From assembly GCA_002011125.2 (NCBI GenBank), contig MTMF02000009.1, forward strand, positions 1,704,989-1,768,988: a stretch of 64,000 nt of DNA, written 5' to 3'. A model generated the notes under the pieces. It was not told where the DNA came from and did not search any database. It worked only from the letters and a program-made list of their open reading frames with translations. Position numbers and translations under genes: made by a program. Positions 1 to 64,000 of the stretch are shown here, one piece after another. Source of the DNA: Candidatus Hydrothermarchaeum profundi. GTDB taxonomy: Archaea; Hydrothermarchaeota; Hydrothermarchaeia; Hydrothermarchaeales; Hydrothermarchaeaceae. Numbering within the stretch: position 1 is the first letter of the stretch; every line of letters starts with the position of its first letter.

Positions 1-84
1 AATGCTCCCAGATCCTAATGCTTCTTTTATCTCATCTATCGCTTCTTTTTCAAATCCGCTCGGCGTAGTTACTAAAAAATGCAC
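1..84 (-). CDS. THUMP-domain protein, N-terminal fragment (runs off window start); not in ORF track
   Basis: GTG at 84 overlaps the thiI stop (TAGTG); reads MHFLVTTPSGFEKEAIDEIKEALGSGSI, typical of THUMP-protein N-termini. Confidence 0.65.
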   Translation of the reverse strand, partial: MHFLVTTPSGFEKEAIDEIKEALGSGSI

Positions 85-1208
85 TATCCTACCTCTACTA
101 CTCTTGCTCTTTCAACTGCTTTATTAATAAGACCGTCTATAGCAGTGTCTTTTTCAGCCTCTATAACCTTCTCAAGTTTTGCTCTCGTTTCAGGATATTT
201 AGGAGGACCCCAGCAACATGCGACCGTCTCGGTAGAAGGCTCATAGGTGCCTATTTTTTTTGCTATCCCTATTATTTCATTTTTATCGAAGGCTAAAAGA
301 GGTCTAAATACAGGTATCTCAACCGCTCTATCTACTGCGTACAAGTTATCCATAGTTTGACTCGCTACTTGGCCTAGATTCTCCCCCGTCACTAGAGCCT
401 TTGCTCCCTCCTTTTTTGCGATTTTCTCTCCAATCTTCAACATACTTCTCTTGCAAAGAACGCAGGTTAGTCTACCGCTTTCTCTAATCTTTGATAAGAC
501 ATCCCCATAAGGAACCAAATAGGTTTTAATTTTCTGGTTTCTCCATTCCGCTAGCTTTTTTATAGTGTTAAACGCCCTTTCTCTTGCTCCTTCTCCGAAA
601 ATCTCTGAGCTATCCATGTATAAGCATACCGGATCTACACCCCTTTTCATCATCATCCAAGTTGCGACGGGCGAATCTATTCCTCCACTCACCAGCGCGA
701 TAGCCTTTCCCTGAGTACCAACTGGCAATCCTCCAACGCCTCGTATTATCTCATCAAAAATGTAAGCGTCTTCATTTCTAACTTCCACATAAATAGTTAT
801 ATCAGGAGCCTTTAGATTCACCTTTGCAGAAGTTGCTTCCCTTATCGCCGCTCCTAATTTATTTTCTAGGTCTTTGCTAGTGTAGGGGAGGTCACCTACC
901 CGCCGGGCTCTAACAGCAAAAGTTTTACCCGCATCAATCTTTTTTACAGCCAACTCAACGCCTATTTGGATTATTTCATCAAGATCCGAAGAGGTTTTTA
1001 AAGCTACAGACGTTGACACTACCCCAAACACCTTGGATATTTTCTCAGCATCTTCTCTGGAATCGGAATCTACGAAGATCCTCCCATATTCTCTGAATAC
1101 TTTAATTTCTCCTATAGCCTCCTTGATATTCTTTATAAGCCTAGCTTCAATTGTCCTTCTAGTCTGCCTAGATTTTGTTCCAATTTCGCCATATCTCACG
1201 ATAATCAT
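84..1208 (-). CDS. thiI: tRNA 4-thiouridine(8) synthase ThiI, no rhodanese domain
   Basis: IVRYGEIGTKS N-terminus, THUMP domain, PP-loop SGGIDS, CVLC motif, GENLGQVASQT. Confidence 0.95.
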   Translation of the reverse strand: MIIVRYGEIGTKSRQTRRTIEARLIKNIKEAIGEIKVFREYGRIFVDSDSREDAEKISKVFGVVSTSVALKTSSDLDEIIQIGVELAVKKIDAGKTFAVRARRVGDLPYTSKDLENKLGAAIREATSAKVNLKAPDITIYVEVRNEDAYIFDEIIRGVGGLPVGTQGKAIALVSGGIDSPVATWMMMKRGVDPVCLYMDSSEIFGEGARERAFNTIKKLAEWRNQKIKTYLVPYGDVLSKIRESGRLTCVLCKRSMLKIGEKIAKKEGAKALVTGENLGQVASQTMDNLYAVDRAVEIPVFRPLLAFDKNEIIGIAKKIGTYEPSTETVACCWGPPKYPETRAKLEKVIEAEKDTAIDGLINKAVERARVVEVG

Positions 1209-1410
1209 AGGAGCAACTCACTCGAATACTTATTCCCAGCATGAGAATATTAAAACTTCCGTTTAAAAATGCTTCAGTATTTCCAGCTTAACGGATATTT
1301 TGTTATACAGATAGTTTAAAGTTTTTATGGGATATTTTTTAGCCAGAATATTTACATGCAAAATTTTATAAAGAATAAAAGTGATAGTGATGCTACTGTT
1401 TTTAGAATTC

Positions 1411-1439
1411 AACCAGATTTAGCGTAGCTAATTCTGGTT
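1411..1439. promoter_or_regulatory. 13-bp inverted repeat (1 mismatch, 3-nt spacer) 20 nt upstream of purA
   Basis: aaccagatttagc-gta-gctaattctggtt. Confidence 0.45.
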
Positions 1440-1459
1440 ATTGTAGTGAAGGTGAAATC

Positions 1460-2470
1460 GTGGCAACAATATTAGTTGGAGGACAGTGGGGAGATGAGGG
1501 GAAAGGGAAGATTGTGAGTTATCTTTGTCTTAAAGATAAGCCAGACATCATTGCTAGAGCCGGAGTAGGGCCTAATGCCGGTCACACTGTGATATATAAG
1601 GGCAAAAAGTATCCCCTCAGACTTACTCCATCCGGATTCATCTATGAAAAAGCTCGCCTCTTGATAGGAGCAGGCGTATTAGTAAACCCAGAGGTTATAC
1701 TGAAAGAAATCCAAGACCTGGGCATCTCAGATAGGATAGGCATAGACAAGAGATGCGGTATAATCGAGGAGAAACACATTAAAAGAGACAAGAGTTCTGG
1801 ACATCTAGCTAAAACCATCGGTAGTACAGGCACAGGCTGTGGACCTGCCAATATTGATAGAGCAAACCGGAGTTTAAAATTGGCTCAGGATATCGAGATT
1901 CTCAAGCCCTATTTGACAGATGTCCCCTTAGAAATAAACCAGGGGTTAGATAATGGAAAAAAAGTACTAGTAGAAGGTTCTCAAGGATTTGGCCTCAGCC
2001 TATTTTATGGCACTTACCCTTATGTGACTTCTAAGGATACAAACGCAGGGATGGCAGCTGTCGATGTAGGAATAGGGCCGCGCAGAGTCAAGGATGTTAT
2101 AGTTGTTTTTAAGACTTTTCCTAGCCGTGTAGGAGAGGGACCTTTTCCGACAGAGATGACGATGGAAGAAGCCGAGAGACTTGGAATAGTAGAATATGGA
2201 ACAGTCACTGGTAGGAGAAGGCGCTCCGGTAGATTTGATTTTGAGATGGCTAAGTATTCTGTGATGATAAACTCAGCTAGCCAAATTGCTTTGACCTGCC
2301 TTGACTACCTTGATAGAGAAATTAAGGGAGTTAAGTCTTACGACGAGCTTTCAAGTAAAGCTAAAAGTTTCGTAGAAGAAGTGGAGAAAAAAATGGGAGT
2401 CCCTGTAACCCTTATTTCAACGGGACCTGATATAGAGGAAACAATAGATCTAAGGGAAGAAAAGCTATGA
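1460..2470 (+). CDS. purA: adenylosuccinate synthetase, short archaeal form
   Basis: [29 protein letters not shown]. Confidence 0.97.
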
Positions 2471-4083
2471 CTAATTTCATAATTATAACCGGGGGAGTCC
2501 TCTCAGGATTAGGGAAAGGAGTTAGCACTGCAGCAATAGGTAAAATCCTTTCCAGCAGGGGGATTTCTGTAGACGTTTGTAAGATAGACCCGTACCTCAA
2601 CGTAGATCCAGGACTTATGAACCCCTTCCAGCATGGAGAAGTGTGGGTTACTAAAGATGGATATGAAGCTGATCTCGATTTTGGTCATTATGAACGCTTT
2701 CTTGATGTCGAGTTAGGCCGGGATCATAATATAACCACAGGAAAAGTTTATCTTTCGGTTTTAGAAGGCGAGAGAAAGGGGAAATACCTTGGTCAAACAG
2801 TACAGATTATCCCTCACGTTACCGATGAGATTAAAAGGCAGATATATGAAATAGCTAGGATTAACAACCCGGATGTCCTATTAGTTGAGATAGGTGGTAC
2901 TACTGGAGACATAGAAAGCATGCCTTTCCTCGAGGCTATGCGGCAAATGAGGATGGAGATGGGCAAAGAAAATGTTCTCTTTGTCCATGTTACCCTAGTA
3001 CCCACCCTAAAGGCTGTAGGAGAACAGAAAACTAAGCCCACACAGCATAGTGTTAAAGAGCTCAGAGGTATAGGTATACAACCTGATATCCTCATATGCC
3101 GTACCGAAGAAGAACTTTTAGAGGCAACTAAAGCAAAACTGGCCTTATTTTGCGATGTAAGTAAGCTAGATGTGATTAGCAATCATGATGTAGATACCAT
3201 TTATGAGGTACCCTTAGTTATGGAAAAGCAGGGGCTAGGGGATAACATTCTAAGTAAGCTGAATTTAAGGGAAAGAAAACATGACCTTAAAGATTGGGAG
3301 AAACTAGTTTATAAAATTAAAAATCCTAAGACAAATGTAAGTATCGCGGTAGTTGGTAAATATACAGGCCTACGAGACTCGTATATTAGTATAACCGAGG
3401 CTTTGAGGCATGCTGGAACTGCTAATGATGCACGAGTTGACATTCTTTGGGTAGAATCTTTAGATCTCGAGGAGGATCCATCTAAGGTATGGGAATTGGA
3501 AAAAGCTGACGGCATCTTAGTTCCAGGAGGATTTGGTAAGCGAGGGGCAGAAGGGAAGATTCTTGCCATTAAATATGCGAGAGAAAATAATATACCCTAC
3601 CTTGGTATCTGTTTTGGCTTCCAGCTGGCAGTAGTAGAGTTTGCTAGAAATGTGGCAGGACTTAAAGGAGCCAATAGCGTAGAGCTTGATGAAGATACGC
3701 CTCATCCGGTAATAGACCTGCTTCCAGAACAAAAGAGAGTGAAACAGATGGGAGGAACAATGAGGCTTGGAGAGATTCCCATTATAATAGAACCAGATAC
3801 CTTGGCTTACGAGATATATAAGAAGCAAAAAATTGGTGAACGACATAGGCACAGATACGAGGTAAACCCAGATTACATTGAGGAGCTGGAAAAACATGGG
3901 CTATGTTTTTCTGCAAAAAGTGACCGTGGGAGGAGAATGGAGATTCTAGAAATCCCTGATCACTTTCATTTCCTAGCTACTCAGTTCCATCCAGAGTTTA
4001 AGTCTCGGCCAATTAGGCCCGCACCTGTTTTCAAGGCTTTTGTGGAAGCGGCTCTACGGAGGAAAAATGATGTTCGATCCTAA
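2467..4083 (+). CDS. pyrG: CTP synthase
   Basis: [47 protein letters not shown]. Confidence 0.98.
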
Positions 4084-4999
4084 GAAATTTATTGAGGACG
4101 CAATAAAAGAGATAAGAGAACAAGTCGATAACAAAACCGCTATCATAGCGTTGTCAGGGGGAGTAGATAGTTCAACCGCGGCAGTATTAGCCCATAAAGC
4201 TATTGGTAAACATCTAGTTGCGGTCTACGTAGATCATGGTTTCATGCGGAAAGGAGAGAAAGAAGAGGTAATATCGGTCTTCCGTAATAAGCTTGGAATG
4301 AACTTAGTAGTAGTAGATGCGAGAGAAAGATTTTTTAAAGCTCTAAAAAGGGTACGAGAACCCGAACAAAAAAGAAAAATAATTGGAGAGGAATTCATTA
4401 AAGTCTTCGAAGAAGAAGCTAGAAAAGTCGGTGCAGAGTTTTTAGTCCAGGGCACAATAGCTCCAGACTGGATCGAGAGTATGGGGGGGATAAAGAGCCA
4501 TCATAATGTGGCAGGTCTGCCTTCAGGCATGGTCCTGAAGTTATGTGAGCCTCTGCGAGATCTTTATAAAGACGAGGTAAGGAAAGTTGCACGAGAACTA
4601 GGGCTACCGCCTAGCATAACTGAGAGGATGCCGTTTCCAGGGCCGGGGTTAGCGGTTCGGGTTATCGGAGAAGTTACTCCGGAGAAAGTAGAAATTGTGA
4701 GGCTTGCTAACGCTATCGTAGAAGAGGAGATCTCAAAAGCAGGGCTTCAGCCCTGGCAGGCTCTAGCATGCTTATTGGAAGGAAAAACTGTTGGAGTAAA
4801 AGGGGATATCCGGGACTATGGGTATACGATAGCAGTTAGGGCTGTCGAATCGGTTGATGCTATGACGGCTAATGCCATGGAACTTCCATGGGAAGTGCTT
4901 AAAAGGATTCAGAAAAGGATTACTAGGGAGATCCCTGATGTTACTAGGGTTTTGTATGATATAACTGATAAACCCCCCGCTACTATTGAGTTTGAGTAA
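4067..4999 (+). CDS. guaAB: GMP synthase subunit B (ATP pyrophosphatase)
   Basis: [34 protein letters not shown]; no GATase domain; ATG at 4067 after GGAGG. Confidence 0.95.
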
Positions 5000-6473
5000 C
5001 ATTAATCTCGCCAATCCAGACGTCACTTATCACTTCTCTTCGAAGAGCAAATACTAGCAGTTTTCCTGTGTGAGGATAACTTGCTACCACGGATATTGAG
5101 ATGTTCTTTTCTTCACCAGGCAACACTTCTGTATCATAAGTCTTCCATATACCTTTTGCAATATGAGTGCGACTTAAAAATATACTCGTACTTCCCCCGG
5201 TTCTCAAGATCTGTGGCATATCGCCTTCGAATAATAGCAAGGAGATATTACCCCCTTTTTCTCCCATATTCTTTATCCTTATAAGTATTTGCGAGGTTTT
5301 ATTGACTTTCATTTCAGGTATCTTAACATCTAGTATTTTCGGAGATATCCTAAGTCCCTTGACGGTAGCATTTACTACTTTACTGTCAATCAAATCGTTA
5401 AAGTAATATAGATCTACTCCAAACCGCCTCTCCCCCGGCTGCCCGAAAGAAGCATTATAGAAATACGTTAAGTTAGTATGGGGATCAAGAGCAACAGATG
5501 CCTGGGTTATTGCGCCGGTAGTGCTCGAGAAAACCAACAAAAGTTGCATCGAGAAATTTTCCCTATTTTCTATATCGAATATTAGCGTATTATCCTCCCC
5601 TGCATATAATTCCGGGATATGGATATCTGTAATCCTCACGTTTGGCTTTCTCACGATTAGTGTGGAATTTTTTTGCGTTAATACCTGCCCTCTCCATAAA
5701 ATGACAGAAGTATAATCCTGTTTTCCACTTTTATGCGGTGTTATATTGAGATAATAAATATTCCTACCTCTAGGTAGATATAGCCCCTGCCTCCTAATCC
5801 CACCACCTTCAGAAGAGATGACAATAGTAGTATTCACTCCCACTATCCCCTTATTGATAAGTTCTAAAGCAACTGTGGCATTTCTGCCTAATACTACATC
5901 CCCCTCTACATGCATATCAACTATTTCTACCTCTGGTGGCGCAGTACCAGATAAGACGGGAGTAATGCTGCCTTCTATCACTGCTCCTACCACCAGAACA
6001 AGTGCAACGACTATGAAATACTTTAGGGGTATTACATCATCCCGCTCTAGTCCTTCAATATTACGTAATCCTATCGCTCCACTTACGATTATAGCAGGTA
6101 TCTCCAGTATCCCATGGGGGAGAATGCTTAATAGGGTCTGTGAAATCCCTATCTTTAAGGTAGCTCCAATGAAAAAGCCTGTTGTAAACCCGTTTAAAAA
6201 TAAGATAACTGTGGGCATGAGATATATTAAAGCAGCGCCTCCAGGATCTTTCTTAAGACCGAGTAATCTCCAAGCCAGTACTGGACCATACGCAGTAACG
6301 TAGGCTGCCAGAAGATTGTTTCCAATGATAATGAGCGTGTCCTGATTAAAGTCTACTAGGAGAAACTTCCAAGCAATGAAAGCCGGAGGCTCTTCTTTTA
6401 ATAAACCCACAATGATACCTAATAATAGTCCGCCAGTAAAGAGTATTGTTGCCGCCTTTATATGGGATTTCAT
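4983..6473 (-). CDS. SpoIIM/DUF95-like membrane domain fused to about three CARDB/Ig-like domains
   Basis: N-terminal TM helices with NGF..GF and [18 protein letters not shown]; C-terminal beta-rich repeats with L.N.G motifs. Confidence 0.7.
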
Positions 6474-6640
6474 GGCTAAAAAAATAAGTTAAAAGTATAT
6501 ATCCCTTTGGTAGCCTATTTCTGTAACTTATTGGAGGTATAAGAGTTTGTAATATACAAGGCCTTAAGCGATGCTAACAGCCGAATGCAAGACAACACAC
6601 CAAAGTTGCAAAGAATTCAAGAAGCGGTTTAGAAAAAATA

Positions 6641-7753
6641 TTAATCCTTAATAAAAATCCTTCCATTGTCTTTTTCAATAATTTTTCCTTTAACTTCAGT
6701 GTTTATTAGAACAATTGTTGAATTGCCTTTTGCTATAACATCTCCCCTTATTTTAGAATTTTTTATCTCAAAATAATTGTTTTCGTTTGCTATTACAACA
6801 TTAGAAACAATATTTTCATAGAATTGCCTGCCATTGCCCCCATTATGGTTTATGTCATCTATATCTGAATTTTTCACATAAAGTGTATTATCATCCCATA
6901 CATTGAAACACCATCCTCTTGAAGAAACATTCTCTAGATAAATTTCCGTGCCTCCATATTCTATTACTCTTTTCTCATACACCACGCCCTTTCTCAGATT
7001 ATTAAAATAAAAAGTTTCATTGATATATGGCCAAAGGATAGGCATACAGAAATTTACATCACGAGAATCACTAAGATAAACTTTCCCCCTAGGAGCTATA
7101 CCTATGCCCCAGTGAATAATATTAGAATCCTCTATATCAATTAAGTAGTTTATATTTTTCTCCCTCTCATTTGGGAATACAAATTTATCAACATACCCAG
7201 GGACTAAGTGAGATTCGTTAATTGTAGAATTCTCATAAACGTATAACTCTAATGCCAATTCATGTGAGTTTCTAATAATAAATTTTGGGCTATCACTAAT
7301 AGCAGTTCCTCCAAAATTAGTGTTATAAACATAAGCAGTAGCATTTTCAAAAAGTCCATGCCAAGGATTCCCACTATTTTTATTTGTATTATTGTAAATA
7401 ATCTGCGAATTTCCGCCAAAATCCCAATCAATCCAGCTACTGGTTCTAAGTATAGAATTCTCAAAAATTACCTTTGAACTGTCATTTGCTTTCAAAGTGT
7501 ATGCTTGCGCCCCATGACCTTCATGAGAAAAATAAGAATCCCGAACTATCAACTCTGCATTATCTGAGAGAATAATATCATTCCTTTGGATATATTTAGC
7601 GTCAATGATCTCAAGCCTTTGATTATCTGAAAGGATGAGAGGCTCTGTATTTATTATTTTTTTAGAATATTGCCATTCAGTAAAATATGCAACCACAAGA
7701 AATAGGAAGAATAAAAACAATAAAATTATTAGGATACCATGCTTTAAATTCAT
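6641..7753 (-). CDS. secreted or membrane-anchored Asn/Ile-rich protein, probable beta-helix; AT-rich
   Basis: N-terminal hydrophobic anchor; repeated short beta motifs (ILSDN, I.NS.I); visibly lower GC than flanking genes. Confidence 0.6.
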   Translation of the reverse strand: MNLKHGILIILLFLFFLFLVVAYFTEWQYSKKIINTEPLILSDNQRLEIIDAKYIQRNDIILSDNAELIVRDSYFSHEGHGAQAYTLKANDSSKVIFENSILRTSSWIDWDFGGNSQIIYNNTNKNSGNPWHGLFENATAYVYNTNFGGTAISDSPKFIIRNSHELALELYVYENSTINESHLVPGYVDKFVFPNEREKNINYLIDIEDSNIIHWGIGIAPRGKVYLSDSRDVNFCMPILWPYINETFYFNNLRKGVVYEKRVIEYGGTEIYLENVSSRGWCFNVWDDNTLYVKNSDIDDINHNGGNGRQFYENIVSNVVIANENNYFEIKNSKIRGDVIAKGNSTIVLINTEVKGKIIEKDNGRIFIKD

Positions 7754-8053
7754 AACAATAAAATTATTTAATTCCTTAAAAAATCTCCTTTTTGAAGCGA
7801 ACTCCCGGGTTTCTGCTAACGAATATTTATAGAGCCAGATAACATGATTATTTTCTTAAACTCGTATATTGAAAAAGCTCTTAATCTAATGTTGGAGAGG
7901 CATATATTAGTAGGTAGACAAGAAGTATTCTTGCCAAATAGACAAGTTTTTCTCTGGTTTTGAAAGGATTTCTAAAATCTAGCAAAACTTAGGTGAGATT
8001 TGCTTTCGTACCCAGATAAAAGCAAACAACATTAAGTTAACAAAACCGGTAGC

Positions 8054-8809
8054 CTAGCGCGCCTCTTGATTTATAATTTTTAGGAAAAGTTCCTCGTATT
8101 CGTGAGGTTCTATCAGAAACCTGAGATAGGATGGGTTCTTCCTTATTAGTCCATACATTTCACGGTTCTTTTTAAGCCCTATCTCAGAATAATTAGCAGG
8201 CTTTATAAATCGTAATTCCGGTATTTCTCCATAGTTAGTGTTTTTCACAAATCTATGTCCCTCTATCTCGAAATAAGCGGCTCCCCCTCTCTTCTTGTAC
8301 GGTTCATAGATAGAGGAGAAATGTCTAGCTACAAAGTTAGCCATCTTTAAAACCTTATTAGAGGGATTCACAGTTACATGACCATAATTTGGAGGCACGA
8401 TGACCTTATCGCCTTTGCCTGCTTTAACCACAGCAACATCGAGTAATCTGCCGTTCTCTTCTTTCTGGAGGATATAGTGGGCTTCACCCTCCAATACTTC
8501 GTAAACCTCGGTATATGATAGGGAGGTACCTTGAATTAGGGGATGGTAGTGACCTAAGGTCTTAACGAATTCCTTTCCCAGCATCCCAGGGGGTATAACA
8601 GTTATATCGTATCTCAAGCCATTGTCAAGCAGGATTTCCCTATCTCTTTTACTGAGATATAGGTCCCTATACATATAGTATACTTCAAAATCATCGGCCC
8701 TAGCTAACCAATCTTTATCGTAGATTACATCCCGTAAGTTGTATAACCTCCTCACATCTGATGCTATCTCTCGATTTCCTAATCGCATTGTAAACTTATT
8801 TATGGCCAT
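8054..8809 (-). CDS. pgiA: cupin-type archaeal glucose-6-phosphate isomerase
   Basis: LRYDITVIPPG, KTLGHYH, EVYEVLEG, VPPNYGHVTVN. Confidence 0.85.
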   Translation of the reverse strand: MAINKFTMRLGNREIASDVRRLYNLRDVIYDKDWLARADDFEVYYMYRDLYLSKRDREILLDNGLRYDITVIPPGMLGKEFVKTLGHYHPLIQGTSLSYTEVYEVLEGEAHYILQKEENGRLLDVAVVKAGKGDKVIVPPNYGHVTVNPSNKVLKMANFVARHFSSIYEPYKKRGGAAYFEIEGHRFVKNTNYGEIPELRFIKPANYSEIGLKKNREMYGLIRKNPSYLRFLIEPHEYEELFLKIINQEAR

Positions 8810-8826
8810 TTTATAAAGATAAGAAA

Positions 8827-9792
8827 TTGATGGCAGTTAAAATCTTTTCCCATGGAGATGCTGATGGCATTTGCGCTGCTTCATTAATTACATCCGTATA
8901 TCCTGACTGTGAGATTTGGATCACCAGTCCAGTAGGACTTCTCAAAGATCTTAAGGAAACCGAGGCAGGGGACGTATTCATTTGCGACGTTGCGATTTCT
9001 GAGAGGGATAAAAAGGAACTTTTTGAAGAGTTTGCTAGGATTAGAGAGAAAGGGAGAATAACATATATCGACCATCATCCTCTACCATTAGGCATTATGA
9101 GAGCTGACGTACCTGCTAGCAGAGTAATTACAAGTTCGTTGAAGTCCACCTCAGAGTTAACATATCAGATGCTACAAGATAACCTGCCTAAAACGATGGA
9201 CAGGGTAGCTCTCTTTGGTGCTATTTCTGATTACTGCGATGAAACCGAGTTTGTTTTAAGATCCCTTGATATATATGATAAGAGGACTATATACTTTGAG
9301 GCAGGCCTATTATCTCAATGTCTTGGAGCGGTTAAAGGAGACTATCCCTTCAAAAAGGAGATAATTAGGCATCTTGCAGAAGGAGAACTCCCCAGCGAGA
9401 TCAATGAAGTAGTTAAAATGGCGATTAAAGCAACTAAAAAGGAGTGGAAACTGTATAACTACGTTGATAAAAAAGTCTCAATCCATAATGGTATAGCGGT
9501 TGTATCAGATGTTCCACAGGGACTCTCTCCAACTAAAGCAGCCAAATTCGCTATGGGTATAACCGGTTCTAGGATCGGGGTAAGTACTAAAAGTAGAAAT
9601 AAGCATGTTGATGTAAGTGTGAGGAAAAGAAGGGATTTCCCACTTGACTTAAATAGGACTCTTAGAAATATTGCATTACGTTTTAACGGTACAGGTGGCG
9701 GCCACCCAAACGCCGCTGGTGCTAGAATCCCCCAAGAGAACCTCAATAATTTTATAGAGTTTCTAGCAAGAGAGGTATCCTCAATAAGCTGA
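8827..9792 (+). CDS. DHH-family phosphoesterase with DHHA1 domain
   Basis: HGDADG, YIDHH, GGGHPNAAG. Confidence 0.9.
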   Translation: MMAVKIFSHGDADGICAASLITSVYPDCEIWITSPVGLLKDLKETEAGDVFICDVAISERDKKELFEEFARIREKGRITYIDHHPLPLGIMRADVPASRVITSSLKSTSELTYQMLQDNLPKTMDRVALFGAISDYCDETEFVLRSLDIYDKRTIYFEAGLLSQCLGAVKGDYPFKKEIIRHLAEGELPSEINEVVKMAIKATKKEWKLYNYVDKKVSIHNGIAVVSDVPQGLSPTKAAKFAMGITGSRIGVSTKSRNKHVDVSVRKRRDFPLDLNRTLRNIALRFNGTGGGHPNAAGARIPQENLNNFIEFLAREVSSIS

Positions 9793-9887
9793 AATCGCTA
9801 ATTTTCCTGTTTTAACGAATGAAATGTATGTCGGGAAGAATATTAGATAATATTGTAATTTCTCATGTTACTGGAAGAGAATAAAAT

Positions 9888-12566
9888 ATGCCCATAGAAT
9901 ATGCTAATAAACCATTCTCCGATAAGGAAAGCCTTGAGTGTCTGGAATCATATGTAAGCAAGTGGTTTACTAGAACATATGCCGAGTTTACACCTCCACA
10001 GAGATATTCATTCAAACTTATATCCCAAGGAGAAAATGTACTAATAACTGCTCCCACAGGATCAGGAAAAACTCTCTCAGGGTTCATGTCTATTTTAAGC
10101 GAGTTATTTAAACTCGGTGAGAAAGGAGAACTCGAAGACAAGGTTTATTGTATATACATCTCTCCTCTAAAAGCACTTAATAATGACGTGAAAAAAAATC
10201 TTCTGACACCTCTGGTTGAAATAAGACAGATAGCAGAAGAAGAGGGTATTAAACTACCGGAGATAAGAGTAGGAGTCAGAACCGGGGATGTGCCCCAAAA
10301 TGAAAAACAGAAGCAACTAAAAGAGCCGCCCCATATACTTATCACCACCCCAGAAAGCCTCGCGGTGCTTCTTAATGCCCCCAAATTTTCTGAACACCTT
10401 AAGAGCCTTAAATGGGTGGTAGTTGACGAGATCCACGAGCTGGCTTCAAATAAAAGGGGCGTACATCTCAGCTTAAGCTTGGAGCGTCTTCGAGAATTAG
10501 TTGGAAGAGAATTCTGCAGGATAGGCCTAGGTGCTACTCTCCACCCGCTCAAGGAGGCAGCGAAGTTTCTCGTAGGATACGGAGGGAAAGAAATAAGGAG
10601 CTGTAAGATAGTAGATGTAAGCTGGTATAAGCCTTTAGATTTGAAAGTGCTTTCCCCTGTCGAAGATATTGTTCATGCCTCGGCAGAAGAGCTAAATGAA
10701 GCTCTCTACGAACTATTAGATGAGCTTATCTCTACCCACACTACGACTCTTGTGTTCACTAACACTAGGAGCGGTACAGAGAGGGTTGTGTTCCATCTTA
10801 AAGATAAGTGGGGAGAAAAGTATACGGATGAAACCCTTGGGGCTCATCATGGTTCACTATCGAGAGATACTCGGCTAGAAGTTGAAGATAGATTGAAAAA
10901 AGGGATGCTTAAAGCAGTTGTATGCTCTACTTCTCTCGAATTAGGAATAGATATTGGATACATAGACTTAGTTGTTCAAATAGGCTCACCTAAAAGTATA
11001 ACCAGGGCCGTACAGAGGATAGGAAGGAGTGGACATAAATTCAAAGATACCGCTAGAGGACGAATAATTGTATTGGATAGGGATGACTTAGTGGAATGCG
11101 CTGTAATGCTACAATGTGCTCGCGAGAGGAAGCTGGACGAGATCCAAATACCAGAGAACTGCTTGGATATCTTAGCTCAGCATGTCGTTGGCATGGCACT
11201 AACCCAGAAATGGAAAGTCAAAGATGCACTGCGAGTTATCAGAAGAAGCTACTGCTATCACCATTTGAAGGAGGACTTGTTTATCAGCCTCTTACATTAT
11301 CTTGCGGGCCATTATGCGGAGCTTGAGGATCAGAGGGTATATGGGAAGATTTGGTTTGATGAGAGAGAGGGGGTATTTGGTAGGAGGGGAAAATACACTC
11401 GCTTGATTTATTATTTAAATCTGGGGGCTATCCCTGATGAGGTAAAAATAGATGTCTATAAGCTTCCAAATAGAATTTACATTGGCGGGATAGAGGAAGG
11501 ATTTCTCGAAAGACTAAAACATGGAGATATATTCGTATTGGGCGGTAAGCTGTATAAGTTTAGATACGCTAGGGGGATGCGCTGCTATGTTGAGGATGTT
11601 CCTAAGGGTGCAGTACCGACTATCCCTGCCTGGTTCTCAGAGATGCTTCCACTAAGCTTTGACCTCGCAGAGGAAATAAGAGCTTTTAGATCAGAGATGA
11701 GAGAGAAGATACGAAGGAGCGAAAGCAAGGAAAAGATAGTTTCCTGGCTCGAGAAAAGCTTCCCCATCGACCATGCAGCGGCTAACTCTATCTATGAGTA
11801 CTTTATAGAACAGGAAATTTACACAGGGAAGATACCTGGGCTAAATGAGATCCTTGTTGAAGAAACATATGACCTCGAGAGGAGAAGATTCCTAGTATTC
11901 CACTCTTTATTTGGGAGGAGAACTAACGATGCACTATCTAGGGCAGTAGCTGTGATATTATCAGATCAAATTGGCCATAATGTAGGAGTGATAGTCAGCG
12001 ATAATGGATTCGCTCTTCTTGTGCCTGAGAAAAGGAGAATTTCTTTGGATAAGCTGATTAAGGAGCTTACTCAATGTGACTTAGAAGAACTCTTAAAGAA
12101 TAGCATAAGACGCACAGAGCTAATGAAAAGGAGATTTAGACATTGTTCTGCTAGAAGCTTCCTCGTATTGAGAAATTACAAAGGGTATAAGATAAGCGTA
12201 AGCAAACAGCAACTAAGCTCACAATCCCTACTTAAAGTAGTTGAAGAGATTGACCCAAATTTCCCTGTGATACAAGAGACCTATAGGGAGATACTAGAGG
12301 ATATCCTAGATATTAAAAGGGCAAAAGAGGTTATCAAAAAAATTAAAAACGGCGATATTATGGTGGAAAGCATATCTACCGAGTTTCCTTCCCCCTTCGC
12401 TCATAATCTGATTGTTCTAGGAGAAGCTGACATTGTTCTGATGGAGGATAGGAGAAAAAGGCTTATACAACTGCATGAAGCGATAATGAAAAAGATAAAA
12501 AAGAAATACGCTGAGCCAGCTGCCCCGCCTTATCTGACAGCACCGCCCACTAAAAGAGAAGACTAA
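9888..12566 (+). CDS. lhr: ATP-dependent helicase Lhr
   Basis: APTGSGKT, DEIH, AHHGSLS, STSLELGIDIG, QRIGRSGH, SPFA. Confidence 0.93.
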   Translation: MPIEYANKPFSDKESLECLESYVSKWFTRTYAEFTPPQRYSFKLISQGENVLITAPTGSGKTLSGFMSILSELFKLGEKGELEDKVYCIYISPLKALNNDVKKNLLTPLVEIRQIAEEEGIKLPEIRVGVRTGDVPQNEKQKQLKEPPHILITTPESLAVLLNAPKFSEHLKSLKWVVVDEIHELASNKRGVHLSLSLERLRELVGREFCRIGLGATLHPLKEAAKFLVGYGGKEIRSCKIVDVSWYKPLDLKVLSPVEDIVHASAEELNEALYELLDELISTHTTTLVFTNTRSGTERVVFHLKDKWGEKYTDETLGAHHGSLSRDTRLEVEDRLKKGMLKAVVCSTSLELGIDIGYIDLVVQIGSPKSITRAVQRIGRSGHKFKDTARGRIIVLDRDDLVECAVMLQCARERKLDEIQIPENCLDILAQHVVGMALTQKWKVKDALRVIRRSYCYHHLKEDLFISLLHYLAGHYAELEDQRVYGKIWFDEREGVFGRRGKYTRLIYYLNLGAIPDEVKIDVYKLPNRIYIGGIEEGFLERLKHGDIFVLGGKLYKFRYARGMRCYVEDVPKGAVPTIPAWFSEMLPLSFDLAEEIRAFRSEMREKIRRSESKEKIVSWLEKSFPIDHAAANSIYEYFIEQEIYTGKIPGLNEILVEETYDLERRRFLVFHSLFGRRTNDALSRAVAVILSDQIGHNVGVIVSDNGFALLVPEKRRISLDKLIKELTQCDLEELLKNSIRRTELMKRRFRHCSARSFLVLRNYKGYKISVSKQQLSSQSLLKVVEEIDPNFPVIQETYREILEDILDIKRAKEVIKKIKNGDIMVESISTEFPSPFAHNLIVLGEADIVLMEDRRKRLIQLHEAIMKKIKKKYAEPAAPPYLTAPPTKRED

Positions 12567-12947
12567 ACGAAAAAAAAGCAGAAGGAAATATATTACTTTT
12601 ATTTCTGGACTTTCTCAAGAGGTTTTTAGAGACGGAAAAGATCTAGTTCAGAAATTATAGAGTTGAATATTATATTTTAAACGCTGAAGAGGATATACCG
12701 CGGAGAATAGAAATTTGAAAGTTTAGTACTCCCTTTTCATTGTAATGTTCTGCATAAATCCAGCACAAGGTAGTATTTAAAGTAATCCTTGAAAAAAATC
12801 AATGAGCAGAATACTGCAGTAGATATAGAAAAAATAAAAAAACTTCTCCGGGATATCTGAAGTAGAACTTATAATTCCCCAATGTAATCACTTCAAATGG
12901 ACGTATATAAATATATGAGACTGATATAAAGAAGATGAGTAGATAAG

Positions 12948-14012
12948 ATGAAGATTGATATAGACAGAAAGCACATCACTGAAAATTTTTTCGTAGTATT
13001 ATTATTTATCGGCCTGATAGCCTTTCTCTACCTGTTAAAACCACTTTACCCCGCACTGCTTCTGGCATTAATATTAGTCTACATATTTAATCCCGTAGTA
13101 GACAAAGTCGAGGCTTACAGTAAGCGGAGATGGATAGGTGTTCTATTTATTATCATATTTGTTATCCCGCCGTTGAGCATCTTTCTAGGAATGCTTGTTT
13201 TGACTTTTATATCAGAGATCAGATTACTTTTGCGAGATCCCCAAGTGCAAGAATTTCTCCAGTACCTGGGGGTAAATATAGAGAGCTATGTATCATCGCT
13301 AGCTGGTGAAAAATTTTCTTTTTCACCATCAGACCTTTCTTCCCTTAGTGTTGCAGAAGTTTATGATAGCCTTCAAGCTTACCAGCAATGGTTTACAAAG
13401 GGCTTTGAGGCTGTATCTGGGTTCTTTAGAACATTAAGCTCTATTTTATTTCAGACAATACTCGGGGGTTTCTTCGCGCTTTATGCGCTATTAAAAATGA
13501 ACAAAATAAGAAAGACAATAAGAGCAATTGAACATGAAAAGATTCAAATGTTCCTCGTTTTCGTTGATAAAGGCTTGAAACAAGTCGTGTATAGCATGTT
13601 CCTTACCTCTGTATTTGGTGGAGTTATCTCGGCAATTATTTATTGGTATTTTGGTCTTCCCTTTATTCTTTTGCTTTCAATCCTTACCGGCTTACTAATA
13701 CTCATCCCCTTAGTAGGAGGCTGGCTGGTTTATCTTCCATTAACAGGCTATATCTTATGGAAACAAGGGCTGGTTGATGCAGCTCTTTTCTTCGTAGTAT
13801 GTGCCATATTTATAAGCACTATGCCTGACCTTTTGATTAGACCAATGCTGGCTAAGAGTAAAGAGGTCGACTTTGTTTTACTATCCTTGGGCTTTATTTC
13901 AGGTGTAATCGCCTTTGGAGCGATAGGTATTATATTAGGACCTTTACTCATAATTTGTGCTGTAGGAGTTTTTAAAATACTATCTAGCGATAATGAAGAA
14001 TCTAAGAATTAA
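12948..14012 (+). CDS. AI-2E family (UPF0118) transporter
   Basis: multi-TM; LIPLVG, D..IRP, FGAIGIILGP. Confidence 0.85.
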   Translation: MKIDIDRKHITENFFVVLLFIGLIAFLYLLKPLYPALLLALILVYIFNPVVDKVEAYSKRRWIGVLFIIIFVIPPLSIFLGMLVLTFISEIRLLLRDPQVQEFLQYLGVNIESYVSSLAGEKFSFSPSDLSSLSVAEVYDSLQAYQQWFTKGFEAVSGFFRTLSSILFQTILGGFFALYALLKMNKIRKTIRAIEHEKIQMFLVFVDKGLKQVVYSMFLTSVFGGVISAIIYWYFGLPFILLLSILTGLLILIPLVGGWLVYLPLTGYILWKQGLVDAALFFVVCAIFISTMPDLLIRPMLAKSKEVDFVLLSLGFISGVIAFGAIGIILGPLLIICAVGVFKILSSDNEESKN

Positions 14013-14125
14013 CCCTTAATATATGTTTACTAGATTCCCATAATTTCTTTTAAAGTGTAGTAGAGGATCTAAACTCTCGACTCGACTCAGGTCTTTTTTA
14101 TTAATCTCAACTTAAACTGAGTTAA

Positions 14126-15250
14126 TCATTTTTCCGATAATTCTCCGAGCCTGTCAATGTAATGCAGTATTACCTCGGCAGCTCTTCCTGCACCGTTAAG
14201 CTCTTTAAAGGGCAATGGTTTGCTCAAAATGCACTCCCTCGCCTTCATGGAGAGTAATTCAGGTGTCAGATCTCTTCTGGGGAGGAATTCTATATTCTCA
14301 AATATAGAGAAGCGGCGGATATTTTCAAGCTGCTCGAAATGCTCCTCAATTGGTATAGCTATGCACCTAACTCCTAGGGACGCAATCTCTGATAAACTAG
14401 CGGTACCAGCTTGAGTTATAACGCAGTCAGAGGAGTACATAAGGGAGGGTAAGTCTTTAACGAAGCCAAGTAGCTTAACGCCATCAGGCACCTTCTTGTT
14501 TATAGATCCCCTAGGACCTAGTACTATGATGGTGTTTAAGTCTTTAAACTCCTTCCTCAGGGTTTTATGAGCTTCAATGGCTACCCTAAGTATGTCAGAG
14601 CCTATAGACGTCCCCCCCGTAGTGACCACTATCGTCCTTCCGCTCAGCCCAAGTTTCTCTCTAATCTTACTCCTATCAGAGATATCCCTCCTAGAAAGCC
14701 CGGGCAATCCCACATGGTGAGCATGAGGCCCTATTAAGCCTGGATCGTATTCACCCTCATCGCCATAAAATATGAATAAGTCAACAGACCTGTAGAGCCT
14801 GATAAGGACTTTATTCAGCACGTAAGCAATTAATCCCCCAGCGGTATATCTGATGAAGTCTGTTAGAAATACAACCCTACAATTCGGCCTCCAGTAGGCT
14901 ATCTCCCAAGCCTCATCACCTATAACCAGGTCTGGAATTACCTGCGCATAAGCTTCTTTCGCAATCATAGCGTTGTGCCTAATAGACCCAATAAGTTTCA
15001 CCCCATTCCTTATCCCTATATTTATCCTCCCAGCTTCTCTCTCCATTTTCTCAACTCCCGGGGACAGGGACGAGAGTTCTCTAGAAAGGTTGTGAACCTC
15101 CTGGCCGTGTTCCCTCAGGAAGCGTAGCACAGGTTCTCCAGCCAGCCATGTTACCTCAACCCTTCTTTGCTCCTTCAACTTTTCTACTACTTTCAGACTT
15201 CTCCTAGCATGACCTAAGCCTATTGATGAAACAAGGAAGAGGATTTTCAT
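14126..15250 (-). CDS. glycosyltransferase, GT-B fold (GT28/MurG-like C-terminus)
   Basis: GLGHA.R, TTGGTS, ITQAG..S..E, HFEQ..N. Confidence 0.85.
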   Translation of the reverse strand: MKILFLVSSIGLGHARRSLKVVEKLKEQRRVEVTWLAGEPVLRFLREHGQEVHNLSRELSSLSPGVEKMEREAGRINIGIRNGVKLIGSIRHNAMIAKEAYAQVIPDLVIGDEAWEIAYWRPNCRVVFLTDFIRYTAGGLIAYVLNKVLIRLYRSVDLFIFYGDEGEYDPGLIGPHAHHVGLPGLSRRDISDRSKIREKLGLSGRTIVVTTGGTSIGSDILRVAIEAHKTLRKEFKDLNTIIVLGPRGSINKKVPDGVKLLGFVKDLPSLMYSSDCVITQAGTASLSEIASLGVRCIAIPIEEHFEQLENIRRFSIFENIEFLPRRDLTPELLSMKARECILSKPLPFKELNGAGRAAEVILHYIDRLGELSEK

Positions 15251-15516
15251 CTTAAATACCTACTTATAGGCTTTTCACTAGCATAACCCGTAAGGTGTAC
15301 GTTATCCAATCCTCTTCGAGACTTGGGGAGACATTTCAAGAGAGTTTCACCTCCCTTAGCAACTGTAAGGCCAGCAGAACTTACCCAGCTATATAACATT
15401 ATCTCCCTCAACTATACGCCTCCTTTTTTATCCACAGCTTCTTGTAGCCTTAGTTGACATCGATTACTCTCTATCCTTGCAATAATTAATAGTGCTAGTA
15501 TAGTCTTATAAGAGTT

Positions 15517-15768
15517 CTATCCTTCGAGTAGGTTGTAAAGGAATGCAAAAGTAGCCCCTCCATAGACACCGTAGACAAAGGTCTCCACCAAGCCGAGGAT
15601 AAAGCTTCCCATACTGAGCCAAGTAAAACCGGGTAAAATTGGTGCCCAAACACCGAACATGGCATACTCTGGAAGAGCTATATCCCACAGAACGCAGAGG
15701 ACATATGTTATACTGAAAAGAACTCCGAGAGCCAATCCCGCTGCCCTAATGTTGATTTTTCCTTGCAT
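15517..15768 (-). CDS. small membrane protein, DUF5676-like
   Basis: F.ITYVLC, LPGF.WLS..SF.LGLVE...YG, LYN pattern. Confidence 0.7.
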   Translation of the reverse strand: MQGKINIRAAGLALGVLFSITYVLCVLWDIALPEYAMFGVWAPILPGFTWLSMGSFILGLVETFVYGVYGGATFAFLYNLLEG

Positions 15769-15924
15769 TAGTTTTATTTACAAAGATAAGTATTTATTTC
15801 TTTTTCTTACAAAAAACGCAAAATTATAATGTTTTCCGCATATATTGAGAAATTTTCAATTAGAATTTTTATCAAAATGGAAGAAACTTAAAGATTAGAA
15901 GGCTACGGTTAGGAATTTGATAGG

Positions 15925-17208
15925 CTATAGTGAAGTTTTACTTTCCCTTCGTAATTCGTCAAGTATTTCTTTAGCTCTATCCATCCTTACCCTTTTCTCT
16001 TTCACTAGTCTTTCAACGACCTTATCTATGAGCTCTCCCTCAGCTCCCGCCATAACCGCGATATTTCTTGCATGAAGCTCCATATGCCCTCGCTGGATGC
16101 CCTCCGTAGCAAGAGCTCTTAAAGCAGCGAGATTTTGAGCTAGCCCCACTGCCGCCATAACTTCTCCTAATTCCCTCGCAGTTTTTATCCCCAAGATCTT
16201 TACATTTGCTTTAGCCACCGGATGAACTGCTGTAGCTCCTCCAACTAGACCTACTGCAACCGGCACTTCTATCCTACCTACAAGATCTCCTTCCTCATTC
16301 TTCCAATAGCTTGTTAAAGGCTTATATCTACCATGATAAGCAGCATAAGCGTGAGCTCCTGCCTCTATCGCTCTGGTATCATTTCCAGTAGCTAGGGTTA
16401 CCGCTGTTATTCCATTCATTATCCCTTTATTATGCGTAGCGCACCTAAATGGATCTGCCTCGGCAAAAGCGTATGCCTTCAATATCCCGTCTACAACCTC
16501 CTCTCCCCCAAGAGCTTCCTTAGAGAAAATGGCCTCAGCCCGTGCTAGTCGGTAGACAGCGAGATTAGAAATTATCCTAAGAAAAACCTTCCCTCCAGTT
16601 ATATCCTCCAACAACGGAGCTACAGCTTCCGCCATAGTATTTACTGCATTGGCTCCCATGGCGTCCCTGCAGTCTACTAATAAGTGAACGATAAGCATAG
16701 AGCCTTCCTTAGTATCCAAAATCCTTACTTCCAAGTCCTTAGCGCCTCCGCCCAACTTTACAAGGAGGGGATCCTGACTATTCGCAAGTTCTAAAATCTC
16801 ATTCTTTTTTAAGAGGATTAACCCTCTAGCTTTATCTGGGTCATATACATCAGTTAACTGTATTTGACCTATCATTATCGGCTCTGTGCTCTCTGTTTTA
16901 AATCCCCCTTTTATCCTGGCCATCTTAGCAGCATTGCTCGCTGCTGCAACTACAGAAGGCTCCTCTATCGCCATAGGTATGAGATAGTCTTTCCCATTAA
17001 TCAGAAAATTTACTGCTATCCCCAATGGTACTTCCATAGTTCCAATGACATTCTCGATCATCCTATCAACCTGGTCTACCCTCATACAGCCGGTATTCCT
17101 TATAGCGCTTACTTCCTCCTCCGATAACCCAGCAAATTCCTTTACAATTTTAAGCCTGTCATCAACACTTAGCTTATAAAAACCGGAAATTTTTGAAGTC
17201 TTACTCAT
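15925..17208 (-). CDS. mvaA: class II (bacterial-type) HMG-CoA reductase
   Basis: [35 protein letters not shown]. Confidence 0.93.
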
Positions 17209-17268
17209 TTGCCTATCCCCATTGATATTCTCTAACCCGATATTCCGCTCATATTAACATCTATATTC

Positions 17269-18570
17269 TCACTCTAAAAGCCTTCTGGGTACTCTCTGCT
17301 TTACTAAGAGGTCCTCTACACTTTCTCTTTCGCGAATAAGCTCATATTTTCCATCTCTGACAAGAACCTCAGCTGGCCTAGGCCTTGAATTGTACTGAGA
17401 TGCCATTATTATGCAGTAGGCCCCTACATCAAGGAAAGCTACAACATCTCCTGCCTCCACGTTAGGTAGCCGTCGGTCTCTGCCGAGTATGTCCCCCGAC
17501 TCGCAAACATTGCCAGCAATATCTACCCTCTCAACAGGCTCTTGATTCATTTTGTTTGCTATAACAGCCTCATGATAAGCGCCATATAGAACGGGCCTCA
17601 ATAAAATATGAAACCCTGCGTCTACACCTATGAACTTCTTGTAAGGAGTTTGCTTGACTGTGCTTACTCTACACAATAAAATCGAGGAGTCACCCACAAT
17701 ATACCTTCCGGGCTCCAAATATAAGGTTGGTTCCTCTATACTATGCTCTTTTATTTTTCTTTTTATGATGGGTATAAGAGCATTGGCGAGATCAGTTGGA
17801 GTTATATATGGGCTATCACGCTCGTATCTTATACCTAACCCCCCGCCTAAGTCTACGAACTCTAGATCTATTTCTAGCACTCTCTTTAACTTGCCTACTA
17901 TGTCGAAGAGCTTTGAGGTAGCTTCTTCATAGGGTTGAGTACTTGTTATCTGAGAGCCTATATGCATATGAATTCCTAAGATTCTTAAGTAATCCGAATC
18001 CTTGGCTCTGCGGTAGACTTTTATCACGTCTTCTTCATGAATTCCGAATTTGCTTTTTCTTAGACCTGTTGCGAGATGAGGATGCGTCATAGGGGATACT
18101 GAGGGATTTACCCTGAAAGAGATCTTTGCTTCCTTACCCTTCTCCTCACATATACCAATTAGTCTCTCCAGTTCGTGGACCGCATCTATGTTTATGATTA
18201 CGTCCTCTTCTAAGGCAAGTTCAAGCTCCCTATCAGTCTTATTATTTCCAGTGAAAATTATATTCTCTGCTTCTAGTCCAATCTTCTTCCTAGCTATATA
18301 CAGTTCTCCCTCTGAGAGGATGTCCGCACCTGCGCCTTCCTGTCTAAGAATATGTAACACTGCCAAGGAGGTATTTGCCTTATATGCATATTTTATCTCG
18401 ACTTTTGGATATAAAGAAGAAAAAGCTGAGTAAAACTCCCTATACCTCTCTCTTATACGGTTTTCATCTACGACATATAAAGGCGTATCTAATTCGTCTG
18501 CAAGCTTAACGGCATCTACCCCGCCAATAGTAAGATGACCCATATCATTAACCTTTATGTGGGGTCTCAT
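17269..18570 (-). CDS. lysA: diaminopimelate decarboxylase
   Basis: YAYKAN, SKFG, HIGSQ, EPGRY, CESGD, YNSRPRP. Confidence 0.95.
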   Translation of the reverse strand: MRPHIKVNDMGHLTIGGVDAVKLADELDTPLYVVDENRIRERYREFYSAFSSLYPKVEIKYAYKANTSLAVLHILRQEGAGADILSEGELYIARKKIGLEAENIIFTGNNKTDRELELALEEDVIINIDAVHELERLIGICEEKGKEAKISFRVNPSVSPMTHPHLATGLRKSKFGIHEEDVIKVYRRAKDSDYLRILGIHMHIGSQITSTQPYEEATSKLFDIVGKLKRVLEIDLEFVDLGGGLGIRYERDSPYITPTDLANALIPIIKRKIKEHSIEEPTLYLEPGRYIVGDSSILLCRVSTVKQTPYKKFIGVDAGFHILLRPVLYGAYHEAVIANKMNQEPVERVDIAGNVCESGDILGRDRRLPNVEAGDVVAFLDVGAYCIIMASQYNSRPRPAEVLVRDGKYELIRERESVEDLLVKQRVPRRLLE

Positions 18571-18573
18571 AAT

Positions 18574-19734
18574 TTATGCACCCTTTAGCACTTTATCCAT
18601 CCTTTCAATAGCCTCGTTTATTCTCTCAACAGGCTGGGTTAATGCAAATCTTACATAACCCTCACCATACTCTCCAAAACCTATCCCCGGAGTGCAAACT
18701 ACGCCGCATTCGTCTAATAACATCTTAGTGAACTCTATCGAATCCCCCTCAGGCACTTCGAGCCATACATAAAAAGTTGCTTTGGGCGTTTCACAGTCAA
18801 AGCCCATACTACGGAGGCCCTCTACAAGGATGTTTCTACGCTCTTGGTATATTCTAATGTTTTCTTTAACACATTCTTGTGAGGACATAAGCGCAGCGAT
18901 TCCTGCTTCCTGTATTATCTGCGAAGTGCCAGAATCTACATTTGTTTTAACCTTTCTTAGACCATCTATAATCTCACTGTTCCCTACCACGTATCCTATC
19001 CTCCAGCCCGTCATATTATAAGTCTTTGATAGAGAATTAAACACCACACCAACATCCTTCGCTCCCTCTATCTCTAGGAAAGAGGGAGGCTTGTATCCAT
19101 CAAACGCTATAGAGGAGTAGGCTTCATCTGAACATACTATTATTTCATTTTCAGTAGCAAAATCAACAACCGCCTTATAAAACTCTCTATCAGCAACCGC
19201 TGCTGTAGGATTATTAGGATAGTTTATCCACATCAGCTTAGCATTCCTCGCCTTCTCGCTAGGTATCGAATCTAAATCAGGCAGAAATCTGTTTTCCTTA
19301 ATGAGAGGCATAGGATAAGCTTTCCCACCAGCGAATAGGGGTCCAGTGCGATAGACAGGATACCCCGGGTTAGTGTATAGCACTATATCTCCTGGATCGA
19401 TAAATGCGAAGTGAATATTATGTATGCTTTCCTTCGAGCCTAGAGATACTATTATCTCTGTTTCCGGGTCCAACTCAATCCCGTAGTCTAGCTCGTATCG
19501 TTTAGCTACAGCTTTTCTAAAAGAGAGGAGCCCAGTATAACTAGGATACCTGTGGTTTTCAGGTTTTTTCGCTGCCTCGCAACAAGCTTCAATAATATGT
19601 CTCGGGGTAGGCAAATCAGGGTCCCCTACACCAAATGTAATTATATCTACCCCTTCTTTCTTTTTCTCTTCAATCCTCCTATCTATCTCGTCGAAAAGGT
19701 ACGGAGGCAAATTTCTGATCCTATCTGCCAGCAT
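18574..19734 (-). CDS. dapL: LL-diaminopimelate aminotransferase (class I/II PLP)
   Basis: PPYLF, NYPNNPT, DEAY, SKTYNMTGWRIG; adjacent to lysA; ATG at 19734 preferred. Confidence 0.85.
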   Translation of the reverse strand: MLADRIRNLPPYLFDEIDRRIEEKKKEGVDIITFGVGDPDLPTPRHIIEACCEAAKKPENHRYPSYTGLLSFRKAVAKRYELDYGIELDPETEIIVSLGSKESIHNIHFAFIDPGDIVLYTNPGYPVYRTGPLFAGGKAYPMPLIKENRFLPDLDSIPSEKARNAKLMWINYPNNPTAAVADREFYKAVVDFATENEIIVCSDEAYSSIAFDGYKPPSFLEIEGAKDVGVVFNSLSKTYNMTGWRIGYVVGNSEIIDGLRKVKTNVDSGTSQIIQEAGIAALMSSQECVKENIRIYQERRNILVEGLRSMGFDCETPKATFYVWLEVPEGDSIEFTKMLLDECGVVCTPGIGFGEYGEGYVRFALTQPVERINEAIERMDKVLKGA

Positions 19735-19835
19735 CAATAAGCAAACCACCGAATCATTTTTATAAGGTTAGGATTACTTTGGTGATATTTAAACGTTGTC
19801 AAAAGTTGGAGTGGGTCTCCAAAGTTGTGAAGGAT

Positions 19836-21884
19836 ATGAAGAAGCTTATAATCGCAGAAAAACCCAAAGTCTCAATGAAAATCGCGCGGTCTATTTCTGA
19901 GAACTATTCTAGGAGAGGGAGTAAAGGAGCATACTACTATGAAGTGAAGGTTAATGGAGACCACGTAATAGTAGCATCTGCTGTAGGCCACCTCTATACC
20001 CTAGTACAAGAAGGTAGCAGATGGGAATACCCTGTCTTCGATGTACGGTGGGCTCCGCTACATATCGTGGACTCCTCCAAATCATATCTTAAAAAATATG
20101 TTAACCTACTCCAAGAGCTATGCAGGGATGCTGAGGTTTTTTATATAGCTACAGATTATGACCTCGAGGGAGAACTCCTCGGTTATAATGCTCTACGATT
20201 TGCATGCCGACCTGGTGATAAAGTAGTCTTAAGAATGAAGTTTTCTACTCTTACGCAGAGAGATCTAAGGGAAGCGTTCCAAAACCCCATAAAAATTGAT
20301 GAAAAGATGGTGGAAGCCGCTGAAGCACGGCATAAAATGGACTGGTTCTGGGGAATAAACGTATCGAGGGCCCTTAGCCTTGCAGGGAGGGTAGTAAAAA
20401 AGAAATTTAATACATTATCAGCTGGCAGAGTTCAGACCCCCGCACTAGCAATACTAGTTGCTAGGGAGAGAGAGATCAAGGACTTTAAATCCAAGCCTTT
20501 CTGGGAAGTTTTAGCTGACTTAGATGTAAAAGGCGAAAAAATTACAGCGCACTACATTGGTGGGAGAGTTTTTGAAGAAGATAAGGCCAAGAAAATCATT
20601 AAAAACTCTAGGTCAGACGAGGCAGAGCTGAAATCCCTGGAGAAAAAGAAGAGTAAGAAACTACCGCTGGTTCCTTTCGATCTTGGTGGATTGCAATCAG
20701 AGGCCTATCGGGTATTCGGCTATAATCCAAAAAGGACGCAGGATATGGCTCAAAGTCTATATGAGAGTGGCTATATCTCATATCCTAGAACATCATCTCA
20801 GAAACTGCCCTACACTATTGGATTTAAAAGTATACTCTTAAACCTACGCAATAATAGGGAGTTTCAGCCAACTGTTGACATGATTCTATCTAGAGAAAAG
20901 CTGCGTCCTATCCAAGGGAAAAAAGATGACCCCGCTCATCCTGCTATTTACCCCACGGGTGTTTTACCTGAGAAAATAAGTCCTGCCGAAGAAAAACTAT
21001 ACAAGCTGATTGTCTACCGTTTCATCGCTGCCTTTGGAGATCCATTAATACAAGAATGCACTAGGGGAGTATGTGAGATTGGCTTAGAAAAATACGTGTT
21101 TGAGGGCTCTAGGATTATTGATGCAGGTTGGACTAAACTCTACCCCTATGTGAAGATCGGTGAAAAGACCCTACCAGAATTGAAAGTAGGTGACTACTTA
21201 AAAGTTCTAAAAGTATACTCTAAGAAAGGCGAAACTAAGCCTCCTCCTATGTATAATCCTGCATCATTGATTAGGGAGCTTGAAAGCAGGGGACTAGGTA
21301 CAAAAGCTACTAGGGCGGAAATAGTTGATACTCTCTACAAGAGAGGATATATCCGCGGTAGAAATACTATACGGGTGACGGAACTTGGATATTCTGTTAT
21401 TGAAGCGCTTCAAGAATATGTGCCTGCCATTATAAGCGAGGAGCTTACCAGAAAGTTTGAGGAAAAGCTTGAAAACATAAGAGCTGGAAAGGAAAGTCAA
21501 GAGCACGTACTAGAGGAGGCTAAGCGAGAGCTTACAAGGATACTAAACGAGTTTAAAATGAAGGAGAAACTAGTTGGCGAGAAACTAGTTAAGGCAATGG
21601 AAGAAAAAGAAAAAAGGGAAGGCTCGGTTGGAACCTGTCCTAATTGCGGATCTCCTTTAAAAATAATTCGTTCAAGAAAGACAAAGAAAATATTTATCGG
21701 ATGTAGTAACTATCCAAGATGTTCAACTTCTTTCCCTCTACCGCAAAAGACTGGCATCAGAACAACAGACAAGAAATGCAAGTACTGCGGACTTCCAATG
21801 GTAAGTATTCCTATGGGTAAGAGAAGGTTATTAAGTTGCATCGATATGAAATGTGAATCAAAGACGAAGTTTAAAAAGAATTAA
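19836..21884 (+). CDS. topA: type IA DNA topoisomerase with C-terminal zinc ribbons
   Basis: IIAEKP, DYDLEGE, SAGRVQTP, ISYPRT, GLGTKATR, CPNC/CKYC; ATG at 19836 preferred. Confidence 0.95.
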   Translation: MKKLIIAEKPKVSMKIARSISENYSRRGSKGAYYYEVKVNGDHVIVASAVGHLYTLVQEGSRWEYPVFDVRWAPLHIVDSSKSYLKKYVNLLQELCRDAEVFYIATDYDLEGELLGYNALRFACRPGDKVVLRMKFSTLTQRDLREAFQNPIKIDEKMVEAAEARHKMDWFWGINVSRALSLAGRVVKKKFNTLSAGRVQTPALAILVAREREIKDFKSKPFWEVLADLDVKGEKITAHYIGGRVFEEDKAKKIIKNSRSDEAELKSLEKKKSKKLPLVPFDLGGLQSEAYRVFGYNPKRTQDMAQSLYESGYISYPRTSSQKLPYTIGFKSILLNLRNNREFQPTVDMILSREKLRPIQGKKDDPAHPAIYPTGVLPEKISPAEEKLYKLIVYRFIAAFGDPLIQECTRGVCEIGLEKYVFEGSRIIDAGWTKLYPYVKIGEKTLPELKVGDYLKVLKVYSKKGETKPPPMYNPASLIRELESRGLGTKATRAEIVDTLYKRGYIRGRNTIRVTELGYSVIEALQEYVPAIISEELTRKFEEKLENIRAGKESQEHVLEEAKRELTRILNEFKMKEKLVGEKLVKAMEEKEKREGSVGTCPNCGSPLKIIRSRKTKKIFIGCSNYPRCSTSFPLPQKTGIRTTDKKCKYCGLPMVSIPMGKRRLLSCIDMKCESKTKFKKN

Positions 21885-22005
21885 TTTATTACCAGGGAGT
21901 ATAGACGTATTATCTGGAGTTTTAAAAAGAAACAATAAGATTAGAGTTTAACAAGAAAAGAGAACGTCAATTAAGTAAAAATTTCCTATTCTCATTCCTT
22001 TCTTT

Positions 22006-22521
22006 TTATACCTTAAAAATTCCTCTAAATTTATTTTGAAAATATAGGAATAGGGGGAGTTCTAAGGCGCAGATCGGGCCTCTAATGATAATCCAGTCTC
22101 CTATTCTCAAGTCTACTAAACCTGGTAGGATTAAATACCTATGACCTATTCTCTTCTTAAGTTCTGCTTCATTTATAACTTCAAGTAGAGATTCCTCGGT
22201 AAACTTACCAGTAGCGACTGCATTATCAACGGAATATCCTTCTGTATTTATCGAAAGAAGATAACAGTTGATGCCAGAAGAAGCTAATATCTCAGCGAGT
22301 AGGGCTTGTGTATACAGATAGTTTCCAGTTACTATCACAGGCGAATTTCTCTTAGGATTATTTATTTCGAAGAGCCCTGTCTTTACCGGTATAGCATTCT
22401 GCACAGTAGGAACTGGTGGGGGATGTTCTTTTATAATATTAAGACAGGTTATATGGCATCCCTTAGATATGGATTGGTACTTGTCGATACCGAATTCCTG
22501 CAGATAAAGGTCTACACTCAT
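22006..22521 (-). CDS. stand-alone corrinoid-binding-like domain (CdhD/AcsC family)
   Basis: GLFEINNP..NSPVIVTGNY..T, NTEGYSV..A...GKFT, HR.LILPG, RGP..A.ELP. Confidence 0.75.
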   Translation of the reverse strand: MSVDLYLQEFGIDKYQSISKGCHITCLNIIKEHPPPVPTVQNAIPVKTGLFEINNPKRNSPVIVTGNYLYTQALLAEILASSGINCYLLSINTEGYSVDNAVATGKFTEESLLEVINEAELKKRIGHRYLILPGLVDLRIGDWIIIRGPICALELPLFLYFQNKFRGIFKV

Positions 22522-22566
22522 TTTGTTGCCACAAATATTTTTAGGTCTTTAATTCAAGTTATAATA

Positions 22567-23313
22567 ATGACTCAATTAACTTTAATTTTACTTAGCGTCT
22601 TAGCTGTTAGCTTAATATCCCTCGTAGGAGTTTTCACATTATTAGTAAAAGAGAGGTTTATGGAAAGAGTCCTGTTTATACTTATAGCCGGGGCAACAGG
22701 GACCTTACTAGGCGCGGCATTTCTTGACCTAATTCCCGAAGCAATGAACGAAAGCGGCAGTAATGCTATGACTCATGTCCTATTTGGGCTTCTTTCTTTT
22801 TTCATATTGGAGAGATTTATATTCTGGCGCCATTGTCATGAAGAGAAATGCGAGATCCATGCCTTCACATACTTGAACCTTATCGGCGATGCAATACATA
22901 ACTTCTTAGACGGTATGGTAATAGCTGCCGCCTACCTATCAAGCGGGAGCGACATTTCCCTAGGGCTGATAACTACTATAGCGATAATCTCTCATGAGAT
23001 ACCCCAAGAGATAGGTGACTTCGGGATCCTAGTCTATGGAGGCTTAAGTAAATATCGAGCTCTACTTTTTAACTTCCTCTCAGCTCTAACCTCCTTTATA
23101 GGTGCTATATTATTCTACTTCTTCTCCCCTCTCTTTGAGGGGAGTACTTCACTCTTATTGGGATTTGCTGCGGGGGGATTTATTTATATCGCGGCAGTCG
23201 ATTTACTACCGGAACTTAATAAAGAGTTAGAAATCCGGAGATCCGCAATACAGCTAGCCTTCCTCACTGCAGGCATATTTGCAATATGGTTCACTATAAG
23301 AATCTTCGAATAA
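22567..23313 (+). CDS. ZIP-family metal transporter
   Basis: HCHEE..H loop, DAIHNFLDG, HEIPQEIGD; probable start ATG 22567. Confidence 0.92.
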   Translation: MTQLTLILLSVLAVSLISLVGVFTLLVKERFMERVLFILIAGATGTLLGAAFLDLIPEAMNESGSNAMTHVLFGLLSFFILERFIFWRHCHEEKCEIHAFTYLNLIGDAIHNFLDGMVIAAAYLSSGSDISLGLITTIAIISHEIPQEIGDFGILVYGGLSKYRALLFNFLSALTSFIGAILFYFFSPLFEGSTSLLLGFAAGGFIYIAAVDLLPELNKELEIRRSAIQLAFLTAGIFAIWFTIRIFE

Positions 23314-23451
23314 TTACCATTTCCCTCTACCACAGGAGAGACATACTCCCTTTTCGTGATTGTAGTGCAACTGGCATACCTGCCTACCACACAACTGGCA
23401 TGTGTATACTGCGCCTGCTTTACCGCAGACATTGCATATACCTGTGATCAT
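23314..23451 (-). CDS. 45-aa zinc-finger protein; not in ORF track
   Basis: MITGICNVCGKAGAVYTCQLCGRQVCQLHYNHEKGVCLSCGRGKW with CxxC, CxxC, CxxH, CxxC; stop abuts the ZIP stop. Confidence 0.8.
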   Translation of the reverse strand: MITGICNVCGKAGAVYTCQLCGRQVCQLHYNHEKGVCLSCGRGKW

Positions 23452-23572
23452 AAAAAACACCTTTTTAAAGTCATAGATATTTAACTTCTAATATCGTTTG
23501 CGCACCTTTTAATCACTTGAATATAATACCCTGCCTAGTCAATATTTTTCCATTCCTCACCATAAGGAGGAG

Positions 23573-23899
23573 CTAAGCTTTATTTTTCCCGAGAAAAGTG
23601 TTTATAATTTTTATAAGATCCAAAAAAAGACACGAAGAAACATTTGCTCTTGCATATTTCGCGATCCACCTAAGTAACACGCTTCCAAAAAACTGGCCCA
23701 AAAAAAAGGACCCTATCAACACGGGAAAAGTTATAAAATGCCACCCTATCCCAGTAAAGATACGGAGAGCAATCACTATTGGTACAGGGATATGAACCGA
23801 CAAAAACCAATCGCGTGAAAATTTTTTCGTATTAGCTCTCCAGTAGCCAAAAGGCACATTCACAATGAAAACGATGCCCGATAAAGCTATCAGGTTCAT
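23573..23899 (-). CDS. conserved small membrane protein
   Basis: NVPFGYWR..KKFS..WF..VH.P.P pattern, 3 TM. Confidence 0.7.
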   Translation of the reverse strand: MNLIALSGIVFIVNVPFGYWRANTKKFSRDWFLSVHIPVPIVIALRIFTGIGWHFITFPVLIGSFFLGQFFGSVLLRWIAKYARANVSSCLFLDLIKIINTFLGKNKA

Positions 23900-23971
23900 A
23901 TTACCACCTTTAAACTATTTTTGATTATATAAATTTAAAGGGAACCGATATATGTCTTTTTTCTACCTTTC

Positions 23972-25189
23972 TTATGACTTTAAGATACCCCATTGTTCTA
24001 TTGCTGCTTTAAGTTCTGCATGTTCCTCAGCATATTCTAACAGCGAGATCCCCTGCAAGGTGGCATCTAGAGCCTGCCTCATAGCTTTCGCACCGGCAGT
24101 GGCTCCATCCCTGTGCCCAAATATCCCGCCTCCCGCAAGTATCAAGGCATCTTCTCCCAGATGTTTAACATTCTCAGGTACCTTACCCGGATGCTGCCCT
24201 CCTGACGAAACAGGTAAGGCGGGAGTTATATGATAAAAGTCCTCTCGTAGGACTCTCACTGACTCCATCACTACATCTAAGTCTTCATATAGTTTCCCAT
24301 GGATCGCCCCTGCGTGCACTTGATCACCTCCGCATAATCTAGCAAGCTTAGAGACTATTCTAGTATGTATACCATGATACTCACTTCTTGTGAAGGCGGC
24401 AAACATGTCGCGGTGGCAATGTACAGGCACATTTACGCTTGGGTCTTCACATAGCATCCGTAGAGCAGAAAATCCTGCTGTAATAAAGTTAAGCATAAGG
24501 CAGTTAGCTCCATGTTCTAATGCGACATCTGCGTTTTCCATTATTTTATCAACCTCATCAGTTACGTTGGTAGCGAAAAGAGTTTTCTCTCCCTTCTCCT
24601 CATTAGCCCTATCCAAAGCCTCCATAGTTTCCGTGACCCTCTCCTCAATCGGCGAGTACTGCGGGTTAGCAATAAGTTCATCATCCTTAATGAAATCAAC
24701 TCCACCAACAGCTGCCTGATAACATGCCTCTGCAAATTGCTTAGGCTCAAGTCCAACGCAGGGTTTCACTATGCAACCTATAAGCGGCCTTTCTTTCACA
24801 CCTAATACCTTTTTTGTGCCTTTGATCCCGAACTTCGGGCCCTTGAAATTCTTCACATAACTCTCTGGGAACTCTAAGTCAAGGAGTTTTATATTTTTGA
24901 AATCCTTCATCTCAAAAAGATTACCAGCTACAGTGGTGAGTAGCATAGGCACCACAGGACCAAAGTTTCCATGAGGAAATGCTATCTTTACTATTTTATC
25001 CTTAGCTTCTAACACTTTAGCGCTATATTTTTCGATCAGATCATCGGTTTCAAATCCAACTCTTATCCAAGTCCCGGTGCTTTGTTCCCCTGCAAGGGCC
25101 TCTGCAGCTTTTCTCAAATCTAGATCTGTATCTAGATAATATGTTGCTACAACGTGCTTCTCAAAATCTATATCCTTCGCCTCTCTCAT
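23972..25189 (-). CDS. RuBisCO-like protein (form IV)
   Basis: EQSTGTW, GPKFG, VKPCVG, IKDDE, HCHR, HGKL, SSGG, AGGG. Confidence 0.9.
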   Translation of the reverse strand: MREAKDIDFEKHVVATYYLDTDLDLRKAAEALAGEQSTGTWIRVGFETDDLIEKYSAKVLEAKDKIVKIAFPHGNFGPVVPMLLTTVAGNLFEMKDFKNIKLLDLEFPESYVKNFKGPKFGIKGTKKVLGVKERPLIGCIVKPCVGLEPKQFAEACYQAAVGGVDFIKDDELIANPQYSPIEERVTETMEALDRANEEKGEKTLFATNVTDEVDKIMENADVALEHGANCLMLNFITAGFSALRMLCEDPSVNVPVHCHRDMFAAFTRSEYHGIHTRIVSKLARLCGGDQVHAGAIHGKLYEDLDVVMESVRVLREDFYHITPALPVSSGGQHPGKVPENVKHLGEDALILAGGGIFGHRDGATAGAKAMRQALDATLQGISLLEYAEEHAELKAAIEQWGILKS

Positions 25190-25193
25190 ATCA

Positions 25194-26288
25194 TTACCTC
25201 ATTTGCATTTCTACTATGCTTGAAATATCGAGTACTTTTAATCCTTTTCCTTGTTTTTTTAAATGAAGATAACAGAAGGGGCATGCACTGGATAATATAT
25301 CCGCCTCCGTACTCTTAGCGTCTTTGATCCTATTATCGCAAATGCTTAGAGCAAGGTCTTTAAATCCGGCCGCCATCCCACCTCCAGCTCCGCAGCATCG
25401 AGCATTTTTTCTGGTTCTCTCCATCTCCACGAGGTCAACCCCAGGTATAGATGCTAATATCCTCCTTGGTTCTTCGTAGACATTCATATGTCTGCCTAAG
25501 TGACATGGATCATGGTAGGTTATCCTAGCATCTAGATTATTAAACTTGATTGTGCCTTCTTCGATAAGCTCCGAAAGAAAATGAACTAGGTGAACGACCT
25601 TCACTCCCTCTTTTTCTATCTGATACTCGGAGATGAAGGTTTTGTAGCATCCAGCACACGATAGAAGCAGAGTTTCTACGCCTTGAAGAGCCTCAATATT
25701 CTTTTCTACTAGCTTTTCTCTCTCCTCTTTCCTACCTATCCTAAACAATACTGAGCCACAACAAAAATCTTGTAGAATCCTATAATCTTGCCCTATTTTA
25801 TCCAAAATATTCTTGGTGCTTCTAGCTATCTCAGGCGTACGAAAGTTTGTTGTACATCCAGGAAAATACGCAAAAGAGGAATCTCCTATACTTTTGAGCA
25901 TTTCTTCCCCATAGGGATTACCTTTTTCAAGAAAGTTGTCTGTAATCCTATCGAAAGCAGGACTGGAGAAATTCTTATAGAGATATACCCTTGCATCTTG
26001 TATTATCCTATCAACTTCTACTCCTGCTGGACATTCCTCATAACAATTCTTGCAGATAGTACATTGAAATATCCTTTTTACAGCTCCCTCCGTCGGCTCT
26101 AGTTTTCCTTCTATCATCCCTTCTAGAATCGCTAGTTTTCCTCGTGTTACAAGGGACTCTATCTTAGTTACTTCAAAGACAGGGCAAACTGCACGGCAGA
26201 AACCGCACCGCATGCACCGTTTTATATACTCTCCCAAGTTTTTCAGATTATTTTCCCGAAAGGTATCTCTTAGCCTCATTGATTTCAT
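25194..26288 (-). CDS. GlcF/HdrD-like Fe-S oxidoreductase (2x4Fe-4S plus CCG domains)
   Basis: CMRCGFCRAVCP, CTICKNC..CP, CCG, YHDPCHLGR, CCGAGGG, ACPFC. Confidence 0.88.
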   Translation of the reverse strand: MKSMRLRDTFRENNLKNLGEYIKRCMRCGFCRAVCPVFEVTKIESLVTRGKLAILEGMIEGKLEPTEGAVKRIFQCTICKNCYEECPAGVEVDRIIQDARVYLYKNFSSPAFDRITDNFLEKGNPYGEEMLKSIGDSSFAYFPGCTTNFRTPEIARSTKNILDKIGQDYRILQDFCCGSVLFRIGRKEEREKLVEKNIEALQGVETLLLSCAGCYKTFISEYQIEKEGVKVVHLVHFLSELIEEGTIKFNNLDARITYHDPCHLGRHMNVYEEPRRILASIPGVDLVEMERTRKNARCCGAGGGMAAGFKDLALSICDNRIKDAKSTEADILSSACPFCYLHLKKQGKGLKVLDISSIVEMQMR

Positions 26289-28575
26289 CCTTTTTTCCTA
26301 TTATGAGGAGAGTATCTCCCTCTTTAATAACGTTTTGAGGCTTCGGATTCTTTATAATCTCTTCGCCTCTCTCAATGGCTATTATCGTAACTCCAGTAAG
26401 GGTTCTTATGCGGCTTTCTCCAAGGGTTTTACCAACGATGGGAGACTCACTTGTAACTCTTAGCCTAGCCAAGCTAATATCTCTCTCATCCTTCGGGGCT
26501 TTTGCAATTGATAGATATTTTCTAGCACTCTTTCTTTCCTCTTCTGTGCCTATTATAAGTAGGGTATCCCCCTCTAATAGTATTTCTGAGGGCTTTGGAT
26601 TTCTTATTTTCCTCGAACCTCTTTCAATTTCTACAATCGTTGCCCCTGTCACAGCAGCTAACTTTGACTCTGCAATGGTTTTACCTGCAACTACAGAACC
26701 TACCGGTATCTCAACTTCTTCAAAGTCGAAATCTCTCTCTACCTCTAAATTTTCGATTATCGAATCTATGTCTTCTGAAGCCTCTTCTCCGACTTGCAAT
26801 GTTTCTCTTATTGCTTCATGTAGCTTAGCGTGAAATCCACCCATAATCCTCCAGAAAAAAATGCCTGAAAGAACTATAAAGAAAAGCACGCTCAGCTCTA
26901 GTATAATCCCAACCCCAACTGCTTCTGAAATTAATATGGGTAGAATAGTGAAGGTGAAAGTAATGAAAAGTGCGACATAAACAGCGCTTCTAATGGTATC
27001 TTTTATCGCCTTATATTCAAGGAATTTAACCTTAGATACCGCTATAGATATAGAGAGATCAATAAGTGCTTGTATATCCCTAATTATAAAGTAAAGTGAC
27101 GGAGAAACTAAAAATAAACCTGTGAGTATAATAATAAAATTTGGATTAAACCATGGTGGCGGTGTAACTCCTATAGCGTTAAACATAGCTGACGCCAATG
27201 CATCTAATGTTTTTAAAGCATAAAATTTAAGCAACACTACTGCTTGATAAACGATGAGAATGATAACTAGATTCACTCCTATGTCCCTGAAGTGTTTTTT
27301 CACCTCATTTTTTGCATCTTCATCTAGCTTCAACTGCCCACCTATTATGCCCGCAAAGGTACTTGAGTATTTGAAGAAGCTTTTTACACGTATTGGGGTT
27401 ATCCTTCCCAAAGTATCTGTCAATCGGGGAGCAAAGGGGAGGGATATAGAACCTGCCAGAGTTGTGATTAATACGAGGGCAATAGTAACTACATAAAAAT
27501 CAGGCCCAAGAGTTCCATTATCAACTCCGACTTTCGCGATTATAAGCGAGAACTCACCACGCGGAATCATGCCTAATCCGGCAGTCAAAGCGGTTATGCC
27601 CTTATATCCAACGTAGTATGATCCTAAGCTAATACACGCAATTTTTCCAAGAACTGCGATAAAGGATATTAATAAGATCGCAGGTAAATAGTTTTTCAAG
27701 ATAAATACGTCCACTAGCATTCCCACGCTTACAAAGAAAATACTAGCGAATATGTCTCTTACTGGGCCTGTTATAATTTCAACTTCATTTGAATGCTTTG
27801 AACCTGATATAACAACTCCCATCATAAAAGCTCCTAATGCCACGGAAAAGCCCAGAATATCTGAAAATGACGCTAACGCAAAGCATAGCCCCAACGTTGT
27901 AAGTAGGAGTAGCTCCCTTCCTCCAGTCTCTTTCACCTTATCAATAAATGAGGGTACAAATTTCAAGCCTAGCAGTAGAGTAACCAAGAAAAAAACCACC
28001 ACCCGGGATAAAACCAATAATGCATCACGTATCAGGGTCTCTCCAACCATGGTTATACTACTAAGAATAGTAATCATTACAATAGCCCCAATATCCTCTA
28101 CTAACAGGATGCCCAAAATAAGCAAACTATAAGTTCTCCTGAGGACCTTCATATCCATTAAAATCTTTAATATAGCTGCGGTACTGCTGAATGCGATGAT
28201 AGCTCCTAAAAAAATGGACTCAGTATATGACCAGCCGAGTATCCTTCCAAGGGCATTACCAATTGCCAGTAAAAGAAGGATCTCAAAAGCCCCTATTAGT
28301 ATAGCATGAACCCCTATCCTCCTTAATTTTTCAATATTAAGCTTTAAACCAATACTATACATTAATAATATAATCCCTAACTCAGCAAGTACATTTATGG
28401 TCTCAGAACTCGAGACTAGTCTAAACATATAAGGCCCAATTAGCACCCCTGTAAGTATATATCCGAAAACTACTGGTTGACGAATACGGTTGAATACAAA
28501 AGCTGACAGGAAAGCAAATACCAATATTATCGCAAAATCGTATACAAAACTAGCAAACATTCCCCTGTCCCTCAA
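26248..28575 (-). CDS. CPA2 cation:proton antiporter with two TrkA-C domains
   Basis: ILLVEDI, LGAF..G, FFVSVG, PRGEFS; two G.T..E.......TG.TI..IERG....NP.P......GDTLLIIG repeats. Confidence 0.9.
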   Translation of the reverse strand: MRDRGMFASFVYDFAIILVFAFLSAFVFNRIRQPVVFGYILTGVLIGPYMFRLVSSSETINVLAELGIILLMYSIGLKLNIEKLRRIGVHAILIGAFEILLLLAIGNALGRILGWSYTESIFLGAIIAFSSTAAILKILMDMKVLRRTYSLLILGILLVEDIGAIVMITILSSITMVGETLIRDALLVLSRVVVFFLVTLLLGLKFVPSFIDKVKETGGRELLLLTTLGLCFALASFSDILGFSVALGAFMMGVVISGSKHSNEVEIITGPVRDIFASIFFVSVGMLVDVFILKNYLPAILLISFIAVLGKIACISLGSYYVGYKGITALTAGLGMIPRGEFSLIIAKVGVDNGTLGPDFYVVTIALVLITTLAGSISLPFAPRLTDTLGRITPIRVKSFFKYSSTFAGIIGGQLKLDEDAKNEVKKHFRDIGVNLVIILIVYQAVVLLKFYALKTLDALASAMFNAIGVTPPPWFNPNFIIILTGLFLVSPSLYFIIRDIQALIDLSISIAVSKVKFLEYKAIKDTIRSAVYVALFITFTFTILPILISEAVGVGIILELSVLFFIVLSGIFFWRIMGGFHAKLHEAIRETLQVGEEASEDIDSIIENLEVERDFDFEEVEIPVGSVVAGKTIAESKLAAVTGATIVEIERGSRKIRNPKPSEILLEGDTLLIIGTEEERKSARKYLSIAKAPKDERDISLARLRVTSESPIVGKTLGESRIRTLTGVTIIAIERGEEIIKNPKPQNVIKEGDTLLIIGKKDEINEAKRYLSGK

Positions 28576-29918
28576 AATATTTTCCCAGGATTTAGTATTC
28601 CATTAGGGTCTAAGGATTTCTTAATTTGTTTCATAAGGCTTATCGAATTGTGTTCGATGCTTATATATCTCTTCTTTTCAAGACCTATGCCGTGTTCTCC
28701 TGAGAGCGTACCTCCCATTTTTATGACTTTATGAAAGAGTTCCCCTATAGCTTTCTCAGCCCTTTCCACTTCTTCTCTCTTATTTCTATCTACTAGAAAA
28801 GTCGGATGGAGATTACCATCTCCAGCATGCCCAAAAGTAGCAATCTCAACTCCATGTTTTTTACCAAGCACTTCTAACTCCTTGAATAGAGAAGGCAAAA
28901 AAGAAATAGGCACAGTAACATCTTCTAAAATTAAAGTCGGTTTATATCTTGCTAATGCTGGTAGAGCAGACTTTCGTGCTTTCCATATGGATTCCCTATC
29001 AGCATTAGAGATGGCTTCCTCCACTATATTAGCATTATACTTTTGGCATATTTCTATAGCCTCCCTTAGATACAGGGTCACCTTCTCATCAAAACCGTCT
29101 AGTTCAACTATCAATAAAACTTCTACATCAGGGAAATTTAGCCCCGTATACTTTTCCACTGCTTGCAAGGTATTCTTATCCATAATTTCTAGAACCGCTG
29201 GTTGTAAGCCAGAATACATTATTTCTCGTACAGCTTTCCCTGCCTTAAAGCCATCGCTAAACCCTACCATCGAAGTAGCATAATTAGTAGGCTTTTTAAT
29301 TACTCTTAAAGTGATTTCTGTGAATATGCCCAGAGTTCCCTCCGAACCTACAAATATACCAGGTAAATCATAGCCAGAGGAGGATTTAACTGCTTTCGTG
29401 CCGCATCTAATTATTTCTCCATCTGCCAACACTACTTCTAATTTCTTAACATAATCCCTAGTAGTGCCGTATTTCACAGCTCTAAGCCCGCTCGAGTTAG
29501 TTGCAACCATCCCTCCAATCGTACATACACTTCCACTTCCAGGGTCAGGCGGGAAGAAGACTCCATACTTCTCAAGTTCACGGTTCAATCTGCCATAGAC
29601 GACCCCGGGCTCTAGAGTCACAAGCTGATTTTCCAGATCAACCTTTATTATGCTGTCCATAAGAGTAAGATCCAGTACAATACCTCCATCTACTGGAACC
29701 GAGCCGCCGCTTAAACTTGTACCTGCGCCTCTAGGCACGAGCGGGATGCGCTCCCTATTAGCGATCTTAACTATGCGAGAAACTTCTTCCTTTGAATAAG
29801 GCATCAGTACGAGATTAGGCAGGGAACGATGTCTTGAGGCATCTGATGAGTAACTCAGTAGCTCTTCAGGAGTTGAAAGCACTCGATCCTCGTCCATAAA
29901 ATCAAAAAATTGCAACAT
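28572..29918 (-). CDS. FAD-linked 2-hydroxyacid oxidase/dehydrogenase (GlcD/D-LDH-like)
   Basis: PRGAGTSLSGG, FPPDPGS, GSEGTLG, GHAGDGNLH, GEHGIG, LNPGK. Confidence 0.9.
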   Translation of the reverse strand: MLQFFDFMDEDRVLSTPEELLSYSSDASRHRSLPNLVLMPYSKEEVSRIVKIANRERIPLVPRGAGTSLSGGSVPVDGGIVLDLTLMDSIIKVDLENQLVTLEPGVVYGRLNRELEKYGVFFPPDPGSGSVCTIGGMVATNSSGLRAVKYGTTRDYVKKLEVVLADGEIIRCGTKAVKSSSGYDLPGIFVGSEGTLGIFTEITLRVIKKPTNYATSMVGFSDGFKAGKAVREIMYSGLQPAVLEIMDKNTLQAVEKYTGLNFPDVEVLLIVELDGFDEKVTLYLREAIEICQKYNANIVEEAISNADRESIWKARKSALPALARYKPTLILEDVTVPISFLPSLFKELEVLGKKHGVEIATFGHAGDGNLHPTFLVDRNKREEVERAEKAIGELFHKVIKMGGTLSGEHGIGLEKKRYISIEHNSISLMKQIKKSLDPNGILNPGKIF

Positions 29919-30163
29919 ATTCCAAACTTAGAGTTTTAACAAACTCAACGAATGCTCCTTTATGAGCAAGGCATATCAGAGACTCTGAAAAATCTCTCTC
30001 CGTTAGAAATTACTTTTTTCTTTCAGGCAGTCCATGGGAGTAAGAAAAGGTTTCTATTCTCATTACGAGATACTTAGTAACTCTCATAATCTTACGACAC
30101 TTACTATTTTATGATAAGTTTTATTATGCGCTAGAATCAAAAACTATTTGAGGTCTGAAGAAA

Positions 30164-31702
30164 TTGGCAAAAATCGTTGGGATCATATTTGGTGAGGTCA
30201 GTTATGGCGACTTTAATTTTATAGTTAGCAGAGAATCCAACCTTCAAAAGGGACAATACGTTAAAGTAAACCACGAGGTCTATGGATGGATTTTAGCACA
30301 AGTGGTAGCGATCTCTAGATACAATGAGAGGTACACATTAAATGCCATGGCTGGAACTACTTCACCTAAAGAAAACATTGCATCTGAAAGGACGGTAGCT
30401 AACGCCAAAGTTATAGGATATCTGGATGAAAAAGGAATGCTTAAATCACCCAAAATACCCTTTAAACCCGGAGAAAAAGTCTATGAAGCCGATAACTCCA
30501 TTATAACTCGCACTCTAAATCTATCTACAAGGGAAGGGGTATATCTTGGGCTACTCGAAGGTCATTCAAGTCCATTGAGGGTTTATCTCAACCCAAACAG
30601 ATTGGTACAGAAACATATATGCGTCCTAGCTAAGACAGGTGCGGGAAAGTCTTATACCGTCGGTGTCCTAATTGAAGAACTATTGGAGAAAAAGGTGCCT
30701 GTAGTTGTTATAGACCCCCATGGCGAATACTCGTCATTGAAATACCCAAACAATAACAAGCGAGAGCTTGAGATGATGGAAATCTACGGAGTCTCCCCAA
30801 GAGGATATGAGAACGTGGTTGAATTCACCCCAGACCTCAATCTAAACCCTCAAGCAGACAGAAAACTCGCTCTCGACGTAACTAAGCTAAGCGTGAGAGA
30901 TTTTATTGAGATGCTGCCTTCGAAACTTACCTCGAGTCAAAAGGGGATGCTATTCGAAGCCCTCAAGGCAGTTCACGCTTATGGTAAATATTCGCTAGAG
31001 GACTTAATAAGGATAATACATGAATTCGAAAATAAAGCTAAGTGGAATCTAATAACAAGCCTAGAAATGATACGGGAAAGCAAGATATTCGAGGGGCCGC
31101 CGGTTGCTCCTCACGATTTAGTAAAAAAAGACGTAGTCTCGATTATAAATTTAAGGGGGGTTCAGCCAGATATTCAGGAAATCGTAGTTGCCAGAGTAGC
31201 GCAAGAACTCTTCGATGCGAGGAAAGGCGGCAAGATTCCTCCCCTACTATTACTTATAGAGGAAGCCCATAATTTTGCTCCAGAAAGAGGTTTCGGCAGT
31301 ACTCCGGCATCAGGTATCCTCCGAACACTTGCGAGTGAAGGGAGGAAATTTGGACTCGGACTATGTGTAGTTTCACAACGCCCAGCAAGGATAGATAAAA
31401 ACGTGCTAAGCCAGTGCAATACCCAGATAATATTGAAAGTGACTAACCCGAATGATCTTAAAGCAATTAGTCAGAGCATCGAAGGATTTACCCAAGACTT
31501 AGAGGAGGAGATTAAACAACTTCCTCCAGGGGTTGCACTTATAGTAGGTGATGTCGTAGAGCAACCAATATTCGTTGATATAAGAGTTAAAAGAACCAAA
31601 CATGGTGGAACCTCGGTAGAACTTGTAAGAAAAAATAGGCGGAAAAAAGTTACAACCCCAATGACCTTCGAAAGCATCTGGAAGAGGATATTCAGGGCAT
31701 AA
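30164..31702 (+). CDS. HerA-like ATPase (HAS barrel plus DUF87)
   Basis: AKTGAGKS, DPHGEY, EEAHNF, EGRKFG, SQRPA. Confidence 0.9.
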   Translation: MAKIVGIIFGEVSYGDFNFIVSRESNLQKGQYVKVNHEVYGWILAQVVAISRYNERYTLNAMAGTTSPKENIASERTVANAKVIGYLDEKGMLKSPKIPFKPGEKVYEADNSIITRTLNLSTREGVYLGLLEGHSSPLRVYLNPNRLVQKHICVLAKTGAGKSYTVGVLIEELLEKKVPVVVIDPHGEYSSLKYPNNNKRELEMMEIYGVSPRGYENVVEFTPDLNLNPQADRKLALDVTKLSVRDFIEMLPSKLTSSQKGMLFEALKAVHAYGKYSLEDLIRIIHEFENKAKWNLITSLEMIRESKIFEGPPVAPHDLVKKDVVSIINLRGVQPDIQEIVVARVAQELFDARKGGKIPPLLLLIEEAHNFAPERGFGSTPASGILRTLASEGRKFGLGLCVVSQRPARIDKNVLSQCNTQIILKVTNPNDLKAISQSIEGFTQDLEEEIKQLPPGVALIVGDVVEQPIFVDIRVKRTKHGGTSVELVRKNRRKKVTTPMTFESIWKRIFRA

Positions 31703-31799
31703 CTAATTAAGCTACTATTATTTTTGGTTTCTGTATATTATGAGGAAAAATATTTACCTGTCAACTTTAAGTTGTGGATATATAGGATAGTAAATAAAA

Positions 31800-33578
31800 A
31801 TGATTAATCCAATCAGCCTTTTTCCATATAAAGAAGCCAGACCATTTCAAGATGAATTAATACAAAGGATATATTCAGCTGATAAGATACTGTGTAATGC
31901 CCCAACGGGCGTTGGAAAATCAATAAGCGCTCTATGTGGTTTTTTAGCCGAGCGAGATAGAGATGAGAAGATCGTTATCTTAACTAGGACTAAGTCGCAA
32001 GCTAAAATATTTCTTCAGGAAATCGCTAAGATCTCTCAACATTCTGGACAAAAATACCTAGCCATCCAGCTTCGTTCAAAGCAGGAACTCTGCCCATTCT
32101 ACAGGGAAAACGAAACAACATATGAAGAATTCATAGAACTCTGTAAAGCTACATTAGAATGCCCTTATAGGGAGAAATTCTTTGATAACTGGGGTACCGT
32201 CGAAACTTTAGCTGAAGAGATTTCTAGTACTCGACTATATGCAGACTACTCCAACCTCCTACCCCTCCTTAGAAGTAGGGGCTGCCCCTATTTAGTATTA
32301 CAGGAACTTTCCTCCTTGGCCGATGTACTAGTAACATCTTACCTCTATCTCTTAAATCCCTTTTTGAGGAGAATTTTCCTCAATAGAATACAAAAGGAAA
32401 TAGAGGACCTCTTGATTATTATTGATGAAGCCCATAACCTCCACAGCATGGACATCTTGGGGAAAACCCTTAGCCGCCATACGTTGGATATGGCCGCGAA
32501 AGAAATTGATTATGATTTTTCAAGTATCTATTTTATATTTGATGGAAAAGACGACATATTGGAGGTCGAGGATTATTTAGATCACTCTGAAGTAGCATAC
32601 CTCCTAGATAAGGGTAGAGAAGTACTTCGTAGCAGGTTGAAACAGGACAAGAAGGTTTCTTATACCTTCAGGGTAGCTTCCTTTTTTAAGCATGCACTGG
32701 AGTATAGCATGGAGGGGAATTGGATGTTTTTTAGAAAAGAAGGAAAACTCTATATTAAGCCTCTTTTTCCAAACGAGTTCATCGAACCTCTCAGAAATTC
32801 AAGGAAGCTTTTGATGATGAGCGGAACATTAGAACCTCTTGAAGGATTTAAGTTGCTATATGGCCTAGAGGATGCAGAAGACGTATCTCTACCTAAGATA
32901 TTTCCAAAAGAAAACTCCTACTACCTAGGAGTAAAGGGAATCAACACTGCTCAGACGACAAGGGAAAATAGAGGCGAAGAACTCTGGAAAGACTACGCAG
33001 GAGTAATACAAAGGATATCTAACGCATCTCCCATGACAACTCTTGTTTTTTTCCCTTCATATGACATAATGTATGCGGTGGCCAAGTATCTCAACGAGGT
33101 AGGACTAGAGCCGGCAGATAGCGCACAGGCAGAGGACTTCTGGAAACAAGTTGTAGACAAGGGACAAAAAAAGGTTTTCGCTGTGTCTGGTGGAAAATTT
33201 AGCGAGGGAGTCGAGTTCACTATTAATAAAGGTAACGAGAAGAAGAGCGTGATAAGCACCTTAATTATTGCAGGCTTTCCATTTCCTGTGCCCGACTTCG
33301 AGCTTGAGATTAAAAGCAAGTTCTACGAAGAGAGGTTTGGATATGGCAGAGCGTTTTTATTGTTATCGGTTTTGCCCATGGTAAACAAGGTTCTTCAAGC
33401 TATTGGCAGAGCGGTAAGAAGTGAGAATGATAGAGCTGCTATTGTTCTCTTGGATGATAGATTAGAATATCTGAAGTATTTTCCAGAAAGCATTAGCAAC
33501 GAAATTCAAATATGCGAGATGGATGAACTCGCAGATGAAGTTGCATGGTTTCATAGTAGGTTAAAAGGAGGTTTCTAA
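31800..33578 (+). CDS. XPD/Rad3-like Fe-S DNA helicase
   Basis: APTGVGKS, four Fe-S Cys, DEAHN, SGTL, QAIGRAVR. Confidence 0.9.
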   Translation: MINPISLFPYKEARPFQDELIQRIYSADKILCNAPTGVGKSISALCGFLAERDRDEKIVILTRTKSQAKIFLQEIAKISQHSGQKYLAIQLRSKQELCPFYRENETTYEEFIELCKATLECPYREKFFDNWGTVETLAEEISSTRLYADYSNLLPLLRSRGCPYLVLQELSSLADVLVTSYLYLLNPFLRRIFLNRIQKEIEDLLIIIDEAHNLHSMDILGKTLSRHTLDMAAKEIDYDFSSIYFIFDGKDDILEVEDYLDHSEVAYLLDKGREVLRSRLKQDKKVSYTFRVASFFKHALEYSMEGNWMFFRKEGKLYIKPLFPNEFIEPLRNSRKLLMMSGTLEPLEGFKLLYGLEDAEDVSLPKIFPKENSYYLGVKGINTAQTTRENRGEELWKDYAGVIQRISNASPMTTLVFFPSYDIMYAVAKYLNEVGLEPADSAQAEDFWKQVVDKGQKKVFAVSGGKFSEGVEFTINKGNEKKSVISTLIIAGFPFPVPDFELEIKSKFYEERFGYGRAFLLLSVLPMVNKVLQAIGRAVRSENDRAAIVLLDDRLEYLKYFPESISNEIQICEMDELADEVAWFHSRLKGGF

Positions 33579-34606
33579 TGGATCATGAAGCGCTTCTAGA
33601 TGAATATACTGAGAAAATAGAGGAAGAGCTTAAAACGTATTTACAAAAAAAAGTTGAGGAAGGTCGGAGGTACCACCCTTTTATAGGTGAGGTCTATAGT
33701 GATCTTGAGGAATTTATCTTAAGAAAAGGGAAAAGACTCGCATCCTCGAGCACTCTGATAATTTACGAAGGTTATACCGGCGCTCTAGATAGTAAAATAA
33801 TGAAGGTGGGAGTAGGAATCGAACTATACAGGCATTCAATATTAATTCATGACGACTTGGTAGATAGAGACGATTATAGGAGAGGCGGAAAAACCTTTCA
33901 CAATATATTCAAGAAAGACCGGCGATATGGAGATGGAATTGCCATTTTTACGGGTAATTTGCTCTATGCACTTGCACTAGAATCTATATTAAATTCGGGT
34001 TTTGGCATGCAAAAGCTCAAGAGAGTGGTAAACCTGTTTGCAAGAGATTATATCGCTGTAAATGAAAGTCAAATGCTTGATCTGGACTTTGAATACCGTA
34101 GCCCTGATGAAGAGGAGTGGTACATTATGGCTAGTAAAAGAGCTTCTTCTCTTTTCCATGCTACAATATTATCTGGCGCGATATTAGGAGGCGCAGAGGG
34201 GTCTGACATAAAATTGCTCGCCGAAGCAGCTGAAAATATCGGTTACTCTTTTGATATTCAAGACGATATTATAGGGACTTTCGCAAACGAAGAACAATAC
34301 GGCAGACCTCCTGGGGGCGACCTTGTTTACTGGAAGAAGCCATTACATATGGTTTACACTATGAAACTCGCTGATGAAAGTGAGTTGAAAGAGATAAAGG
34401 AAGCAATAGGAAACAAAGAAAATATAGAGAACGTTAGAGAAATTATCAGAAGGACCGGTGCATTAGAAAAGGCCAAGGAAAAGTCAAGGATACATGCGAA
34501 GAGGGCGATTGAACTGATATCGCAGACTAAGCTTAACAGAACTACTAAGGAGTTCTTCAGTAGCTTTATCACTTATGTAGCGGAGAGTCTGGATTGGTAT
34601 AAATAA
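33578..34606 (+). CDS. trans-polyprenyl diphosphate synthase
   Basis: GKRL, HDDLVD...RRG, IQDD. Confidence 0.9.
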   Translation: MDHEALLDEYTEKIEEELKTYLQKKVEEGRRYHPFIGEVYSDLEEFILRKGKRLASSSTLIIYEGYTGALDSKIMKVGVGIELYRHSILIHDDLVDRDDYRRGGKTFHNIFKKDRRYGDGIAIFTGNLLYALALESILNSGFGMQKLKRVVNLFARDYIAVNESQMLDLDFEYRSPDEEEWYIMASKRASSLFHATILSGAILGGAEGSDIKLLAEAAENIGYSFDIQDDIIGTFANEEQYGRPPGGDLVYWKKPLHMVYTMKLADESELKEIKEAIGNKENIENVREIIRRTGALEKAKEKSRIHAKRAIELISQTKLNRTTKEFFSSFITYVAESLDWYK

Positions 34607-35911
34607 TTATTTTAATTTGTTTTCAAGAAAATCGCTATATCCCTGCAAGTCTAGCAGCCCATGACCACTAAAGTTGAATGCTATTACCTTCTCTTCCCCC
34701 GTTTTCTTACATTTTAATGCCTCATCAATAACTGCCTTAATAGCATGATTAGTTTCTGGAGCAGGTACAAGACCTTCTGTTTTAGTGAATATACTCCCTG
34801 CCTCAAAAGTTTCTACCTGATTATATGCGACAGCATCGATATGGCCTGTTTTGTGGAGTAGACAAAGACTTGGTGCATCACCATGATACCGTAAGCCGCC
34901 GGCATGTATGGGGGAAGGCACGAAATCATGGCCCAAGGTATACATTAATATTAGCGGAGTTAATTGGGCCGTATCTCCGAAATCATATCGATACTCGCCT
35001 TTGGTTAGAGTAGGACACGACTCGGGCTCTACTCCTATGAACCTTGTACCATCTGATTCCCCGCGTAGTTTTTGCCCAAGGGTTGGAAACATGAACCCTG
35101 AGAAGTTAGACCCGCCTCCTACGCAACCTACCATGATGTCCGGCTTGGTATCTATTTTTTCAAATTGTTTAATGACTTCCTGTCCGACTACAGTCTGATG
35201 TAATAATACATGATTTAATACAGAACCCAAAGAATATTTTGTTTTTTCATCTCCTACTGCCCTCTCTATCGCCTCGCTAATAGCTATACCTAAGGATCCC
35301 GAATGATTGGGGTCTTGCTCCAAGAATTTCCTTCCCGACTGCGTTACATCCGACGGTGACGGATGAACCGTAGAGCCATAAAGTTGCATTAATATCCTTC
35401 TATATGGTTTCTGATTATAGCTTACTCTAACCATAAAAACCTCGCATTTAAGTCCAAAAAGAGCACATCCAAGAGATAATGCTGTACCCCATTGACCCGC
35501 TCCAGTCTCTGTAGTAAGTTTCTCAACTCCCTCTTTCATATTGAAGTAGGCCTGCGCGATAGCAGTGTTTGGCTTATGCGATCCTGCAAAACTTACGTCC
35601 TCCCGCTTATAGTAAATTTTAGCGGGAGTTTTCAGATATTTTTCAAGTCTTTTCGCTCTATATAACGGGGTAGGTCTTCCAATCTGGTAATATGCGTCTA
35701 ATACTTCCTCTGGTATATCGATATACCTATCTTGGCTAACCTCCTGCTTTATAAGCTCCATCGGGAATATAGGTGCCAAATCTTCAGGTCCTACTGGTTC
35801 TTTAGTTGCCGGGTTAAGATAGGGGGGGAAAGGCTCTGGCAAATCAGGGAGAATATTATACCATTTTTTTGGAATTTCGTCCATATCAAGCAAGACTTTT
35901 GTTTCCTCCAT
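34607..35911 (-). CDS. trpB2: tryptophan synthase beta chain 2
   Basis: [39 protein letters not shown]. Confidence 0.95.
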
Positions 35912-35970
35912 TTATCTACCTCCAATTTAACTGGCTCCTAATTCTCAAAAATAGTTATATATAAAGTTAA

Positions 35971-35997
35971 TGTGCAAATATAGTACAACAATGTACT
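35971..35997. promoter_or_regulatory. candidate TrpY operator (TRP boxes) upstream of trpB2
   Basis: tgtgca-n5-agtaca-acaa-tgtact; the last two hexamers form a perfect inverted repeat; next to a minus-strand TATA at about 35955-35964. Confidence 0.5.
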
Positions 35998-36090
35998 CTT
36001 TTTATCAATGAAAGTGCATTTTTCTTCATCAATCTTTCAACAATTGAGAAGTTCTGCCATTTAACAACCAACTATAGCGAATTCCCAAAA

Positions 36091-37776
36091 CTAGTTATCT
36101 TTATTTACAATCTTGTTTGGCCTCTTAGGTATCCATACACAAAAAATGCTCCCTACCGGATTGTTATCTTCTACCCACACCCTCCCGCCATGCAATTCGA
36201 CAATGCGCTTAACTATAGCTAATCCCAATCCTGTTCCTATAACTCCTATTTTGTTCTTCCTTGTAAACCTCTCAAAAATAAGCTCCTTATGCTCATCAGG
36301 CACCCCCATGCCTTCATCTCTAACTTGTATCCGCCATCCTTCACCGTCCTCGTCTACCCTTACAGTTATAGTAGATTTATCCGGGCTGTATTTTATTGCA
36401 TTTGACAGCAAGTTAGAAAAAACTTCTTCAATAGATGGATGAACCCATGCTAAATACTTCTTTTCGTCTTCCAGCTCCATTCGTATGCTCCTTCTCTCAG
36501 CAATAGGTTTAAAATTCGTTATAACCTCTTTCAGAATCTCCTTAAGATCGCACTCTTCAAACTCTAGCTTTTCCTCCGATTCTACCTTCGCTAGTACTCC
36601 GGCGCTTTGAATCATCTCTTCTAACTTCTCGGCATTCCTCCTTATAATTTCCATCACATCTTTATACTCTTCTGGCGAGGCAACTTCCGCTAAGCCTTTT
36701 ATAACGCTTACAGGATTAAGAAGGTCATGGCGGAGGATATCTGTGAAGAGATCTTTTAGCCTGTTAGACTCCTCCAACTTCGACAGATAAGACTTCAGTT
36801 TATCTTCCATTATCCTATACTCTGTAACATCCGTGACTATACCGAGAATAGCCCTTTCACCCTGGTATTCTATCAGCTTTGTAAGATGTAATCCAATGAT
36901 CCTTCTACCGTCCTTCGTTAAAAGCGTGTACTCGTAGGGAGGGACCTCCTCGCCCCGCATATGCCTCTGGAAATTCTCAACTACCAGGTCACGAGACTCC
37001 GGGGCAATAAGCGAAAGAAAATCAAAGCCTGGAGAATAAAACTCCTCCCTCGAATAACCCATCACCTCCTCACACATCCTATTAGCATAAACCACCCTGC
37101 CCCCCTGGTTAATAAAAATCATGTTCGGAGACTCCTCAGCCAAAGTCCTAAACTTCTCTTCAGACTCGCGTAGCTTTTTCTCCATCTCTTTACGCTCGCT
37201 AATATCCCTTAAGATTGCCATATCAGCTGGCTTGCCCTCATAAGTTATTAGAGAGGCATTCACCTCAAAAGGTATCATTCTCCCATCTTTAGAGATAATT
37301 TCAATCTCGTATCTAATTGGCACCTCCTCACCACAAAGCCTCCGCTTATAAAATTCTGCTACCATTTCCCTATATTTTTGAGAAATATAGTTAGTAAATG
37401 GCTTATTGAGCACCTCTTCCTGAGTGAAGCCTGTTAATTCTAGCATCTTTGAATTTACAAACTTAAGGAGACCCTCTTGAATTACAACAATACCATCATT
37501 ACTCTTCTCAACCAAGGTGCGGTATTTTTCCTCACTCTCCCATGCTTTCCTCTCAGACACCAGCTTCCTGTCATAAAGATAACCAGCAAGCATAAATCCA
37601 GGTATCCATATCAACACCAATAAAGTATCAAGGCTTAGAAGATGAATTGATAAGGTATGCTTATACTTAAAATAGTCATAAACATAATGAAAAAGATTAA
37701 CAATCCATCCCACACTGCCTATCCCTATAGCTACCCAATGCTCTCTAATAATGCTGGAAATTCTTGTAAATCTCAT
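36091..37776 (-). CDS. membrane-bound sensor histidine kinase with two PAS domains
   Basis: two TM helices, two PAS/PAC, RHDLLNP, NLLSNAIKY, GTGLGL. Confidence 0.93.
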   Translation of the reverse strand: MRFTRISSIIREHWVAIGIGSVGWIVNLFHYVYDYFKYKHTLSIHLLSLDTLLVLIWIPGFMLAGYLYDRKLVSERKAWESEEKYRTLVEKSNDGIVVIQEGLLKFVNSKMLELTGFTQEEVLNKPFTNYISQKYREMVAEFYKRRLCGEEVPIRYEIEIISKDGRMIPFEVNASLITYEGKPADMAILRDISERKEMEKKLRESEEKFRTLAEESPNMIFINQGGRVVYANRMCEEVMGYSREEFYSPGFDFLSLIAPESRDLVVENFQRHMRGEEVPPYEYTLLTKDGRRIIGLHLTKLIEYQGERAILGIVTDVTEYRIMEDKLKSYLSKLEESNRLKDLFTDILRHDLLNPVSVIKGLAEVASPEEYKDVMEIIRRNAEKLEEMIQSAGVLAKVESEEKLEFEECDLKEILKEVITNFKPIAERRSIRMELEDEKKYLAWVHPSIEEVFSNLLSNAIKYSPDKSTITVRVDEDGEGWRIQVRDEGMGVPDEHKELIFERFTRKNKIGVIGTGLGLAIVKRIVELHGGRVWVEDNNPVGSIFCVWIPKRPNKIVNKDN

Positions 37777-37777
37777 T

Positions 37778-38842
37778 CTATTTCTCCCCTATAGGTATGG
37801 AAAAGCAAAACCTACTCCCTCTCTTAACTTCACTATTTTCCAGCCATATTTTCCCGCCATGAGCTTCCACTATTTGTTTAGCGACTAAAAGCCCCATACC
37901 AGTTCCACCATGCTTCCGAGTAGTGCTACTATCAACCTGATAGAAAGGATCAAATATCTTCGCATGTAACTCCCTAGGTATACCTATACCTGTATCACTG
38001 ACACATATATGCATGAAGCCATTCTTAACTTTAGCTTCCAATGTCACTCTCCCATGATCAGTAAACTTTACTGCATTATCTACAAGGTTTCGTAGAACGT
38101 GTCCCAAACGAGTAGGATCTGCTCTCACCTTAGGTAATTTATTATCTACCTTATAATCTAATTCTATTCCCTTCCGTAAAGCTTGTTCTTTAAACTCTGA
38201 AATTATCTGGTTTAATATTTTCGATACATCCACTTCATCTAACTGCAATCTTATTTCCTTTTTCATTGACCTTGCAGCTTCGATTAGGTCTTCCACTATC
38301 GAGTCTTGCCTATGCAAAGCGTTCAAAGCCATATGCGCTAACCTCCTTCTCTGGTCTGGATCATCCTCCTCCAGCAACAACTCCATTGCACTCTTCGCTA
38401 TAGTGATAGGCGTACGAAGCTCATGGCTCACATTGGCGAGGATATTACCCTTCATTTCATCGAGGGTTTTAAGCTCCTCATATGCCTGCTTAAGCGCACG
38501 AGTTTTCTCATCCACCTCCGCCTCCAATTTAGCGTTGACTCTCACAAGCACATAAATAGAAAGGGTATTTCTAGCTACTACCGCCATAGCTACAATAAAC
38601 ATCAATAGAGAAGCCATCTCTAGCATCTTGTAGAGGGTATAATTACCCAAAAATATTCTAGCCCCTAGAGCTAAATCAACTAATAAAATCGCGAATAATA
38701 CTAAGATAAAGGCAGGATACATCTTCTTAAAGATCTCTCTTGTAAAAAATACGCTGGAAAAAAAGAAAAAGTGAATAATAGCGCTTGAAGAGATAAGAGC
38801 TAGAATAAAAACCAAGATATGAAGTGTACTATAAAACGCCAA
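37778..38842 (-). CDS. membrane-bound sensor histidine kinase
   Basis: three TM helices, SHELRTP, NAVKFT, DTGIG, GGTGMGL. Confidence 0.93.
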   Translation of the reverse strand: MAFYSTLHILVFILALISSSAIIHFFFFSSVFFTREIFKKMYPAFILVLFAILLVDLALGARIFLGNYTLYKMLEMASLLMFIVAMAVVARNTLSIYVLVRVNAKLEAEVDEKTRALKQAYEELKTLDEMKGNILANVSHELRTPITIAKSAMELLLEEDDPDQRRRLAHMALNALHRQDSIVEDLIEAARSMKKEIRLQLDEVDVSKILNQIISEFKEQALRKGIELDYKVDNKLPKVRADPTRLGHVLRNLVDNAVKFTDHGRVTLEAKVKNGFMHICVSDTGIGIPRELHAKIFDPFYQVDSSTTRKHGGTGMGLLVAKQIVEAHGGKIWLENSEVKRGSRFCFSIPIGEK

Positions 38843-39203
38843 CCTCGCCCCCCCTAATCTTGCTGATAAGATACAAGTTTATTGCAACACTACAAATAAG
38901 GAGATATACCATAGCTATCTCAGAGACTTTCTGAAATCTCTCTATATTATATAAGTGGACTGCCTCTATGTCCAATACCGCTTCGAAAAGCTCAAGCATT
39001 TCAGTGATCATGAAAATAAATAAAGCAATTACACCAAGAAATGCCGCTATCCTCACCTTTTTCCAGTTTTCTTTCAAAAATTTTAACCCATCACCTGAAA
39101 TAAGCCATTCTTTTCTCCAAAGTGCAACAATTAATAAAGTAGAGGTTACTAAAAATAAGATTAGGATTCCGATTGTATATAGTAAATCCATAAGCTCAGC
39201 CAT
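38829..39203 (-). CDS. 3-TM membrane protein coupled to the kinase genes
   Basis: hydrophobic segments; overlaps the kinase start. Confidence 0.7.
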   Translation of the reverse strand: MAELMDLLYTIGILILFLVTSTLLIVALWRKEWLISGDGLKFLKENWKKVRIAAFLGVIALFIFMITEMLELFEAVLDIEAVHLYNIERFQKVSEIAMVYLLICSVAINLYLISKIRGGEVGVL

Positions 39204-39326
39204 TTAGATCAACAAGGCAATAGTTGATTATCTCATTTTGAATTTTCATTCTTTGGGAATAAATAATTTTTCAAAACTTCTTCAGCCCCTATTGATGTAG
39301 CAAGGCATTACGGCTCATTATCAATA

Positions 39327-39400
39327 AGCCCCGGGCGGGATTCGAACCCGCGACCTCTTCCTTACCAAGGAAGCGCTCCACCATGCTGAGCTACCGGGGC
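39327..39400 (-). tRNA. tRNA-Thr(GGT)
   Basis: GCCCCGGTAGCTCAG...CTTCC-TTGGTAA-GGAAG...GGTTCGAATCCCGCCCGGGGCT; TATA-like TTTAATA about 26 nt upstream. Confidence 0.97.
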
Positions 39401-39525
39401 GTGAATAAAGGATTAGAAAACTCTCTATTAAAACTTTTCTTGAAAATATTTTTCTAAAGTTTAAAAAACTTCATTCTCTATCATAGTGGGCAGAATACCT
39501 ATTAACTTAAAAAATAGTAAGGTGT

Positions 39526-39563
39526 GAGTTCCAGGTAACCCTGGGGGTTACCTCAAAGAACTC
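39526..39563 (-). other. stable hairpin between slyD and tRNA-Thr
   Basis: GAGTTC-TTTG-AGGTAACCC-CCA-GGGTTACCT-G-GAACTC followed by ACA. Confidence 0.5.
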
Positions 39564-39572
39564 CCGTATCCT

Positions 39573-40031
39573 TCACTTCTGCACGTCAGCAACTTTTATT
39601 TCGAAGATCAGCGTCTTCCCGGCTAAGGGATGATTAAAATCTAATACAACTTCATCCGCAGATACTTTAGTTATAACCGCTTGACCCTGTGGGGTTCTCA
39701 CGATCATACCTACTTCTGGCTGAATTTCGCTCTGCTCGAAGACCTGTATTGGAAAGTTCTGAACAAGATCTGGATAAACTTCACCATAGGCCTTTTCTGG
39801 GGGAAGGGTGACTTTCTTTTCTTCACCTACTTCCATGCCCTTTAAAGACTCTTCAATCCCAGGTATTATCTCGCCTGCTCCGACTCTCACTGTGATGGGC
39901 TCATAAACCCTCTCTTCGTTATAGATTCCTGCCTTCTTTGCAACCTCTTCATCTGAAGTATCGAAAACTTCTCCATTCTCGTATTTCCCTGTGTACTCTA
40001 ATTTCACTATACTTCCCTCTTCAACTTTCAT
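39573..40031 (-). CDS. slyD: FKBP-type peptidyl-prolyl isomerase (SlyD-like, no His tail)
   Basis: GEVFDTS, PPEKAYG, DFNHPLAGKTL. Confidence 0.92.
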   Translation of the reverse strand: MKVEEGSIVKLEYTGKYENGEVFDTSDEEVAKKAGIYNEERVYEPITVRVGAGEIIPGIEESLKGMEVGEEKKVTLPPEKAYGEVYPDLVQNFPIQVFEQSEIQPEVGMIVRTPQGQAVITKVSADEVVLDFNHPLAGKTLIFEIKVADVQK

Positions 40032-40360
40032 ATTTTATTCACCTCATTTTTATATAAGATTCTTGAAAGAATCCGCATTAGAAAAGAAGACCCACTGAAT
40101 GGATATTCAAAAACTTTTTTACTTAAATAATTGATAATTTGATCCTGATTCTCCACATTAACTGGGAGGGGCCCATCATAAACATCTTCTTCAAAAGCAG
40201 TTAAATGAGTAACTTTCATTGGCTATTGCTTCCTCTCCCGATTATTTCTAAATGAAGACAGAACTTCCCTGAAGCATCTAGAAACTTCTTCTAGGAAATC
40301 AAGCTGCCCCAGTTTTCCCTCCCGGTAAAATAAGGGAAAAATTTCTTGAAGTTCTTTCAT
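40028..40360 (-). pseudogene. two in-frame small ORFs (45 aa, 63 aa) separated by TAG-CCA-ATG; split or decayed hypothetical gene
   Basis: ATG 40360 to TAG 40223, then same frame ATG 40219 to a stop overlapping the slyD start. Confidence 0.35.
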
Positions 40361-40462
40361 ATTAGGAAGCGGCAAAATAATACTATATAAGCGTTACGGT
40401 GAGATATGAGATTTTCTTTAGGGAAATCCAAATAATGCTGAGCTTTTTTTCTTTTACAAAAT

Positions 40463-41491
40463 TTAGTGTGTGAAGAGATGAGCTTTAGGTATTAGTTGCG
40501 AGTACTCATAATAGCTTACTTCAGAATACCAATGTCCAGAGATTTTTGCGATAGCTAGAACTGAGAAGAACAGTACAGTAAGAAAGATACCAAACAAAAT
40601 AGGCGAAAGCTTTTCCTGAGAAGGCCATATATGGAGTGCATTGGAAGGGCAATTTTCTATACACTTAAAGCATTTAATACATTCTTGCGAGCTTACTTTA
40701 CTCTGTGACTCTACCTTGATGTAGCTTGGGCAGACCTTTGAGCACTTTGAACAGGAAGTACATTTCTCGCTCTCTCTCACTATCTTAAGAGGACTAAATA
40801 TCCCTACTACCCCTAGAAGAGCTCCATAAGGGCAGAGATACCTGCACCAAAAATTATGGATGAAGAGAGATGCTATAACTAATAGGCATGTAACTAATAT
40901 TGTGAGAGTGCCAGGCTGAATCCAGAAATCCAGCATTTTAACATCTACCACCTTGTTATAAGGAGAGTTAATAAAGGCGTAGGCTGTGGTACCAGACATA
41001 TCAATTAAGACAGCTTTTATAAAAAAAGCCAAAATTAAATATTTTATTGACCTTAAAGGATAGTCCAGAAGCTGGGGAACCAAGAGCTTCTTACCGCTTA
41101 TTTTTTTCCCTATGCCTCCTAAAAACTCTGAGAGGGCTCCTATAGGACATAGCCAAGAACAGAAGCCTCTTGCAAAGAATGATGCAGATAGAAGAGCGGC
41201 AAGGAAAATAGCGAGTCCAGCAGGATGCACTGTATCATATAGCCCTGTAGATATCCAGCTTTTAAGACCTACAAGAGCGCTGATAGGGAGAAACGCCTCT
41301 ATAGCTGGGGGTCTTGATACATAGGCGGTTCCATCTCTGAAATGTGAAACGAAAAGATAGAATTGCCAGCCCTCGTAAACGAGGATCGTTACAATAGTCA
41401 GTTGTATCGTATTACGTAGCTTTTGAGAATTTTTTGAGCCATAAAGATATTTATTTATATGCTTATACACCAAATCATACACTATACCCAC
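40463..41491 (-). CDS. membrane-bound 4Fe-4S protein (NapH/MauN/YccM-like)
   Basis: FCSWLCP, WCRYLCP, CTSCSKC..CP, CIKCFKC..CP. Confidence 0.88.
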   Translation of the reverse strand: MGIVYDLVYKHINKYLYGSKNSQKLRNTIQLTIVTILVYEGWQFYLFVSHFRDGTAYVSRPPAIEAFLPISALVGLKSWISTGLYDTVHPAGLAIFLAALLSASFFARGFCSWLCPIGALSEFLGGIGKKISGKKLLVPQLLDYPLRSIKYLILAFFIKAVLIDMSGTTAYAFINSPYNKVVDVKMLDFWIQPGTLTILVTCLLVIASLFIHNFWCRYLCPYGALLGVVGIFSPLKIVRESEKCTSCSKCSKVCPSYIKVESQSKVSSQECIKCFKCIENCPSNALHIWPSQEKLSPILFGIFLTVLFFSVLAIAKISGHWYSEVSYYEYSQLIPKAHLFTH

Positions 41492-41712
41492 GTCCTATAT
41501 GACGCTTTAAATTATTTGAAAATTAATTATAAAAAATTTATTATTATAAAATATAACTTTTAATGGAATTTTACTTTAATTATAAAGGTATAATACCTAT
41601 ATTAAATTGGACAATATAATCAAGAAAAAATGACAATTATTAAAAGCACTCTACCCAAAAAATAGCAAAACTGGAAAAATGTTTCAAACGCCAAATAAAA
41701 TTGCAGTATTGA

Positions 41713-41749
41713 TGCAGGGAAGGGATATCAGCATGAATTTACCAGTAAA
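41713..41749. repeat. degenerate copy of tRNA-Leu 3' end plus TTTAC-CA-GTAAA palindrome (cassette boundary)
   Basis: tgcagggaagggatatcagcatgaatttaccagtaaa aligns with 42528-42565 and with 44748-44761. Confidence 0.75.
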
Positions 41750-41752
41750 GTC

Positions 41753-42142
41753 CTACCATGTCGTCTTAACGTATCCGCTCTTTATTATCTCCTCATCTTT
41801 GGTGATCAGAGATGCGTTGATCCTCTGGGCTGTGGCAACTATTATCTTATCATGAATTTCACTTAATTTGTCGAGTTTTAATGTCATTCTGACGGTTTCG
41901 ATATCAAGGGGATAGGGCGGGAAGTTTATCGAGTTCTCTACCATATCCAGGAGTTCGTCAAACTTCAATTTGAAGTTCTTCTTCACAGATATGTAGCTTG
42001 ACTCTGCCAGAACAATCGTCGGGACGACTATTACAGCATCTCCTTTCTCTGCCCTCTCATAAACCTTCTTCGCCTCTTCGCCAAGTTGCTTGTCGTCGGT
42101 TAAAAACCAGAGAAAAGGATGGGTATCTGTTACAAAGACCAT
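41753..42142 (-). CDS. vapC: PIN-domain toxin VapC
   Basis: DTHPFLW, LAE, HDKIIVATA, LITKD. Confidence 0.92.
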   Translation of the reverse strand: MVFVTDTHPFLWFLTDDKQLGEEAKKVYERAEKGDAVIVVPTIVLAESSYISVKKNFKLKFDELLDMVENSINFPPYPLDIETVRMTLKLDKLSEIHDKIIVATAQRINASLITKDEEIIKSGYVKTTW

Positions 42143-42364
42143 TTAAGCACCTGATTTAAAAAGGGATTTTTTGGCCTCTTCTACGTCCTCATCCCCGATT
42201 TCAATTCCCTTCAAGGCACCCTTCAGAGAAACCACTTTTTTTGTTTGGAATCCCTTGCTTAAGCTGAGCTTCAGAAAGTCTAAATCCCTTTGAATCATGT
42301 CTACCTTCTTAGCCAGCTTTTTTATTTCATCCATAACAGACACCCTATACACAAATTCTTCCAT
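42143..42364 (-). CDS. cognate antitoxin of the VapC toxin
   Basis: small ORF immediately upstream of vapC; SLKG.LKG.EI..EDVEEAKKSLF. Confidence 0.75.
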   Translation of the reverse strand: MEEFVYRVSVMDEIKKLAKKVDMIQRDLDFLKLSLSKGFQTKKVVSLKGALKGIEIGDEDVEEAKKSLFKSGA

Positions 42365-42452
42365 ATTTCACGATAAAAAAGTTTCCTCTTCTGGATTTAA
42401 GTAGATCACTATTCGTAGAGTTTAAATCACCACCTAAAATTCTTATTTATTT

Positions 42453-42464
42453 TTTACCAGCAAA
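42453..42464. repeat. palindromic arm-like site TTTACCAGCAAA
   Basis: about 63 bp from the att copy; downstream context resembles that of 44676. Confidence 0.6.
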
Positions 42465-42527
42465 CATGGGCTTCGAATTTCAAAAATCTTGAAAAAGATG
42501 AGAAAACCGTCTCTGTAAATTAGTAAA

Positions 42528-42565
42528 TGCGGGGGAAGGAATATCAATGCAGATCTACTGGTAAA
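42528..42565. repeat. copy of tRNA-Leu 3' end plus TCTACTGGTAAA palindrome
   Basis: tgcgggggaagg is identical to 44748-44759. Confidence 0.85.
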
Positions 42566-42733
42566 TCCTCTAACCTTTATCTACCGTTTTAGTCCCTATT
42601 TTTCCATTTCAACTTAAATAGTTTTCCAAAACATGGCCGTGGTTAACATGCAGTTGATCAAACTTAATGCCGGGTCCCAGAGAATCTGCTAACCAAAAGC
42701 ATTTTCAGATGGAACCGCGCTTATAGGGAATCG

Positions 42734-43663
42734 CTATTTTGATCTAAATAATGCATGGTACAGCGAGGGATGTTTCTGGGCTTTTTTGTTGTATTTTATA
42801 CCTCCGAACAGAACATCTAGGTCAATAACACCTCTACCTATCAATTCTAAAAATTTCTGATCACTATCATCAAGCTTAAAAACGTCTTCATAAAACTCTA
42901 CAACACCTCTCTTTATTAACGCAGCATCCAATACTTGACTCTGGGTTGTAAATTGACCTATCTTCCGGACAACCTCTCCATCGTCGTATCTCTTGATCTT
43001 AGATACTAAACCTTCAATCTCTGGCTTCTTCCCAGCTATCAGCATATACAGGATCATCAGCTTTCTAAGTATCTCCTTCTGTAGCTTCAATTTTGATAGG
43101 TTGTACATGTCGAAGAGGTCTCTGGCGTAAAGCCTTTCTGCCATTGCCTTGCTCTTCATTGCACATATCTCCTCGACGATATAGGTGTTCACTTCAAATT
43201 CCGGGACATCCTCAAAGAAATGCCTAAAACCTCGTTTAGCCCTCCCCATAAAGGGCACCCTTTCAAGGTAGTTTATCTCCACCTTAATGCTGTCTTGAAC
43301 GCCTTTCAGGGTCTTATATCTTATCAAAAACCTTTCCATGATGTACGAAGGAGGTTTTTTAGTCACTCTGTATCCTAACCTATCAGCAACTCCTACAATA
43401 CCTTCAGCAATTCGGGGTCTTGCTTTCAGCATTTTCTCCTTTTCCAAAGCGCCAATGAAATTGAGATCCAAGTCTATGGACAGCCTCGGTATATCTAGAT
43501 AGATAAAATTCAGCGCAGTTCCGCCCTTTAGGGCGAGGTTTCTACCAAGTTTCTCATCTTCATAGATCTCAAAAAGCATATTGGTGATGTGATAGGCCTT
43601 CTCTATAAAATCAACGTTAAAGCCAGTGCCCCTTTGTAACCTTTGAAGCGCCCTTAGATCCAT
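42734..43663 (-). CDS. abiEii: AbiEii-family nucleotidyltransferase toxin (type IV TA)
   Basis: LKGGTAL, RLSIDLD, IKVEIN, R..ARDLFD. Confidence 0.9.
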   Translation of the reverse strand: MDLRALQRLQRGTGFNVDFIEKAYHITNMLFEIYEDEKLGRNLALKGGTALNFIYLDIPRLSIDLDLNFIGALEKEKMLKARPRIAEGIVGVADRLGYRVTKKPPSYIMERFLIRYKTLKGVQDSIKVEINYLERVPFMGRAKRGFRHFFEDVPEFEVNTYIVEEICAMKSKAMAERLYARDLFDMYNLSKLKLQKEILRKLMILYMLIAGKKPEIEGLVSKIKRYDDGEVVRKIGQFTTQSQVLDAALIKRGVVEFYEDVFKLDDSDQKFLELIGRGVIDLDVLFGGIKYNKKAQKHPSLYHALFRSK

Positions 43664-44473
43664 TTAAACGCCTTCCACTACCTTTTCCAGCCCTGGATCT
43701 ACGATGATCTTCCACCGCTTATTAAACTTCCCCTTCTTATTTACCTCAAAATAGTATACATTTCCAGAAAGCATGCCTTCGAGTTTTTCAAGAAACGAGC
43801 TGGGGGGATTTGCCTGTTCTTTTAACAGTTCAAAAATATAGCCAAGACGGTTTATGAGGATCTTCTCCCCCATCCTTTTTGCATACCCTATCAACTTATT
43901 CCAATCCACATCTTCAACATCCATGAGGCATCGCAGCACCTCTTCGTAGCCTCCAGCGTACTCCGCCCTATCTATCACATCTACTATGGTCCGCTCTAGA
44001 TCGGAGACCACTACTTCTCCCTTTTCATACCCCTTCCTCTCAAATCCAAAAAAACGTTGTTGGGTTAAGATGATTGGCCGGATTACATTTCCATGATACT
44101 CTATCTTAGATACGTGCTTTGTCGTAGATAAATAATAATTCCGAGTAACCTGCTGTGCAAGGCCGTGTAAAGCCAAAGCGGTGTAATAGGAAAAGAAATA
44201 GGGCTTAACGATGTGCTCTGCCACCAGGATGGGATCTTCCACATATTCCCCTTTATCATGAACTATATGTGCCGGTATGCGGACATAGAGGTTGGACTTG
44301 ACCTTGTCTAGTGCACCTTTCTTGTGCATGCTCTTTAGGAGGTTATATGCGTGCATCTTCGAGATATCAAGCAGGTCCATAGCGAGCTCCGCATTAACGA
44401 TGCGCTTATCCTCGGCCTCAAGCATGAAATACAATTTTTGCTCCAGTCCGGAGAGTTTTCTTAATTTGTACAT
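43664..44473 (-). CDS. abiEi: AbiEi-family antitoxin/transcription regulator
   Basis: wHTH, YFFSYYTAL..HGL..Q, SDLERTIVD, RLGY. Confidence 0.88.
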   Translation of the reverse strand: MYKLRKLSGLEQKLYFMLEAEDKRIVNAELAMDLLDISKMHAYNLLKSMHKKGALDKVKSNLYVRIPAHIVHDKGEYVEDPILVAEHIVKPYFFSYYTALALHGLAQQVTRNYYLSTTKHVSKIEYHGNVIRPIILTQQRFFGFERKGYEKGEVVVSDLERTIVDVIDRAEYAGGYEEVLRCLMDVEDVDWNKLIGYAKRMGEKILINRLGYIFELLKEQANPPSSFLEKLEGMLSGNVYYFEVNKKGKFNKRWKIIVDPGLEKVVEGV

Positions 44474-44675
44474 GCTATTTAATTTGTTTTCAAATATTTA
44501 AATATTTTGATTAAAAATATGAAAATAGATTAAATAACTTAATGGAAAACACGTCTATTTATTCTATCTTCTTACTGGTTTCAATCAATAAAATAGACCA
44601 AAAACTGATATAAAGTCATCCCAAAAAATGGGACAATCGTCCTTTAATATGAGATATGAAGATTCAATGCTAATT

Positions 44676-44687
44676 TTTACCAGTAAA
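44676..44687. repeat. palindromic arm-like site TTTACCAGTAAA
   Basis: identical to 41738-41749; about 60 bp from the tRNA 3' end. Confidence 0.65.
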
Positions 44688-44747
44688 TTGGTGTTTCAAA
44701 TTATAGAAATGATAGAATTCTGGTATATTGGTCCCGGAATTTTAGTA

Positions 44748-44833
44748 TGCGGGGGAAGGGATTCGAACCCTTGAACCGACTAACGGACAGGACCCTGAAT
44801 CCTGCGCCTTTGACCAGACTTGGCTACCCCCGC
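44748..44833 (-). tRNA. tRNA-Leu(CAG)
   Basis: GCGGGGGTAGCCAAG...CAGGA-TTCAGGG-TCCTG, long variable arm, GGTTCGAATCCCTTCCCCCGCA. Confidence 0.97.
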
Positions 44834-44974
44834 ATAGAATCTATATTTTCAATTTCTTATGATAAAAAAGTACCTATTTATCTAAATTTATAGAGGAGAA
44901 AAGGGAGAGAATTGTTGCATACTGAATAAGGAGGCATAAAGTAGATTATTCCCTATACACCGATATTTCGTAGC

Positions 44975-45829
44975 TTAAAGTTCTTTCATAATCTTATAAA
45001 TAACAGAGAAATCGAGGTCCTCCAAATTCCTGGATAGTGTTATGCCATATAGCTCTTTAGCAGTACTCCCTGTGAATAGGGGTTTTTTAAGAAACCTCGC
45101 TAGGTCCTGCAGATAATGAAGATCCTTATAAATTAAGGCAACTTTAAAATGCGTAGAAAAGTCTTCTTTGAGCAGTTTTTCTTTTTTCACATTCAAAACC
45201 AGAGAGTCACCAGCGCCTTTAGACAGTATATCTAACACTTTCTCCTTTGGCAAGCCTATCTCTTCCCCAAGCACTACTGCCTCGGCAATAGATGCCATAA
45301 AGGAGCCTAAAAGCATGTTATTAATTAGCTTCATTTTTGTCGCCATACCACGTTCTTCAAGATAGAAGATATTGCTCCCAATTTTTTCTAGCAGGGGAAG
45401 ACATTTTTCGTATGCCTCTCTTCTACCACTAACCAGCACTGTAAGTAGGCCCTTTGAAGCAGGGATAACACTTCCCAATACTGGTGCCTCAATATACGCC
45501 GCATTCACTTTTTCAAAGGTCTCATGGAAATCCAATACATCCTGAAAATGGTTAGTCGTAGTGTCAATGATTATCTTACCATCACAGTCCCCCTGGAGAA
45601 TCCCTCTTTCTCCTCCTATCACGTCCCTTACTGCATTACTGTCAAAGAGGTTCATGAATAAAACATCCACCTTGGATATTAGAGCAGCAGGCGAATCCAT
45701 CATCTCTACCTTTAAGTCCGCCGCCTTTTCTTTAGTCCTATTCCACACAGATAGCTCTACTCCTTCGGAGATCAATCTCCTAGCCATCGCCTTTCCGAGA
45801 TAGCCTAACCCAATAAATCCTACCTTCAT
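44975..45829 (-). CDS. NAD(P)-dependent beta-hydroxyacid dehydrogenase family
   Basis: GFIGLGYLG, WNRT, APVLGS, MKLINN, KDL. Confidence 0.9.
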   Translation of the reverse strand: MKVGFIGLGYLGKAMARRLISEGVELSVWNRTKEKAADLKVEMMDSPAALISKVDVLFMNLFDSNAVRDVIGGERGILQGDCDGKIIIDTTTNHFQDVLDFHETFEKVNAAYIEAPVLGSVIPASKGLLTVLVSGRREAYEKCLPLLEKIGSNIFYLEERGMATKMKLINNMLLGSFMASIAEAVVLGEEIGLPKEKVLDILSKGAGDSLVLNVKKEKLLKEDFSTHFKVALIYKDLHYLQDLARFLKKPLFTGSTAKELYGITLSRNLEDLDFSVIYKIMKEL

Positions 45830-45954
45830 ATGACTCCCCTAATCTTATTAGCCTCTAGTAAACTTAAAGCTTGATAACTCAGAGCCTACGATTATCACTA
45901 CTTCTTCCAAAAATTCACCACTATACATAAGATTTTATTTACTTTTAGGTGGAT

Positions 45955-46119
45955 TTATTCCATTCCAACTGGCCCGCCTTCCAAGTATTTCTCTGGGTCT
46001 TCTTCGAACTTCGCCTTACAACTTGGAGCACAGAAGTAGTACATCTTACCTTTATAATATTTGGATATTTTAGCGGTCTTTGGATCAACTTCCATACCGC
46101 ATACAGGATCTATTGCCAA
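45955..46119 (-). CDS. 54-aa YHS/TRASH metal-binding protein; not in ORF track
   Basis: TTG start after GGAGGTGA; MAIDPVCGMEVDPKTAKISKYYKGKMYYFCAPSCKAKFEEDPEKYLEGGPVGME. Confidence 0.9.
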   Translation of the reverse strand: MAIDPVCGMEVDPKTAKISKYYKGKMYYFCAPSCKAKFEEDPEKYLEGGPVGME

Positions 46120-46125
46120 AGCTTT

Positions 46126-46446
46126 TCACCTCCTTATTTCTTCAATTACTTTGATTATTTCTTCTTTGCTGGGAAACGCATCCTGCCTCTCTACTTCTTC
46201 TCCAGCTTTAAAATAAATAAGGGTAGGAGTGCTTGTAACTCTATATCTCTGGGCAACCTCTGCGTATTTCGAGATATCAAGCTTGTAGAACAACACATCC
46301 CCAGAATATTCTTCGTATACCTCCATAACTCTAGGAGTAATAGCCCTACATGGAGCACACCCGGGCACCGTGAACCAAACCACCACAGGCTTATCTGCCT
46401 TCAATACTTTCTCATCAAACTCTTGTCCTGTAATAAACTCCGTTAT
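46126..46446 (-). CDS. thioredoxin (CAPC); probable ATA start at 46446
   Basis: ITEFITGQEFDEKVLKADKPVVVWF..PGCAPC, STPT. Confidence 0.85.
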   Translation of the reverse strand: MTEFITGQEFDEKVLKADKPVVVWFTVPGCAPCRAITPRVMEVYEEYSGDVLFYKLDISKYAEVAQRYRVTSTPTLIYFKAGEEVERQDAFPSKEEIIKVIEEIRR

Positions 46447-47066
46447 ATCATCCTCCCATGAAAAAGCTCTTTGGCTACAAAAAGGGCCTCATCTAATGTC
46501 AGGTAAAGTCCTTCGCTGAAATGCTGCTTATCAGAGAACACATTCTTAGAGCACCTTTCCCTCCCAATACAGTCATCATATATTATTTCAATTAGGACCC
46601 AGAGTTCTTCGGGGGAGGAGCTACCTATTTTCCCCTCCTTGACTTCTATTTCTACCTTCTCTTTGCAATAATCGCAACATGACTTAATACCCGCATCTCT
46701 CTCTACCAAAAGAGGCACAGTTAATGAATCCAAGGCAGAGGTGGCAAAAACTCCTCTACCATCATAAAATACCTCGTACTGCGTAGACATAGCTGAAAAG
46801 GGAGAAGCAGCAGTTATTTCCGCCCCCATAAGCGAGATGAACTCAAATTCATTCAACTTACTAAAGCTTTGTATAACATCGAAAAGTCCTATGCTTAAAG
46901 AATCCATTATTTCTTCTTTTTTGGGCGGTTTACCCTCATCTGAAAACTTTTTAAGTATAAAATTAAGTACCTCTAGGTCGACCTTGTTTAGCTCTCGCAT
47001 TTTTTTGTCTAATTCAGTTACTTCCCTGAGTTTTTTAAGAGCTAATTCAGCCTTCTCGGTAGTCAC
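46443..47066 (-). CDS. MerB (organomercurial lyase)-like protein with catalytic Cys replaced by Ser
   Basis: wHTH N-terminus, A.PFS...T...V..DG, TSALD in place of xCALD, SCCDYC, LTLDEA. Confidence 0.75.
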   Translation of the reverse strand: MTTEKAELALKKLREVTELDKKMRELNKVDLEVLNFILKKFSDEGKPPKKEEIMDSLSIGLFDVIQSFSKLNEFEFISLMGAEITAASPFSAMSTQYEVFYDGRGVFATSALDSLTVPLLVERDAGIKSCCDYCKEKVEIEVKEGKIGSSSPEELWVLIEIIYDDCIGRERCSKNVFSDKQHFSEGLYLTLDEALFVAKELFHGRMI

Positions 47067-47078
47067 CTTAGTCTGCCC

Positions 47079-49484
47079 CTATTTAAAAGTTGGTGTGTAC
47101 CTCTTAAGAAGAAGAGAATTAGTAACCACTGACACAGAACTCATAGCCATGGCCGCAGCAGCAATTGCAGGGTGTAATAAAATACCCCAGAACGGGTAAA
47201 GCGCTCCAGCCGCCACCGGGATCCCTAGAGTGTTATAGAAGAACGCCCAGAAGAGGTTCTGCTTTATTTTAGTTATCGTCTTCTTGCTAAGCTTAATAGC
47301 CTTAACCACATCTCTAAGATCATCTTTTATAAGCACAATACCCCCTGCCTCTATCGCGACATCAGTCCCCGATCCAATGGCGATGCCAATATCAGCCTGA
47401 GCTAAAGCTGGAGCATCATTTATGCCATCACCTACCATGCCGACGAACCTGCCTTCCTCCTGTAACTTTTTAATCTCTCTCGCCTTATCCTCCGGTAATA
47501 CCTCTGCTAGAACCCTCTCTATTCCCAGTTGAGCGGCTATAGCTCTAGCAGTCCTCTCGTTATCCCCGGTAATCATTATAACCTCTATGCCCATTTTCTT
47601 CAACTCACTTACTGCCTCTTTAGAATACTCTTTCAGGGTATCTGCTACCGCTACAATACCTACAGCTTTATTATCAGTTGCAATTAGCATGGCTGTTTTA
47701 CCCTCGCTCTCCAGTCTACTCATCTTCTCCTCTAGATGCTCGAACTCAATGCCGTTGTCTTTAAATAGCTTCCTTGTCCCTAACAGTATACGTTTACCAT
47801 TGTAATTAGCCTCAACTCCATGTCCGGGTATAGCAAAGAATTCTTCAGGATCTTCAACCTCTAGCCCCTTATCTCTTGCTCCCCTAACTATAGCTTCGCC
47901 CAAGGGATGCTCTGAGCCTACCTCTGCGATAGCCGCTAACCTCAACACCTCGTTTTCATCAAACCCATCAATAGATATAACATCTGTAAGAGAGGGCTTT
48001 CCTTTAGTAAGTGTGCCAGTCTTATCAAGTACAATTGTATCCATCTTATATGCGTTCTCCAGCTGCTCGCCTCCTTTGATTAGAATCCCGCTCTCTGCTC
48101 CTTTGCCAGTGCCCACCATAATCGCCGTCGGAGTAGCGAGTCCCAATGCGCATGGACATGCGATAACTAAAACCGCAATCATTGTGGAGAAGGCGAATAT
48201 GAAGTACTTATCCCCAATAAAATACCATGCCAAAAATGTTAGAACCGCTATGCCTATCACCACCGGAACGAAAACCCCTGCGACTTTGTCAGCCAATCTT
48301 TGGATAGGAGCCTTAGTTCCCTGAGCCTCTTCGACCAACCTAATTATCTGCGCTAAGGCCGTATCTGATCCGACCTTTTCAGCCCTAAATTTGAAAGTAC
48401 CAAACTTATTTATCGTAGCTCCTATAACCTTATCTCCCACCTTCTTCTCTACAGGTATTGATTCACCGGTTAACATAGACTCATCAACAGTAGAATGGCC
48501 CTCCACTATGACTCCGTCTACGGGTATTTTCTCACCTGGTCTAACCACGATAATGTCCCCTACCTCCACCTCTTCAACCGGTATTTCCTTTTCAACTCCA
48601 TCTCTTATAACTCTCGCGGTCTTTGCTTGAAGTTCCATAAGCTTTTTTATAGCCTCGCTAGTACGCCCTTTCGCTATGGATTCCAGCATTCTACCCAAAA
48701 GTATGAATGCAATAATGAGGGAGGAGGTCTCATAATATACATGCCCTGGAAATATTCCCGGAAAGAAAGTTACACCAACGCTATAAAAATAAGCAGCCGA
48801 GGTACCCATAGCTATTAAAACATTCATGTCAGCGATCCTATTTCTAAGAGCGATGTAAGAACCCTTATAAAACTGATATCCGGCTATAAACTGAACTGGA
48901 GTAGCTAAAAGAAATTGTATAAAGGGATTTCGGAGTAAGGGGATACTTATTCCGATATAGCTTCCTACGCTCCCTATAAGTATAGGTATTGAGAGTGATA
49001 TCGCTAGAGCAAAGCTTCGCTTTTGTCTACTTATCTCTTCTTCTCTAGCAATCTTCTCAACATCCTCCTCTAAAACCTTAAACCCTCTCTTCTCTAAAGC
49101 TCTTCTAACTATCGTAAAATCTAGGGTAGGTAAGAACTCGACCATGATACTTTGAGCACTTAGATTAGACACAGCCTTTACGACTCCCTCAACACCCATT
49201 GCAGCTTCTTCTATTTTAGCTGCAGATGCTGAGTCTACCATTCCTTCAACCTTGAGCCGGGCTTTCCTAGTGGGTACACTATATCCCACCTCTCTGACCT
49301 TCTCTATTAGCTGTAGGAGATCTACCTTGCCTTCATCGTATTCAACAGTAGCATTTTCAGCACTAAGATTGACATTAGCCGAGCTAACCCCCTCCACCTT
49401 TGAGAGCGCTTTTTCTATAGTTTGAACGCATGTTGCACAATGCATCCCAATTATTGGCAAGATTACCTTTTTCATTTCCATCAC
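47079..49484 (-). CDS. copA: Cu(I)-exporting P1B-1 ATPase
   Basis: [34 protein letters not shown] and MAMSS. Confidence 0.95.
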
Positions 49485-49514
49485 TCAATAATGCAAATTC
49501 TTTCTAAATATGAA

Positions 49515-49619
49515 TAATATAACTTATTATATTACTTAACATCGCTATTTTATATGTTTTATTTACTTTACTGCTCCAAAAGCGAAAGATATTTATTGAA
49601 AAAATAACCATTTTGGAAA
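49515..49619. promoter_or_regulatory. divergent copA/copR control region with palindromes
   Basis: taatataa-ctta-ttatatta at 49515-49534; taaccattttggaaa at 49605-49619. Confidence 0.4.
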
Positions 49620-49632
49620 AAGGTGATGAAGT

Positions 49633-50220
49633 ATGCATCTTGACATGATAGATCTAGAAATAATAAGAATCCTACAATCTAACGCCCGAACCCCTGTCCT
49701 CGAGATCTCTAAGAAGCTTGGACTAAGCAGACCTACTATTAAATCAAGAATCGATAAACTCAGAGAGGAGGGAGTAATTAAAAAATTTACAATTGTAATA
49801 GACCGCGACGCTGTAGTTAAGAACATTCTCCTACTCCTTAGGATGAAGATAGATGACAATAGAATACTAGAATCACTTAAAGACGAGGAAGAGATAATAG
49901 AGATATACGAAACGATGAACGAGAAGAATATAGTATGCAAAGCTGTTGTCAGGGACATCGACGAGCTTAGAGAATTCATGGATAAACTTAACAAGATGGG
50001 GGTTAAAGAAGTGGAGTCTTCCATTGTTCTTAAAACCCTCAAGGAAGAACACGAGGCAGACATAGGGCCTGAGATAGGCATTACTGTTGAATGCGAATAC
50101 TGCGGCAAGGAGATAACAGGCACTCCATATAAGTTTAAAATATACAATAAAGAACATTATCTCTGTTGCCCAGTATGCTTGAAAAGTTATAAGAAAAAAA
50201 TGAGCTACGCAAAAAATTAA
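49633..50220 (+). CDS. copR: copper-responsive regulator (Lrp/AsnC HTH plus TRASH)
   Basis: Lrp HTH, C-terminal CEYC...LCCPVC; divergent from copA. Confidence 0.88.
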   Translation: MHLDMIDLEIIRILQSNARTPVLEISKKLGLSRPTIKSRIDKLREEGVIKKFTIVIDRDAVVKNILLLLRMKIDDNRILESLKDEEEIIEIYETMNEKNIVCKAVVRDIDELREFMDKLNKMGVKEVESSIVLKTLKEEHEADIGPEIGITVECEYCGKEITGTPYKFKIYNKEHYLCCPVCLKSYKKKMSYAKN

Positions 50221-51422
50221 GACTCATGCATCGTAGGCCTAGAATAATTTGACACTCTTAGCTCAGATAGCACTACTCTATTGTCCCATGTCTTTTCTAA
50301 ATTGCCTGGCTGATATACACAGTAAGGGTCTTCAGCAAGATAATCACCTGTTAGGGCATATGCCCTGGACCTACTCCCCCTACAGATATCGTTGAATTCA
50401 CATACCCTACATCGCCCCTTAAGCTTCTCAGGGTTTTGCATATCTTTCAAAATCTTGGAACTCCTGTATATTTCAACTAAGTTTCCATATTTTACATTGC
50501 CAATTCCGATAGGTAAGAAGCTGCTAGGGAACACCTCTCCCCTATTTGAAACGAAAATACCCTTCCCATAGCTCTTATCTTTATGCTTAACAGCTTCATT
50601 CTCTCTAGCATTTGAGGTAGGAAAATAACTTTCCCTCAGCCTTTTTTTCAGGTATCTATAAAGCTTACCATGTTTAATTATCCCTTCATCAACTTCTCCC
50701 TCCTCAATCTTTCTTCTCAGTACTGCTACTCTCCTATAAGGCTCGCTCCCTGCTATCGCGTTTATGGGGATATTCGAGACTTTCATAGCGTCGTATATAA
50801 AGTTGAAAACATCTTCATATTCCTGAGGAGTAAGGGCGTATTCTTCCTTAGCTCTCCCAGTAGGTATCAGCATATATAGATACCATCCAACCGCACCCAA
50901 CTTTTCACTTAAAGACAATATCTCCGGCAATTCCTTAGCATTAAATTTAGACACCGTAGTCATAAGCCGAAATGGTAACTTGATCTCTCGCATATATTTG
51001 ACGGCTTTTACCATAATGTTAAAGGTACCCTTTACCCCTCTGAAAGAGTCATGTAACTCTGCGTTAGGGCCGTCGATACTCATCGCCACTACTTCTACAC
51101 CTGAGTCCTTTAACCTCCTTAAGTTTTCCCGGTGCAAGAGAGGGGTCGTACTTGGAGCAATGGTAACTCTGACTCCTAGGTCTCTGGCATATCTAATGAT
51201 CTTAAAAATATCACTACGTAAAAGGGCATTCCCCCCTGTGATCCTCAAAATTGGGTATTCCCTGCCGAATTCCACCATTTGATCTACTAGCCGATATGCC
51301 TCGGTAGTAGTAAGTTCATCCCTATCTGGGTTCTTTTTTGCCGATGCTTTGCAGTGCTTACACGCTAACCCACAGGCTATAGTGGATTCCCACATTATAG
51401 ATACAGGATTTAAGATTTTCAT
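50217..51422 (-). CDS. radical SAM/SPASM protein, AhbD/NirJ-like
   Basis: WESTIACGLACKHC, TGG, LKGRCRVCEF..ICRGSRSRAYA..GD....DPYC. Confidence 0.85.
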   Translation of the reverse strand: MKILNPVSIMWESTIACGLACKHCKASAKKNPDRDELTTTEAYRLVDQMVEFGREYPILRITGGNALLRSDIFKIIRYARDLGVRVTIAPSTTPLLHRENLRRLKDSGVEVVAMSIDGPNAELHDSFRGVKGTFNIMVKAVKYMREIKLPFRLMTTVSKFNAKELPEILSLSEKLGAVGWYLYMLIPTGRAKEEYALTPQEYEDVFNFIYDAMKVSNIPINAIAGSEPYRRVAVLRRKIEEGEVDEGIIKHGKLYRYLKKRLRESYFPTSNARENEAVKHKDKSYGKGIFVSNRGEVFPSSFLPIGIGNVKYGNLVEIYRSSKILKDMQNPEKLKGRCRVCEFNDICRGSRSRAYALTGDYLAEDPYCVYQPGNLEKTWDNRVVLSELRVSNYSRPTMHES

Positions 51423-51925
51423 CTTCCCATACGCTTTTTATTTTCATTTTCTAAAAGGCCTACCATCTCGAGATACTTTTCTTTATCTTTACTCGCAAAG
51501 GCAACTTCCTTATAATCGCTTATGGACACTTCGATTAGCGATTTTATTTAGCCGAAACTCTGCCTTATTTTGCTAAAGCGAAGTCTTCTAATTGCCTTTT
51601 GAAAAGCCTGTTACTCTCTTCTAATTAGAGAGTCTATATCCCCACATTTACTACAATTGACTTGATATATATCCTTTAAGATTACCTATTTGTAGTGCTA
51701 TTTTTTTCTAATCTATATGACGCTCTTTGCTAAGTTTTTTAAGTGGCAGGAATTTTACTTTGTTTAAATCATTCTCCATCGTAATCGCACATATACCTAG
51801 TGAAAAATAAAACCAATCCCAATTATTTTTAGGTAATAACTTTAATTTAATCTCATCTTCCCTTTTTTTCATAGTTAAATATATACATTTACATTTTAAT
51901 ATAGTTATTGCAAATACATGTTAAA

Positions 51926-52735
51926 TTAATGCATAGATAGGTCTATTATATCAAAAGTTATACCCTCGTCTTCAAGCTTCTTTAATAACTCAGGTATCTC
52001 ATCGTCAGCTCCAACGACTATAGGCGAGATTCCATGATGACTAGCTTCAATTACTGCCTCTTTTGCTCCAAAAAAAGCTTTTGGCCTTTTATTAATATTT
52101 TTTAAGGATATAAGAGCTTCCACTCCAATGGCGCAAGTGAAATTGCTCCTTTTTACTACTTTTTTTAGCTTATCATAGTCTACATTCCTAGACCCCCCCT
52201 CCTCTATCCTGGGTATTCTAAAAATTTTTACTGTACCTTTTTTTAGCTCGATAATTCCTTTTAAAGATTCTACGCCAACATCCTGTCCTTTTTTAGCGGC
52301 ATGAATTGTAGTTCCAGTGGCTTTGGAATCCTTATCACCCGCGTAGAGAAGGCCATTTTCCATCCAAAGATTTACCTTTTGATTTTCTATCAAATCTTGA
52401 GCAGCAATAGCTGTGAACACTCTTACATCGCTAACCACATCTTCCAAAACAAATCTGAGATAGCTCTTTATCTCTTGGGCTCCTTTTATTATCTCTTCAA
52501 CCCCTCTCTGAGTAACTCGGTAGTTTAAAGGTCCTTCAGATAACACCATGCCTTCCTTTAACAGCTGCTTGAAATATTCTGATACCGCCTGAGGCGTTAT
52601 ATTAAGCTTGTCCGCTATATCTGCCTGTCTAACATTAGGTTGATTGGCAGCGATTTCAACCAAGATTTGAAATTTAGTGTTGATCATGCCTTCCAAATTC
52701 CTACGCTTCCTTGACATAAAATTAAATTTATACAA
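51926..52735 (-). CDS. archaeal winged-helix transcriptional regulator (COG1497-like)
   Basis: QILVEIA..QP.VRQ.DIA..L.ITPQAVSEY, EGGSR, GVEAL. Confidence 0.8.
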   Translation of the reverse strand: MYKFNFMSRKRRNLEGMINTKFQILVEIAANQPNVRQADIADKLNITPQAVSEYFKQLLKEGMVLSEGPLNYRVTQRGVEEIIKGAQEIKSYLRFVLEDVVSDVRVFTAIAAQDLIENQKVNLWMENGLLYAGDKDSKATGTTIHAAKKGQDVGVESLKGIIELKKGTVKIFRIPRIEEGGSRNVDYDKLKKVVKRSNFTCAIGVEALISLKNINKRPKAFFGAKEAVIEASHHGISPIVVGADDEIPELLKKLEDEGITFDIIDLSMH

Positions 52736-52870
52736 ATCAATTTAAATAGATTTTCCAGAGAAAAATATATGTAAAATTACGTATTATATAAGACAAAAAT
52801 ACAAAAAGAAGCTAAATTATGCTTTAATAAAGAAATATTGATTATATAGTAAAGTATTATTGAGAAAAAA

Positions 52871-52921
52871 TTTAAATATAACCTGTTTTGTCTCATTCAT
52901 TTTGTGAAAAAATGGAGGTGA
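52871..52921 (+). promoter_or_regulatory. TATA box and RBS of cbpA-cbpB
   Basis: GAGAAAAAA-TTTAAATATA at 52862-52880; GGAGGTGA at 52914-52921. Confidence 0.6.
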
Positions 52922-52926
52922 TTGGA

Positions 52927-53043
52927 TTGAAAACGCAGGAAAGAAATGTTATATCAATTCGACTTGACTGTGCAACTTCAGCCAACGGTCTATCCCACTA
53001 TATAATCTATGGAGACCTTCCAAAAGGTAAAGCTCCACTATAA
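52927..53043 (+). CDS. cbpA: CbpA-like modified-peptide precursor (38 aa); not in ORF track
   Basis: TTG start 5 nt after GGAGGTGA; MKTQERNVISIRLDCATSANGLSHYIIYGDLPKGKAPL with R..C.....GLSHYI; 23 nt before the radical SAM gene. Confidence 0.85.
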   Translation: MKTQERNVISIRLDCATSANGLSHYIIYGDLPKGKAPL

Positions 53044-53066
53044 ATTAACTGAGGTCGGGGAAGATT

Positions 53067-54428
53067 ATGCACTATAATACAGGGAGTAATCCACGAGTAA
53101 CCTTCTGTGATATAGATTCCAATTGGAACCTAGCAATAGACCCAGATACAATGTTCTGGGCCTTAATTTCAAAAAACAAAGATCTAGACGTAGTTCTCAG
53201 TGACGAAGTATTTCCTATGTACGAGAAATACCGAGAAGAACTCGCTAATGAAATGAATAAGTTCAGATTCGAAACCAACCTAAGTGCGGTATATGTTAAC
53301 CCAACCGACAGATGCAATGCAAACTGCACTTACTGCTACCTCCCTAAGAACCATAAGGAAAGAGGCCTTCAGATGAATGGCGAGCAACTTCGAGAAACTA
53401 TGACCAGAATTGAAGAACATTTCAATGAGAACAGGCTTAATGGGAGAAAACCAGTAATAGTATTTCACGGAAGCGAACCATTATTAGTTAAGGACCTCCT
53501 AGAGCAGACGATAGAAGAATTTCGAGATACATTCCACTTCGGCATCCAGAGCAATGCATTAGAGCTGGAGGAAGACGACACAGAATTCATCAGGAGATAC
53601 GGAATAAACATTGGAATATCCCTTGATTCTCATATCCAAGAGATAAACGACTCAGTTCGCAGAGTGGCAGGAAATAGCGGAACCTATGAGAAAGCGGTGA
53701 AAGCAATAGACATGCTAGAAGGGTATGAAGGTCTGAATGTCGTTACAACTATCACAAATCGTAACGTAAAACATCTCCCCGGCCTAGTCGAGTTTCTTTA
53801 TAATAAAAAGGTACCAGCTATACTTATGAATCCTGTCAGGGGCACTCAGAAGTCCGCAAGACAGCTTCGCCCAGAATCAAAAGATTTAACAAAATATTTC
53901 ATCGCTGCAGTAGAAAAGGCATGCGAGCTGTCAAAGAAGGATGGGAGGCAGATAATTATAGGAGACTTCGCTAATATCCTATTAGGAATAGTAGCGCCCC
54001 TCGGCAGAAGATTGATGTGTGATATCACGCCCTGTGGAGGGGGGCGATGTTTCTTTGCAATAACCGCTGATGGACGTATGTTCCCTTGTGGAGAGTTTAT
54101 AGATATGACGGAGTTCTACGCAGGAAATATCTTCAAAACCCCTATATCAGAGGCAATGGAATCAAAAGCTTTTAAGAATGTGAGGTCAAGAATCGTAGAG
54201 AAGATAGAATACTGCAGTACCTGCGCTTTTAGGAATATATGTGGCGCTCCATGTCCCGCAGAAGTTTACTCCGAGAAGGGAGATCTAAATCAGAGATCTC
54301 CTTACTGTGAATTCTATGAAGAACTCATTAGGTATGCGTTTAAAGTGATAGCCGAGGATAAGCTAAAGTATCACTTGAGAGAAGAAGCGCTGAATAGCCT
54401 AGAATACAAATATAGTCTCATAGCATAA
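53067..54428 (+). CDS. cbpB: peptide-modifying radical SAM/SPASM enzyme CbpB
   Basis: IDPDTMFWAL, NPTDRCNANCTYCY, FHGSEPL, LMCDITPCGGGRCF, C..CAFRNICGAPCPAE. Confidence 0.85.
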   Translation: MHYNTGSNPRVTFCDIDSNWNLAIDPDTMFWALISKNKDLDVVLSDEVFPMYEKYREELANEMNKFRFETNLSAVYVNPTDRCNANCTYCYLPKNHKERGLQMNGEQLRETMTRIEEHFNENRLNGRKPVIVFHGSEPLLVKDLLEQTIEEFRDTFHFGIQSNALELEEDDTEFIRRYGINIGISLDSHIQEINDSVRRVAGNSGTYEKAVKAIDMLEGYEGLNVVTTITNRNVKHLPGLVEFLYNKKVPAILMNPVRGTQKSARQLRPESKDLTKYFIAAVEKACELSKKDGRQIIIGDFANILLGIVAPLGRRLMCDITPCGGGRCFFAITADGRMFPCGEFIDMTEFYAGNIFKTPISEAMESKAFKNVRSRIVEKIEYCSTCAFRNICGAPCPAEVYSEKGDLNQRSPYCEFYEELIRYAFKVIAEDKLKYHLREEALNSLEYKYSLIA

Positions 54429-54526
54429 TACCTGTTTGCTAATCTCTGCACTCCTCAGGGAAAACGAAATATTTATATAACAGCACCCAGGCTAATCAAC
54501 ACTATCTAGCGGATGAGGTGATATGC

Positions 54527-54865
54527 TTGGCAAAATATCTTAAAGTAGGCGGCAAGAAACTTGAACTCGACGAAGACGGTTTCTTAGTGGACTGGGAACA
54601 GTGGGATGAAGAGGTTGCAAAGGCTTTCGCTAAGCAAGATGGAATTGAGTTGACTGACGAGCACTGGGAAATTATCCATTTCCTTAGAAAGTACTATCTA
54701 GAGTATAAGATAGCGCCTCCAATTAGAATGCTTGTAAAGGAGGTCAAAAAAGCACTAGGCCCCGAGAAAGGTAATCTAAAATATGTTTATAAGCTTTTCC
54801 CTGGCGGCCCTGCAAAGATGGCTTGCAAATATGCTGGACTACCAAAGCCAACTGGCTGCGTATAA
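54527..54865 (+). CDS. dsrC: DsrC/TusE sulfur carrier with both C-terminal Cys
   Basis: DEDGFL, LTDEHW, FPGGPAKMACKYAGLPKPTGCV; own TATA at about 54472; TTG start after GAGGTGA. Confidence 0.92.
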   Translation: MAKYLKVGGKKLELDEDGFLVDWEQWDEEVAKAFAKQDGIELTDEHWEIIHFLRKYYLEYKIAPPIRMLVKEVKKALGPEKGNLKYVYKLFPGGPAKMACKYAGLPKPTGCV

Positions 54866-54991
54866 AGAATAATATAACTACTTTTTTTTATCTATTTAGA
54901 AATCTATCAAATTAAGCCTAAAAAAATAATTGATTAGGCATATTTTTTATAAGAAAATTATTTATTATCTTTCAATTAGCTTATTTATTAA

Positions 54992-55444
54992 ATGAAAGTT
55001 AAAAAAATTTTGTTGCCATTAGAATCCTCTTTAAAAGCTTCACCAATAGGCCCTGCCTTCGAAATTGCTAAAAAAGGTAATACCGAAATTATAGCTCTCG
55101 ATATAGTGCCAATAAATTCCTCGGCCGGCTGGAATTATAAAGAAATTTTAAAACGTATGAAAAATAAAAAGTCAGAGCCCTTGTTAAATGAGCTTGAAGA
55201 ATGGGGAAAAAGGATAGGTGTAAAAGTAAAGAAGGTTATAGAGTCCGGGTCACCAACTAAAAAGATAATTGAAGTAGCTAAAAGAGAAAAAGTAGATCTT
55301 ATCATAATAGGCGAAACGAAGGGATTCCTTGGAGTAAATCCACATATGTATTTAATAATTAAAAAAGCCTGCTGCCCAGTATTAGTAATTGGAGAAAACA
55401 GCCGCAGAGTACCATGCAAAGCATGGAATATTGAATTCCCATAG
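54992..55444 (+). CDS. universal stress protein
   Basis: KKILLP, GSP..KI...A....VDLIIIG, CPVLVI. Confidence 0.85.
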   Translation: MKVKKILLPLESSLKASPIGPAFEIAKKGNTEIIALDIVPINSSAGWNYKEILKRMKNKKSEPLLNELEEWGKRIGVKVKKVIESGSPTKKIIEVAKREKVDLIIIGETKGFLGVNPHMYLIIKKACCPVLVIGENSRRVPCKAWNIEFP

Positions 55445-55500
55445 ATTAAATGCGGCTACTGCATCTACCTCTGAGAATGCAGCGGTAGACTTTCATAGTT

Positions 55501-55866
55501 TTAAAATTCAGTATCCGCTGAATTAGACTTTGCTTTAACTCTCTCTACTACCCTTAAAGCTCTATCTACGCAATTCTTTATTACCTTAGCGGGAGCAGGT
55601 CCTGGTACGCCTCTAACAGGTATACCCTTATAGAATATGATAATAGTAGGAGGCACATATACCCTCTTTTGTAGAACAAGTTCCCTCTCAGAATCATAAT
55701 CTACATAGACAGATTTTATTCTCCCTTCATATTCTGAGGAAACCTCCTTTAACAACTCCGCAACCTCAACGCAAGAAGGGCTCCAATCTGCCTTAAAAAA
55801 GACAAGTACAGGTATCTCAGATTCGGTTACCTCTTTATCCCAGTTTTCAAAATCAACTTTCCTCAT
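55501..55866 (-). CDS. thioredoxin-like protein, monothiol WSPSC
   Basis: NWDKEV..SEIPVLVFFKADWSPSC, VPPT; ATG 55866 preferred. Confidence 0.8.
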   Translation of the reverse strand: MRKVDFENWDKEVTESEIPVLVFFKADWSPSCVEVAELLKEVSSEYEGRIKSVYVDYDSERELVLQKRVYVPPTIIIFYKGIPVRGVPGPAPAKVIKNCVDRALRVVERVKAKSNSADTEF

Positions 55867-55873
55867 AGTAGTC

Positions 55874-56191
55874 TCAAAACACTGGCTGCTGTTTAGCTCC
55901 AACATAGGCATGACACTTATTACAGTAATCAGCTACCTCATGGCAATTTGCACATATTTCGATATCTACTTTCTTTGTTTCAGGCTCGAATAATTCAGTC
56001 ACCTTAGATGCAGTTTTTACGGTTCCTGTTGTAATACTCCCATGATTTGCCCTATACCAATCTAGCCCTCGCTCAGTATGGTACTTAGGGGGATTAACAT
56101 CCTCAGGCTTAGGCGGTTTCTCTATTATCCCCACACAGCCGCTGACAAGAAAGAAACAGATTATCATAATCAATAGCCTCATCTTCTCCAC
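55874..56191 (-). CDS. small diheme c-type cytochrome lipoprotein, DsrJ-like C-terminus
   Basis: lipobox-like VSGC; CANCH..YCNKCHAY. Confidence 0.75.
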   Translation of the reverse strand: MEKMRLLIMIICFFLVSGCVGIIEKPPKPEDVNPPKYHTERGLDWYRANHGSITTGTVKTASKVTELFEPETKKVDIEICANCHEVADYCNKCHAYVGAKQQPVF

Positions 56192-56192
56192 C

Positions 56193-57608
56193 TCACTTCA
56201 TCACAATCGCCTTCCCAACCAAGTCATGGACCCCGCCTACTTGGACTTCAAGCTTATAGTGCGACATAACTAAGGGAAGCTGGGCTTTATCTATAGCGCA
56301 TGGTGCAGCTAGATAGTTAGCTCCTGTGCTCCTCACTGCTTCAGCTCTGGGCATACCTCCCTTCATCCTGAGCTCCATTATCTCTTCAGTAAGAAGACCT
56401 CCACCGCCGCCGCAACAGAAAGTTTTCTCCTTAATTGTATTATCTGGCATCTCTCTAAAATCATTAACACAGCTTTTTATTATGTACCTCGGTTCTGAGA
56501 TCAGATTTCCTGCCCTTGCCATATTACATGGATCATGCAAAGTTACGATAACATCATCATTCTGACTTTTATCAAGCTTTATCTTGCCTTTTCTAATCTT
56601 ATCAGCAGTGTATTCCAGTATGTTACAATATTTAAAGGGCAAAGGTCCATTCATTTTCTCCATAAACTGCCTCGCTGCTCTCCAGGCATGCCCACACTCT
56701 CCGATTATAACCAGCTTTGCGTCTATCTCCTTTGCCTTGTCAACTATTCTCTTATTTATCCACTCGATGTCGATATAAGATTGAAAAAGACCGAAGTTTG
56801 CTGCCTCACTAGCATATGTGCTCATTGTCCAATCTACCCCCAATGCGTTCATTACTTTCGCCACCCCTATCATAGTATCAGTATTCGTAAAAAGGTCGGC
56901 AGAGGGAGGAACGTATAGGATATCCGCCTTCTCTTTATCCACTGGGATCTCGATATCTATATCTTCCATCTCCTTGACATCTTCTATCAAGAATTCACAG
57001 GTGCTTTTAAATGCTTTATCTGGAATGCCAAGGTTATTGCCAATATCATACACTTTCGCTATGACCTCTGTGATATACTTGGTCGCAAGCCCTAGGTTAG
57101 CTAGTATCTCTCTACCCGCCATAGTTATTTCTGCCTGATCTATACCATAGGGACAAAAAACAGAACAACGCCTGCATTCACTACACTGATAAAAATATTT
57201 GTACCATTCATTTTCGATTATATCATTTGTGAGATCCGACGCTCCCACCAAAGAGCCAAATATCCTGCCGCTGATAGTAAAATATCTCTTGTATACTTTT
57301 CTTAGGAGCTCAGCTCTACCTACGGGCGTATTCTTGGGATCCCCGGTGCCGAGATAATAATGGCATTGCTTAATGCATGCCCCACATCTGACACAAATAT
57401 CTAAATAAAGTTGCAGTGATTTCCGGGTTTTCCTAAGTTCATCAAGCTTCCTTATAGCTACTTCAGGCCTGTGCTCAGGAGGCAACTCGGGGTAGGGTAT
57501 TTTTACTTTGAGCCACTTTATATCCTTCTCCTTTGCTCTGTGCATAATGTAGTTTTCCGCTGCTGCTGGTTGAAATTTTACGTCGTAAATGTTTTTCATT
57601 TCAGCCAT
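56193..57608 (-). CDS. dsrK: DsrK/HmeD Fe-S subunit
   Basis: CVRCGAC..QC, CSECRRCSVFCPYGID, GECGH, HDPCN, CCGGGGG, CAID. Confidence 0.9.
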   Translation of the reverse strand: MAEMKNIYDVKFQPAAAENYIMHRAKEKDIKWLKVKIPYPELPPEHRPEVAIRKLDELRKTRKSLQLYLDICVRCGACIKQCHYYLGTGDPKNTPVGRAELLRKVYKRYFTISGRIFGSLVGASDLTNDIIENEWYKYFYQCSECRRCSVFCPYGIDQAEITMAGREILANLGLATKYITEVIAKVYDIGNNLGIPDKAFKSTCEFLIEDVKEMEDIDIEIPVDKEKADILYVPPSADLFTNTDTMIGVAKVMNALGVDWTMSTYASEAANFGLFQSYIDIEWINKRIVDKAKEIDAKLVIIGECGHAWRAARQFMEKMNGPLPFKYCNILEYTADKIRKGKIKLDKSQNDDVIVTLHDPCNMARAGNLISEPRYIIKSCVNDFREMPDNTIKEKTFCCGGGGGLLTEEIMELRMKGGMPRAEAVRSTGANYLAAPCAIDKAQLPLVMSHYKLEVQVGGVHDLVGKAIVMK

Positions 57609-57614
57609 GAGTTC

Positions 57615-58340
57615 TCACTCCTCTACCTCAATACTATGGGAGCCCTTCTCGAAGTAGTGAATCCTAGTAGGGCTGAAGAACACGCCTCCAAGATGCATTA
57701 TCTTGCTGAAGGGTAAAATCATGAGAAGCAACTGCACTAAAAAGAAGTGAGTGAGAAACCAGAAACTATCAGGTATAACGGAAGGATTCGGCTGCAAGGT
57801 TATTAGTCCCATTATCATTGTCTTCACATCAAATACGTAGACTCTGGAAAAAAACTTTAGAATTAGCCCAGTGCTTGCTATGGAAATCAGGAGTAGGAGG
57901 GCAAAGTAATCTGCGAAGTTAGATATGAATCTGAGATCAGCAAAAACTAGACGCCGTAATAATAGGTATAAGAGAGGAACTAGGATTAGTAGGCCAGCGT
58001 ATATCCCCACTGTTTGAAAAGCCATGACCCATGATGGAACAGGATACAAAAAATATCTTAAATGTCGCAATAGGATTAGTAAGAAGCATATATGGAATAT
58101 CCATGACCCCGCCCACAGAATATAATTGCCAGGAAACCTCAAAAGGCTTCTAAACAATGCAACATCTAATAAAACTCTCGCTATGGATTTTCCAGGCGAA
58201 TCCTGCCCAGGGAAAACAGGGATCTTTACCGGGGAGCGTATCGTCGCCCATGCGGCAAGCCTGTAAATAAATCCTACTGTGAATATGGTAATAGTGATAT
58301 AAGGAAGATAAACCCCAATAAAACTAGCAATAACACCCAT
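57615..58340 (-). CDS. dsrM: DsrM/HmeC cytochrome b subunit (NarI family)
   Basis: FRSL, IFH...RHLRYF..PVP, THFFL, PFSKIMH.GG.FFSPTR. Confidence 0.9.
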   Translation of the reverse strand: MGVIASFIGVYLPYITITIFTVGFIYRLAAWATIRSPVKIPVFPGQDSPGKSIARVLLDVALFRSLLRFPGNYILWAGSWIFHICFLLILLRHLRYFLYPVPSWVMAFQTVGIYAGLLILVPLLYLLLRRLVFADLRFISNFADYFALLLLISIASTGLILKFFSRVYVFDVKTMIMGLITLQPNPSVIPDSFWFLTHFFLVQLLLMILPFSKIMHLGGVFFSPTRIHYFEKGSHSIEVEE

Positions 58341-58419
58341 TAAATCACCTCCTCAGTTCCCATATATGGTTATGAATATAAAATATTTTCATTTACAAGT
58401 TGGTGTGGGGCTTTGTGCA

Positions 58420-58593
58420 CTACCACCAGCAGATGACTTTTTCGTAGTCGAAGATCTTATCGATAAGAGCATCGTAATCAGGAACGCCCTCATATAGCTT
58501 GAATACTTCCACTTCATTTCCCTGTGAATGCACATGTATAATCTTCTTCACAGTTTCATCGGCAGGTGATTTCAGGATTTCTAATACCTTCAT
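58420..58593 (-). CDS. 57-aa DsrH/TusB-like protein; not in ORF track
   Basis: ATG after GAGGTGA; MKVLEILKSPADETVKKIIHVHSQGNEVEVFKLYEGVPDYDALIDKIFDYEKVICWW. Confidence 0.8.
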   Translation of the reverse strand: MKVLEILKSPADETVKKIIHVHSQGNEVEVFKLYEGVPDYDALIDKIFDYEKVICWW

Positions 58594-58602
58594 TTCTTCA
58601 CC

Positions 58603-58893
58603 TCAAAAAGGTACGATAAAATCGTTTTCAAGCATTTTCTTAGCCATGTCCTCTAGCGAGATTATCTCCGTAAACTCGTCAGCGTTCTTCTCATTGTTGG
58701 AGTAAACCTTTCCATCAGAATCAACTATCCACTCTAAATTCTCCAAGATATACGGATTCTTTTTTAGCTCCACATTTATGATAAAGAGGTTCACTGTATG
58801 CCCTTCCAAGAGTAATCCAAGCGCAGACCTAGTGAATTCGCTCTGCCTATATCTGTCAGAGTCCCTTAAAATAAATGCTATTTTTCTCTCCAT
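58603..58893 (-). CDS. DsrF-like protein (DsrE fold, no Cys)
   Basis: KIAFILR, R.ALGL....H.V.LF, ISLEDMA..M.END.IVPF. Confidence 0.7.
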   Translation of the reverse strand: MERKIAFILRDSDRYRQSEFTRSALGLLLEGHTVNLFIINVELKKNPYILENLEWIVDSDGKVYSNNEKNADEFTEIISLEDMAKKMLENDFIVPF

Positions 58894-58894
58894 C

Positions 58895-59206
58895 TTAAAA
58901 CACCACGTATCTATCTACTTCCGCGGCTATTTCCGCGTTATTATCCTGATTACCATGGACTACACCATCAATAGTGGGCTTATAGGTGTTATGCAAGTCA
59001 AAGCCTTGATAGGTTTTATTGCATAGGCTTATCTCAGCGCCGGATTTGAGCAACTCCTCAAACTCAGGATCCTGAGTAAGAAATACAGAATTTGCGGTGA
59101 AAAAAATCTTCACTTCTTTACCTTTAGCCACCGCTGCCTTAGTTAACCCAATAACATGATTCAGATGTTTATCTGAACTCACAAGTATCCCAAGCTTTTC
59201 TCCTAT
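58895..59206 (-). CDS. DsrE-like sulfurtransferase; probable ATA start at 59206
   Basis: KLGILV, A...GKEV.IFFT..SV, SLCNKT (conserved Cys), DRYVVF. Confidence 0.8.
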   Translation of the reverse strand: MGEKLGILVSSDKHLNHVIGLTKAAVAKGKEVKIFFTANSVFLTQDPEFEELLKSGAEISLCNKTYQGFDLHNTYKPTIDGVVHGNQDNNAEIAAEVDRYVVF

Positions 59207-59223
59207 CTAGACCACCTCCTATT

Positions 59224-59841
59224 TTATTCGCCTTTCCTTTCAAGATACGCATACGCTAGGATGAAAATTAAGGCTTGAAAAGCGCCTATATACACGCCCT
59301 TTATCTTAAAGAGATATACTGCGAGAGGATTTGCAAGAGGAAACTCCCCTAACCAAATTAGTCCATATGGTGAACCAAGCAAAGAAGACTCTACACCTCC
59401 TGCTAGCTTTGCTGCTAACCATGGTATCGTATAAAGTTGCGCTCCAATTGCTACTCCGACTAATATCATAAAGGCGGTAATCAGATAATTAAGGCTTCCT
59501 TCGCCTATTCTTGCGAAACTGCTTATTACGCAACCCCCCGCAATAGCCATACCTATGCCGAAGATAACGCCTCCAACAACACTATACCAGCCAGCAGGCA
59601 TATTAGTGGGTCTTAATACTCCAACCGTCATAAAGAACGTATAGAAGAAACTTGTGGTACCAAGTATCATAAGAGTCATCTTTAGATTTCTATCTATCCT
59701 AAAAAGGATGTAGTCCCGTATTGCACCAGTCATGCAGAACCTGGATCTCTGAACTAGAAAGCCTAGTATAAACCCGAAGAATGCCGCAGAGATATAATGG
59801 GCCGGATTTGACATTATCTCCGCTATTGCACTCATTTTCAC
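59224..59841 (-). CDS. YeeE/YedE-family sulfur-compound transporter, half 2
   Basis: QRSRFCM, FGIGMAIAGGC, R.GEG. Confidence 0.85.
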   Translation of the reverse strand: MKMSAIAEIMSNPAHYISAAFFGFILGFLVQRSRFCMTGAIRDYILFRIDRNLKMTLMILGTTSFFYTFFMTVGVLRPTNMPAGWYSVVGGVIFGIGMAIAGGCVISSFARIGEGSLNYLITAFMILVGVAIGAQLYTIPWLAAKLAGGVESSLLGSPYGLIWLGEFPLANPLAVYLFKIKGVYIGAFQALIFILAYAYLERKGE

Positions 59842-60359
59842 AGCCCCATTTTTTTCTCGTAATATTTAGCCCCTATATATGTGCCTATAATTAATCCAAT
59901 CCCGGCGAGATAGGCTCCCAGAGCTATCTGGGGGAGGGAGTTTAAAAAAGTTCCCACGTTACAAGTCGTAATAAAAACGATTCCAATTCCCATTAATATC
60001 CCCCCCACTATTGACTCTGGAAGGCTGGACTTATCTACTCTTATTCCAAACTCCTCTGACAATAAAGCTGCCACAAAGCTTCCTAACACAAAGAAGAGGA
60101 GAGTGACCGCTACATCCAAATTTCCAGCAAAAATACTCCAGTGTGGATTTCTCAATACAAATTTTTCACCGATAAACGTAGTTAGAATAGTCTGATCAAC
60201 CCATCTAAGAGCGCTAGCAAAGGCCCATGCCTTTCCATAGCCTAATGTTATGCCTGTTTCGGTTTTGAAGGGTATAACTAAAAAAACTAGGACAATGCTG
60301 ATGAGTACGCCTCCAACCTTGTAGTCAAGTGGTTCCTTAAATAATGAGCGTAATCCCAT
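59838..60359 (-). CDS. YeeE/YedE-family sulfur-compound transporter, half 1
   Basis: GIT, LGSF.AAL, GG.LMG.G.....CNVG. Confidence 0.8.
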   Translation of the reverse strand: MGLRSLFKEPLDYKVGGVLISIVLVFLVIPFKTETGITLGYGKAWAFASALRWVDQTILTTFIGEKFVLRNPHWSIFAGNLDVAVTLLFFVLGSFVAALLSEEFGIRVDKSSLPESIVGGILMGIGIVFITTCNVGTFLNSLPQIALGAYLAGIGLIIGTYIGAKYYEKKMGL

Positions 60360-60576
60360 CCTAGTCCTCCTCCATTAAATTACGAGTGTAAGGAATGTGT
60401 GTATTTAAGGTTTTCTATTAGTCTTGGTTGTGTAAATTTTTTAATATCCAACCTAAATAATTAATATTCTACTTTAATTAGAAAAAATTTAAATAATCCA
60501 AAAAAAAATAAAATTATACCTTCTAAATTAAGGCTTGTATAAATTATGTACATGAAAAAAAGTAGGTGTGTAAATT

Positions 60577-61134
60577 ATGGATGAGAAGGATTGCACCATA
60601 TACGAAATGCTAAATGAGGATGGAAGGAAAAAAATCGTAGAGATAGCAAAGGTTATTGGATTCTCGCCTCCTTCGACAAAAGAACGTGTAGAGAAGTTGA
60701 TTAAAAATAAAGATATAAAAGTTAAGGCTCTTTTAAACGTTCAAAAGAAAAAATGGAAGACCGCTGTCTGTAATATACAAGTTTCAAGCATGGAAGAAGC
60801 CCTTAAGCTAGCAGACACTTTCAAGAATTGTCCTAGAGTGATTTTCGCAACAACTATGACAGGAGCTTATAATCTTATACTAATATTAGTAGCTAAAGAT
60901 ACTGCTGTCCTTGAATCTGCTATTGAAAACGGCATCCGACCTGTAAGCTCAATAAAAAAACTGGACATCTCTATAGGAGAAGCCCCAATTTTACCGGGGT
61001 TTCTTGATATAAGAATAAACCCTGTTAGTAAAGAGCCTCCCTGCGGCGAAAAATCCTGTTCAGAGTGCTATCTCTACGAAAGGAAATGTGATGGATGTCC
61101 GGCAACAATATATTGGAAAGGCCTTAGATCTTGA
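60577..61134 (+). CDS. Lrp/AsnC regulator with Cys-rich C-terminal extension
   Basis: Lrp HTH, CPRV......G.YN, PCGEKSCSECYLYERKCDGCP. Confidence 0.85.
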   Translation: MDEKDCTIYEMLNEDGRKKIVEIAKVIGFSPPSTKERVEKLIKNKDIKVKALLNVQKKKWKTAVCNIQVSSMEEALKLADTFKNCPRVIFATTMTGAYNLILILVAKDTAVLESAIENGIRPVSSIKKLDISIGEAPILPGFLDIRINPVSKEPPCGEKSCSECYLYERKCDGCPATIYWKGLRS

Positions 61135-61194
61135 GCCAAGATAATATTTAAATAAAGATTTTTCCTAAAGTATTGAGGTAAAGGAGGATTAGCT

Positions 61195-61452
61195 ATGCCG
61201 GAGGTTGAAATTCCGAAGATTGGGAAAGTTAATGTTTCTAGAGTAGTAGACTGCACAGGACAGGTGTGCCCAAAGCCACAACTAGAAGCCAAAAAGGCGT
61301 GTAAAGAGATGGTTGAGGGAGAGATAGTGGAAATGCTTATCACTAACCCTGCCTCAATTGAGGCGGTACCTAAAATTATCACTAAGTCTGGTTGTTCTGT
61401 ATTAGGAACAATAAAAGACGGAAATACATGGAAACTGTACTTTAAGAAGTAG
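61195..61452 (+). CDS. tusA: TusA-family sulfur carrier
   Basis: VDCTGQVCPKP. Confidence 0.88.
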   Translation: MPEVEIPKIGKVNVSRVVDCTGQVCPKPQLEAKKACKEMVEGEIVEMLITNPASIEAVPKIITKSGCSVLGTIKDGNTWKLYFKK

Positions 61453-62197
61453 AAACCTCCTTCCAAATATGCTCGAAATAGTTCCTGTACAGCTTGATGC
61501 ACCCAGGGTTTCTATTATATAAAGCAAAGTAGTAGTTAGCTGGATCCTCAGACGCCAGTATAAGCTCCTTATCATCCACTATGACAAAACGAGAGTGATC
61601 ATGCTCGAAGTCCTTGATCTCTGCGTTAAGCTTTCTTAATTTTTCCTTACATTCCTCATCAAACATTCCCATGGCTTTTATTTTAACTCCTGAGTTACTG
61701 GCTTTTCTCAGAGAAGCTTCTATCTCTCTAGTTGTTATTGGCTGTATACCTACTACATATACCTCTTTCTCCGCTCTTTCTATCATCTCGATAAGTTTTT
61801 TTCTGACGTTTTCTTGTCCCCGTATAGTCCAAATCATATCTTCCATAGATTCAGGACTCTCTTTTTCTTCATAGATAGGCCCTATCTTGGAGATTAGATC
61901 TTCTACCACTTTTATCCGGATATCACATTCTCTTTTCAAAACTTTTCGCGGATCAACTGCCCTATATCTTTTAGGTCTGCCAGGTTGAGATTCGACAAAA
62001 CCCATTTCCTCTAGATTATCTAAGATATCGTACTCTCGTGAGTAGGGTATACCGGCAGATTCTCTTATTTCTTTAACGGTTGAAGGCCCTCTAGTTACTA
62101 GGGCGATATACGTTTTTGCTTCATATTCTGTTAAGTCAAAGAGCTTGAGTATATCGACCCACCGCTGATCTATACCAAATTTTTTACTCATTTTCAA
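61442..62197 (-). CDS. TrmB-family transcriptional regulator
   Basis: LTEYEAKTY.AL, IP.SR.YDIL..L, GRPKRY, PLD-like C-terminus. Confidence 0.9.
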   Translation of the reverse strand: MKMSKKFGIDQRWVDILKLFDLTEYEAKTYIALVTRGPSTVKEIRESAGIPYSREYDILDNLEEMGFVESQPGRPKRYRAVDPRKVLKRECDIRIKVVEDLISKIGPIYEEKESPESMEDMIWTIRGQENVRKKLIEMIERAEKEVYVVGIQPITTREIEASLRKASNSGVKIKAMGMFDEECKEKLRKLNAEIKDFEHDHSRFVIVDDKELILASEDPANYYFALYNRNPGCIKLYRNYFEHIWKEVSTS

Positions 62198-62259
62198 GTA
62201 AAAAATAGAAAGTTTTATATATTTAAATTTTACTTAATTTTAAGTAAATTGAGGGAGAC

Positions 62260-62499
62260 ATGATGGCGGATATTACTCCAGACGAGGTACTTGATTGTAG
62301 AAAACTTGTATGTCCTATGCCTGTTCTCAAGACCAAGAAAGCCGTGAAAGGCATGCCTGCAGGGAAGATCTTAGAGGTCCTAGCTACTGATAAAGCGGCA
62401 CCAAAAGATATTACAGCATGGGCTAAAAAAGCGGGAGTGGAAGTACTTAAAATCGAGGGAGATGAAGAGTTCAAAATATACCTCAAAAAGAGCGAATGA
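62260..62499 (+). CDS. tusA: TusA-family sulfur carrier
   Basis: LDCRKLVCPMP, ATD.AA..DI.AW. Confidence 0.9.
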   Translation: MMADITPDEVLDCRKLVCPMPVLKTKKAVKGMPAGKILEVLATDKAAPKDITAWAKKAGVEVLKIEGDEEFKIYLKKSE

Positions 62500-62723
62500 A
62501 TATGCCTTATAGTCTAGATTTAAGCCGTGCCAAGTGCCCTATGGTTGTCTACAATCTTAACAAAGAAATGAGGAAACTAAGCTCGGGAGAAGTCTTGGAA
62601 GTAGTAGTAACAGATCCTGCAGCAGAGAAGGACATTCCGGCTTGGTCAAGAACCACAGGAAATGAGATTATTGAAACTATAAAGACTGAGAATAATATAA
62701 AATTCAAGATAAGGAAAAAATAA
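62496..62723 (+). CDS. tusA: TusA-family sulfur carrier
   Basis: LDL...KCPM, TDPAAEKDIPAW..TGN. Confidence 0.88.
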   Translation: MNMPYSLDLSRAKCPMVVYNLNKEMRKLSSGEVLEVVVTDPAAEKDIPAWSRTTGNEIIETIKTENNIKFKIRKK

Positions 62724-62734
62724 GGAGGTTTAAA

Positions 62735-63211
62735 ATGGCGGAAGAAAAAAAGAAGAGGATAGCAATAATAGCATCTAAAGGAACTTTAGATATGGCTTAT
62801 CCTCCCCTAATTTTAGCTACTACGGCTCTATCTATGGATATGGAAGCAGGGATATTCTTTACTCTCTATGGTATTAACATTCTCAGGAAAGATAAGCAGG
62901 AATCCCTTAAAGTAGCTCCATTAGCAAATCCAGCGATGCCAGTTCCGGTACCAAATATAATGGGCGTGATACCTGGCATGACGGCTATGGCGACATCTAT
63001 GATGAAGGGCTGGATAAAAAAGATAAACTGGCCAACAATTCCTGAGCTACTTGAAATGTGTGTAGAGGAAGGTGCGAGGCTGATAGCCTGCTCGCCAACA
63101 ATGGAAATGCTAGACCTTAAAAAAGAAGACCTAATTGATGGCGTAGAGATAGCAGGAGCTGCCGACTTCTTAGAATTTGCATCAGAAGCAGATATAACCC
63201 TATTTATCTAA
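62735..63211 (+). CDS. DsrE2/DrsE-like sulfurtransferase
   Basis: SKGTLDMAYPP, IFFTLYG, IAC..TM, GAA.FL..A. Confidence 0.88.
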   Translation: MAEEKKKRIAIIASKGTLDMAYPPLILATTALSMDMEAGIFFTLYGINILRKDKQESLKVAPLANPAMPVPVPNIMGVIPGMTAMATSMMKGWIKKINWPTIPELLEMCVEEGARLIACSPTMEMLDLKKEDLIDGVEIAGAADFLEFASEADITLFI

Positions 63212-64000
63212 ATCCTCCAACATCATCGCTAGACCATAACACGGTAAATTCTCTGGAGCACAGATAGTTTCGGATAAGTCCACGTACTCTAGACGCAGGC
63301 GATTACTGGCCTCTTCTGCTAATACAGACCCAACACCGCATCCATAGACTCTATTCAACTCATGTCTTCTGGAAACATTCATTAAAGAGGTAGAGATAAT
63401 TTCAACCTGTTTTTCATGGAGATATCGACAGATTTTTTTTAAGACATCTTCGCCTATATCCTCTAAATCCGAGCATAAAAGTCTCGCAATCCGTCTCATT
63501 GAGTCTATTTTCCCTTTTCCCTTTTCATCGGGAGTATCGCAGGAGTACTCTGCAATCATGCCCAAAATATTATATACATCCGCTGTGATTGCGAAATACT
63601 CCGAGGATATAGGTAAGAGCCCCCCTCTATAAGGTAGTTTATCTGTTATAGCTGGCACAGGAGTTCTTAAAAAACCAGTATAAACCAGCTCTCCACGCTC
63701 CAGCCTCTCTAGGTCATTTTTTCCAGTTAATATTTTTCCTTTGCTAAAGGGCAGAATATCTGTCGTAGTTGACCCCACGTCTACGAGTATGCCCATGCCG
63801 AACTTTTTTTCCATGTAATAGAGGCTTGCAACCCAGTTTGCAGCGGCGAGTTCTAATGGATCCTTAACTTCATCTCGATAAAGCAGCCTACGACGAATAG
63901 ATAAGTAGAGTGGATGCTCCATTACATTTTCACATGCTTCGAGAATATACTCCACCCCTTCTCGGCGGCTGTTGAATACGTCGCTCAATTCAGCTGTCAT
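63200..64000 (-). CDS. mfnF: hydantoinase A-fold protein, MfnF-like (methanofuran biosynthesis); 5' end outside window
   Basis: MTAELSDVF..R.EGV, AAANW, DVGSTTTDI, ELVYTG.LRT, TPD. Confidence 0.75.
   Translation of the reverse strand: MTAELSDVFNSRREGVEYILEACENVMEHPLYLSIRRRLLYRDEVKDPLELAAANWVASLYYMEKKFGMGILVDVGSTTTDILPFSKGKILTGKNDLERLERGELVYTGFLRTPVPAITDKLPYRGGLLPISSEYFAITADVYNILGMIAEYSCDTPDEKGKGKIDSMRRIARLLCSDLEDIGEDVLKKICRYLHEKQVEIISTSLMNVSRRHELNRVYGCGVGSVLAEEASNRLRLEYVDLSETICAPENLPCYGLAMMLEDLDK

Follow-up and report, generated by a model that had tools for sequence, protein, structure and literature searches.

Among described mobile elements, those closest to the system reported here are CIMEs, known together with the tandem accretion of ICEs and IMEs (PMC5704250, citing Pavlovic et al. 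2004), and the SNJ2 integrase, whose accessory proteins Orf2 and Orf3, with coiled-coil and winged-helix domains, promote integration (PMC5861418). CIMEs resemble the cassettes of the present study in that integration genes are missing, attL and attR are kept, and units form tandem stacks at a target gene's 3' end (PMC5704250). As described there, CIMEs are bacterial decay products moved in cis by conjugative elements (PMC5704250), whereas the cassettes are archaeal, have one end motif across phyla, are mostly remnant-free, and include identical small units among differing neighbours. SNJ2 shares with the candidate module described below a tyrosine integrase at a tRNA 3' end and a 14-bp core; in SNJ2 the integrase follows overlapping accessory genes in an operon (PMC5861418), an arrangement that the candidate module may have in common with it. 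By description, the present system differs from SNJ2 in that its accessory gene is single, a fusion with a predicted ribbon-helix-helix (RHH) at the N-terminus, where SNJ2 has two genes, in its flanking palindromes of 12 bp, and in the large number of its cassettes that lack an integrase; moreover, the hosts of the candidate module are non-halophilic, whereas the SNJ2 family is reported to be restricted to Halobacteria (PMC8371274, section 9). In the relevant passages of that review, only SNJ2 Orf2/Orf3 are named as modulators of archaeal tyrosine integrases (PMC8371274). The closest named homolog of the candidate integrase is SsrA of the Methanosarcina acetivorans plasmid pC2A, described as a dispensable plasmid recombinase of putative function (PMC9569500), and neither a tRNA-type site with palindrome nor an accessory-gene homolog was detected in pC2A.

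Integrons and CALINs, archaeal ones included, are similar in their short integrase-less cassette arrays, the TA genes among them, a recombinase possibly acting in trans, and the newest cassette lying at the entry site (PMC9668308), a position that new tRNA cassettes may likewise take. The candidate integrase scored 27.3 bits against TIGR02249 (cut-off 265) and is thus not IntI, no attC was found at unit ends (a simple pattern search, not a covariance model, gave one RYYYAAC...GTTRRRY match, inside abiEi), and an attC-like single-strand hairpin reading was dropped because wobble pairs occurred on both strands. In addition, a tRNA gene serves as entry site and the candidate recombinase is carried by a mobile element, whereas the integron recombinase is fixed beside its array. 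The comparison with an integron array made in an earlier, sequence-only reading of the locus therefore holds for the tandem, co-oriented and compact layout, and as an analogy only, with neither IntI nor attC found. Cryptic integrated elements of Thaumarchaeota are also small and tRNA-targeted and reuse one site (PMC6563490); the smallest (2.6 kb) still encodes an integrase, and the relevant passages of that report mention no common palindromic ends or integrase-less cassette class (PMC6563490). No description of such an archaeal cassette family was found in the literature searched. In summary, the family probably operates as CIMEs do, aided by an accessory factor of the SNJ2 kind, and is not an integron.

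The window, that is, the whole stretch analysed (64,000 nt of Candidatus Hydrothermarchaeum profundi, GCA_002011125.2, contig MTMF02000009.1, positions 1,704,989-1,768,988, forward strand), carries a tRNA-Leu(CAG) gene and two units, A (AbiEi-AbiEii, 2,220 bp) and B (antitoxin-PIN, 815 bp), which on sequence evidence are likely to be non-autonomous members of an archaeal family of tRNA-3'-end integrative elements served by a two-gene integrase module (Table 1).

Table 1 Features of the tRNA-Leu(CAG) locus with units A and B (positions within the window)
Feature	Position	Strand	Remarks
tRNA-Leu(CAG), target	44747..44834	-	Attachment core (attL of unit A) made up of the T-arm and the 3' strand of the acceptor
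Unit A left end	44676..44701	+	Exact palindrome 44676-44687, then a copy of the right-end arm pointing outward; distance to the core reference point, 98 bp
abiEi-like antitoxin, 269 aa (unit A)	43664..44473	-	Pfam AbiEi_1, E 4.6e-5
abiEii-like nucleotidyltransferase toxin, 309 aa (unit A)	42734..43663	-	Pfam AbiEii, E 4.3e-26
Unit A right end (attR of A, attL of B)	42527..42565	-	Palindrome 42554-42565 (1 mismatch), 11-bp arm, core repeating 13 bp of the tRNA 3' end exactly (42527-42539)
Unit B left end	42453..42478	+	Palindrome 42453-42464 (1 mismatch) and outward arm
Putative antitoxin, 73 aa (unit B)	42143..42364	-	Assigned by position
VapC-type PIN toxin, 129 aa (unit B)	41753..42142	-	Pfam PIN, E 2e-12
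Unit B right end, attR	41712..41749	-	Exact palindrome 41738-41749, 11-bp arm, degenerate tRNA 3'-end copy (41712-41725)

The sequence-only reading had reported two units delimited by tRNA 3'-end copies, a palindrome near both ends of each, a vapC stop codon 3 bp from one palindrome, and no integrase, and all of this was borne out: one core copy is exact and the other degenerate, two of the four palindromes are exact and two have one mismatch, the PIN stop codon (41753-41755) lies 3 bp from the right palindrome of unit B, and all four PF00589 matches of the genome lie outside the locus. For the proposed antitoxin-VapC pair, Pfam identified the PIN toxin, and the 73-aa gene upstream is termed an antitoxin by position only because it had no Pfam match. 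The window units show CIME traits (duplicated cores with conserved arms at either end, and no integration gene found), and no remnant of the cognate integrase was detected in them.

The 13-mer ATGCGGGGGAAGG occurred exactly at 44747 and 42527 only, and seven matches with up to two mismatches were found in comparison with 0.95 expected. For the palindrome TTTACYRGTAAA, five matches with at most one mismatch were found in the window (1.17 expected), four of them being the unit-end sites; five matches were reached by 1 of 100 shuffles, and in the window four lie at matching offsets within 3 kb. Casposons and TIR transposons have terminal inverted repeats flush with the target-site duplication. 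The window palindromes are not flush, lying 12-14 bp (right) and 60-63 bp (left) from the core, which speaks against this reading.

Sequence comparison revealed a constant order at the right end, namely the 12-bp palindrome, one base, an 11-bp arm, and tRNA sequence from the last T-loop base onward, and the palindrome-core spacer was 11 bp in 83 of 87 matches across phyla. In its compact form, the joined site extends over about 54 bp as a quasi-palindrome, with a palindrome at each end, an 11-bp arm inward of each (the second arm being the tRNA acceptor 3' strand), and 6 bp at the centre; it is symmetric about positions 26-27, and its second palindrome lies at +40 to +43. At 23 sites not running into a Leu/Ser-like 3' end, conservation extended through position 29 (0.61-0.91) and then fell to 0.30-0.43. 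Besides the compact type, left ends formed spacing classes of 79-81, 98-103, and 135-139; the window left ends are not compact, with no palindrome at position 42 and one at 98-101 accompanied by an inverted arm.

Searching the window genome and related genomes for the att core with the palindrome extended the finding to three more tRNAs of the window genome, tRNA-Leu(TAA), -Leu(TAG), and -Ser(TGA), where the same ends bound TA units (PIN, DUF4258/DUF2283, HicB), and to 106 stretches of GTDB genomes, with 75 of 80 titles archaeal among the matches listed and with hosts including Bathyarchaeia, Thermoplasmata, and Hydrothermarchaeota. An arm-only pattern gave 20 sites in 13 of 151 Bathyarchaeia genomes (control 0) and, in one Thermoplasmatales family, 86 sites in 38 of 61 genomes (control 1). 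In viral contigs, the strict end pattern had no match, and the loose pattern had eight, seven lying in coding sequence and judged to be chance and one real (L193). Cassette number and cargo varied among relatives; for instance, genome G015, of the same order as the window genome, has at least three such left ends in tandem at tRNA-Leu(CAG) and a junction similar to that between units A and B (84% over 42452-42565). Units of the window and of G015 are co-oriented with the tRNA, and cargo elsewhere lies on either strand. The description of the units as defence cassettes fits the TA pairs of the window, but archaea-wide cargo is not mainly defence, comprising TA pairs and also methyltransferases, transporters, regulators, and oxidoreductases. 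No conjugation module stood out among this cargo.

The candidate recombinase is an XerC-like tyrosine integrase (38% identity to SsrA over 94% of its length), encoded in a module in which an accessory gene of about 180 aa is followed by the overlapping integrase gene, just inside the left end of autonomous members. The integrase at L100:6874-7869 displayed TGVRREE, HCTRH, and YHH motifs, corresponding to the catalytic R...HxxR...Y, and matched PF00589, PF13495, and PF02899 (SAM and Phage_integrase) above cut-off. An assignment to archaeal XerA was rejected, with an NF040815 score of 152.9 bits (cut-off 220) and up to seven matches per genome, adjoining tRNAs, where XerA would occupy a chromosomal housekeeping locus. 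The accessory protein is predicted to comprise a ribbon-helix-helix, a coiled coil, and a winged helix; its structural model (mean pLDDT 74.8) showed a pair of helices, one long helix, and an end resembling a winged helix, Pfam gave RHH-like matches below cut-off, and Foldseek returned no match at E ≤0.001 and weak winged-helix rows only. A palindrome at position 42 ± 1 (≤2 mismatches) was found in 14 of 20 candidate-integrase loci, about 4 bp behind the tRNA end, and in none of the controls (0/26 and 0/46). As anticipated in the sequence-only reading, there are elements that have these ends and carry an integrase. Two of them, 17.6 and 9.4 kb long, are complete and autonomous, and have the same right-end arm and an exact 14-bp core, with degenerate right palindromes (3 and 4 mismatches). 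Of the 17 modules whose left end was visible, 15 showed no palindrome-type right end, over 1.4-17.9 kb of sequence. G015 carries the module with a perfect palindrome, and no module was found in the window genome, in nine of ten other Hydrothermarchaeota tested, or in four of five Bathyarchaeia genomes carrying the ends; likewise, no integrase homologs were found in viral contigs or a phage collection.

The left palindrome of autonomous elements could be an operator only, because it abuts a TATA-like box. Extended to all sites, this would make the palindrome a mere transcription-factor operator of TA and integrase promoters, with tRNA duplications made by unrelated integrases and the shared architecture incidental, and the presence of other integrase families with other ends at the same tRNAs is in line with it. 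So is the failed expectation that variant-palindrome modules have right ends of the same variant: TTTGTTAACAAA-type modules in three genomes had no tRNA-like right end with the variant palindrome, and in G569 the variant was found at the left site only. However, right palindromes lie downstream of cargo at the near-constant spacing given above, mirror the left palindrome about the core, and in unit B directly follow a stop codon, which makes this explanation very improbable.

The symmetry of the joined site could also suggest that the ends are substrates of a serine recombinase, small and host-encoded or large, cutting at the central 2 bp of the quasi-palindrome. In the window genome, a small gene of this type precedes a tRNA-Ser by about 0.75 kb, and a fragment of a large one, from a family spanning archaeal phyla, lies beside a palindrome arm (L407). 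Nevertheless, PF00239 occurred in only 24 of 50 end-carrying genomes and was mostly missing in Bathyarchaeia, none of 30 Bathyarchaeia recombinase loci (21 aligned and inspected) had a palindrome end beside it, secondary-site conservation spans 6 bp and not 2, and the palindrome and the tyrosine module are linked by position, so that a serine enzyme is hardly to be expected. The small host recombinase was rejected for lack of co-occurrence with the ends, and the large family P0002-P0054 for its single ambiguous locus; its N-terminus had no close homolog in 300 other Thermoplasmatota or 301 Bathyarchaeia genomes, 251 Nitrososphaerales yielded one broken copy with no palindrome end seen, and viral contigs none. 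Other candidates were also rejected: the four tyrosine integrase matches of the window genome (three of one family with other ends, none palindrome-linked), an HUH/Y1 transposase (in one of five genomes), and Bathyarchaeial integrases convergent on tRNA 3' ends, whose intact members have other left ends (palindrome in 0/26) and whose sole complete element (L295) has a non-palindrome right end. Remnants of the latter integrases adjoin palindrome ends at L184 and L186.

With regard to the units themselves, 76 were delimited (median 2.3 kb), 72 of them without recombinase match, in a sample biased towards short units by flank limits and towards the canonical palindrome by search patterns. They could be plain CIMEs, i.e., autonomous elements that decayed by deletion of the module, were kept by TA addiction, and moved at most in cis, with no independently mobile pool. 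Decay is a described route to tandem arrays (PMC5704250), integrase loss is described for archaeal elements (PMC8371274), a cognate integrase remnant lies inside the L286 unit, and at L567 a 1.16-kb unit directly follows an intact autonomous element. Moreover, the circular junctions and empty sites that the sequence-only reading had proposed to look for did not appear in contigs of four runs, contigs being prone to drop rare variants. On the other hand, a cognate remnant was found in only one of 75 non-autonomous units, with remnants of another family in two more (candidate-integrase remnants in or beside palindrome ends occurred at L286 and L193), and integrase-less units often have their own left-end classes, unlike the compact end of autonomous elements. 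Small integrase-less units also recur end to end: a 1.15-kb unit was 94-98% identical in three genomes between unrelated flanks on both sides, with breakpoints at the cores, and a second, the Leu(TAG) unit of the window genome, aligns at 88% identity across 724 bp with one at Leu(CAG) of G015 and is thereby common to different host families, beside different tRNA-Leu genes. Decay alone is thus an unlikely explanation. A copy of the unit B cargo, about 90% identical and with its own palindrome end, was also detected in sequencing runs without the host flanks.

Returning to the module-served family, the candidate two-gene module probably inserts and stacks the cassettes at tRNA genes. Strand exchange by the integrase would span the central 6 bp, which lie on the 3' side of the T-stem, and would restore the tRNA, and the site would therefore be reusable, allowing units to stack. 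By binding the palindromes, the accessory protein may act as an architectural or directionality factor, and the palindrome is probably also the operator of that protein's own promoter. Integrase-less cassettes would be excised and re-inserted when the module is present in the cell, either in trans or in cis within a tandem; the units of the window genome would currently be frozen because the module is absent there, and their TA cargo would favour retention. The interpretation offered in the sequence-only reading is supported overall, with amendments on cargo, mobilisation and the integron likeness. Mobilisation in trans is suggested, with CIME-style hitch-hiking in cis on a neighbouring autonomous element fitting L567 equally well. 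Given the usual geometry of re-integration at a restored tRNA and the more degenerate distal core, the distal unit B would be the older. Tentatively, and with somewhat more doubt than confidence, a cross-phylum integron-like system may be proposed, in which integrase-less cassettes kept for the purpose (0.4-10 kb, standard ends) would form a standing pool and be captured and restacked at tRNAs in trans by a roaming module, the RHH accessory protein reading the 12-bp palindrome would pick the cassettes for each integrase, and the tRNA target would be free to switch (Leu, Ser, Glu, Gly, Arg).

To our knowledge, little has been learned about accessory-gene exchange in uncultured archaea such as Bathyarchaeia and Thermoplasmata, and tools that require an integrase beside the tRNA miss integrase-less islands. 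The end signature delimits such units exactly and ties them to a specific two-gene integrase module, and the mechanism can be put to the test using two small proteins and a site of 54 bp. If true, the candidate would be a tyrosine integrase of archaea whose accessory sites are defined, a compact tRNA-targeting enzyme that may act across phyla and could serve as an integration tool for archaeal genetics.

The sequence-only reading of the locus was confirmed for its tRNA-Leu(CAG) gene, the copies of the tRNA 3' end (cores), the four palindromes and both cargo pairs, with AbiEi and AbiEii encoded in the 2,220-bp unit A and a small gene plus a PIN gene in the 815-bp unit B. As that reading had also held, no integrase is present there, the four PF00589 matches of the archaeal Candidatus Hydrothermarchaeum profundi genome (G000; 2.19 Mb, 97.65% complete; window at C9:1704989-1768988) all lying elsewhere. 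A scan of the region downstream of all 49 tRNA calls in this genome uncovered matching architecture at tRNA-Leu(TAA), -Leu(TAG) and -Ser(TGA), and G000 thus harbors at least five toxin-antitoxin (TA)-type units with such ends, none with a recombinase. Beyond unit B, arm-like TTTGAAACA and a weak palindrome (at least four mismatches) at window 41660-41712 could represent a decayed third left end, indistinguishable from chance.

Features of the tRNA-Leu(CAG) locus (window positions) and sibling cassettes in G000
Feature	Position	Strand	Length	Content or remark
tRNA-Leu(CAG)	44747-44834	minus		cassette target
tRNA 3'-end copy	42527		13 bp	exact
tRNA 3'-end copy	41712-41725			degenerate
Four palindromes	41738, 42453, 42554, 44676
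Cassette at tRNA-Leu(TAA)			807 bp	PIN + small gene; same architecture
Cassette at tRNA-Leu(TAG)			about 770 bp	DUF4258 + DUF2283; right core degenerate
Cassette at tRNA-Ser(TGA)			662 bp	HicB + broken HicA-like frame (by eye); second left end next

A second family of integrase-less ends was observed in G000 at tRNA-Ser(GGA) and tRNA-Ser(GCT) (C9:516690-517650, locus L592, and C9:1182050-1184012), with left ends beginning TCATTAAAATCC, right ends carrying AGTTCAGACCTGA ahead of a short tRNA duplicate, and cargo that by eye comprises a pair of HTH genes together with a Fic-like gene. At tRNA-Ser(GGA) a TTTACCGGTAAA palindrome directly follows the duplicate, and similar left ends also lie behind tRNA-Leu(CAA) and tRNA-Phe. 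Separately, ARAGORN called a tRNA-Pyl(CUA) at C9:1321583-1321652.

With the first base of the right palindrome numbered 0 (palindrome, 0-11), positions 13-23 form an element-specific arm, most commonly TGGTGCTGAAA or TGGTGTTCAAA, followed by the last T-loop base and T-stem 3' strand (24-29) and the tRNA acceptor 3' strand (30-40). Positions 12-20 of the 189 distinct right ends are most complementary about axis 26.5, by a modest margin (0.424 versus 0.20-0.39 for other axes). A second palindrome with at most two mismatches was observed downstream 68 times compared with 10.9 in shuffles, a few sites being counted from both sides, and 16 of the 68 lie at +40 to +43. Moreover, conservation is kept through position 29 and drops from 30 in the 23 of 52 unbiased sites lacking continuation into a Leu/Ser-like 3' end, at least three of which are tRNA-Glu or -Gly ends that the filter missed. 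The axis, the second palindromes at +40 to +43 and the drop at 30 give a site comprising an 11-6-11 core, with a putative 6-bp overlap, between two 12-bp palindromes. An 11-6-11 core with accessory sites is what a Xer-like tyrosine recombinase would be expected to use. In many integrase-less units, including those of the window, the left end is longer, its palindrome lying at 79-81, 98-103 or 135-139, often with an inverted arm; at position 42 of the window's left ends the palindrome is absent.

The right-end pattern (palindrome, spacer, tRNA core) matched 4 of the 38 genomes of the class of G000 (control, 0), 106 stretches in GTDB genomes and at least 123 stretches in metagenomes, with a spacer of 11 bp in 83 of 87 matches. 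Among the 80 GTDB matches listed, three of which overlap others, 75 have archaeal and 5 bacterial titles, the archaeal ones being mostly Bathyarchaeia and Thermoplasmata, in addition to Hydrothermarchaeota, Hadarchaeota, Methanofastidiosum, Methanotrichaceae and Nitrososphaerales. With the tRNA side left free, 20 sites were matched in 13 of 151 Bathyarchaeia genomes (control, 0) and 86 sites, counted by hand from the table, in 38 of 61 genomes of one Thermoplasmatales family (control, 1). Cassette number and cargo vary among related genomes, as the proposed search for the ends revealed: G015, of the same order as G000 and missed by the right-end pattern, has at tRNA-Leu(CAG) a tandem made up of two complete units plus a third left end. 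The largest array, in G040, has five right ends over about 24 kb, with no integrase match.

In two further genomes, G038 and G039 (L176-L183, L188, L189, L242-L257), exact palindromes number 18 (control, 1) and 25 (control, 0), respectively; many arms run into non-tRNA sequence, some palindromes have arms on both sides, and the continuation CTCGTATTGTCTGATGGATG recurs. A viral contig with head-like genes (by eye; L193:5108-5393) terminates in a right end of the palindrome type, behind which a C-terminal fragment of the candidate integrase described below remains, and proviruses may therefore use this att family.

Automatic delimitation, in which flank limits favour short units and which missed unit B, yielded 76 distinct units of 366-17,597 bp (median, 2.3 kb; 46 of at most 3 kb). 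Six recombinase and accessory profiles had no match in 72 of them, the other four being one intact element (added by hand), one unit with a cognate remnant and two with remnants of another family. Three genomes share a 1.15-kb unit at 94-98% identity along its full length, with the alignment ending at the cores. Between the G000 Leu(TAG) unit and the first of the G015 units at Leu(CAG), 724 bp align with 88% identity; other unit pairs have common ends and different middles. In contigs of public runs X4 and X5, a copy of the unit B cargo (about 90% identity, depth 259-1,274) has its own palindrome end and lacks the host flanks; AbiE genes in X3 (19 differences in 1,561 bp) lack the host flanks too. 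These copies, together with the near-identical unit in three genomes, support movement of small units between lineages, as judged by sequence comparison. In X2 the locus is covered by near-identical sequence with no joint, while in X3 only the last 148 bases of a 4.8-kb contig match the left end of unit A and one record matches the A/B junction only; the circular junctions or empty sites that the earlier reading proposed to look for were not seen in contigs of the four runs. Against its term "defence cassettes", cargo near right ends is broad and not only defensive, although some scanned frames may lie outside units.

Pfam scanning of 150 of the 189 open frames that lie upstream of right ends gave no integrase. 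When 194 loci totalling 1.93 Mb were searched with profiles, a single integrase (L100) proved to be both intact and preceded by a palindrome left end, the rest being unrelated integrases and fragments. The L100 protein is a XerC-like tyrosine recombinase of 332 aa that scores below the XerA cut-off, has 1,875 relatives at E 1e-60, is matched in 20 of 71 genomes of its Thermoplasmatales family and is 38% identical to pC2A SsrA, described in PMC9569500 as dispensable and of untested function. From 26 integrase loci at no less than 36% identity, six without a called upstream tRNA were dropped, leaving 20, including the seed L100 and the hand-added L580 and L581. The palindrome (at most two mismatches) lies at position 42 ± 1 in 14 of these 20, and the other six have a different near-palindrome there, of TTTGTTAACAAA type in four; neither control, 26 tRNAs neighbouring a different integrase family and 46 G000 tRNAs, has the palindrome at this position in a single case. 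By sequence comparison, the palindrome is tightly tied by position to one integrase module, which targets tRNA-Glu, -Leu, -Ser, -Arg and -Gly. Variant palindromes were sought at right ends and none was found.

Between tRNA and integrase the module harbors an accessory gene of about 180 aa, modelled as two helices, a long helix and a winged-helix-like end. Because its RHH-type Pfam matches fall below the cut-off and a Foldseek search with the model gave no significant match, an N-terminal RHH is a prediction. A putative strand (RxI[YW][VI]Y, Rx[IV]T[IL]Y or RRISLY) co-varies with palindrome type in few, related sequences, including the otherwise near-identical proteins of L570 versus L576/L577, and the accessory protein may bind the palindromes. 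In autonomous elements the left palindrome adjoins a TATA-like box and is therefore likely to act there as an operator.

Among 17 modules with a visible left end, two have an exact 14-bp core duplicate, at 17.6 and 9.4 kb, with the family arm and a degenerate palindrome ahead of it, thereby answering the proposed search for integrase-bearing elements with the same ends, albeit with degenerate right palindromes; two have inexact duplicates without palindrome, and 13 have none within the 1.4-17.9 kb of available sequence. In G015 the module is intact and lies at tRNA-Gly(CCC), where its palindrome is perfect. Searches for the module found none in G000, in the remaining 9 of the 10 Hydrothermarchaeota examined or in 4 of the 5 Bathyarchaeia genomes that carry ends; in the fifth (G123) it occupies a gapped region, with tRNA and palindrome absent upstream. 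The candidate integrase would also act on the longer left ends of the window, and we infer mobilisation in trans, by a module elsewhere in the cell, the sharing of small units being compatible with trans and cis mobilisation alike. Against this scheme stand the lack of circles and empty sites, the absence of the module from most genomes with the ends, the right ends without variant palindromes, the likely operator role of the left palindrome and the breadth of the cargo.

Other features, mostly recombinases, were also observed. Three related G000 integrases have a C-terminal zinc-ribbon-like part (C9:147400-158068, L001; C9:1303600-1304489, L002; C16:1-700, L003); one begins immediately after tRNA-Cys and another, truncated, after tRNA-Thr(CGT), the tRNA-Cys element has a duplicate 10.6 kb away, and tRNA-Glu(CTC) has a similar left end. 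In a Bathyarchaeial tyrosine-integrase family (L199-L227, L295) with an N-terminal zinc-ribbon-like part, the gene is usually convergent with the 3' ends of many different tRNAs, about 35 bp off, including tRNA-Ser(CGA), which palindrome units also use. Bathyarchaeial L230 (G166:C31:27500-31300) has about ten short related HTH-like genes in tandem beside a tRNA-Ser-like gene. A small serine recombinase of 220-300 aa (C9:1376484-1377155, L381; L382-L385, L450-L479), detected in 23 of the 38 Hydrothermarchaeota genomes and frequent in Thermoplasmatales, where by eye it adjoins SRP19/rps8e-like and trkA-like genes, looks like a host gene; G000 has no XerA-like match, and a role in chromosome dimer resolution is a speculative idea. 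Large serine recombinases of about 530 aa (P0002-P0054; L407:1489-1629; L418) form a tight family, 70-86% identical to its first row, with labels from several archaeal phyla.

Tandem integration and integrase loss are generally known in archaea, according to PMC8371274, PMC6563490 and PMC11529989. Within the literature covered (main texts of mostly non-subscription papers; palindrome letters included), neither the ends nor the module nor an archaeal class of integrase-less cassettes was found described, and single members may appear in island catalogues or in the PMC8371274 family tables. The likeness to an integron array is an analogy only, the cassettes not being integrons (PMC9668308). They work like the CIMEs accreted at a tRNA (PMC5704250), and the candidate module would have an accessory factor in the style of the SNJ2 integrase system (PMC5861418). 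From sequence comparison, the ends are conserved across phyla, most units are integrase-less and small units are common to different flanks. The feature is real, and its reading as CIME-like cassettes served by this integrase module is probable.

Follow-up and report, generated by a model that had tools for sequence, protein, structure and literature searches.

The SPASM enzymes include PqqE and MftC. Among the systems closest to the one described here are the thioether-forming SCIFF maturases, in whose substrates the Cys lies N-terminal to its acceptor residue, and PapB, which joins Cys by a thioether to a side-chain carbon of a residue a short way downstream. Substrates of the PapA type have C-x3-D/E motifs in repeated copies. 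The CbpA/CbpB families (TIGR04164 for the peptide, TIGR04163 for the enzyme) are described as occurring in the neighbourhood of cobalt and cobalamin genes. The original prediction held that they are defined bioinformatically and have no characterised product, and this agrees with our literature search, which found no published characterisation of CbpA/CbpB (TIGR04163 and variants of the name gave no match, and one paper was unrelated). A term search of PMC13692751 and PMC10114670 found no mention of the family.

We examined a pair of this kind in a stretch of 64,000 nucleotides from Candidatus Hydrothermarchaeum profundi, referred to below in its entirety as the window. The relevant features are as follows, with promoter, operator and ribosome-binding elements as read from the sequence.

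47079-49484, gene for a heavy-metal P-type ATPase, near the pair
51926..52735, minus strand, gene for a divergent regulator with a MarR-type winged helix at the N-terminus, a beta domain in the middle and DUF7839 at the C-terminus (by Pfam)
52837..52863, no strand assigned, two ATTGA half-sites 22 bp apart, candidate operator directly upstream of the BRE/TATA
52862..52879, plus strand, archaeal promoter with purine-rich BRE (GAGAAAAAA) and TATA box (TTTAAATAT)
52914..52921, plus strand, Shine-Dalgarno sequence GGAGGTGA of cbpA, 5 nt 5' of the TTG
52927..53043, plus strand, cbpA-like precursor peptide gene, 38 aa, TTG at 52927 and TAA at 53041-53043
53051..53055, plus strand, GAGGT ribosome-binding site of cbpB, 11 nt before the ATG
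53067..54428, plus strand, cbpB, radical SAM/SPASM peptide maturase of 453 aa
about 54462-54482, BRE/TATA-like element belonging to dsrC itself
59224-60359, split YeeE/YedE genes, near the pair

The enzyme had been predicted to be a SPASM protein directly preceded by the peptide, and cbpB indeed begins 23 nt downstream of cbpA on the same strand. Against TIGR04163 (rSAM_cobopep) it scores 545.4 bits (E 8.1e-164, profile positions 10-425 of 428), above the curated cut-off of 375 bits, and it is the single match above that cut-off in the genome, where it is present in one copy. Pfam recognises a Radical_SAM domain (64.3 bits) and a SPASM domain (35.5 bits), and the three residues of the CX3CX2C motif (C83, C87, C90) as well as all eight Cys of the auxiliary clusters (C318, C323, C341, C383, C386, C392, C396, C414) are invariant in 39 sequences. 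A search of a species-representative genome collection recovered 596 relatives of CbpB, and a scan of metagenomes returned none with more than 57% identity over the full length (best L106); three short partial metagenome matches reach 67-73% identity and, where examined, are followed by cobT, not dsrC. By profile score and gene order, the pair is a CbpA-like peptide with a bona fide CbpB.

For the predicted model of CbpB (pLDDT 89.3, pTM 0.91), the nearest solved structures by fold are CteB (5why, E 3.5e-21, TMq 0.69) and anSME (4k36, E 1.1e-18), with TigE and ChlB also recovered, and the same two proteins lead by sequence profile (CteB 5wgg, E 1.2e-32; anSME 4k36, E 2e-30). CteB, the SCIFF maturase, has the same architecture as CbpB: a radical SAM core, a SPASM domain that carries two auxiliary clusters, and a peptide-binding domain at the N-terminus. 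However, CbpB is not a member of its family, scoring 94.8 bits on TIGR03974 (cut-off 425) at about 19% identity, the substrate of CteB has six Cys where CbpA has one, and the N-terminal domain of CbpB (residues 12-69) is a predicted three-stranded sheet with one long helix, which need not amount to a full RRE. The second-best match, anSME (4k36-4k39), likewise acts on a single Cys or Ser of a peptide segment, but CbpB again lies outside the family (114.7 bits on TIGR03942, cut-off 349.45), CbpA lacks the sulfatase C/S-x-P/A-x-R motif, and anSME has no dedicated small peptide gene. The next-best NCBIfam after TIGR04163 is the ranthipeptide maturase PapB (NF047865, 136.6 bits), below its cut-off of 340 and therefore not a membership, and the repeated motifs of PapA-type substrates are absent from CbpA. 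The families nearest to CbpB all act on or through Cys, and CbpB resembles the SCIFF maturase, PapB and anSME in fold and probably in chemistry.

The peptide gene was expected to have its own TATA box and ribosome-binding site and to have been missing from the ORF track. It is seen only when the minimum ORF length is lowered (open frame 52888..53043), and all of its elements are in place. The motif R-x2-C-x5-GLSHYI was also recovered, with R12, C15 and G21 to I26; it contains the family-invariant Cys15, Gly21, Leu22 and His24, and is followed by the tail YGD-LPKGKAPL. The peptide thus has the CbpA core, in which Cys is separated by 5-7 residues from G-L-S/T-H-Y/F. Against TIGR04164 (cobo_pep) it scores 21 bits (E 1.7e-4, residues 8-26 on profile positions 1-19 of 25), below the curated cut-off of 35 bits, and the cut-off is reached by none of 22 peptides taken upstream of clear CbpB genes from five subtypes (best 31.1 bits, two without a match). 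Since its score falls short, as do all 22, we call the peptide CbpA-like, on motif and synteny, and not a member of TIGR04164. Scoring against the curated models, proposed as a check, thus bore out the enzyme but not the peptide, and the curated model misses all 22 tested peptides at the cut-off used for naming in annotation. The predicted C-terminal extension is real relative to the 25-position profile, but it is not unusual, being the rule in its subtype.

Conservation of the peptide upstream of orthologous enzymes had been named beforehand as a check, and it holds. An equivalent ORF precedes cbpB in 13 of 14 loci of the same order, the fourteenth being partly masked by N, and in 72 of 80 loci from other genomes (one variant, two not found, and five not assessable because of a contig end or N), across archaea and at least eight bacterial phyla as judged from record titles. 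Over a 29-codon core in 46 distinct DNA versions, differences at codon positions 1, 2 and 3 number 4561, 2460 and 16633, and 13169 differing codon pairs are synonymous vs 5419 non-synonymous, a codon pattern indicating that the reading frame is under purifying selection. C15, G21, L22 and H24 are invariant across 39 aligned peptides, with S or T at position 23 and Y or F at position 25 throughout. At an Omnitrophota locus (L087) Gly stands in place of the invariant Cys, which, if real, would argue against Cys as the obligatory modification site. The window peptide differs from the type-A peptides of its order and belongs to the subtype with …C-x5-GL[ST]H[YF]-x2-YGD-x-PK-x-K-x-P-L, which prevails among the recovered bacterial loci. 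A 43-aa in-frame version beginning at ATG 52912 had no three-word match in a collection of 5.8 billion proteins, a result of little weight since small ORFs are rarely called there.

The expression signals of cbpA recur in relatives; a search of sequencing runs listed no RNA run covering the locus. The pattern GAG(A/G)AAAA-N1-2-(C/T)TTAAATAT is found upstream of cbpA in same-order relatives (L009, L010, L011, L014, L016, L019 and L020), and the relatives' genes have GAGGTGAT or GGAGGTAA at an equal distance from ATG. Full TCAA-N6-TTGA palindromes with the identical 22-bp spacing occupy the place equivalent to the half-sites in L009, L011 and L016, and a single one is found in L020. The relaxed half-site pattern together with a TATA box occurs once in the contig (C9), at cbpA, the pattern itself having been derived from that site. 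In the 2280 nt that precede cbpA in 12 archaeal loci, AATCAA/TTGATT is present 13 times; shuffled sequences average 2.6, and none of 2000 shuffles reaches 13. The 12 loci are mutually related. TCAA-N6-TTGA is absent before the cob operons of the window genome itself, except for one match approximately 270 nt before cbiH. The half-sites may be considered a candidate operator, as a weak lead.

The original prediction described an association with cobalamin genes as usual for the family. Among loci without an archaeal title, 68 of 71 have cob, cbi or btu genes within 7 kb, the commonest immediate neighbours being cbiO on the upstream side and a precorrin methyltransferase on the downstream side (22 loci each). 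The cobalamin riboswitch RF00174 was found in 12 of the 16 non-archaeal loci scanned, directly before cbpA in 4 of them. A bacterial-type cobT directly follows cbpB in L023 and L031, the loci of Methanophagales type that were examined, and in the partial metagenome relatives L107, L129 and L133. Like the described family, the window pair has its peptide directly upstream and on the same strand, and its genome makes cobamides, encoding cbiM/Q/O, cobT, cbiH, cobD, cobQ, cbiB, cobS, cbiA and cobA. Unlike it, the host is archaeal and the nearest of these genes lie about 420 kb away or more: none of 16 cob/cbi/btu gene clusters matches in 45001-62000 of the window, and no cob gene lies within about 8 kb of the pair. 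The claim that the pair stands outside its usual context is therefore correct, but this is not peculiar to the window; type-A pairs of the same archaeal order have mostly housekeeping neighbours, and a cob neighbourhood is likewise missing in 5 of 9 archaeal-titled loci.

In place of a riboswitch, the pair has the divergent winged-helix/DUF7839 regulator, present where the original prediction put it. No riboswitch was found in the window, the sole match being a weak sRNA below its gathering score, and we know of no cobalamin riboswitch in archaea. The regulator scores 96.6 bits on DUF7839 and 35.1 bits on HTH_24, and its true start is probably an in-frame ATG 16 codons inside the ORF, since the protein is 253 aa long in its database entry. 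In its AlphaFold model (pLDDT 80.3), residues 148-251 align with the N-terminal half of tetrapyrrole methylases (3hh1, Z 9.6; CbiL 2qbu, Z 9.4; SUMT 1v9a, Z 9.4). Homologues are divergent from cbpAB (G015, 63% identity), ribBA (G009, 52%) and cobT (G018, 47%; G027, 42%), and an arrangement beside cbpAB, cobT or ribBA is found in four other genera of the order and not elsewhere. In two genera of the same order the family adjoins dapB and other unrelated genes, and in another archaeal order it is present in one copy in 61 of 61 genomes and follows a DHH/RecJ-like gene in 29 of 30 loci. The regulator family is thus not specific to cobamide genes, and a literature search found nothing on DUF7839/PF25211. 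One could nonetheless speculate that in this order cbpAB was freed from cob operons and placed with cobT and ribBA under a winged-helix regulator whose sensor is half of a tetrapyrrole-methylase fold; the regulator would sense a corrin or tetrapyrrole intermediate, or SAM, as a protein counterpart of the bacterial B12 riboswitch, and CbpA would end up inside the cell as a Cys-cross-linked micro-protein, required for the handling of cobalt or corrinoids late in cobamide assembly. We regard this full scenario as unlikely.

Cobalamin riboswitches controlling the late cobamide gene cobT are studied in PMC10653944, which does not mention cbpAB. The systems are alike in that bacterial cbpAB lies in riboswitch-bearing cob loci with cobT as a frequent neighbour of cbpB, and differ in that regulation in the window would be by a protein.

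The reading that we favour, and which we hold to be probable as a whole, is that of a self-contained, protein-regulated cbpAB cassette whose peptide is modified, kept in the cell and used in a cobamide-related role in trans. A strong BRE/TATA promoter would give rise to the 38-residue peptide and then to its maturase. The N-terminal sheet-helix domain of CbpB would bind the conserved stretch preceding the Cys (…I-S-I-R-L-D-C…), SAM would be cleaved at the C83/C87/C90 cluster, and the resulting 5'-deoxyadenosyl radical would modify the peptide, either on its one invariant Cys or by way of that Cys. The most likely product would be a single thioether within the peptide, linking Cys15 with a residue of the G-L-S/T-H-Y/F block; Cys oxidation, as by the sulfatase maturase, would be a second possibility. 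The thioether and metal binding that had originally been suggested for the product remain plausible. Neither a protease nor an exporter accompanies the pair as a conserved gene, and conservation extends over the entire peptide; the product therefore probably stays intracellular, as a small protein bearing its modification. It is very likely that the two genes form a CbpA-like/CbpB cassette whose enzyme modifies the peptide. That its function here is cobamide-related has a slightly better than even chance: this role, which would be exerted on distant cob genes and not with dsrC, is carried over from the contexts of the bacterial relatives. What the data show directly is the identity of the genes, their conservation, their contexts and the fold, while the chemistry, the fate of the peptide and its function are inferences.

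An alternative, which we consider improbable, is that CbpA, like PqqA or the precursor of mycofactocin, is a scaffold consumed in the process: the cross-linked residues would be excised as a small molecule that is used to assemble cobamides, e.g. in lower-ligand or nucleotide-loop chemistry. The recurrence of cobT as a direct neighbour (directly downstream of cbpB in 8 loci, in addition to the archaeal ones), the regulator homologues beside cobT or ribBA, the His and Tyr/Phe of the invariant block, and the presence of PqqE and MftC among the SPASM enzymes all speak for such a scheme. It is opposed by the absence of any peptidase or further tailoring enzyme conserved with the pair across the compared loci, by conservation of the peptide well past the invariant block, tail included, within each subtype, and by the Dph6-like gene following cbpB in only 5 loci.

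The modified peptide had also been proposed to serve sulfur respiration. On this reading it would have been drawn into dissimilatory sulfur metabolism and would work with DsrC/DsrMK, e.g. by carrying thiols or metal. As predicted, the pair lies between the regulator and dsrC, which follows 99 nt downstream of cbpB on the same strand; there is no oligo-T run between the two, the first T8 coming after dsrC at 54882-54889, and transcription from cbpB may read through. Genes for DsrK, DsrM, thioredoxin, YeeE/YedE and DsrE-like proteins follow, and the genome encodes DsrA/B. However, dsrC has, besides its own BRE/TATA-like element, its own SD and a TTG start at 54527, DsrC is found in none of 126 other CbpB loci, and in all 10 relatives that hold both, the two genes are on different contigs. 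The phyletic patterns are also uncoupled, with 2 of 12 CbpB-positive relatives lacking a DsrC match and 13 DsrC-positive relatives lacking CbpB. In two genomes of another family (G012, G020), only 1.3 kb separates dsrC from the gene that corresponds to the neighbouring TIGR04053 gene, and this interval contains neither the regulator nor cbpAB; the three-gene module therefore looks inserted between these genes in the window, and its position beside dsrC looks accidental. The neighbouring TIGR04053 protein scores 100.7 bits on the PqqE model and is the sole protein with a PqqE score. The sulfur proposal thus fared poorly and is now very doubtful. The related claim that no transporter or peptidase is adjacent stands for a dedicated one. 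The P-type ATPase and YeeE/YedE genes lie nearby, and neither protein has a match in the 126 other CbpB loci.

Two further explanations can be dealt with briefly. A transferred cassette without current use to the archaeon, to which a peptide of the subtype prevalent in the recovered bacterial loci and a free tree placing CbpB outside the type-A clade of its order could point, is hardly credible given two intact ORFs with all catalytic residues, a strong promoter and SD, a G+C similar to that of neighbouring genes (0.36-0.42) and an AU test that does not reject a sister position to the order's clade (p 0.58). Transfer from bacteria as such, apart from the question of use, may have taken place. 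An exported antimicrobial, a sactipeptide- or ranthipeptide-like bacteriocin, is equally hard to credit: the enzyme's nearest characterised relatives mature such peptides, but there is no exporter, leader peptidase or immunity gene at the locus or conserved elsewhere, the core is nearly identical across phyla, unlike bacteriocin cores, and relatives sit in B12-riboswitch-controlled operons.

By its sequence, then, the window pair belongs to a catalogued family, and CbpA/CbpB is among the few gene pairs that are recurrently embedded in B12 operons and have no assigned role. Here cbpAB stands alone as a unit of two genes, distant from the cob genes, and so lends itself to a clean heterologous test, with two genes and one 38-residue substrate. 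A tetrapyrrole-methylase-like protein regulator may replace the riboswitch in archaea. If the product is not a cobalt or corrinoid chaperone, the pair would be an ordinary member of its family; if it is, it would close a gap in the anaerobic route to cobamides.

The small frame that the original prediction placed ahead of a SPASM enzyme, with its own TATA element, ribosome-binding site and characteristic motif, was found in all its parts at 52927-54428.

Signals and genes of the cbpA-like/cbpB pair
52862-52879, + strand: archaeal BRE/TATA, GAGAAAAAA-TTTAAATAT, by sequence reading
52914-52921, + strand: Shine-Dalgarno GGAGGTGA, 5 nt ahead of the cbpA start codon
TTG 52927 to TAA 53041-53043, + strand: cbpA-like ORF, 38 codons, by sequence reading
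53067-54428, + strand: cbpB, 453 codons, after a 23-nt gap

Since the BRE/TATA element leads one to expect a transcript start near 52903, the in-frame TTG upstream at 52888 is an unlikely start, and the in-frame ATG at 52912, which has no Shine-Dalgarno, is likewise not favoured. The encoded peptide carries R12-x2-C15-x5-G21-L-S-H-Y-I26 and ends in …YGDLPKGKAPL. It is conserved upstream of CbpB orthologs: CbpB is present in 13 of the 41 genomes searched (the window's own counted), and at 13 of their 14 loci an ORF for a peptide with the same core lies directly upstream, the fourteenth being partly masked. A scan of species representatives (one genome per species) returned 596 CbpB relatives, and the peptide was present at 72 of the best 80 loci, with one further variant, at locus L087, in which Gly replaces Cys; five of the remaining loci were cut by a contig end or N, and two had no peptide within 700 nt. 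Over the 29-codon core (46 distinct DNA versions), differences are distributed 4561 : 2460 : 16633 at codon positions 1 : 2 : 3, and four residues (Cys15, Gly21, Leu22 and His24) are invariant in an alignment of 39 peptides. On this conservation we take the small ORF to be a real gene, and presumably an expressed one.

The identification of the pair as CbpA-like and CbpB is right. Among the NCBIfam models, TIGR04163 ("peptide-modifying radical SAM enzyme CbpB", cut-off 375) gives the enzyme 545.4 bits, and TIGR04164 ("modified peptide precursor CbpA", curated cut-off 35 bits) gives the peptide 21 bits (E 1.7e-4), with a match to positions 1-19 of its 25-position profile. CbpB, the only copy in this 2.19-Mb genome of 19 contigs, has the Pfam domains Radical_SAM and SPASM. 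A comparison of 39 sequences shows no variation in its CX3CX2C motif (C83/C87/C90) or in eight C-terminal cysteines. Its confident AlphaFold model (pLDDT 89.3, pTM 0.91) places a three-stranded sheet and a long helix, residues 12-69, ahead of the radical SAM core. Among solved proteins, profile comparison ranks CteB (E 1.2e-32) and anSME (E 2e-30) nearest, and fold comparison puts CteB, anSME, TigE, ChlB, SkfB and SuiB closest. CbpB probably works like the SCIFF, PapB and anSME enzymes but lies outside those families, scoring far under the cut-offs of their models. Because CteB and anSME both act on or through cysteine, and the CbpA-like peptide has exactly one, invariant cysteine, we infer that CbpB would bind the peptide and modify it at Cys15, the product most likely being one thioether from Cys15 to the invariant GL(S/T)H(Y/F) block. 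A caution against Cys15 as the site would come from Omnitrophota-titled L087, where the peptide upstream of CbpB, located at about 4.5 kb, has Gly at the invariant-Cys site, with two Cys a few residues before it. Either a genuine variant or a fault of the assembly may lie behind this.

The CbpA-like peptides fall into at least five subtypes. Type A, that of the window's own order, reads …R-x-E-C-[KR]-Y-x-G-A-G-L-T-H-Y-…-[ED]-S-P-F; type B, mostly from Nitrospirota, Omnitrophota and Planctomycetota, reads …S-Y-[HR]-[LM]-K-C-A-K-T-A-N-G-L-[ST]-H-[FY]-V-M-Y-G-D-V-P-K-K-K-M-P-L; further forms are a short B2, type C (Methanophagales-titled records) and type D of metagenomes (…Y-R-R-R-C-…-G-T-G-L-S-H-Y-I-L-L-…). 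Judged by its residues, the window peptide plainly belongs to type B; closest to it is the peptide encoded at metagenome locus L106, whose enzyme shows 57-58% identity. The C-terminal extension proposed for it is thus present, but as the ordinary tail of type B and not as a special feature. None of 22 peptides of all subtypes (the window's and those upstream of clear CbpB genes at loci L009-L122) reached the TIGR04164 cut-off; the best scored 31.1 bits and two had no match at all. As curated, the model is too narrow, and a score below threshold, like that of the window peptide, is typical of such peptides. As its cut-off is not reached, we call the peptide CbpA-like, from motif and synteny, and not a TIGR04164 member.

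The usual setting of such pairs emerges from the best 80 loci, whose neighbouring genes we grouped into clusters and identified with NCBIfam. Of the 71 loci without an archaeal title, 68 have cob/cbi/btu genes within 7 kb; the commonest immediate neighbours are cbiO on the upstream side (22 loci) and a precorrin methyltransferase on the downstream side (22 loci). Of 16 non-archaeal loci scanned for the cobalamin riboswitch RF00174, 12 have it, and at the four type-D loci it lies directly ahead of cbpA. In L023 and L031, the Methanophagales-type loci examined, and in three partial metagenome relatives (L107, L129, L133), the gene after cbpB is a bacterial-type cobT. A Dph6-like PP-loop ATP pyrophosphatase was seen in 10 loci (L026-L030, L042, L045, L055 and others), directly after cbpB in five with Planctomycetota and Omnitrophota titles.

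The window differs from this setting, as had been claimed: no cob cluster lies within 45001-62000. On the same contig, cbiM/Q/O, cobT, cbiH and cobD lie at 1.323-1.336 Mb and cobQ, cbiB and cobS at 29-33 kb, the pair itself being at 1.758 Mb; cbiA and cobA are elsewhere. No riboswitch was found at the window locus, and the G+C of the cbpAB region resembles that of neighbouring genes. Detachment extends to most pairs of the same order, which at 12 loci with wider flanks neighbour tRNA synthetases, ATP synthase, EamA and similar genes, the exceptions being a NicO-type transporter at one locus and, at another, a partly masked frame upstream of cbpA that by its motif looks CobT-like; among archaeal-titled loci, a cob gene of any kind lies within 7 kb in only 4 of 9.

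Genes surrounding the pair
41753-42142, - strand: PIN-domain gene
42734-44473, - strand: AbiEii/AbiEi toxin-antitoxin pair
46443-47066, - strand: MerB-like gene
47079-49484, - strand: heavy-metal P-type ATPase, two HMA
49633-50220, + strand: Lrp/AsnC regulator with TRASH metal-binding domain, adjoining the next gene
50217-51422, - strand: TIGR04053 radical SAM/SPASM, AhbD-like (405 bits, cut-off 395)
51926-52735, - strand: wHTH/DUF7839 regulator, divergent from cbpA
54527-58340 and 59224-63211: sulfur cluster, dsrC onward
55874-56191: 105-aa lipoprotein-like ORF, two CxxCH motifs

The divergent regulator has full-length homologues in 12 of 35 genomes of the order. In four other genera (L135:10634-11422, L147, L148 and L150) these are divergent from cbpAB, cobT (twice) or ribBA: the G015 homologue (63% identical) from a type A cbpA in an unrelated genomic place, that of G009 (52%) from ribBA, and those of G018 (47%) and G027 (42%) from cobT. 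The regulator model (pLDDT 80.3, pTM 0.51) has a MarR-type head and weak Foldseek matches; its DUF7839 domain (residues 148-251) matches tetrapyrrole methylases in their N-terminal half, over 96-100 aligned residues (3hh1, Z 9.6; CbiL 2qbu/2e0k/8xj3, Z 9.2-9.4; SUMT 1v9a, Z 9.4; CysG, Z 9.1). These neighbours and this fold speak for a link with cobamide genes. The cbpA promoters of the order have a common BRE/TATA; TCAA-N6-TTGA palindromes 22 bp apart precede cbpA in L009, L011 and L016, with a single one in L020, and the window has two ATTGA half-sites at the same spacing. Before this genome's own cob operons the palindrome is absent save for one match. The regulator may instead be a general one, since in the three f2 genomes whose loci were read (G024, G026 and G032, two genera) it lies beside dapB and further unrelated genes, another archaeal order has a single copy (33-42% identity) in 61 of 61 genomes, following one same gene in 29 of 30 loci (DHH/RecJ-like in G038), and the family counts at least 301 members among methanogens and relatives. 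One could also speculate that this protein is the counterpart of the B12 riboswitch, a lead that we consider rather unlikely to hold. PMC10653944 describes repressing cobT riboswitches and one activating, with no mention of the cbpA/cbpB pair. Palindromes resembling CATTAC-N4-5-GTAATG stand just upstream of TATA at cbpA of Methanophagales-type L023, L031, L102 and L103. Beyond that region, L023, L024 and L031 (flanks read) have a divergent gene of 317-337 aa with a ribbon-helix-helix head in L023 and L031, and in L023 also a weak AIR-synthase-like match (22.5 bits, below cut-off); this gene would encode another protein regulator of the cassette, distinct from the DUF7839 one.

To the right of cbpB lie dsrC, Usp, thioredoxin, the 105-aa ORF, DsrK-like, DsrM-like, YeeE/YedE split into two ORFs, and DsrE-like; DsrC keeps both C-terminal Cys. 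The dsrAB genes are a megabase off (C9:741986-744147), and a second DsrAB-like pair is present. Service of the pair in sulfur respiration, suggested originally from this adjacency, finds no support and is highly improbable: DsrC has no match in 126 other CbpB loci, is on a different contig from CbpB in all 10 relatives with both, and is mismatched phyletically (23 of 40 relatives have DsrC, 13 of them without CbpB, and two CbpB-positive relatives lack a DsrC match). In G012 and G020, of another family, a TIGR04053 homologue (70-72% identical) lies 1.3 kb from dsrC, with one unrelated 388-aa gene between them in G012, the one read; in the window the interval is 3.1 kb and contains the regulator together with cbpAB. 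Most simply, regulator, cbpA and cbpB would have arrived as a module. Downstream, dsrC is preceded by a BRE/TATA-like element of its own, and it has a separate Shine-Dalgarno with TTG at 54527. What counts against this reading is that the cbpB-dsrC interval has no oligo-T run (a T8 first occurs at 54882-54889), which makes read-through possible.

A tree of 112 CbpB proteins unites all same-order relatives in one clade (SH-aLRT 100); the CbpB of the window falls outside it, grouped weakly (83) with Methanophagales and bacterial clades, and placing it as sister to the clade of its order is not rejected by an AU test (p 0.58). A literature search of articles turned up nothing on CbpA/CbpB, TIGR04163/4 or DUF7839. 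We regard the cassette as a new archaeal stand-alone member of the catalogued, uncharacterised CbpA/CbpB family.

Follow-up and report, generated by a model that had tools for sequence, protein, structure and literature searches.

The arrangement of genes on this stretch of the Candidatus Hydrothermarchaeum profundi genome raises the question of whether a sulfur import and carrier system feeds DsrC and DsrMK on its own or as part of a pathway that depends on DsrAB. The window is the whole stretch of DNA that was analyzed, 64,000 nucleotides of GCA_002011125.2 (MTMF02000009.1:1704989-1768988). In the initial annotation it was read as a route of import, relay, DsrC and DsrMK, possibly bypassing DsrAB, and every gene named there was recovered in its place by means of open reading frames and Pfam/NCBIfam profiles. 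The in silico tests covered the gene family identities, the homology of a trio of small proteins, an invariant cysteine, the fold of the 96-aa protein, a three-chain model, the number of copies of dsrC and dsrMK in the genome and whether dsrAB is encoded there.

Nine genes lie in one run on the minus strand: two yeeE halves, the trio, dsrM, dsrK, a cytochrome gene and a thioredoxin-like gene, with intergenic gaps of -4, 17, 1, 9, 79, 6, 1 and 7 nt from the first YeeE half to the thioredoxin-like gene. The grouping is not a matter of chance, since the three genes of the trio lie side by side in 19 of the 20 loci surveyed in relatives and in all 80 of the bacterial ones. The run is presumably co-transcribed. 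On reading the sequence, the 79 nt that separate the relay genes from dsrM (58341..58419, minus strand) were found to contain the AT-rich TTTATATT about 35 nt 5' of the dsrM ATG, followed by GGAGGTGA. An internal archaeal promoter is conceivable here and, because the AT-rich gap could carry dsrM's own promoter, the run of nine may be split into two transcription units.

The trio consists of three syntenic small genes (58420-59206, minus strand) separated by 1 and 9 nt. The first encodes a DsrE-like subunit (58895..59206), the second a 96-aa protein without cysteine (58603..58893), the equivalent of Chp1 or DsrF type II, and the third a 57-aa protein (58420..58593), the equivalent of Chp2 or DsrH type II. 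Membership of the canonical, type I DsrE, DsrF and DsrH families was not found, as the DsrE-like protein matched PF02635 with an E value of 0.006, below the cut-off, and the Pfam and NCBIfam searches returned no family for the 96-aa or 57-aa ORF. HMMs built from the archaeal copies were then informative; they matched ORFs resembling the 96-aa, the 57-aa and the DsrE-like protein (95 aa as called), in that order, in all 80 Desulfobacterota loci, among them those of Desulfosarcina widdelii, Desulfospira joergensenii and Desulfocicer vacuolatum. The worst of the best E values over the 80 loci were 4.2e-16, 8.5e-13 and 1.1e-09, respectively. The gene order is F-H-E in these bacteria and E-F-H here. 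A TusA match lay within 600 nt upstream of the trio in 56 of the 80 loci and a YeeE match within 1500 nt of it in 60, and a profile search with the 96-aa protein gave 90 cluster representatives at E≤1e-3. Profile-to-profile comparison among the three subunits revealed no significant similarity.

These searches bear out the earlier suggestion of a relationship between the 96-aa and 57-aa proteins and the hypothetical proteins of the YTD cluster, which was renamed DsrEFH type II in 2026 (PMC13293266, PMC13047784). The characterized reference trio is that of Electronema aureum GS (LDFHOB_04580-04590); the homology of the present trio rests on the Desulfobacterota loci instead. The DsrE-like, 96-aa and 57-aa proteins also share with DsrEFH type II their make-up, a DsrE-like protein of about 100 aa with one invariant cysteine, a cysteine-free protein of about 96 aa and one of about 57 aa encoded by adjacent genes, and their setting, with yeeE alongside, tusA nearby and dsrAB, dsrC and dsrMK encoded by the same genome. 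The strict YTD order (yedE-tusA-dsrE-chp-chp) was not observed, as there is no tusA in 58420-60359. The tusA genes lie outside the operon, in three copies 2-4 kb away on the opposite strand.

One cysteine of the DsrE-like subunit was invariant in all 60 aligned sequences. It is the candidate sulfur-binding residue, Cys62 (Cys54 in the short ORF), and probably the equivalent of E. aureum Cys67. The homologues are 101-106 aa long with an N-terminal (E)KLGILV, and the gene yields 95 aa from the GTG at 59182 and 103 aa from an ATA at 59206. This ATA directly follows an in-frame TAG (59209-59207), and AGGAGGTG lies 6 nt upstream. The most likely start, as far as can be read from the DNA, is the non-canonical ATA, 8 codons earlier than the one called. 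The level of expression of the DsrE-like protein is uncertain because of the in-frame TAG and the non-canonical start.

Structure models were used to examine the relationship of the trio to the type I complexes. The 96-aa protein was modeled with a pLDDT of 97.3. All of the 8 best PDB matches of this model were chains of the DsrE/DsrF/TusD/YchN family, among them 2hy5_A (E 2.8e-3, TMq 0.70) and 2hy5_B (E 8.6e-3, TMq 0.71); the protein is thus modeled as a DsrE/DsrF fold. When the model of the 57-aa protein alone (pLDDT 96.2) was compared with the PDB using Foldseek, the best E value was 0.15 and DsrH was not in the top 50. The earlier label "dsrH-like" needs correcting to that extent, as the 57-aa protein by itself showed no significant match to DsrH. 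The three-chain model scored 0.94 in three runs, compared to 0.74 for the best control, with contacts in 100% agreement among runs and a partner pLDDT of 95. The 57-aa chain contacts both other chains, and residues 3 and 5 of the DsrE-like N-terminal extension fall in the modeled interface. The model passed the mark for complexes, which had been reached by 58 of 80 complexes of solved structure and by 2 of 110 mismatched pairs. This supports a predicted 1:1:1 heterotrimer, although the pass may reflect likeness to known complexes, since structures of DsrEFH and TusBCD have already been solved. [quoted passage not shown] It differs in that its sequence similarity to type I is negligible (DsrE-like profile against 2hy5_A, E 0.65; no DsrF match for the 96-aa profile) and in that its third subunit has only some half the length of DsrH.

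The transporter upstream of the trio is encoded in two pieces. The 173-aa half (59838..60359, minus strand; PF04143 (Sulf_transp) 1.7e-16) aligns with profile positions 170-310 of 310, the C-terminal portion of the one-piece protein, and its gene shares 4 nt with the next one. The 205-aa half (59224..59841, minus strand; PF04143 5.3e-23, with matches to the TsuA and YedE models) corresponds to the N-terminal part, positions 1-116 of 310. The Sulf_transp domain thus spans both halves, identifying a YeeE/YedE transporter. The split, with the C-terminal-like half first, sets this locus apart from DsrEFH type II/YTD loci; halves matched as separate stretches were also found in three relatives (L033, L035 and L046). 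Divergent to the yeeE operon is a gene for an Lrp/AsnC-type regulator with a Cys-rich C-terminal tail (60577..61134, plus strand; PF13404, PF01037), a 59% identical homologue of which lies beside a DsrMK-like pair in another relative (L165). Beyond it are tusA copy 1 with a Cys-Pro-Lys-Pro motif (61195..61452, plus strand; PF01206 3e-19), a TrmB-family regulator gene (61442..62197, minus strand; PF01978 4.8e-25), tusA copy 2 with a Cys-Pro-Met-Pro motif (62260..62499, plus strand; PF01206 4.6e-25), tusA copy 3 (62496..62723, plus strand; PF01206 8.7e-20) and dsrE2 (62735..63211, plus strand; PF13686 6.2e-48; NF047629 181 bits, below the cut-off of 210). A 61% identical copy of the TrmB regulator adjoins tusA-dsrE2 in L035.

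The dsrC gene (54518..54865, plus strand) encodes 115 aa and was identified by PF04358 (1.8e-46) and TIGR03342 (166 bits, cut-off 53.5). The protein ends in PTGCV and has Cys103 and Cys114 in the pattern C-x10-C-V; the penultimate cysteine, and with it the two-cysteine arm, distinguishes it from TusE or RspA. A universal stress protein (USP) family gene follows (54992..55444, plus strand; PF00582 4.1e-12). On the minus strand, dsrM (57615..58340) encodes a NarI-type membrane cytochrome b of 241 aa (PF02665 1e-15; NF038037 155 bits, below the cut-off of 300) with four histidines conserved in 6 of 6 aligned sequences. It adjoins dsrK (56193..57608), whose 471-aa product is the catalytic subunit with Fe-S and CCG domains (NF045796 523 bits, cut-off 400; PF13183, PF02754), the combination that defines DsrMK. 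The pair resembles that of the Archaeoglobus fulgidus DsrMKJOP in that DsrK exceeds the equivalog cut-off, DsrM is of the NarI type with four conserved histidines and a two-cysteine DsrC is encoded nearby. The DsrMKJOP arrangement itself is absent, as no dsrJ, dsrO or dsrP was found within the window.

In place of dsrJOP, dsrK is followed by a gene for a small dihaem c-type cytochrome of 105 aa (55874..56191, minus strand), with two CxxCH motifs and a lipoprotein-type signal (LVSGC), and by one for a thioredoxin-fold protein (55501..55866, minus strand; PF00085 2.1e-14). The cytochrome matched the DsrJ model only at E=0.094. In relatives the LSGC and both CxxCH motifs are kept in a protein of 178 aa with two extra haem motifs, and the genome encodes a CcmF/NrfE-type haem lyase. 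The thioredoxin-fold protein has W-S-P-S-C where W-C-x-x-C is expected, and its S-x-x-C was kept in 5 of 6 sequences, the remaining one having no cysteine. Its ORF extends to 55911; the most likely start is Met16, at 55866, since the alignment with 5 relatives begins at the equivalent of this residue. The thioredoxin-like gene follows dsrK in the window and in 9 relatives' loci. Both products, the lipoprotein cytochrome c and the thioredoxin-like protein with its Ser-x-x-Cys, probably serve DsrMK as accessories specific to this lineage.

The possibility was considered that the operon is a self-contained sulfur reductase, in which the relay would load zero-valent sulfur on DsrC and DsrMK would reduce the DsrC persulfide or trisulfide to sulfide with electrons from quinol, independently of DsrAB. 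The relay genes adjoin dsrMK rather than dsrAB, here and in five related genomes, a DsrM/DsrK-like pair was found beside the trio in two bacterial loci, and DsrMK-type complexes are reported to free sulfide from DsrC-bound sulfur in vitro, the A. fulgidus DsrMKJOP being a menadiol:DsrC-trisulfide oxidoreductase (PMC10861901). The initial annotation was right that dsrAB and dsrOP are missing from the window; both are present elsewhere on the same contig. The genome search that it had proposed revealed two dsrAB pairs, one with both subunits above the curated cut-offs, together with sat and aprA, all outside the window. Genes for DsrO (217 bits, cut-off 200), a DsrP-like protein (206 bits, cut-off 350) and a trihaem cytochrome lie about 150 kb away (G000:C9:1607175-1609872). 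The window copies of dsrC, dsrM and the close dsrK are the only ones in the genome. The sole tblastn match of dsrC at E≤1e-3 was itself, dsrM likewise matched only itself, and the dsrK paralogues are at most 26% identical. Given two dsrAB pairs and a single set of dsrC and dsrMK, these genes are best seen as ordinary partners of DsrAB, which is the simpler role. Moreover, conversion of the DsrC persulfide to the trisulfide is an oxidation, which would be needed before any reduction. A bypass of DsrAB is not supported by these results, and a self-contained reductase is regarded as unlikely.

An alternative explanation is that YeeE, TusA and the DsrE-like protein import thiosulfate for cysteine, molybdenum cofactor or tRNA thiolation, with dsrMK a neighbor by chance. 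E. coli YeeE and a TusA-like partner mediate assimilatory thiosulfate uptake (cited in PMC13293266), and tRNA thiolation involves TusA and TusBCD (PDB 2d1p title). Linkage of the trio to dsrMK, the lack of which in relatives would have counted against the initial annotation, does recur there. The dsrMK genes lie within 2.5 kb of the trio in 5 of 19 relatives' loci, five genomes of one genus in which the trio is divergent to dsrMK, but the two do not adjoin in the other 14 loci, several of which are on short contigs. This separation speaks for a thiolation relay; it also indicates that fusion of the trio with dsrMK is not needed for function, as most relatives keep them apart. Against such a relay, members of the phylum show various arrangements in which the trio is accompanied by dsrMK, by dsrC or by yeeE/tusA/dsrE2, and the gaps between the relay genes and dsrMK are tight here (at most 79 nt). 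In addition, PMC13293266 reports DsrEFH type II together with reductive dsrAB in 73.9% of 985 genomes. An assimilatory or thiolation role is therefore considered very improbable.

The route of import, relay, DsrC and DsrMK agrees with the model published for DsrEFH type II, which runs from an importer through TusA, DsrE and DsrC to DsrMK, and persulfide transfer from TusA to DsrE Cys67 and on to DsrC has been demonstrated in vitro (PMC13293266). One sentence and a figure of the same paper place archaeal dsrEFH type II with dsrMK or qmoAB, and the present locus is alike in being archaeal with a trio adjoining dsrMK. The gene set and its archaeal arrangement are thus already in two 2026 papers (PMC13293266, PMC13047784), so that the initial call was correct and its claim to novelty was pre-empted. 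The Results and Discussion text of PMC13293266 does not mention a single run in which yeeE, the cytochrome gene and the thioredoxin-like gene share one strand. Relative to DsrEFH type II/YTD loci, this one differs in having dsrMK, the cytochrome c and the thioredoxin-like gene directly after the trio and in beginning its dsrE-like gene at a non-canonical codon. Two small additions are made here, this start and the conserved genes for a lipoprotein cytochrome c and a Ser-x-x-Cys thioredoxin-like protein after dsrK.

Taken as a DsrAB-dependent system, the locus would work as follows. The two-piece YeeE channel would import a sulfur compound, thiosulfate or sulfane sulfur, to the cytoplasm, where the TusA proteins would accept the sulfur in persulfide form. 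From them it would move to the invariant cysteine of the DsrE subunit in the DsrEFH type II trimer (103, 96 and 57 aa), which would hand it on to DsrC. The membrane-bound DsrMK would connect DsrC-bound sulfur with the quinone pool by electron exchange, and DsrAB, encoded elsewhere, would interconvert the DsrC trisulfide and sulfite. The order of the sulfur transfers is suggested by analogy with the in vitro work on cable-bacterium proteins. As regards identity and wiring, the locus is probably the DsrC-centered section of a dissimilatory sulfur pathway that depends on DsrAB, with a system for importing and carrying sulfur physically linked to it. The direction of flow can be proposed more tentatively: the same DsrC and DsrMK would serve sulfite reduction in the opposite direction, and the reading preferred here, though with slightly less than even confidence, is that the relay supplies DsrC with sulfane sulfur taken up from outside, which would then be oxidized to sulfite, in sulfur oxidation or in the oxidative half of disproportionation.

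All the genes that the initial annotation had listed for this region of the window (approximately 54518-63211) were found to be present. A run on the minus strand comprises two YeeE/YedE halves of 173 and 205 aa, three small ORFs of 95, 96 and 57 aa, dsrM, dsrK, the gene of a 105-aa protein that carries two CxxCH motifs as well as a signal of lipoprotein type and, last, the gene of a thioredoxin-fold protein. The intergenic gaps, in order, are -4, 17, 1, 9, 79, 6, 1 and 7 nt, the 79-nt spacer (58341-58419) lying between the relay genes and dsrM. The flanks carry DsrC, with a two-cysteine C-terminal arm (Cys103 and Cys114), a USP, an Lrp/AsnC-type and a TrmB-type regulator, three tusA genes and dsrE2. 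DsrK scored 523 bits against the NCBIfam DsrK equivalog (cut-off 400). The NarI fold is present in DsrM, which scored 155 bits with the DsrM model, under the cut-off of 300, and four of its histidines are kept in all six aligned sequences. Just upstream of dsrC, a CbpB-type peptide-modifying radical SAM/SPASM enzyme is encoded at 53067-54428 (TIGR04163, 545 bits, cut-off 375), and farther upstream a TIGR04053-family radical SAM/SPASM protein related to the haem b synthase AhbD is encoded at 50217-51422 (405 bits, cut-off 395). Upstream genes at 42734-49484 encode an AbiEii-type nucleotidyltransferase toxin, a MerB-like protein and a heavy-metal P-type ATPase, and nothing evident connects them with the sulfur genes.

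The 95-aa ORF has homologues of 101-106 aa whose N-terminus is (E)KLGILV. In the window this stretch is encoded straight after an in-frame TAG (59209-59207), which, within 59182-59215, is preceded by a short GTG-GTC and followed by an ATA at 59206. The ATA occupies the position of the ATG in a close homologue, and AGGAGGTG is found six bases upstream of it; an ORF starting from the GTG at 59182 would be without the first strand. Judging from the nucleotide sequence and these homologues, the DsrE-like protein (58895-59206) probably has 103 residues and a non-canonical ATA start. The interval 58400-59400 has the same letters in contigs of two DNA runs, which are possibly its source. The start of the thioredoxin-like gene is probably Met16, matching its relatives.

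The 96-aa protein (58603-58893) had no match in Pfam and NCBIfam family searches. When this protein and six of its close homologues were combined in a profile, 90 cluster representatives out of 1.84 billion matched at E<=1e-3, and those that are named belong to Nitrospirota and Desulfohalobiaceae. Genomes were scanned, one per species, with a six-sequence bacterial sub-alignment as the query, which samples a single bacterial subgroup. The scan returned 190 relatives, and the best 80 loci of the 190 were analyzed; by their titles all are from Desulfobacterota, with Desulfosarcina widdelii, Desulfospira joergensenii, Desulfocicer vacuolatum and Desulfothermus okinawensis among the species. Three HMMs, made solely from archaeal copies of the 96-aa, 57-aa (58420-58593) and DsrE-like proteins, matched three consecutive ORFs in every one of these best 80 of 190 loci, the worst best E-values being 4.2e-16, 8.5e-13 and 1.1e-09. 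Under strict distance rules, a TusA match lies no more than 600 nt upstream of the trio in 56 of the 80 loci, and in 60 a one-piece YeeE is at most 1500 nt away from it. [quoted passage not shown] The kinship of the small archaeal proteins with the YTD hypothetical proteins, proposed in the initial annotation, was thus borne out by the HMM matches. The gene order differs, being F-H-E in the Desulfobacterota loci (best 80 of 190) and E-F-H in the window.

The DsrE-like and two Chp proteins have been reported as a DsrEFH-like complex from structure prediction (PMC13047784, 2026), and the same complex, by prediction and biochemistry, was named DsrEFH type II (PMC13293266, 2026). The DsrE-like subunit has one cysteine that is kept in all 60 aligned sequences, archaeal as well as bacterial. 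The 96-aa protein was modeled with a pLDDT of 97.3, and the top eight PDB matches of the model were all chains of the DsrE/DsrF/TusD/YchN family, DsrE and DsrF of 2HY5 among them. When the three chains were modeled together, a score of 0.94 was obtained in each of three runs, compared with 0.74 for the best control; among solved complexes this mark was attained by 58 of 80, and among mismatched pairs by 2 of 110. Contact agreement between the runs was 100% and the partner pLDDT was 95. In the predicted complex, the 57-aa chain contacts both of the others, and residues 3 and 5 of the N-terminus as extended to the ATA are among the residues contacted. The success of the three-chain model may stem from likeness to the solved DsrEFH and TusBCD structures. 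Profile-profile comparison was not significant for the DsrE-like versus the 96-aa protein (E 0.039, probability 1.3%) or for the 96-aa versus the 57-aa protein (E 0.11). Against PDB sequences, the DsrE-like profile gave marginal matches only (3pnx, 0.33; 2hy5_A, 0.65) and the 96-aa profile gave no match to Dsr/Tus families. Likeness of the trio to canonical DsrEFH at the sequence level is negligible, in line with the 2026 papers.

It is possible that DsrC loaded by the relay is reduced directly by DsrMK and that DsrAB is bypassed, as had been suggested at first for this locus. No specific support for this route was obtained, and the genome (2.19 Mb, 19 contigs, 97.65% complete) has two dsrAB pairs. 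Both subunits of the first exceed the curated cut-offs; in the second, located on the contig of the window at 125387-128435, dsrA is under the cut-off with 333 bits and dsrB is over it with 389 bits, and behind the pair a c-type cytochrome of 238 aa is encoded that has a SoxX-like domain. When the genome was searched by tblastn with the window proteins, dsrC, dsrM, the trio and yeeE were each found once only, and the nearest DsrK paralogues were at most 26% identical; the window therefore holds the organism's only DsrC and only DsrMK. Importer, relay, DsrC and DsrMK all lie within 9 kb. To account for these sole copies, no bypass of DsrAB is required.

Other sulfur genes are dispersed along the same contig. 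The interval 1015594-1022014 contains aprA (721 bits, cut-off 557), a short gene resembling aprB and sat (597 aa), with two small sulfite/nitrite-reductase-like genes and one like FrhB/FpoF directly after them. No QmoC over the cut-off was present in the genome, and this set may serve assimilation or an F420-linked route instead of the classical dissimilatory activation of sulfate. A search of the genome for mcrA found none. Apart from dsrMK, approximately 150 kb from the window, a dsrJOP-like set (1607175-1609872) encodes a membrane-anchored cytochrome (242 aa, three CxxCH motifs), DsrO (217 bits, cut-off 200) and an NrfD protein that resembles DsrP (206 bits, cut-off 350). A second membrane module, approximately 90 kb downstream of the window (1856332-1859560), contains a NarI-like protein, an HdrD-like protein (CCG domains; 26% identity with DsrK), a CMD/AhpD-like protein, a DsrE of 122 aa (PF02635, 7.4e-19) and a fourth TusA. 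Near 1576566-1578554 there is a third pair of NarI-like and HdrD-like proteins.

The set searched contained 38 species-level genomes of the phylum; the 96-aa family was matched in 20 of them and DsrK, at E<=1e-60, in 24. Of the 20 loci fetched from relatives, 19 have a contiguous trio, and on one contig the trio is present twice. In five genomes of one genus it is divergent to dsrM-dsrK-trx-cytochrome. In one relative the order is TrmB-tusA-dsrE2-tusA-yeeE (two halves)-trio, with no dsrMK, and another trio adjoins dsrC; further relatives have tusA or split yeeE near the trio. The recurrence of split yeeE near the trio establishes the split as a lineage trait and not a frameshift. On the contig of one relative (G017:C166:1-15670), two complete trios lie 8 kb apart, each behind split yeeE genes, with tusA copies between them. 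In two of the 80 bacterial loci, on Deltaproteobacteria MAG contigs, dsrE2-tusA and a DsrM-like/DsrK-like pair lie approximately 1.7 kb upstream of the trio, so that the linkage is not limited to archaea. In another relative (G003:C1:26178-30398), the Cys-tailed Lrp-type regulator of the window has a homologue of 59% identity that adjoins a DsrM-like/DsrK-like pair, which hints that this type of regulator accompanies DsrMK-type modules.

Behind dsrK, the window and nine loci of relatives have both a thioredoxin-like and a cytochrome gene, and two more loci have the cytochrome gene alone. The cytochrome has four haem motifs in relatives (178 aa) versus two in the window, and its lipobox is conserved. 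Five of six sequences of the thioredoxin-like protein have the motif as W-S-P-x-C, and one is without the Cys. As to the window cytochrome as a replacement for DsrJ, the DsrJ model gave E 0.094 on it and 6.7e-5 on another ORF elsewhere in the genome, and the idea is weakened by the trihaem cytochrome-DsrO-DsrP-like cluster elsewhere. A literature search for dsrMK with a thioredoxin and a dihaem cytochrome found no such module, which is no proof of absence.

DsrEFH type II was reported in 985 genomes, archaea making up 7% of subtype 2, and the archaeal genes were reported to occur with dsrMK or qmoAB (PMC13293266). The same source proposes the complex as a marker of organisms with reductive-type DsrAB that are also able to oxidize or disproportionate sulfur; its authors favor oxidation of sulfane sulfur by reductive-type DsrAB run in reverse and doubt a specific tie to disproportionation. 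No description of the same-strand fusion with split yeeE, of the cytochrome/thioredoxin-like pair after dsrK or of the E-F-H gene order was found in the text of PMC13293266 or by literature search. Apart from its uses as a test case, the locus confirms rather than extends the published comparative genomics.

By homology to proteins assayed in vitro (PMC13293266), sulfur would pass from TusA to the DsrE cysteine and from there to DsrC, and DsrMK-type complexes are described as linking DsrC-bound sulfur to the quinone pool (PMC10861901). The window locus offers a compact archaeal set for testing the marker proposal outside bacteria, and could reveal whether DsrMK acts on relay-loaded DsrC. A joint reading, which we consider improbable, is that DsrMK in this phylum is a four-part machine, in which an outward lipoprotein multihaem cytochrome c leads to electron partners outside the cell and, in the cytoplasm, a Ser-x-x-Cys thioredoxin-like subunit acts on DsrC-bound sulfur, and that its co-transcription with the YeeE/DsrEFH type II relay provides a self-contained turnover of imported zero-valent sulfur on DsrC without DsrAB. 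If this were true, the four-part DsrMK module would represent a minimal, possibly ancestral form of sulfur respiration or oxidation.
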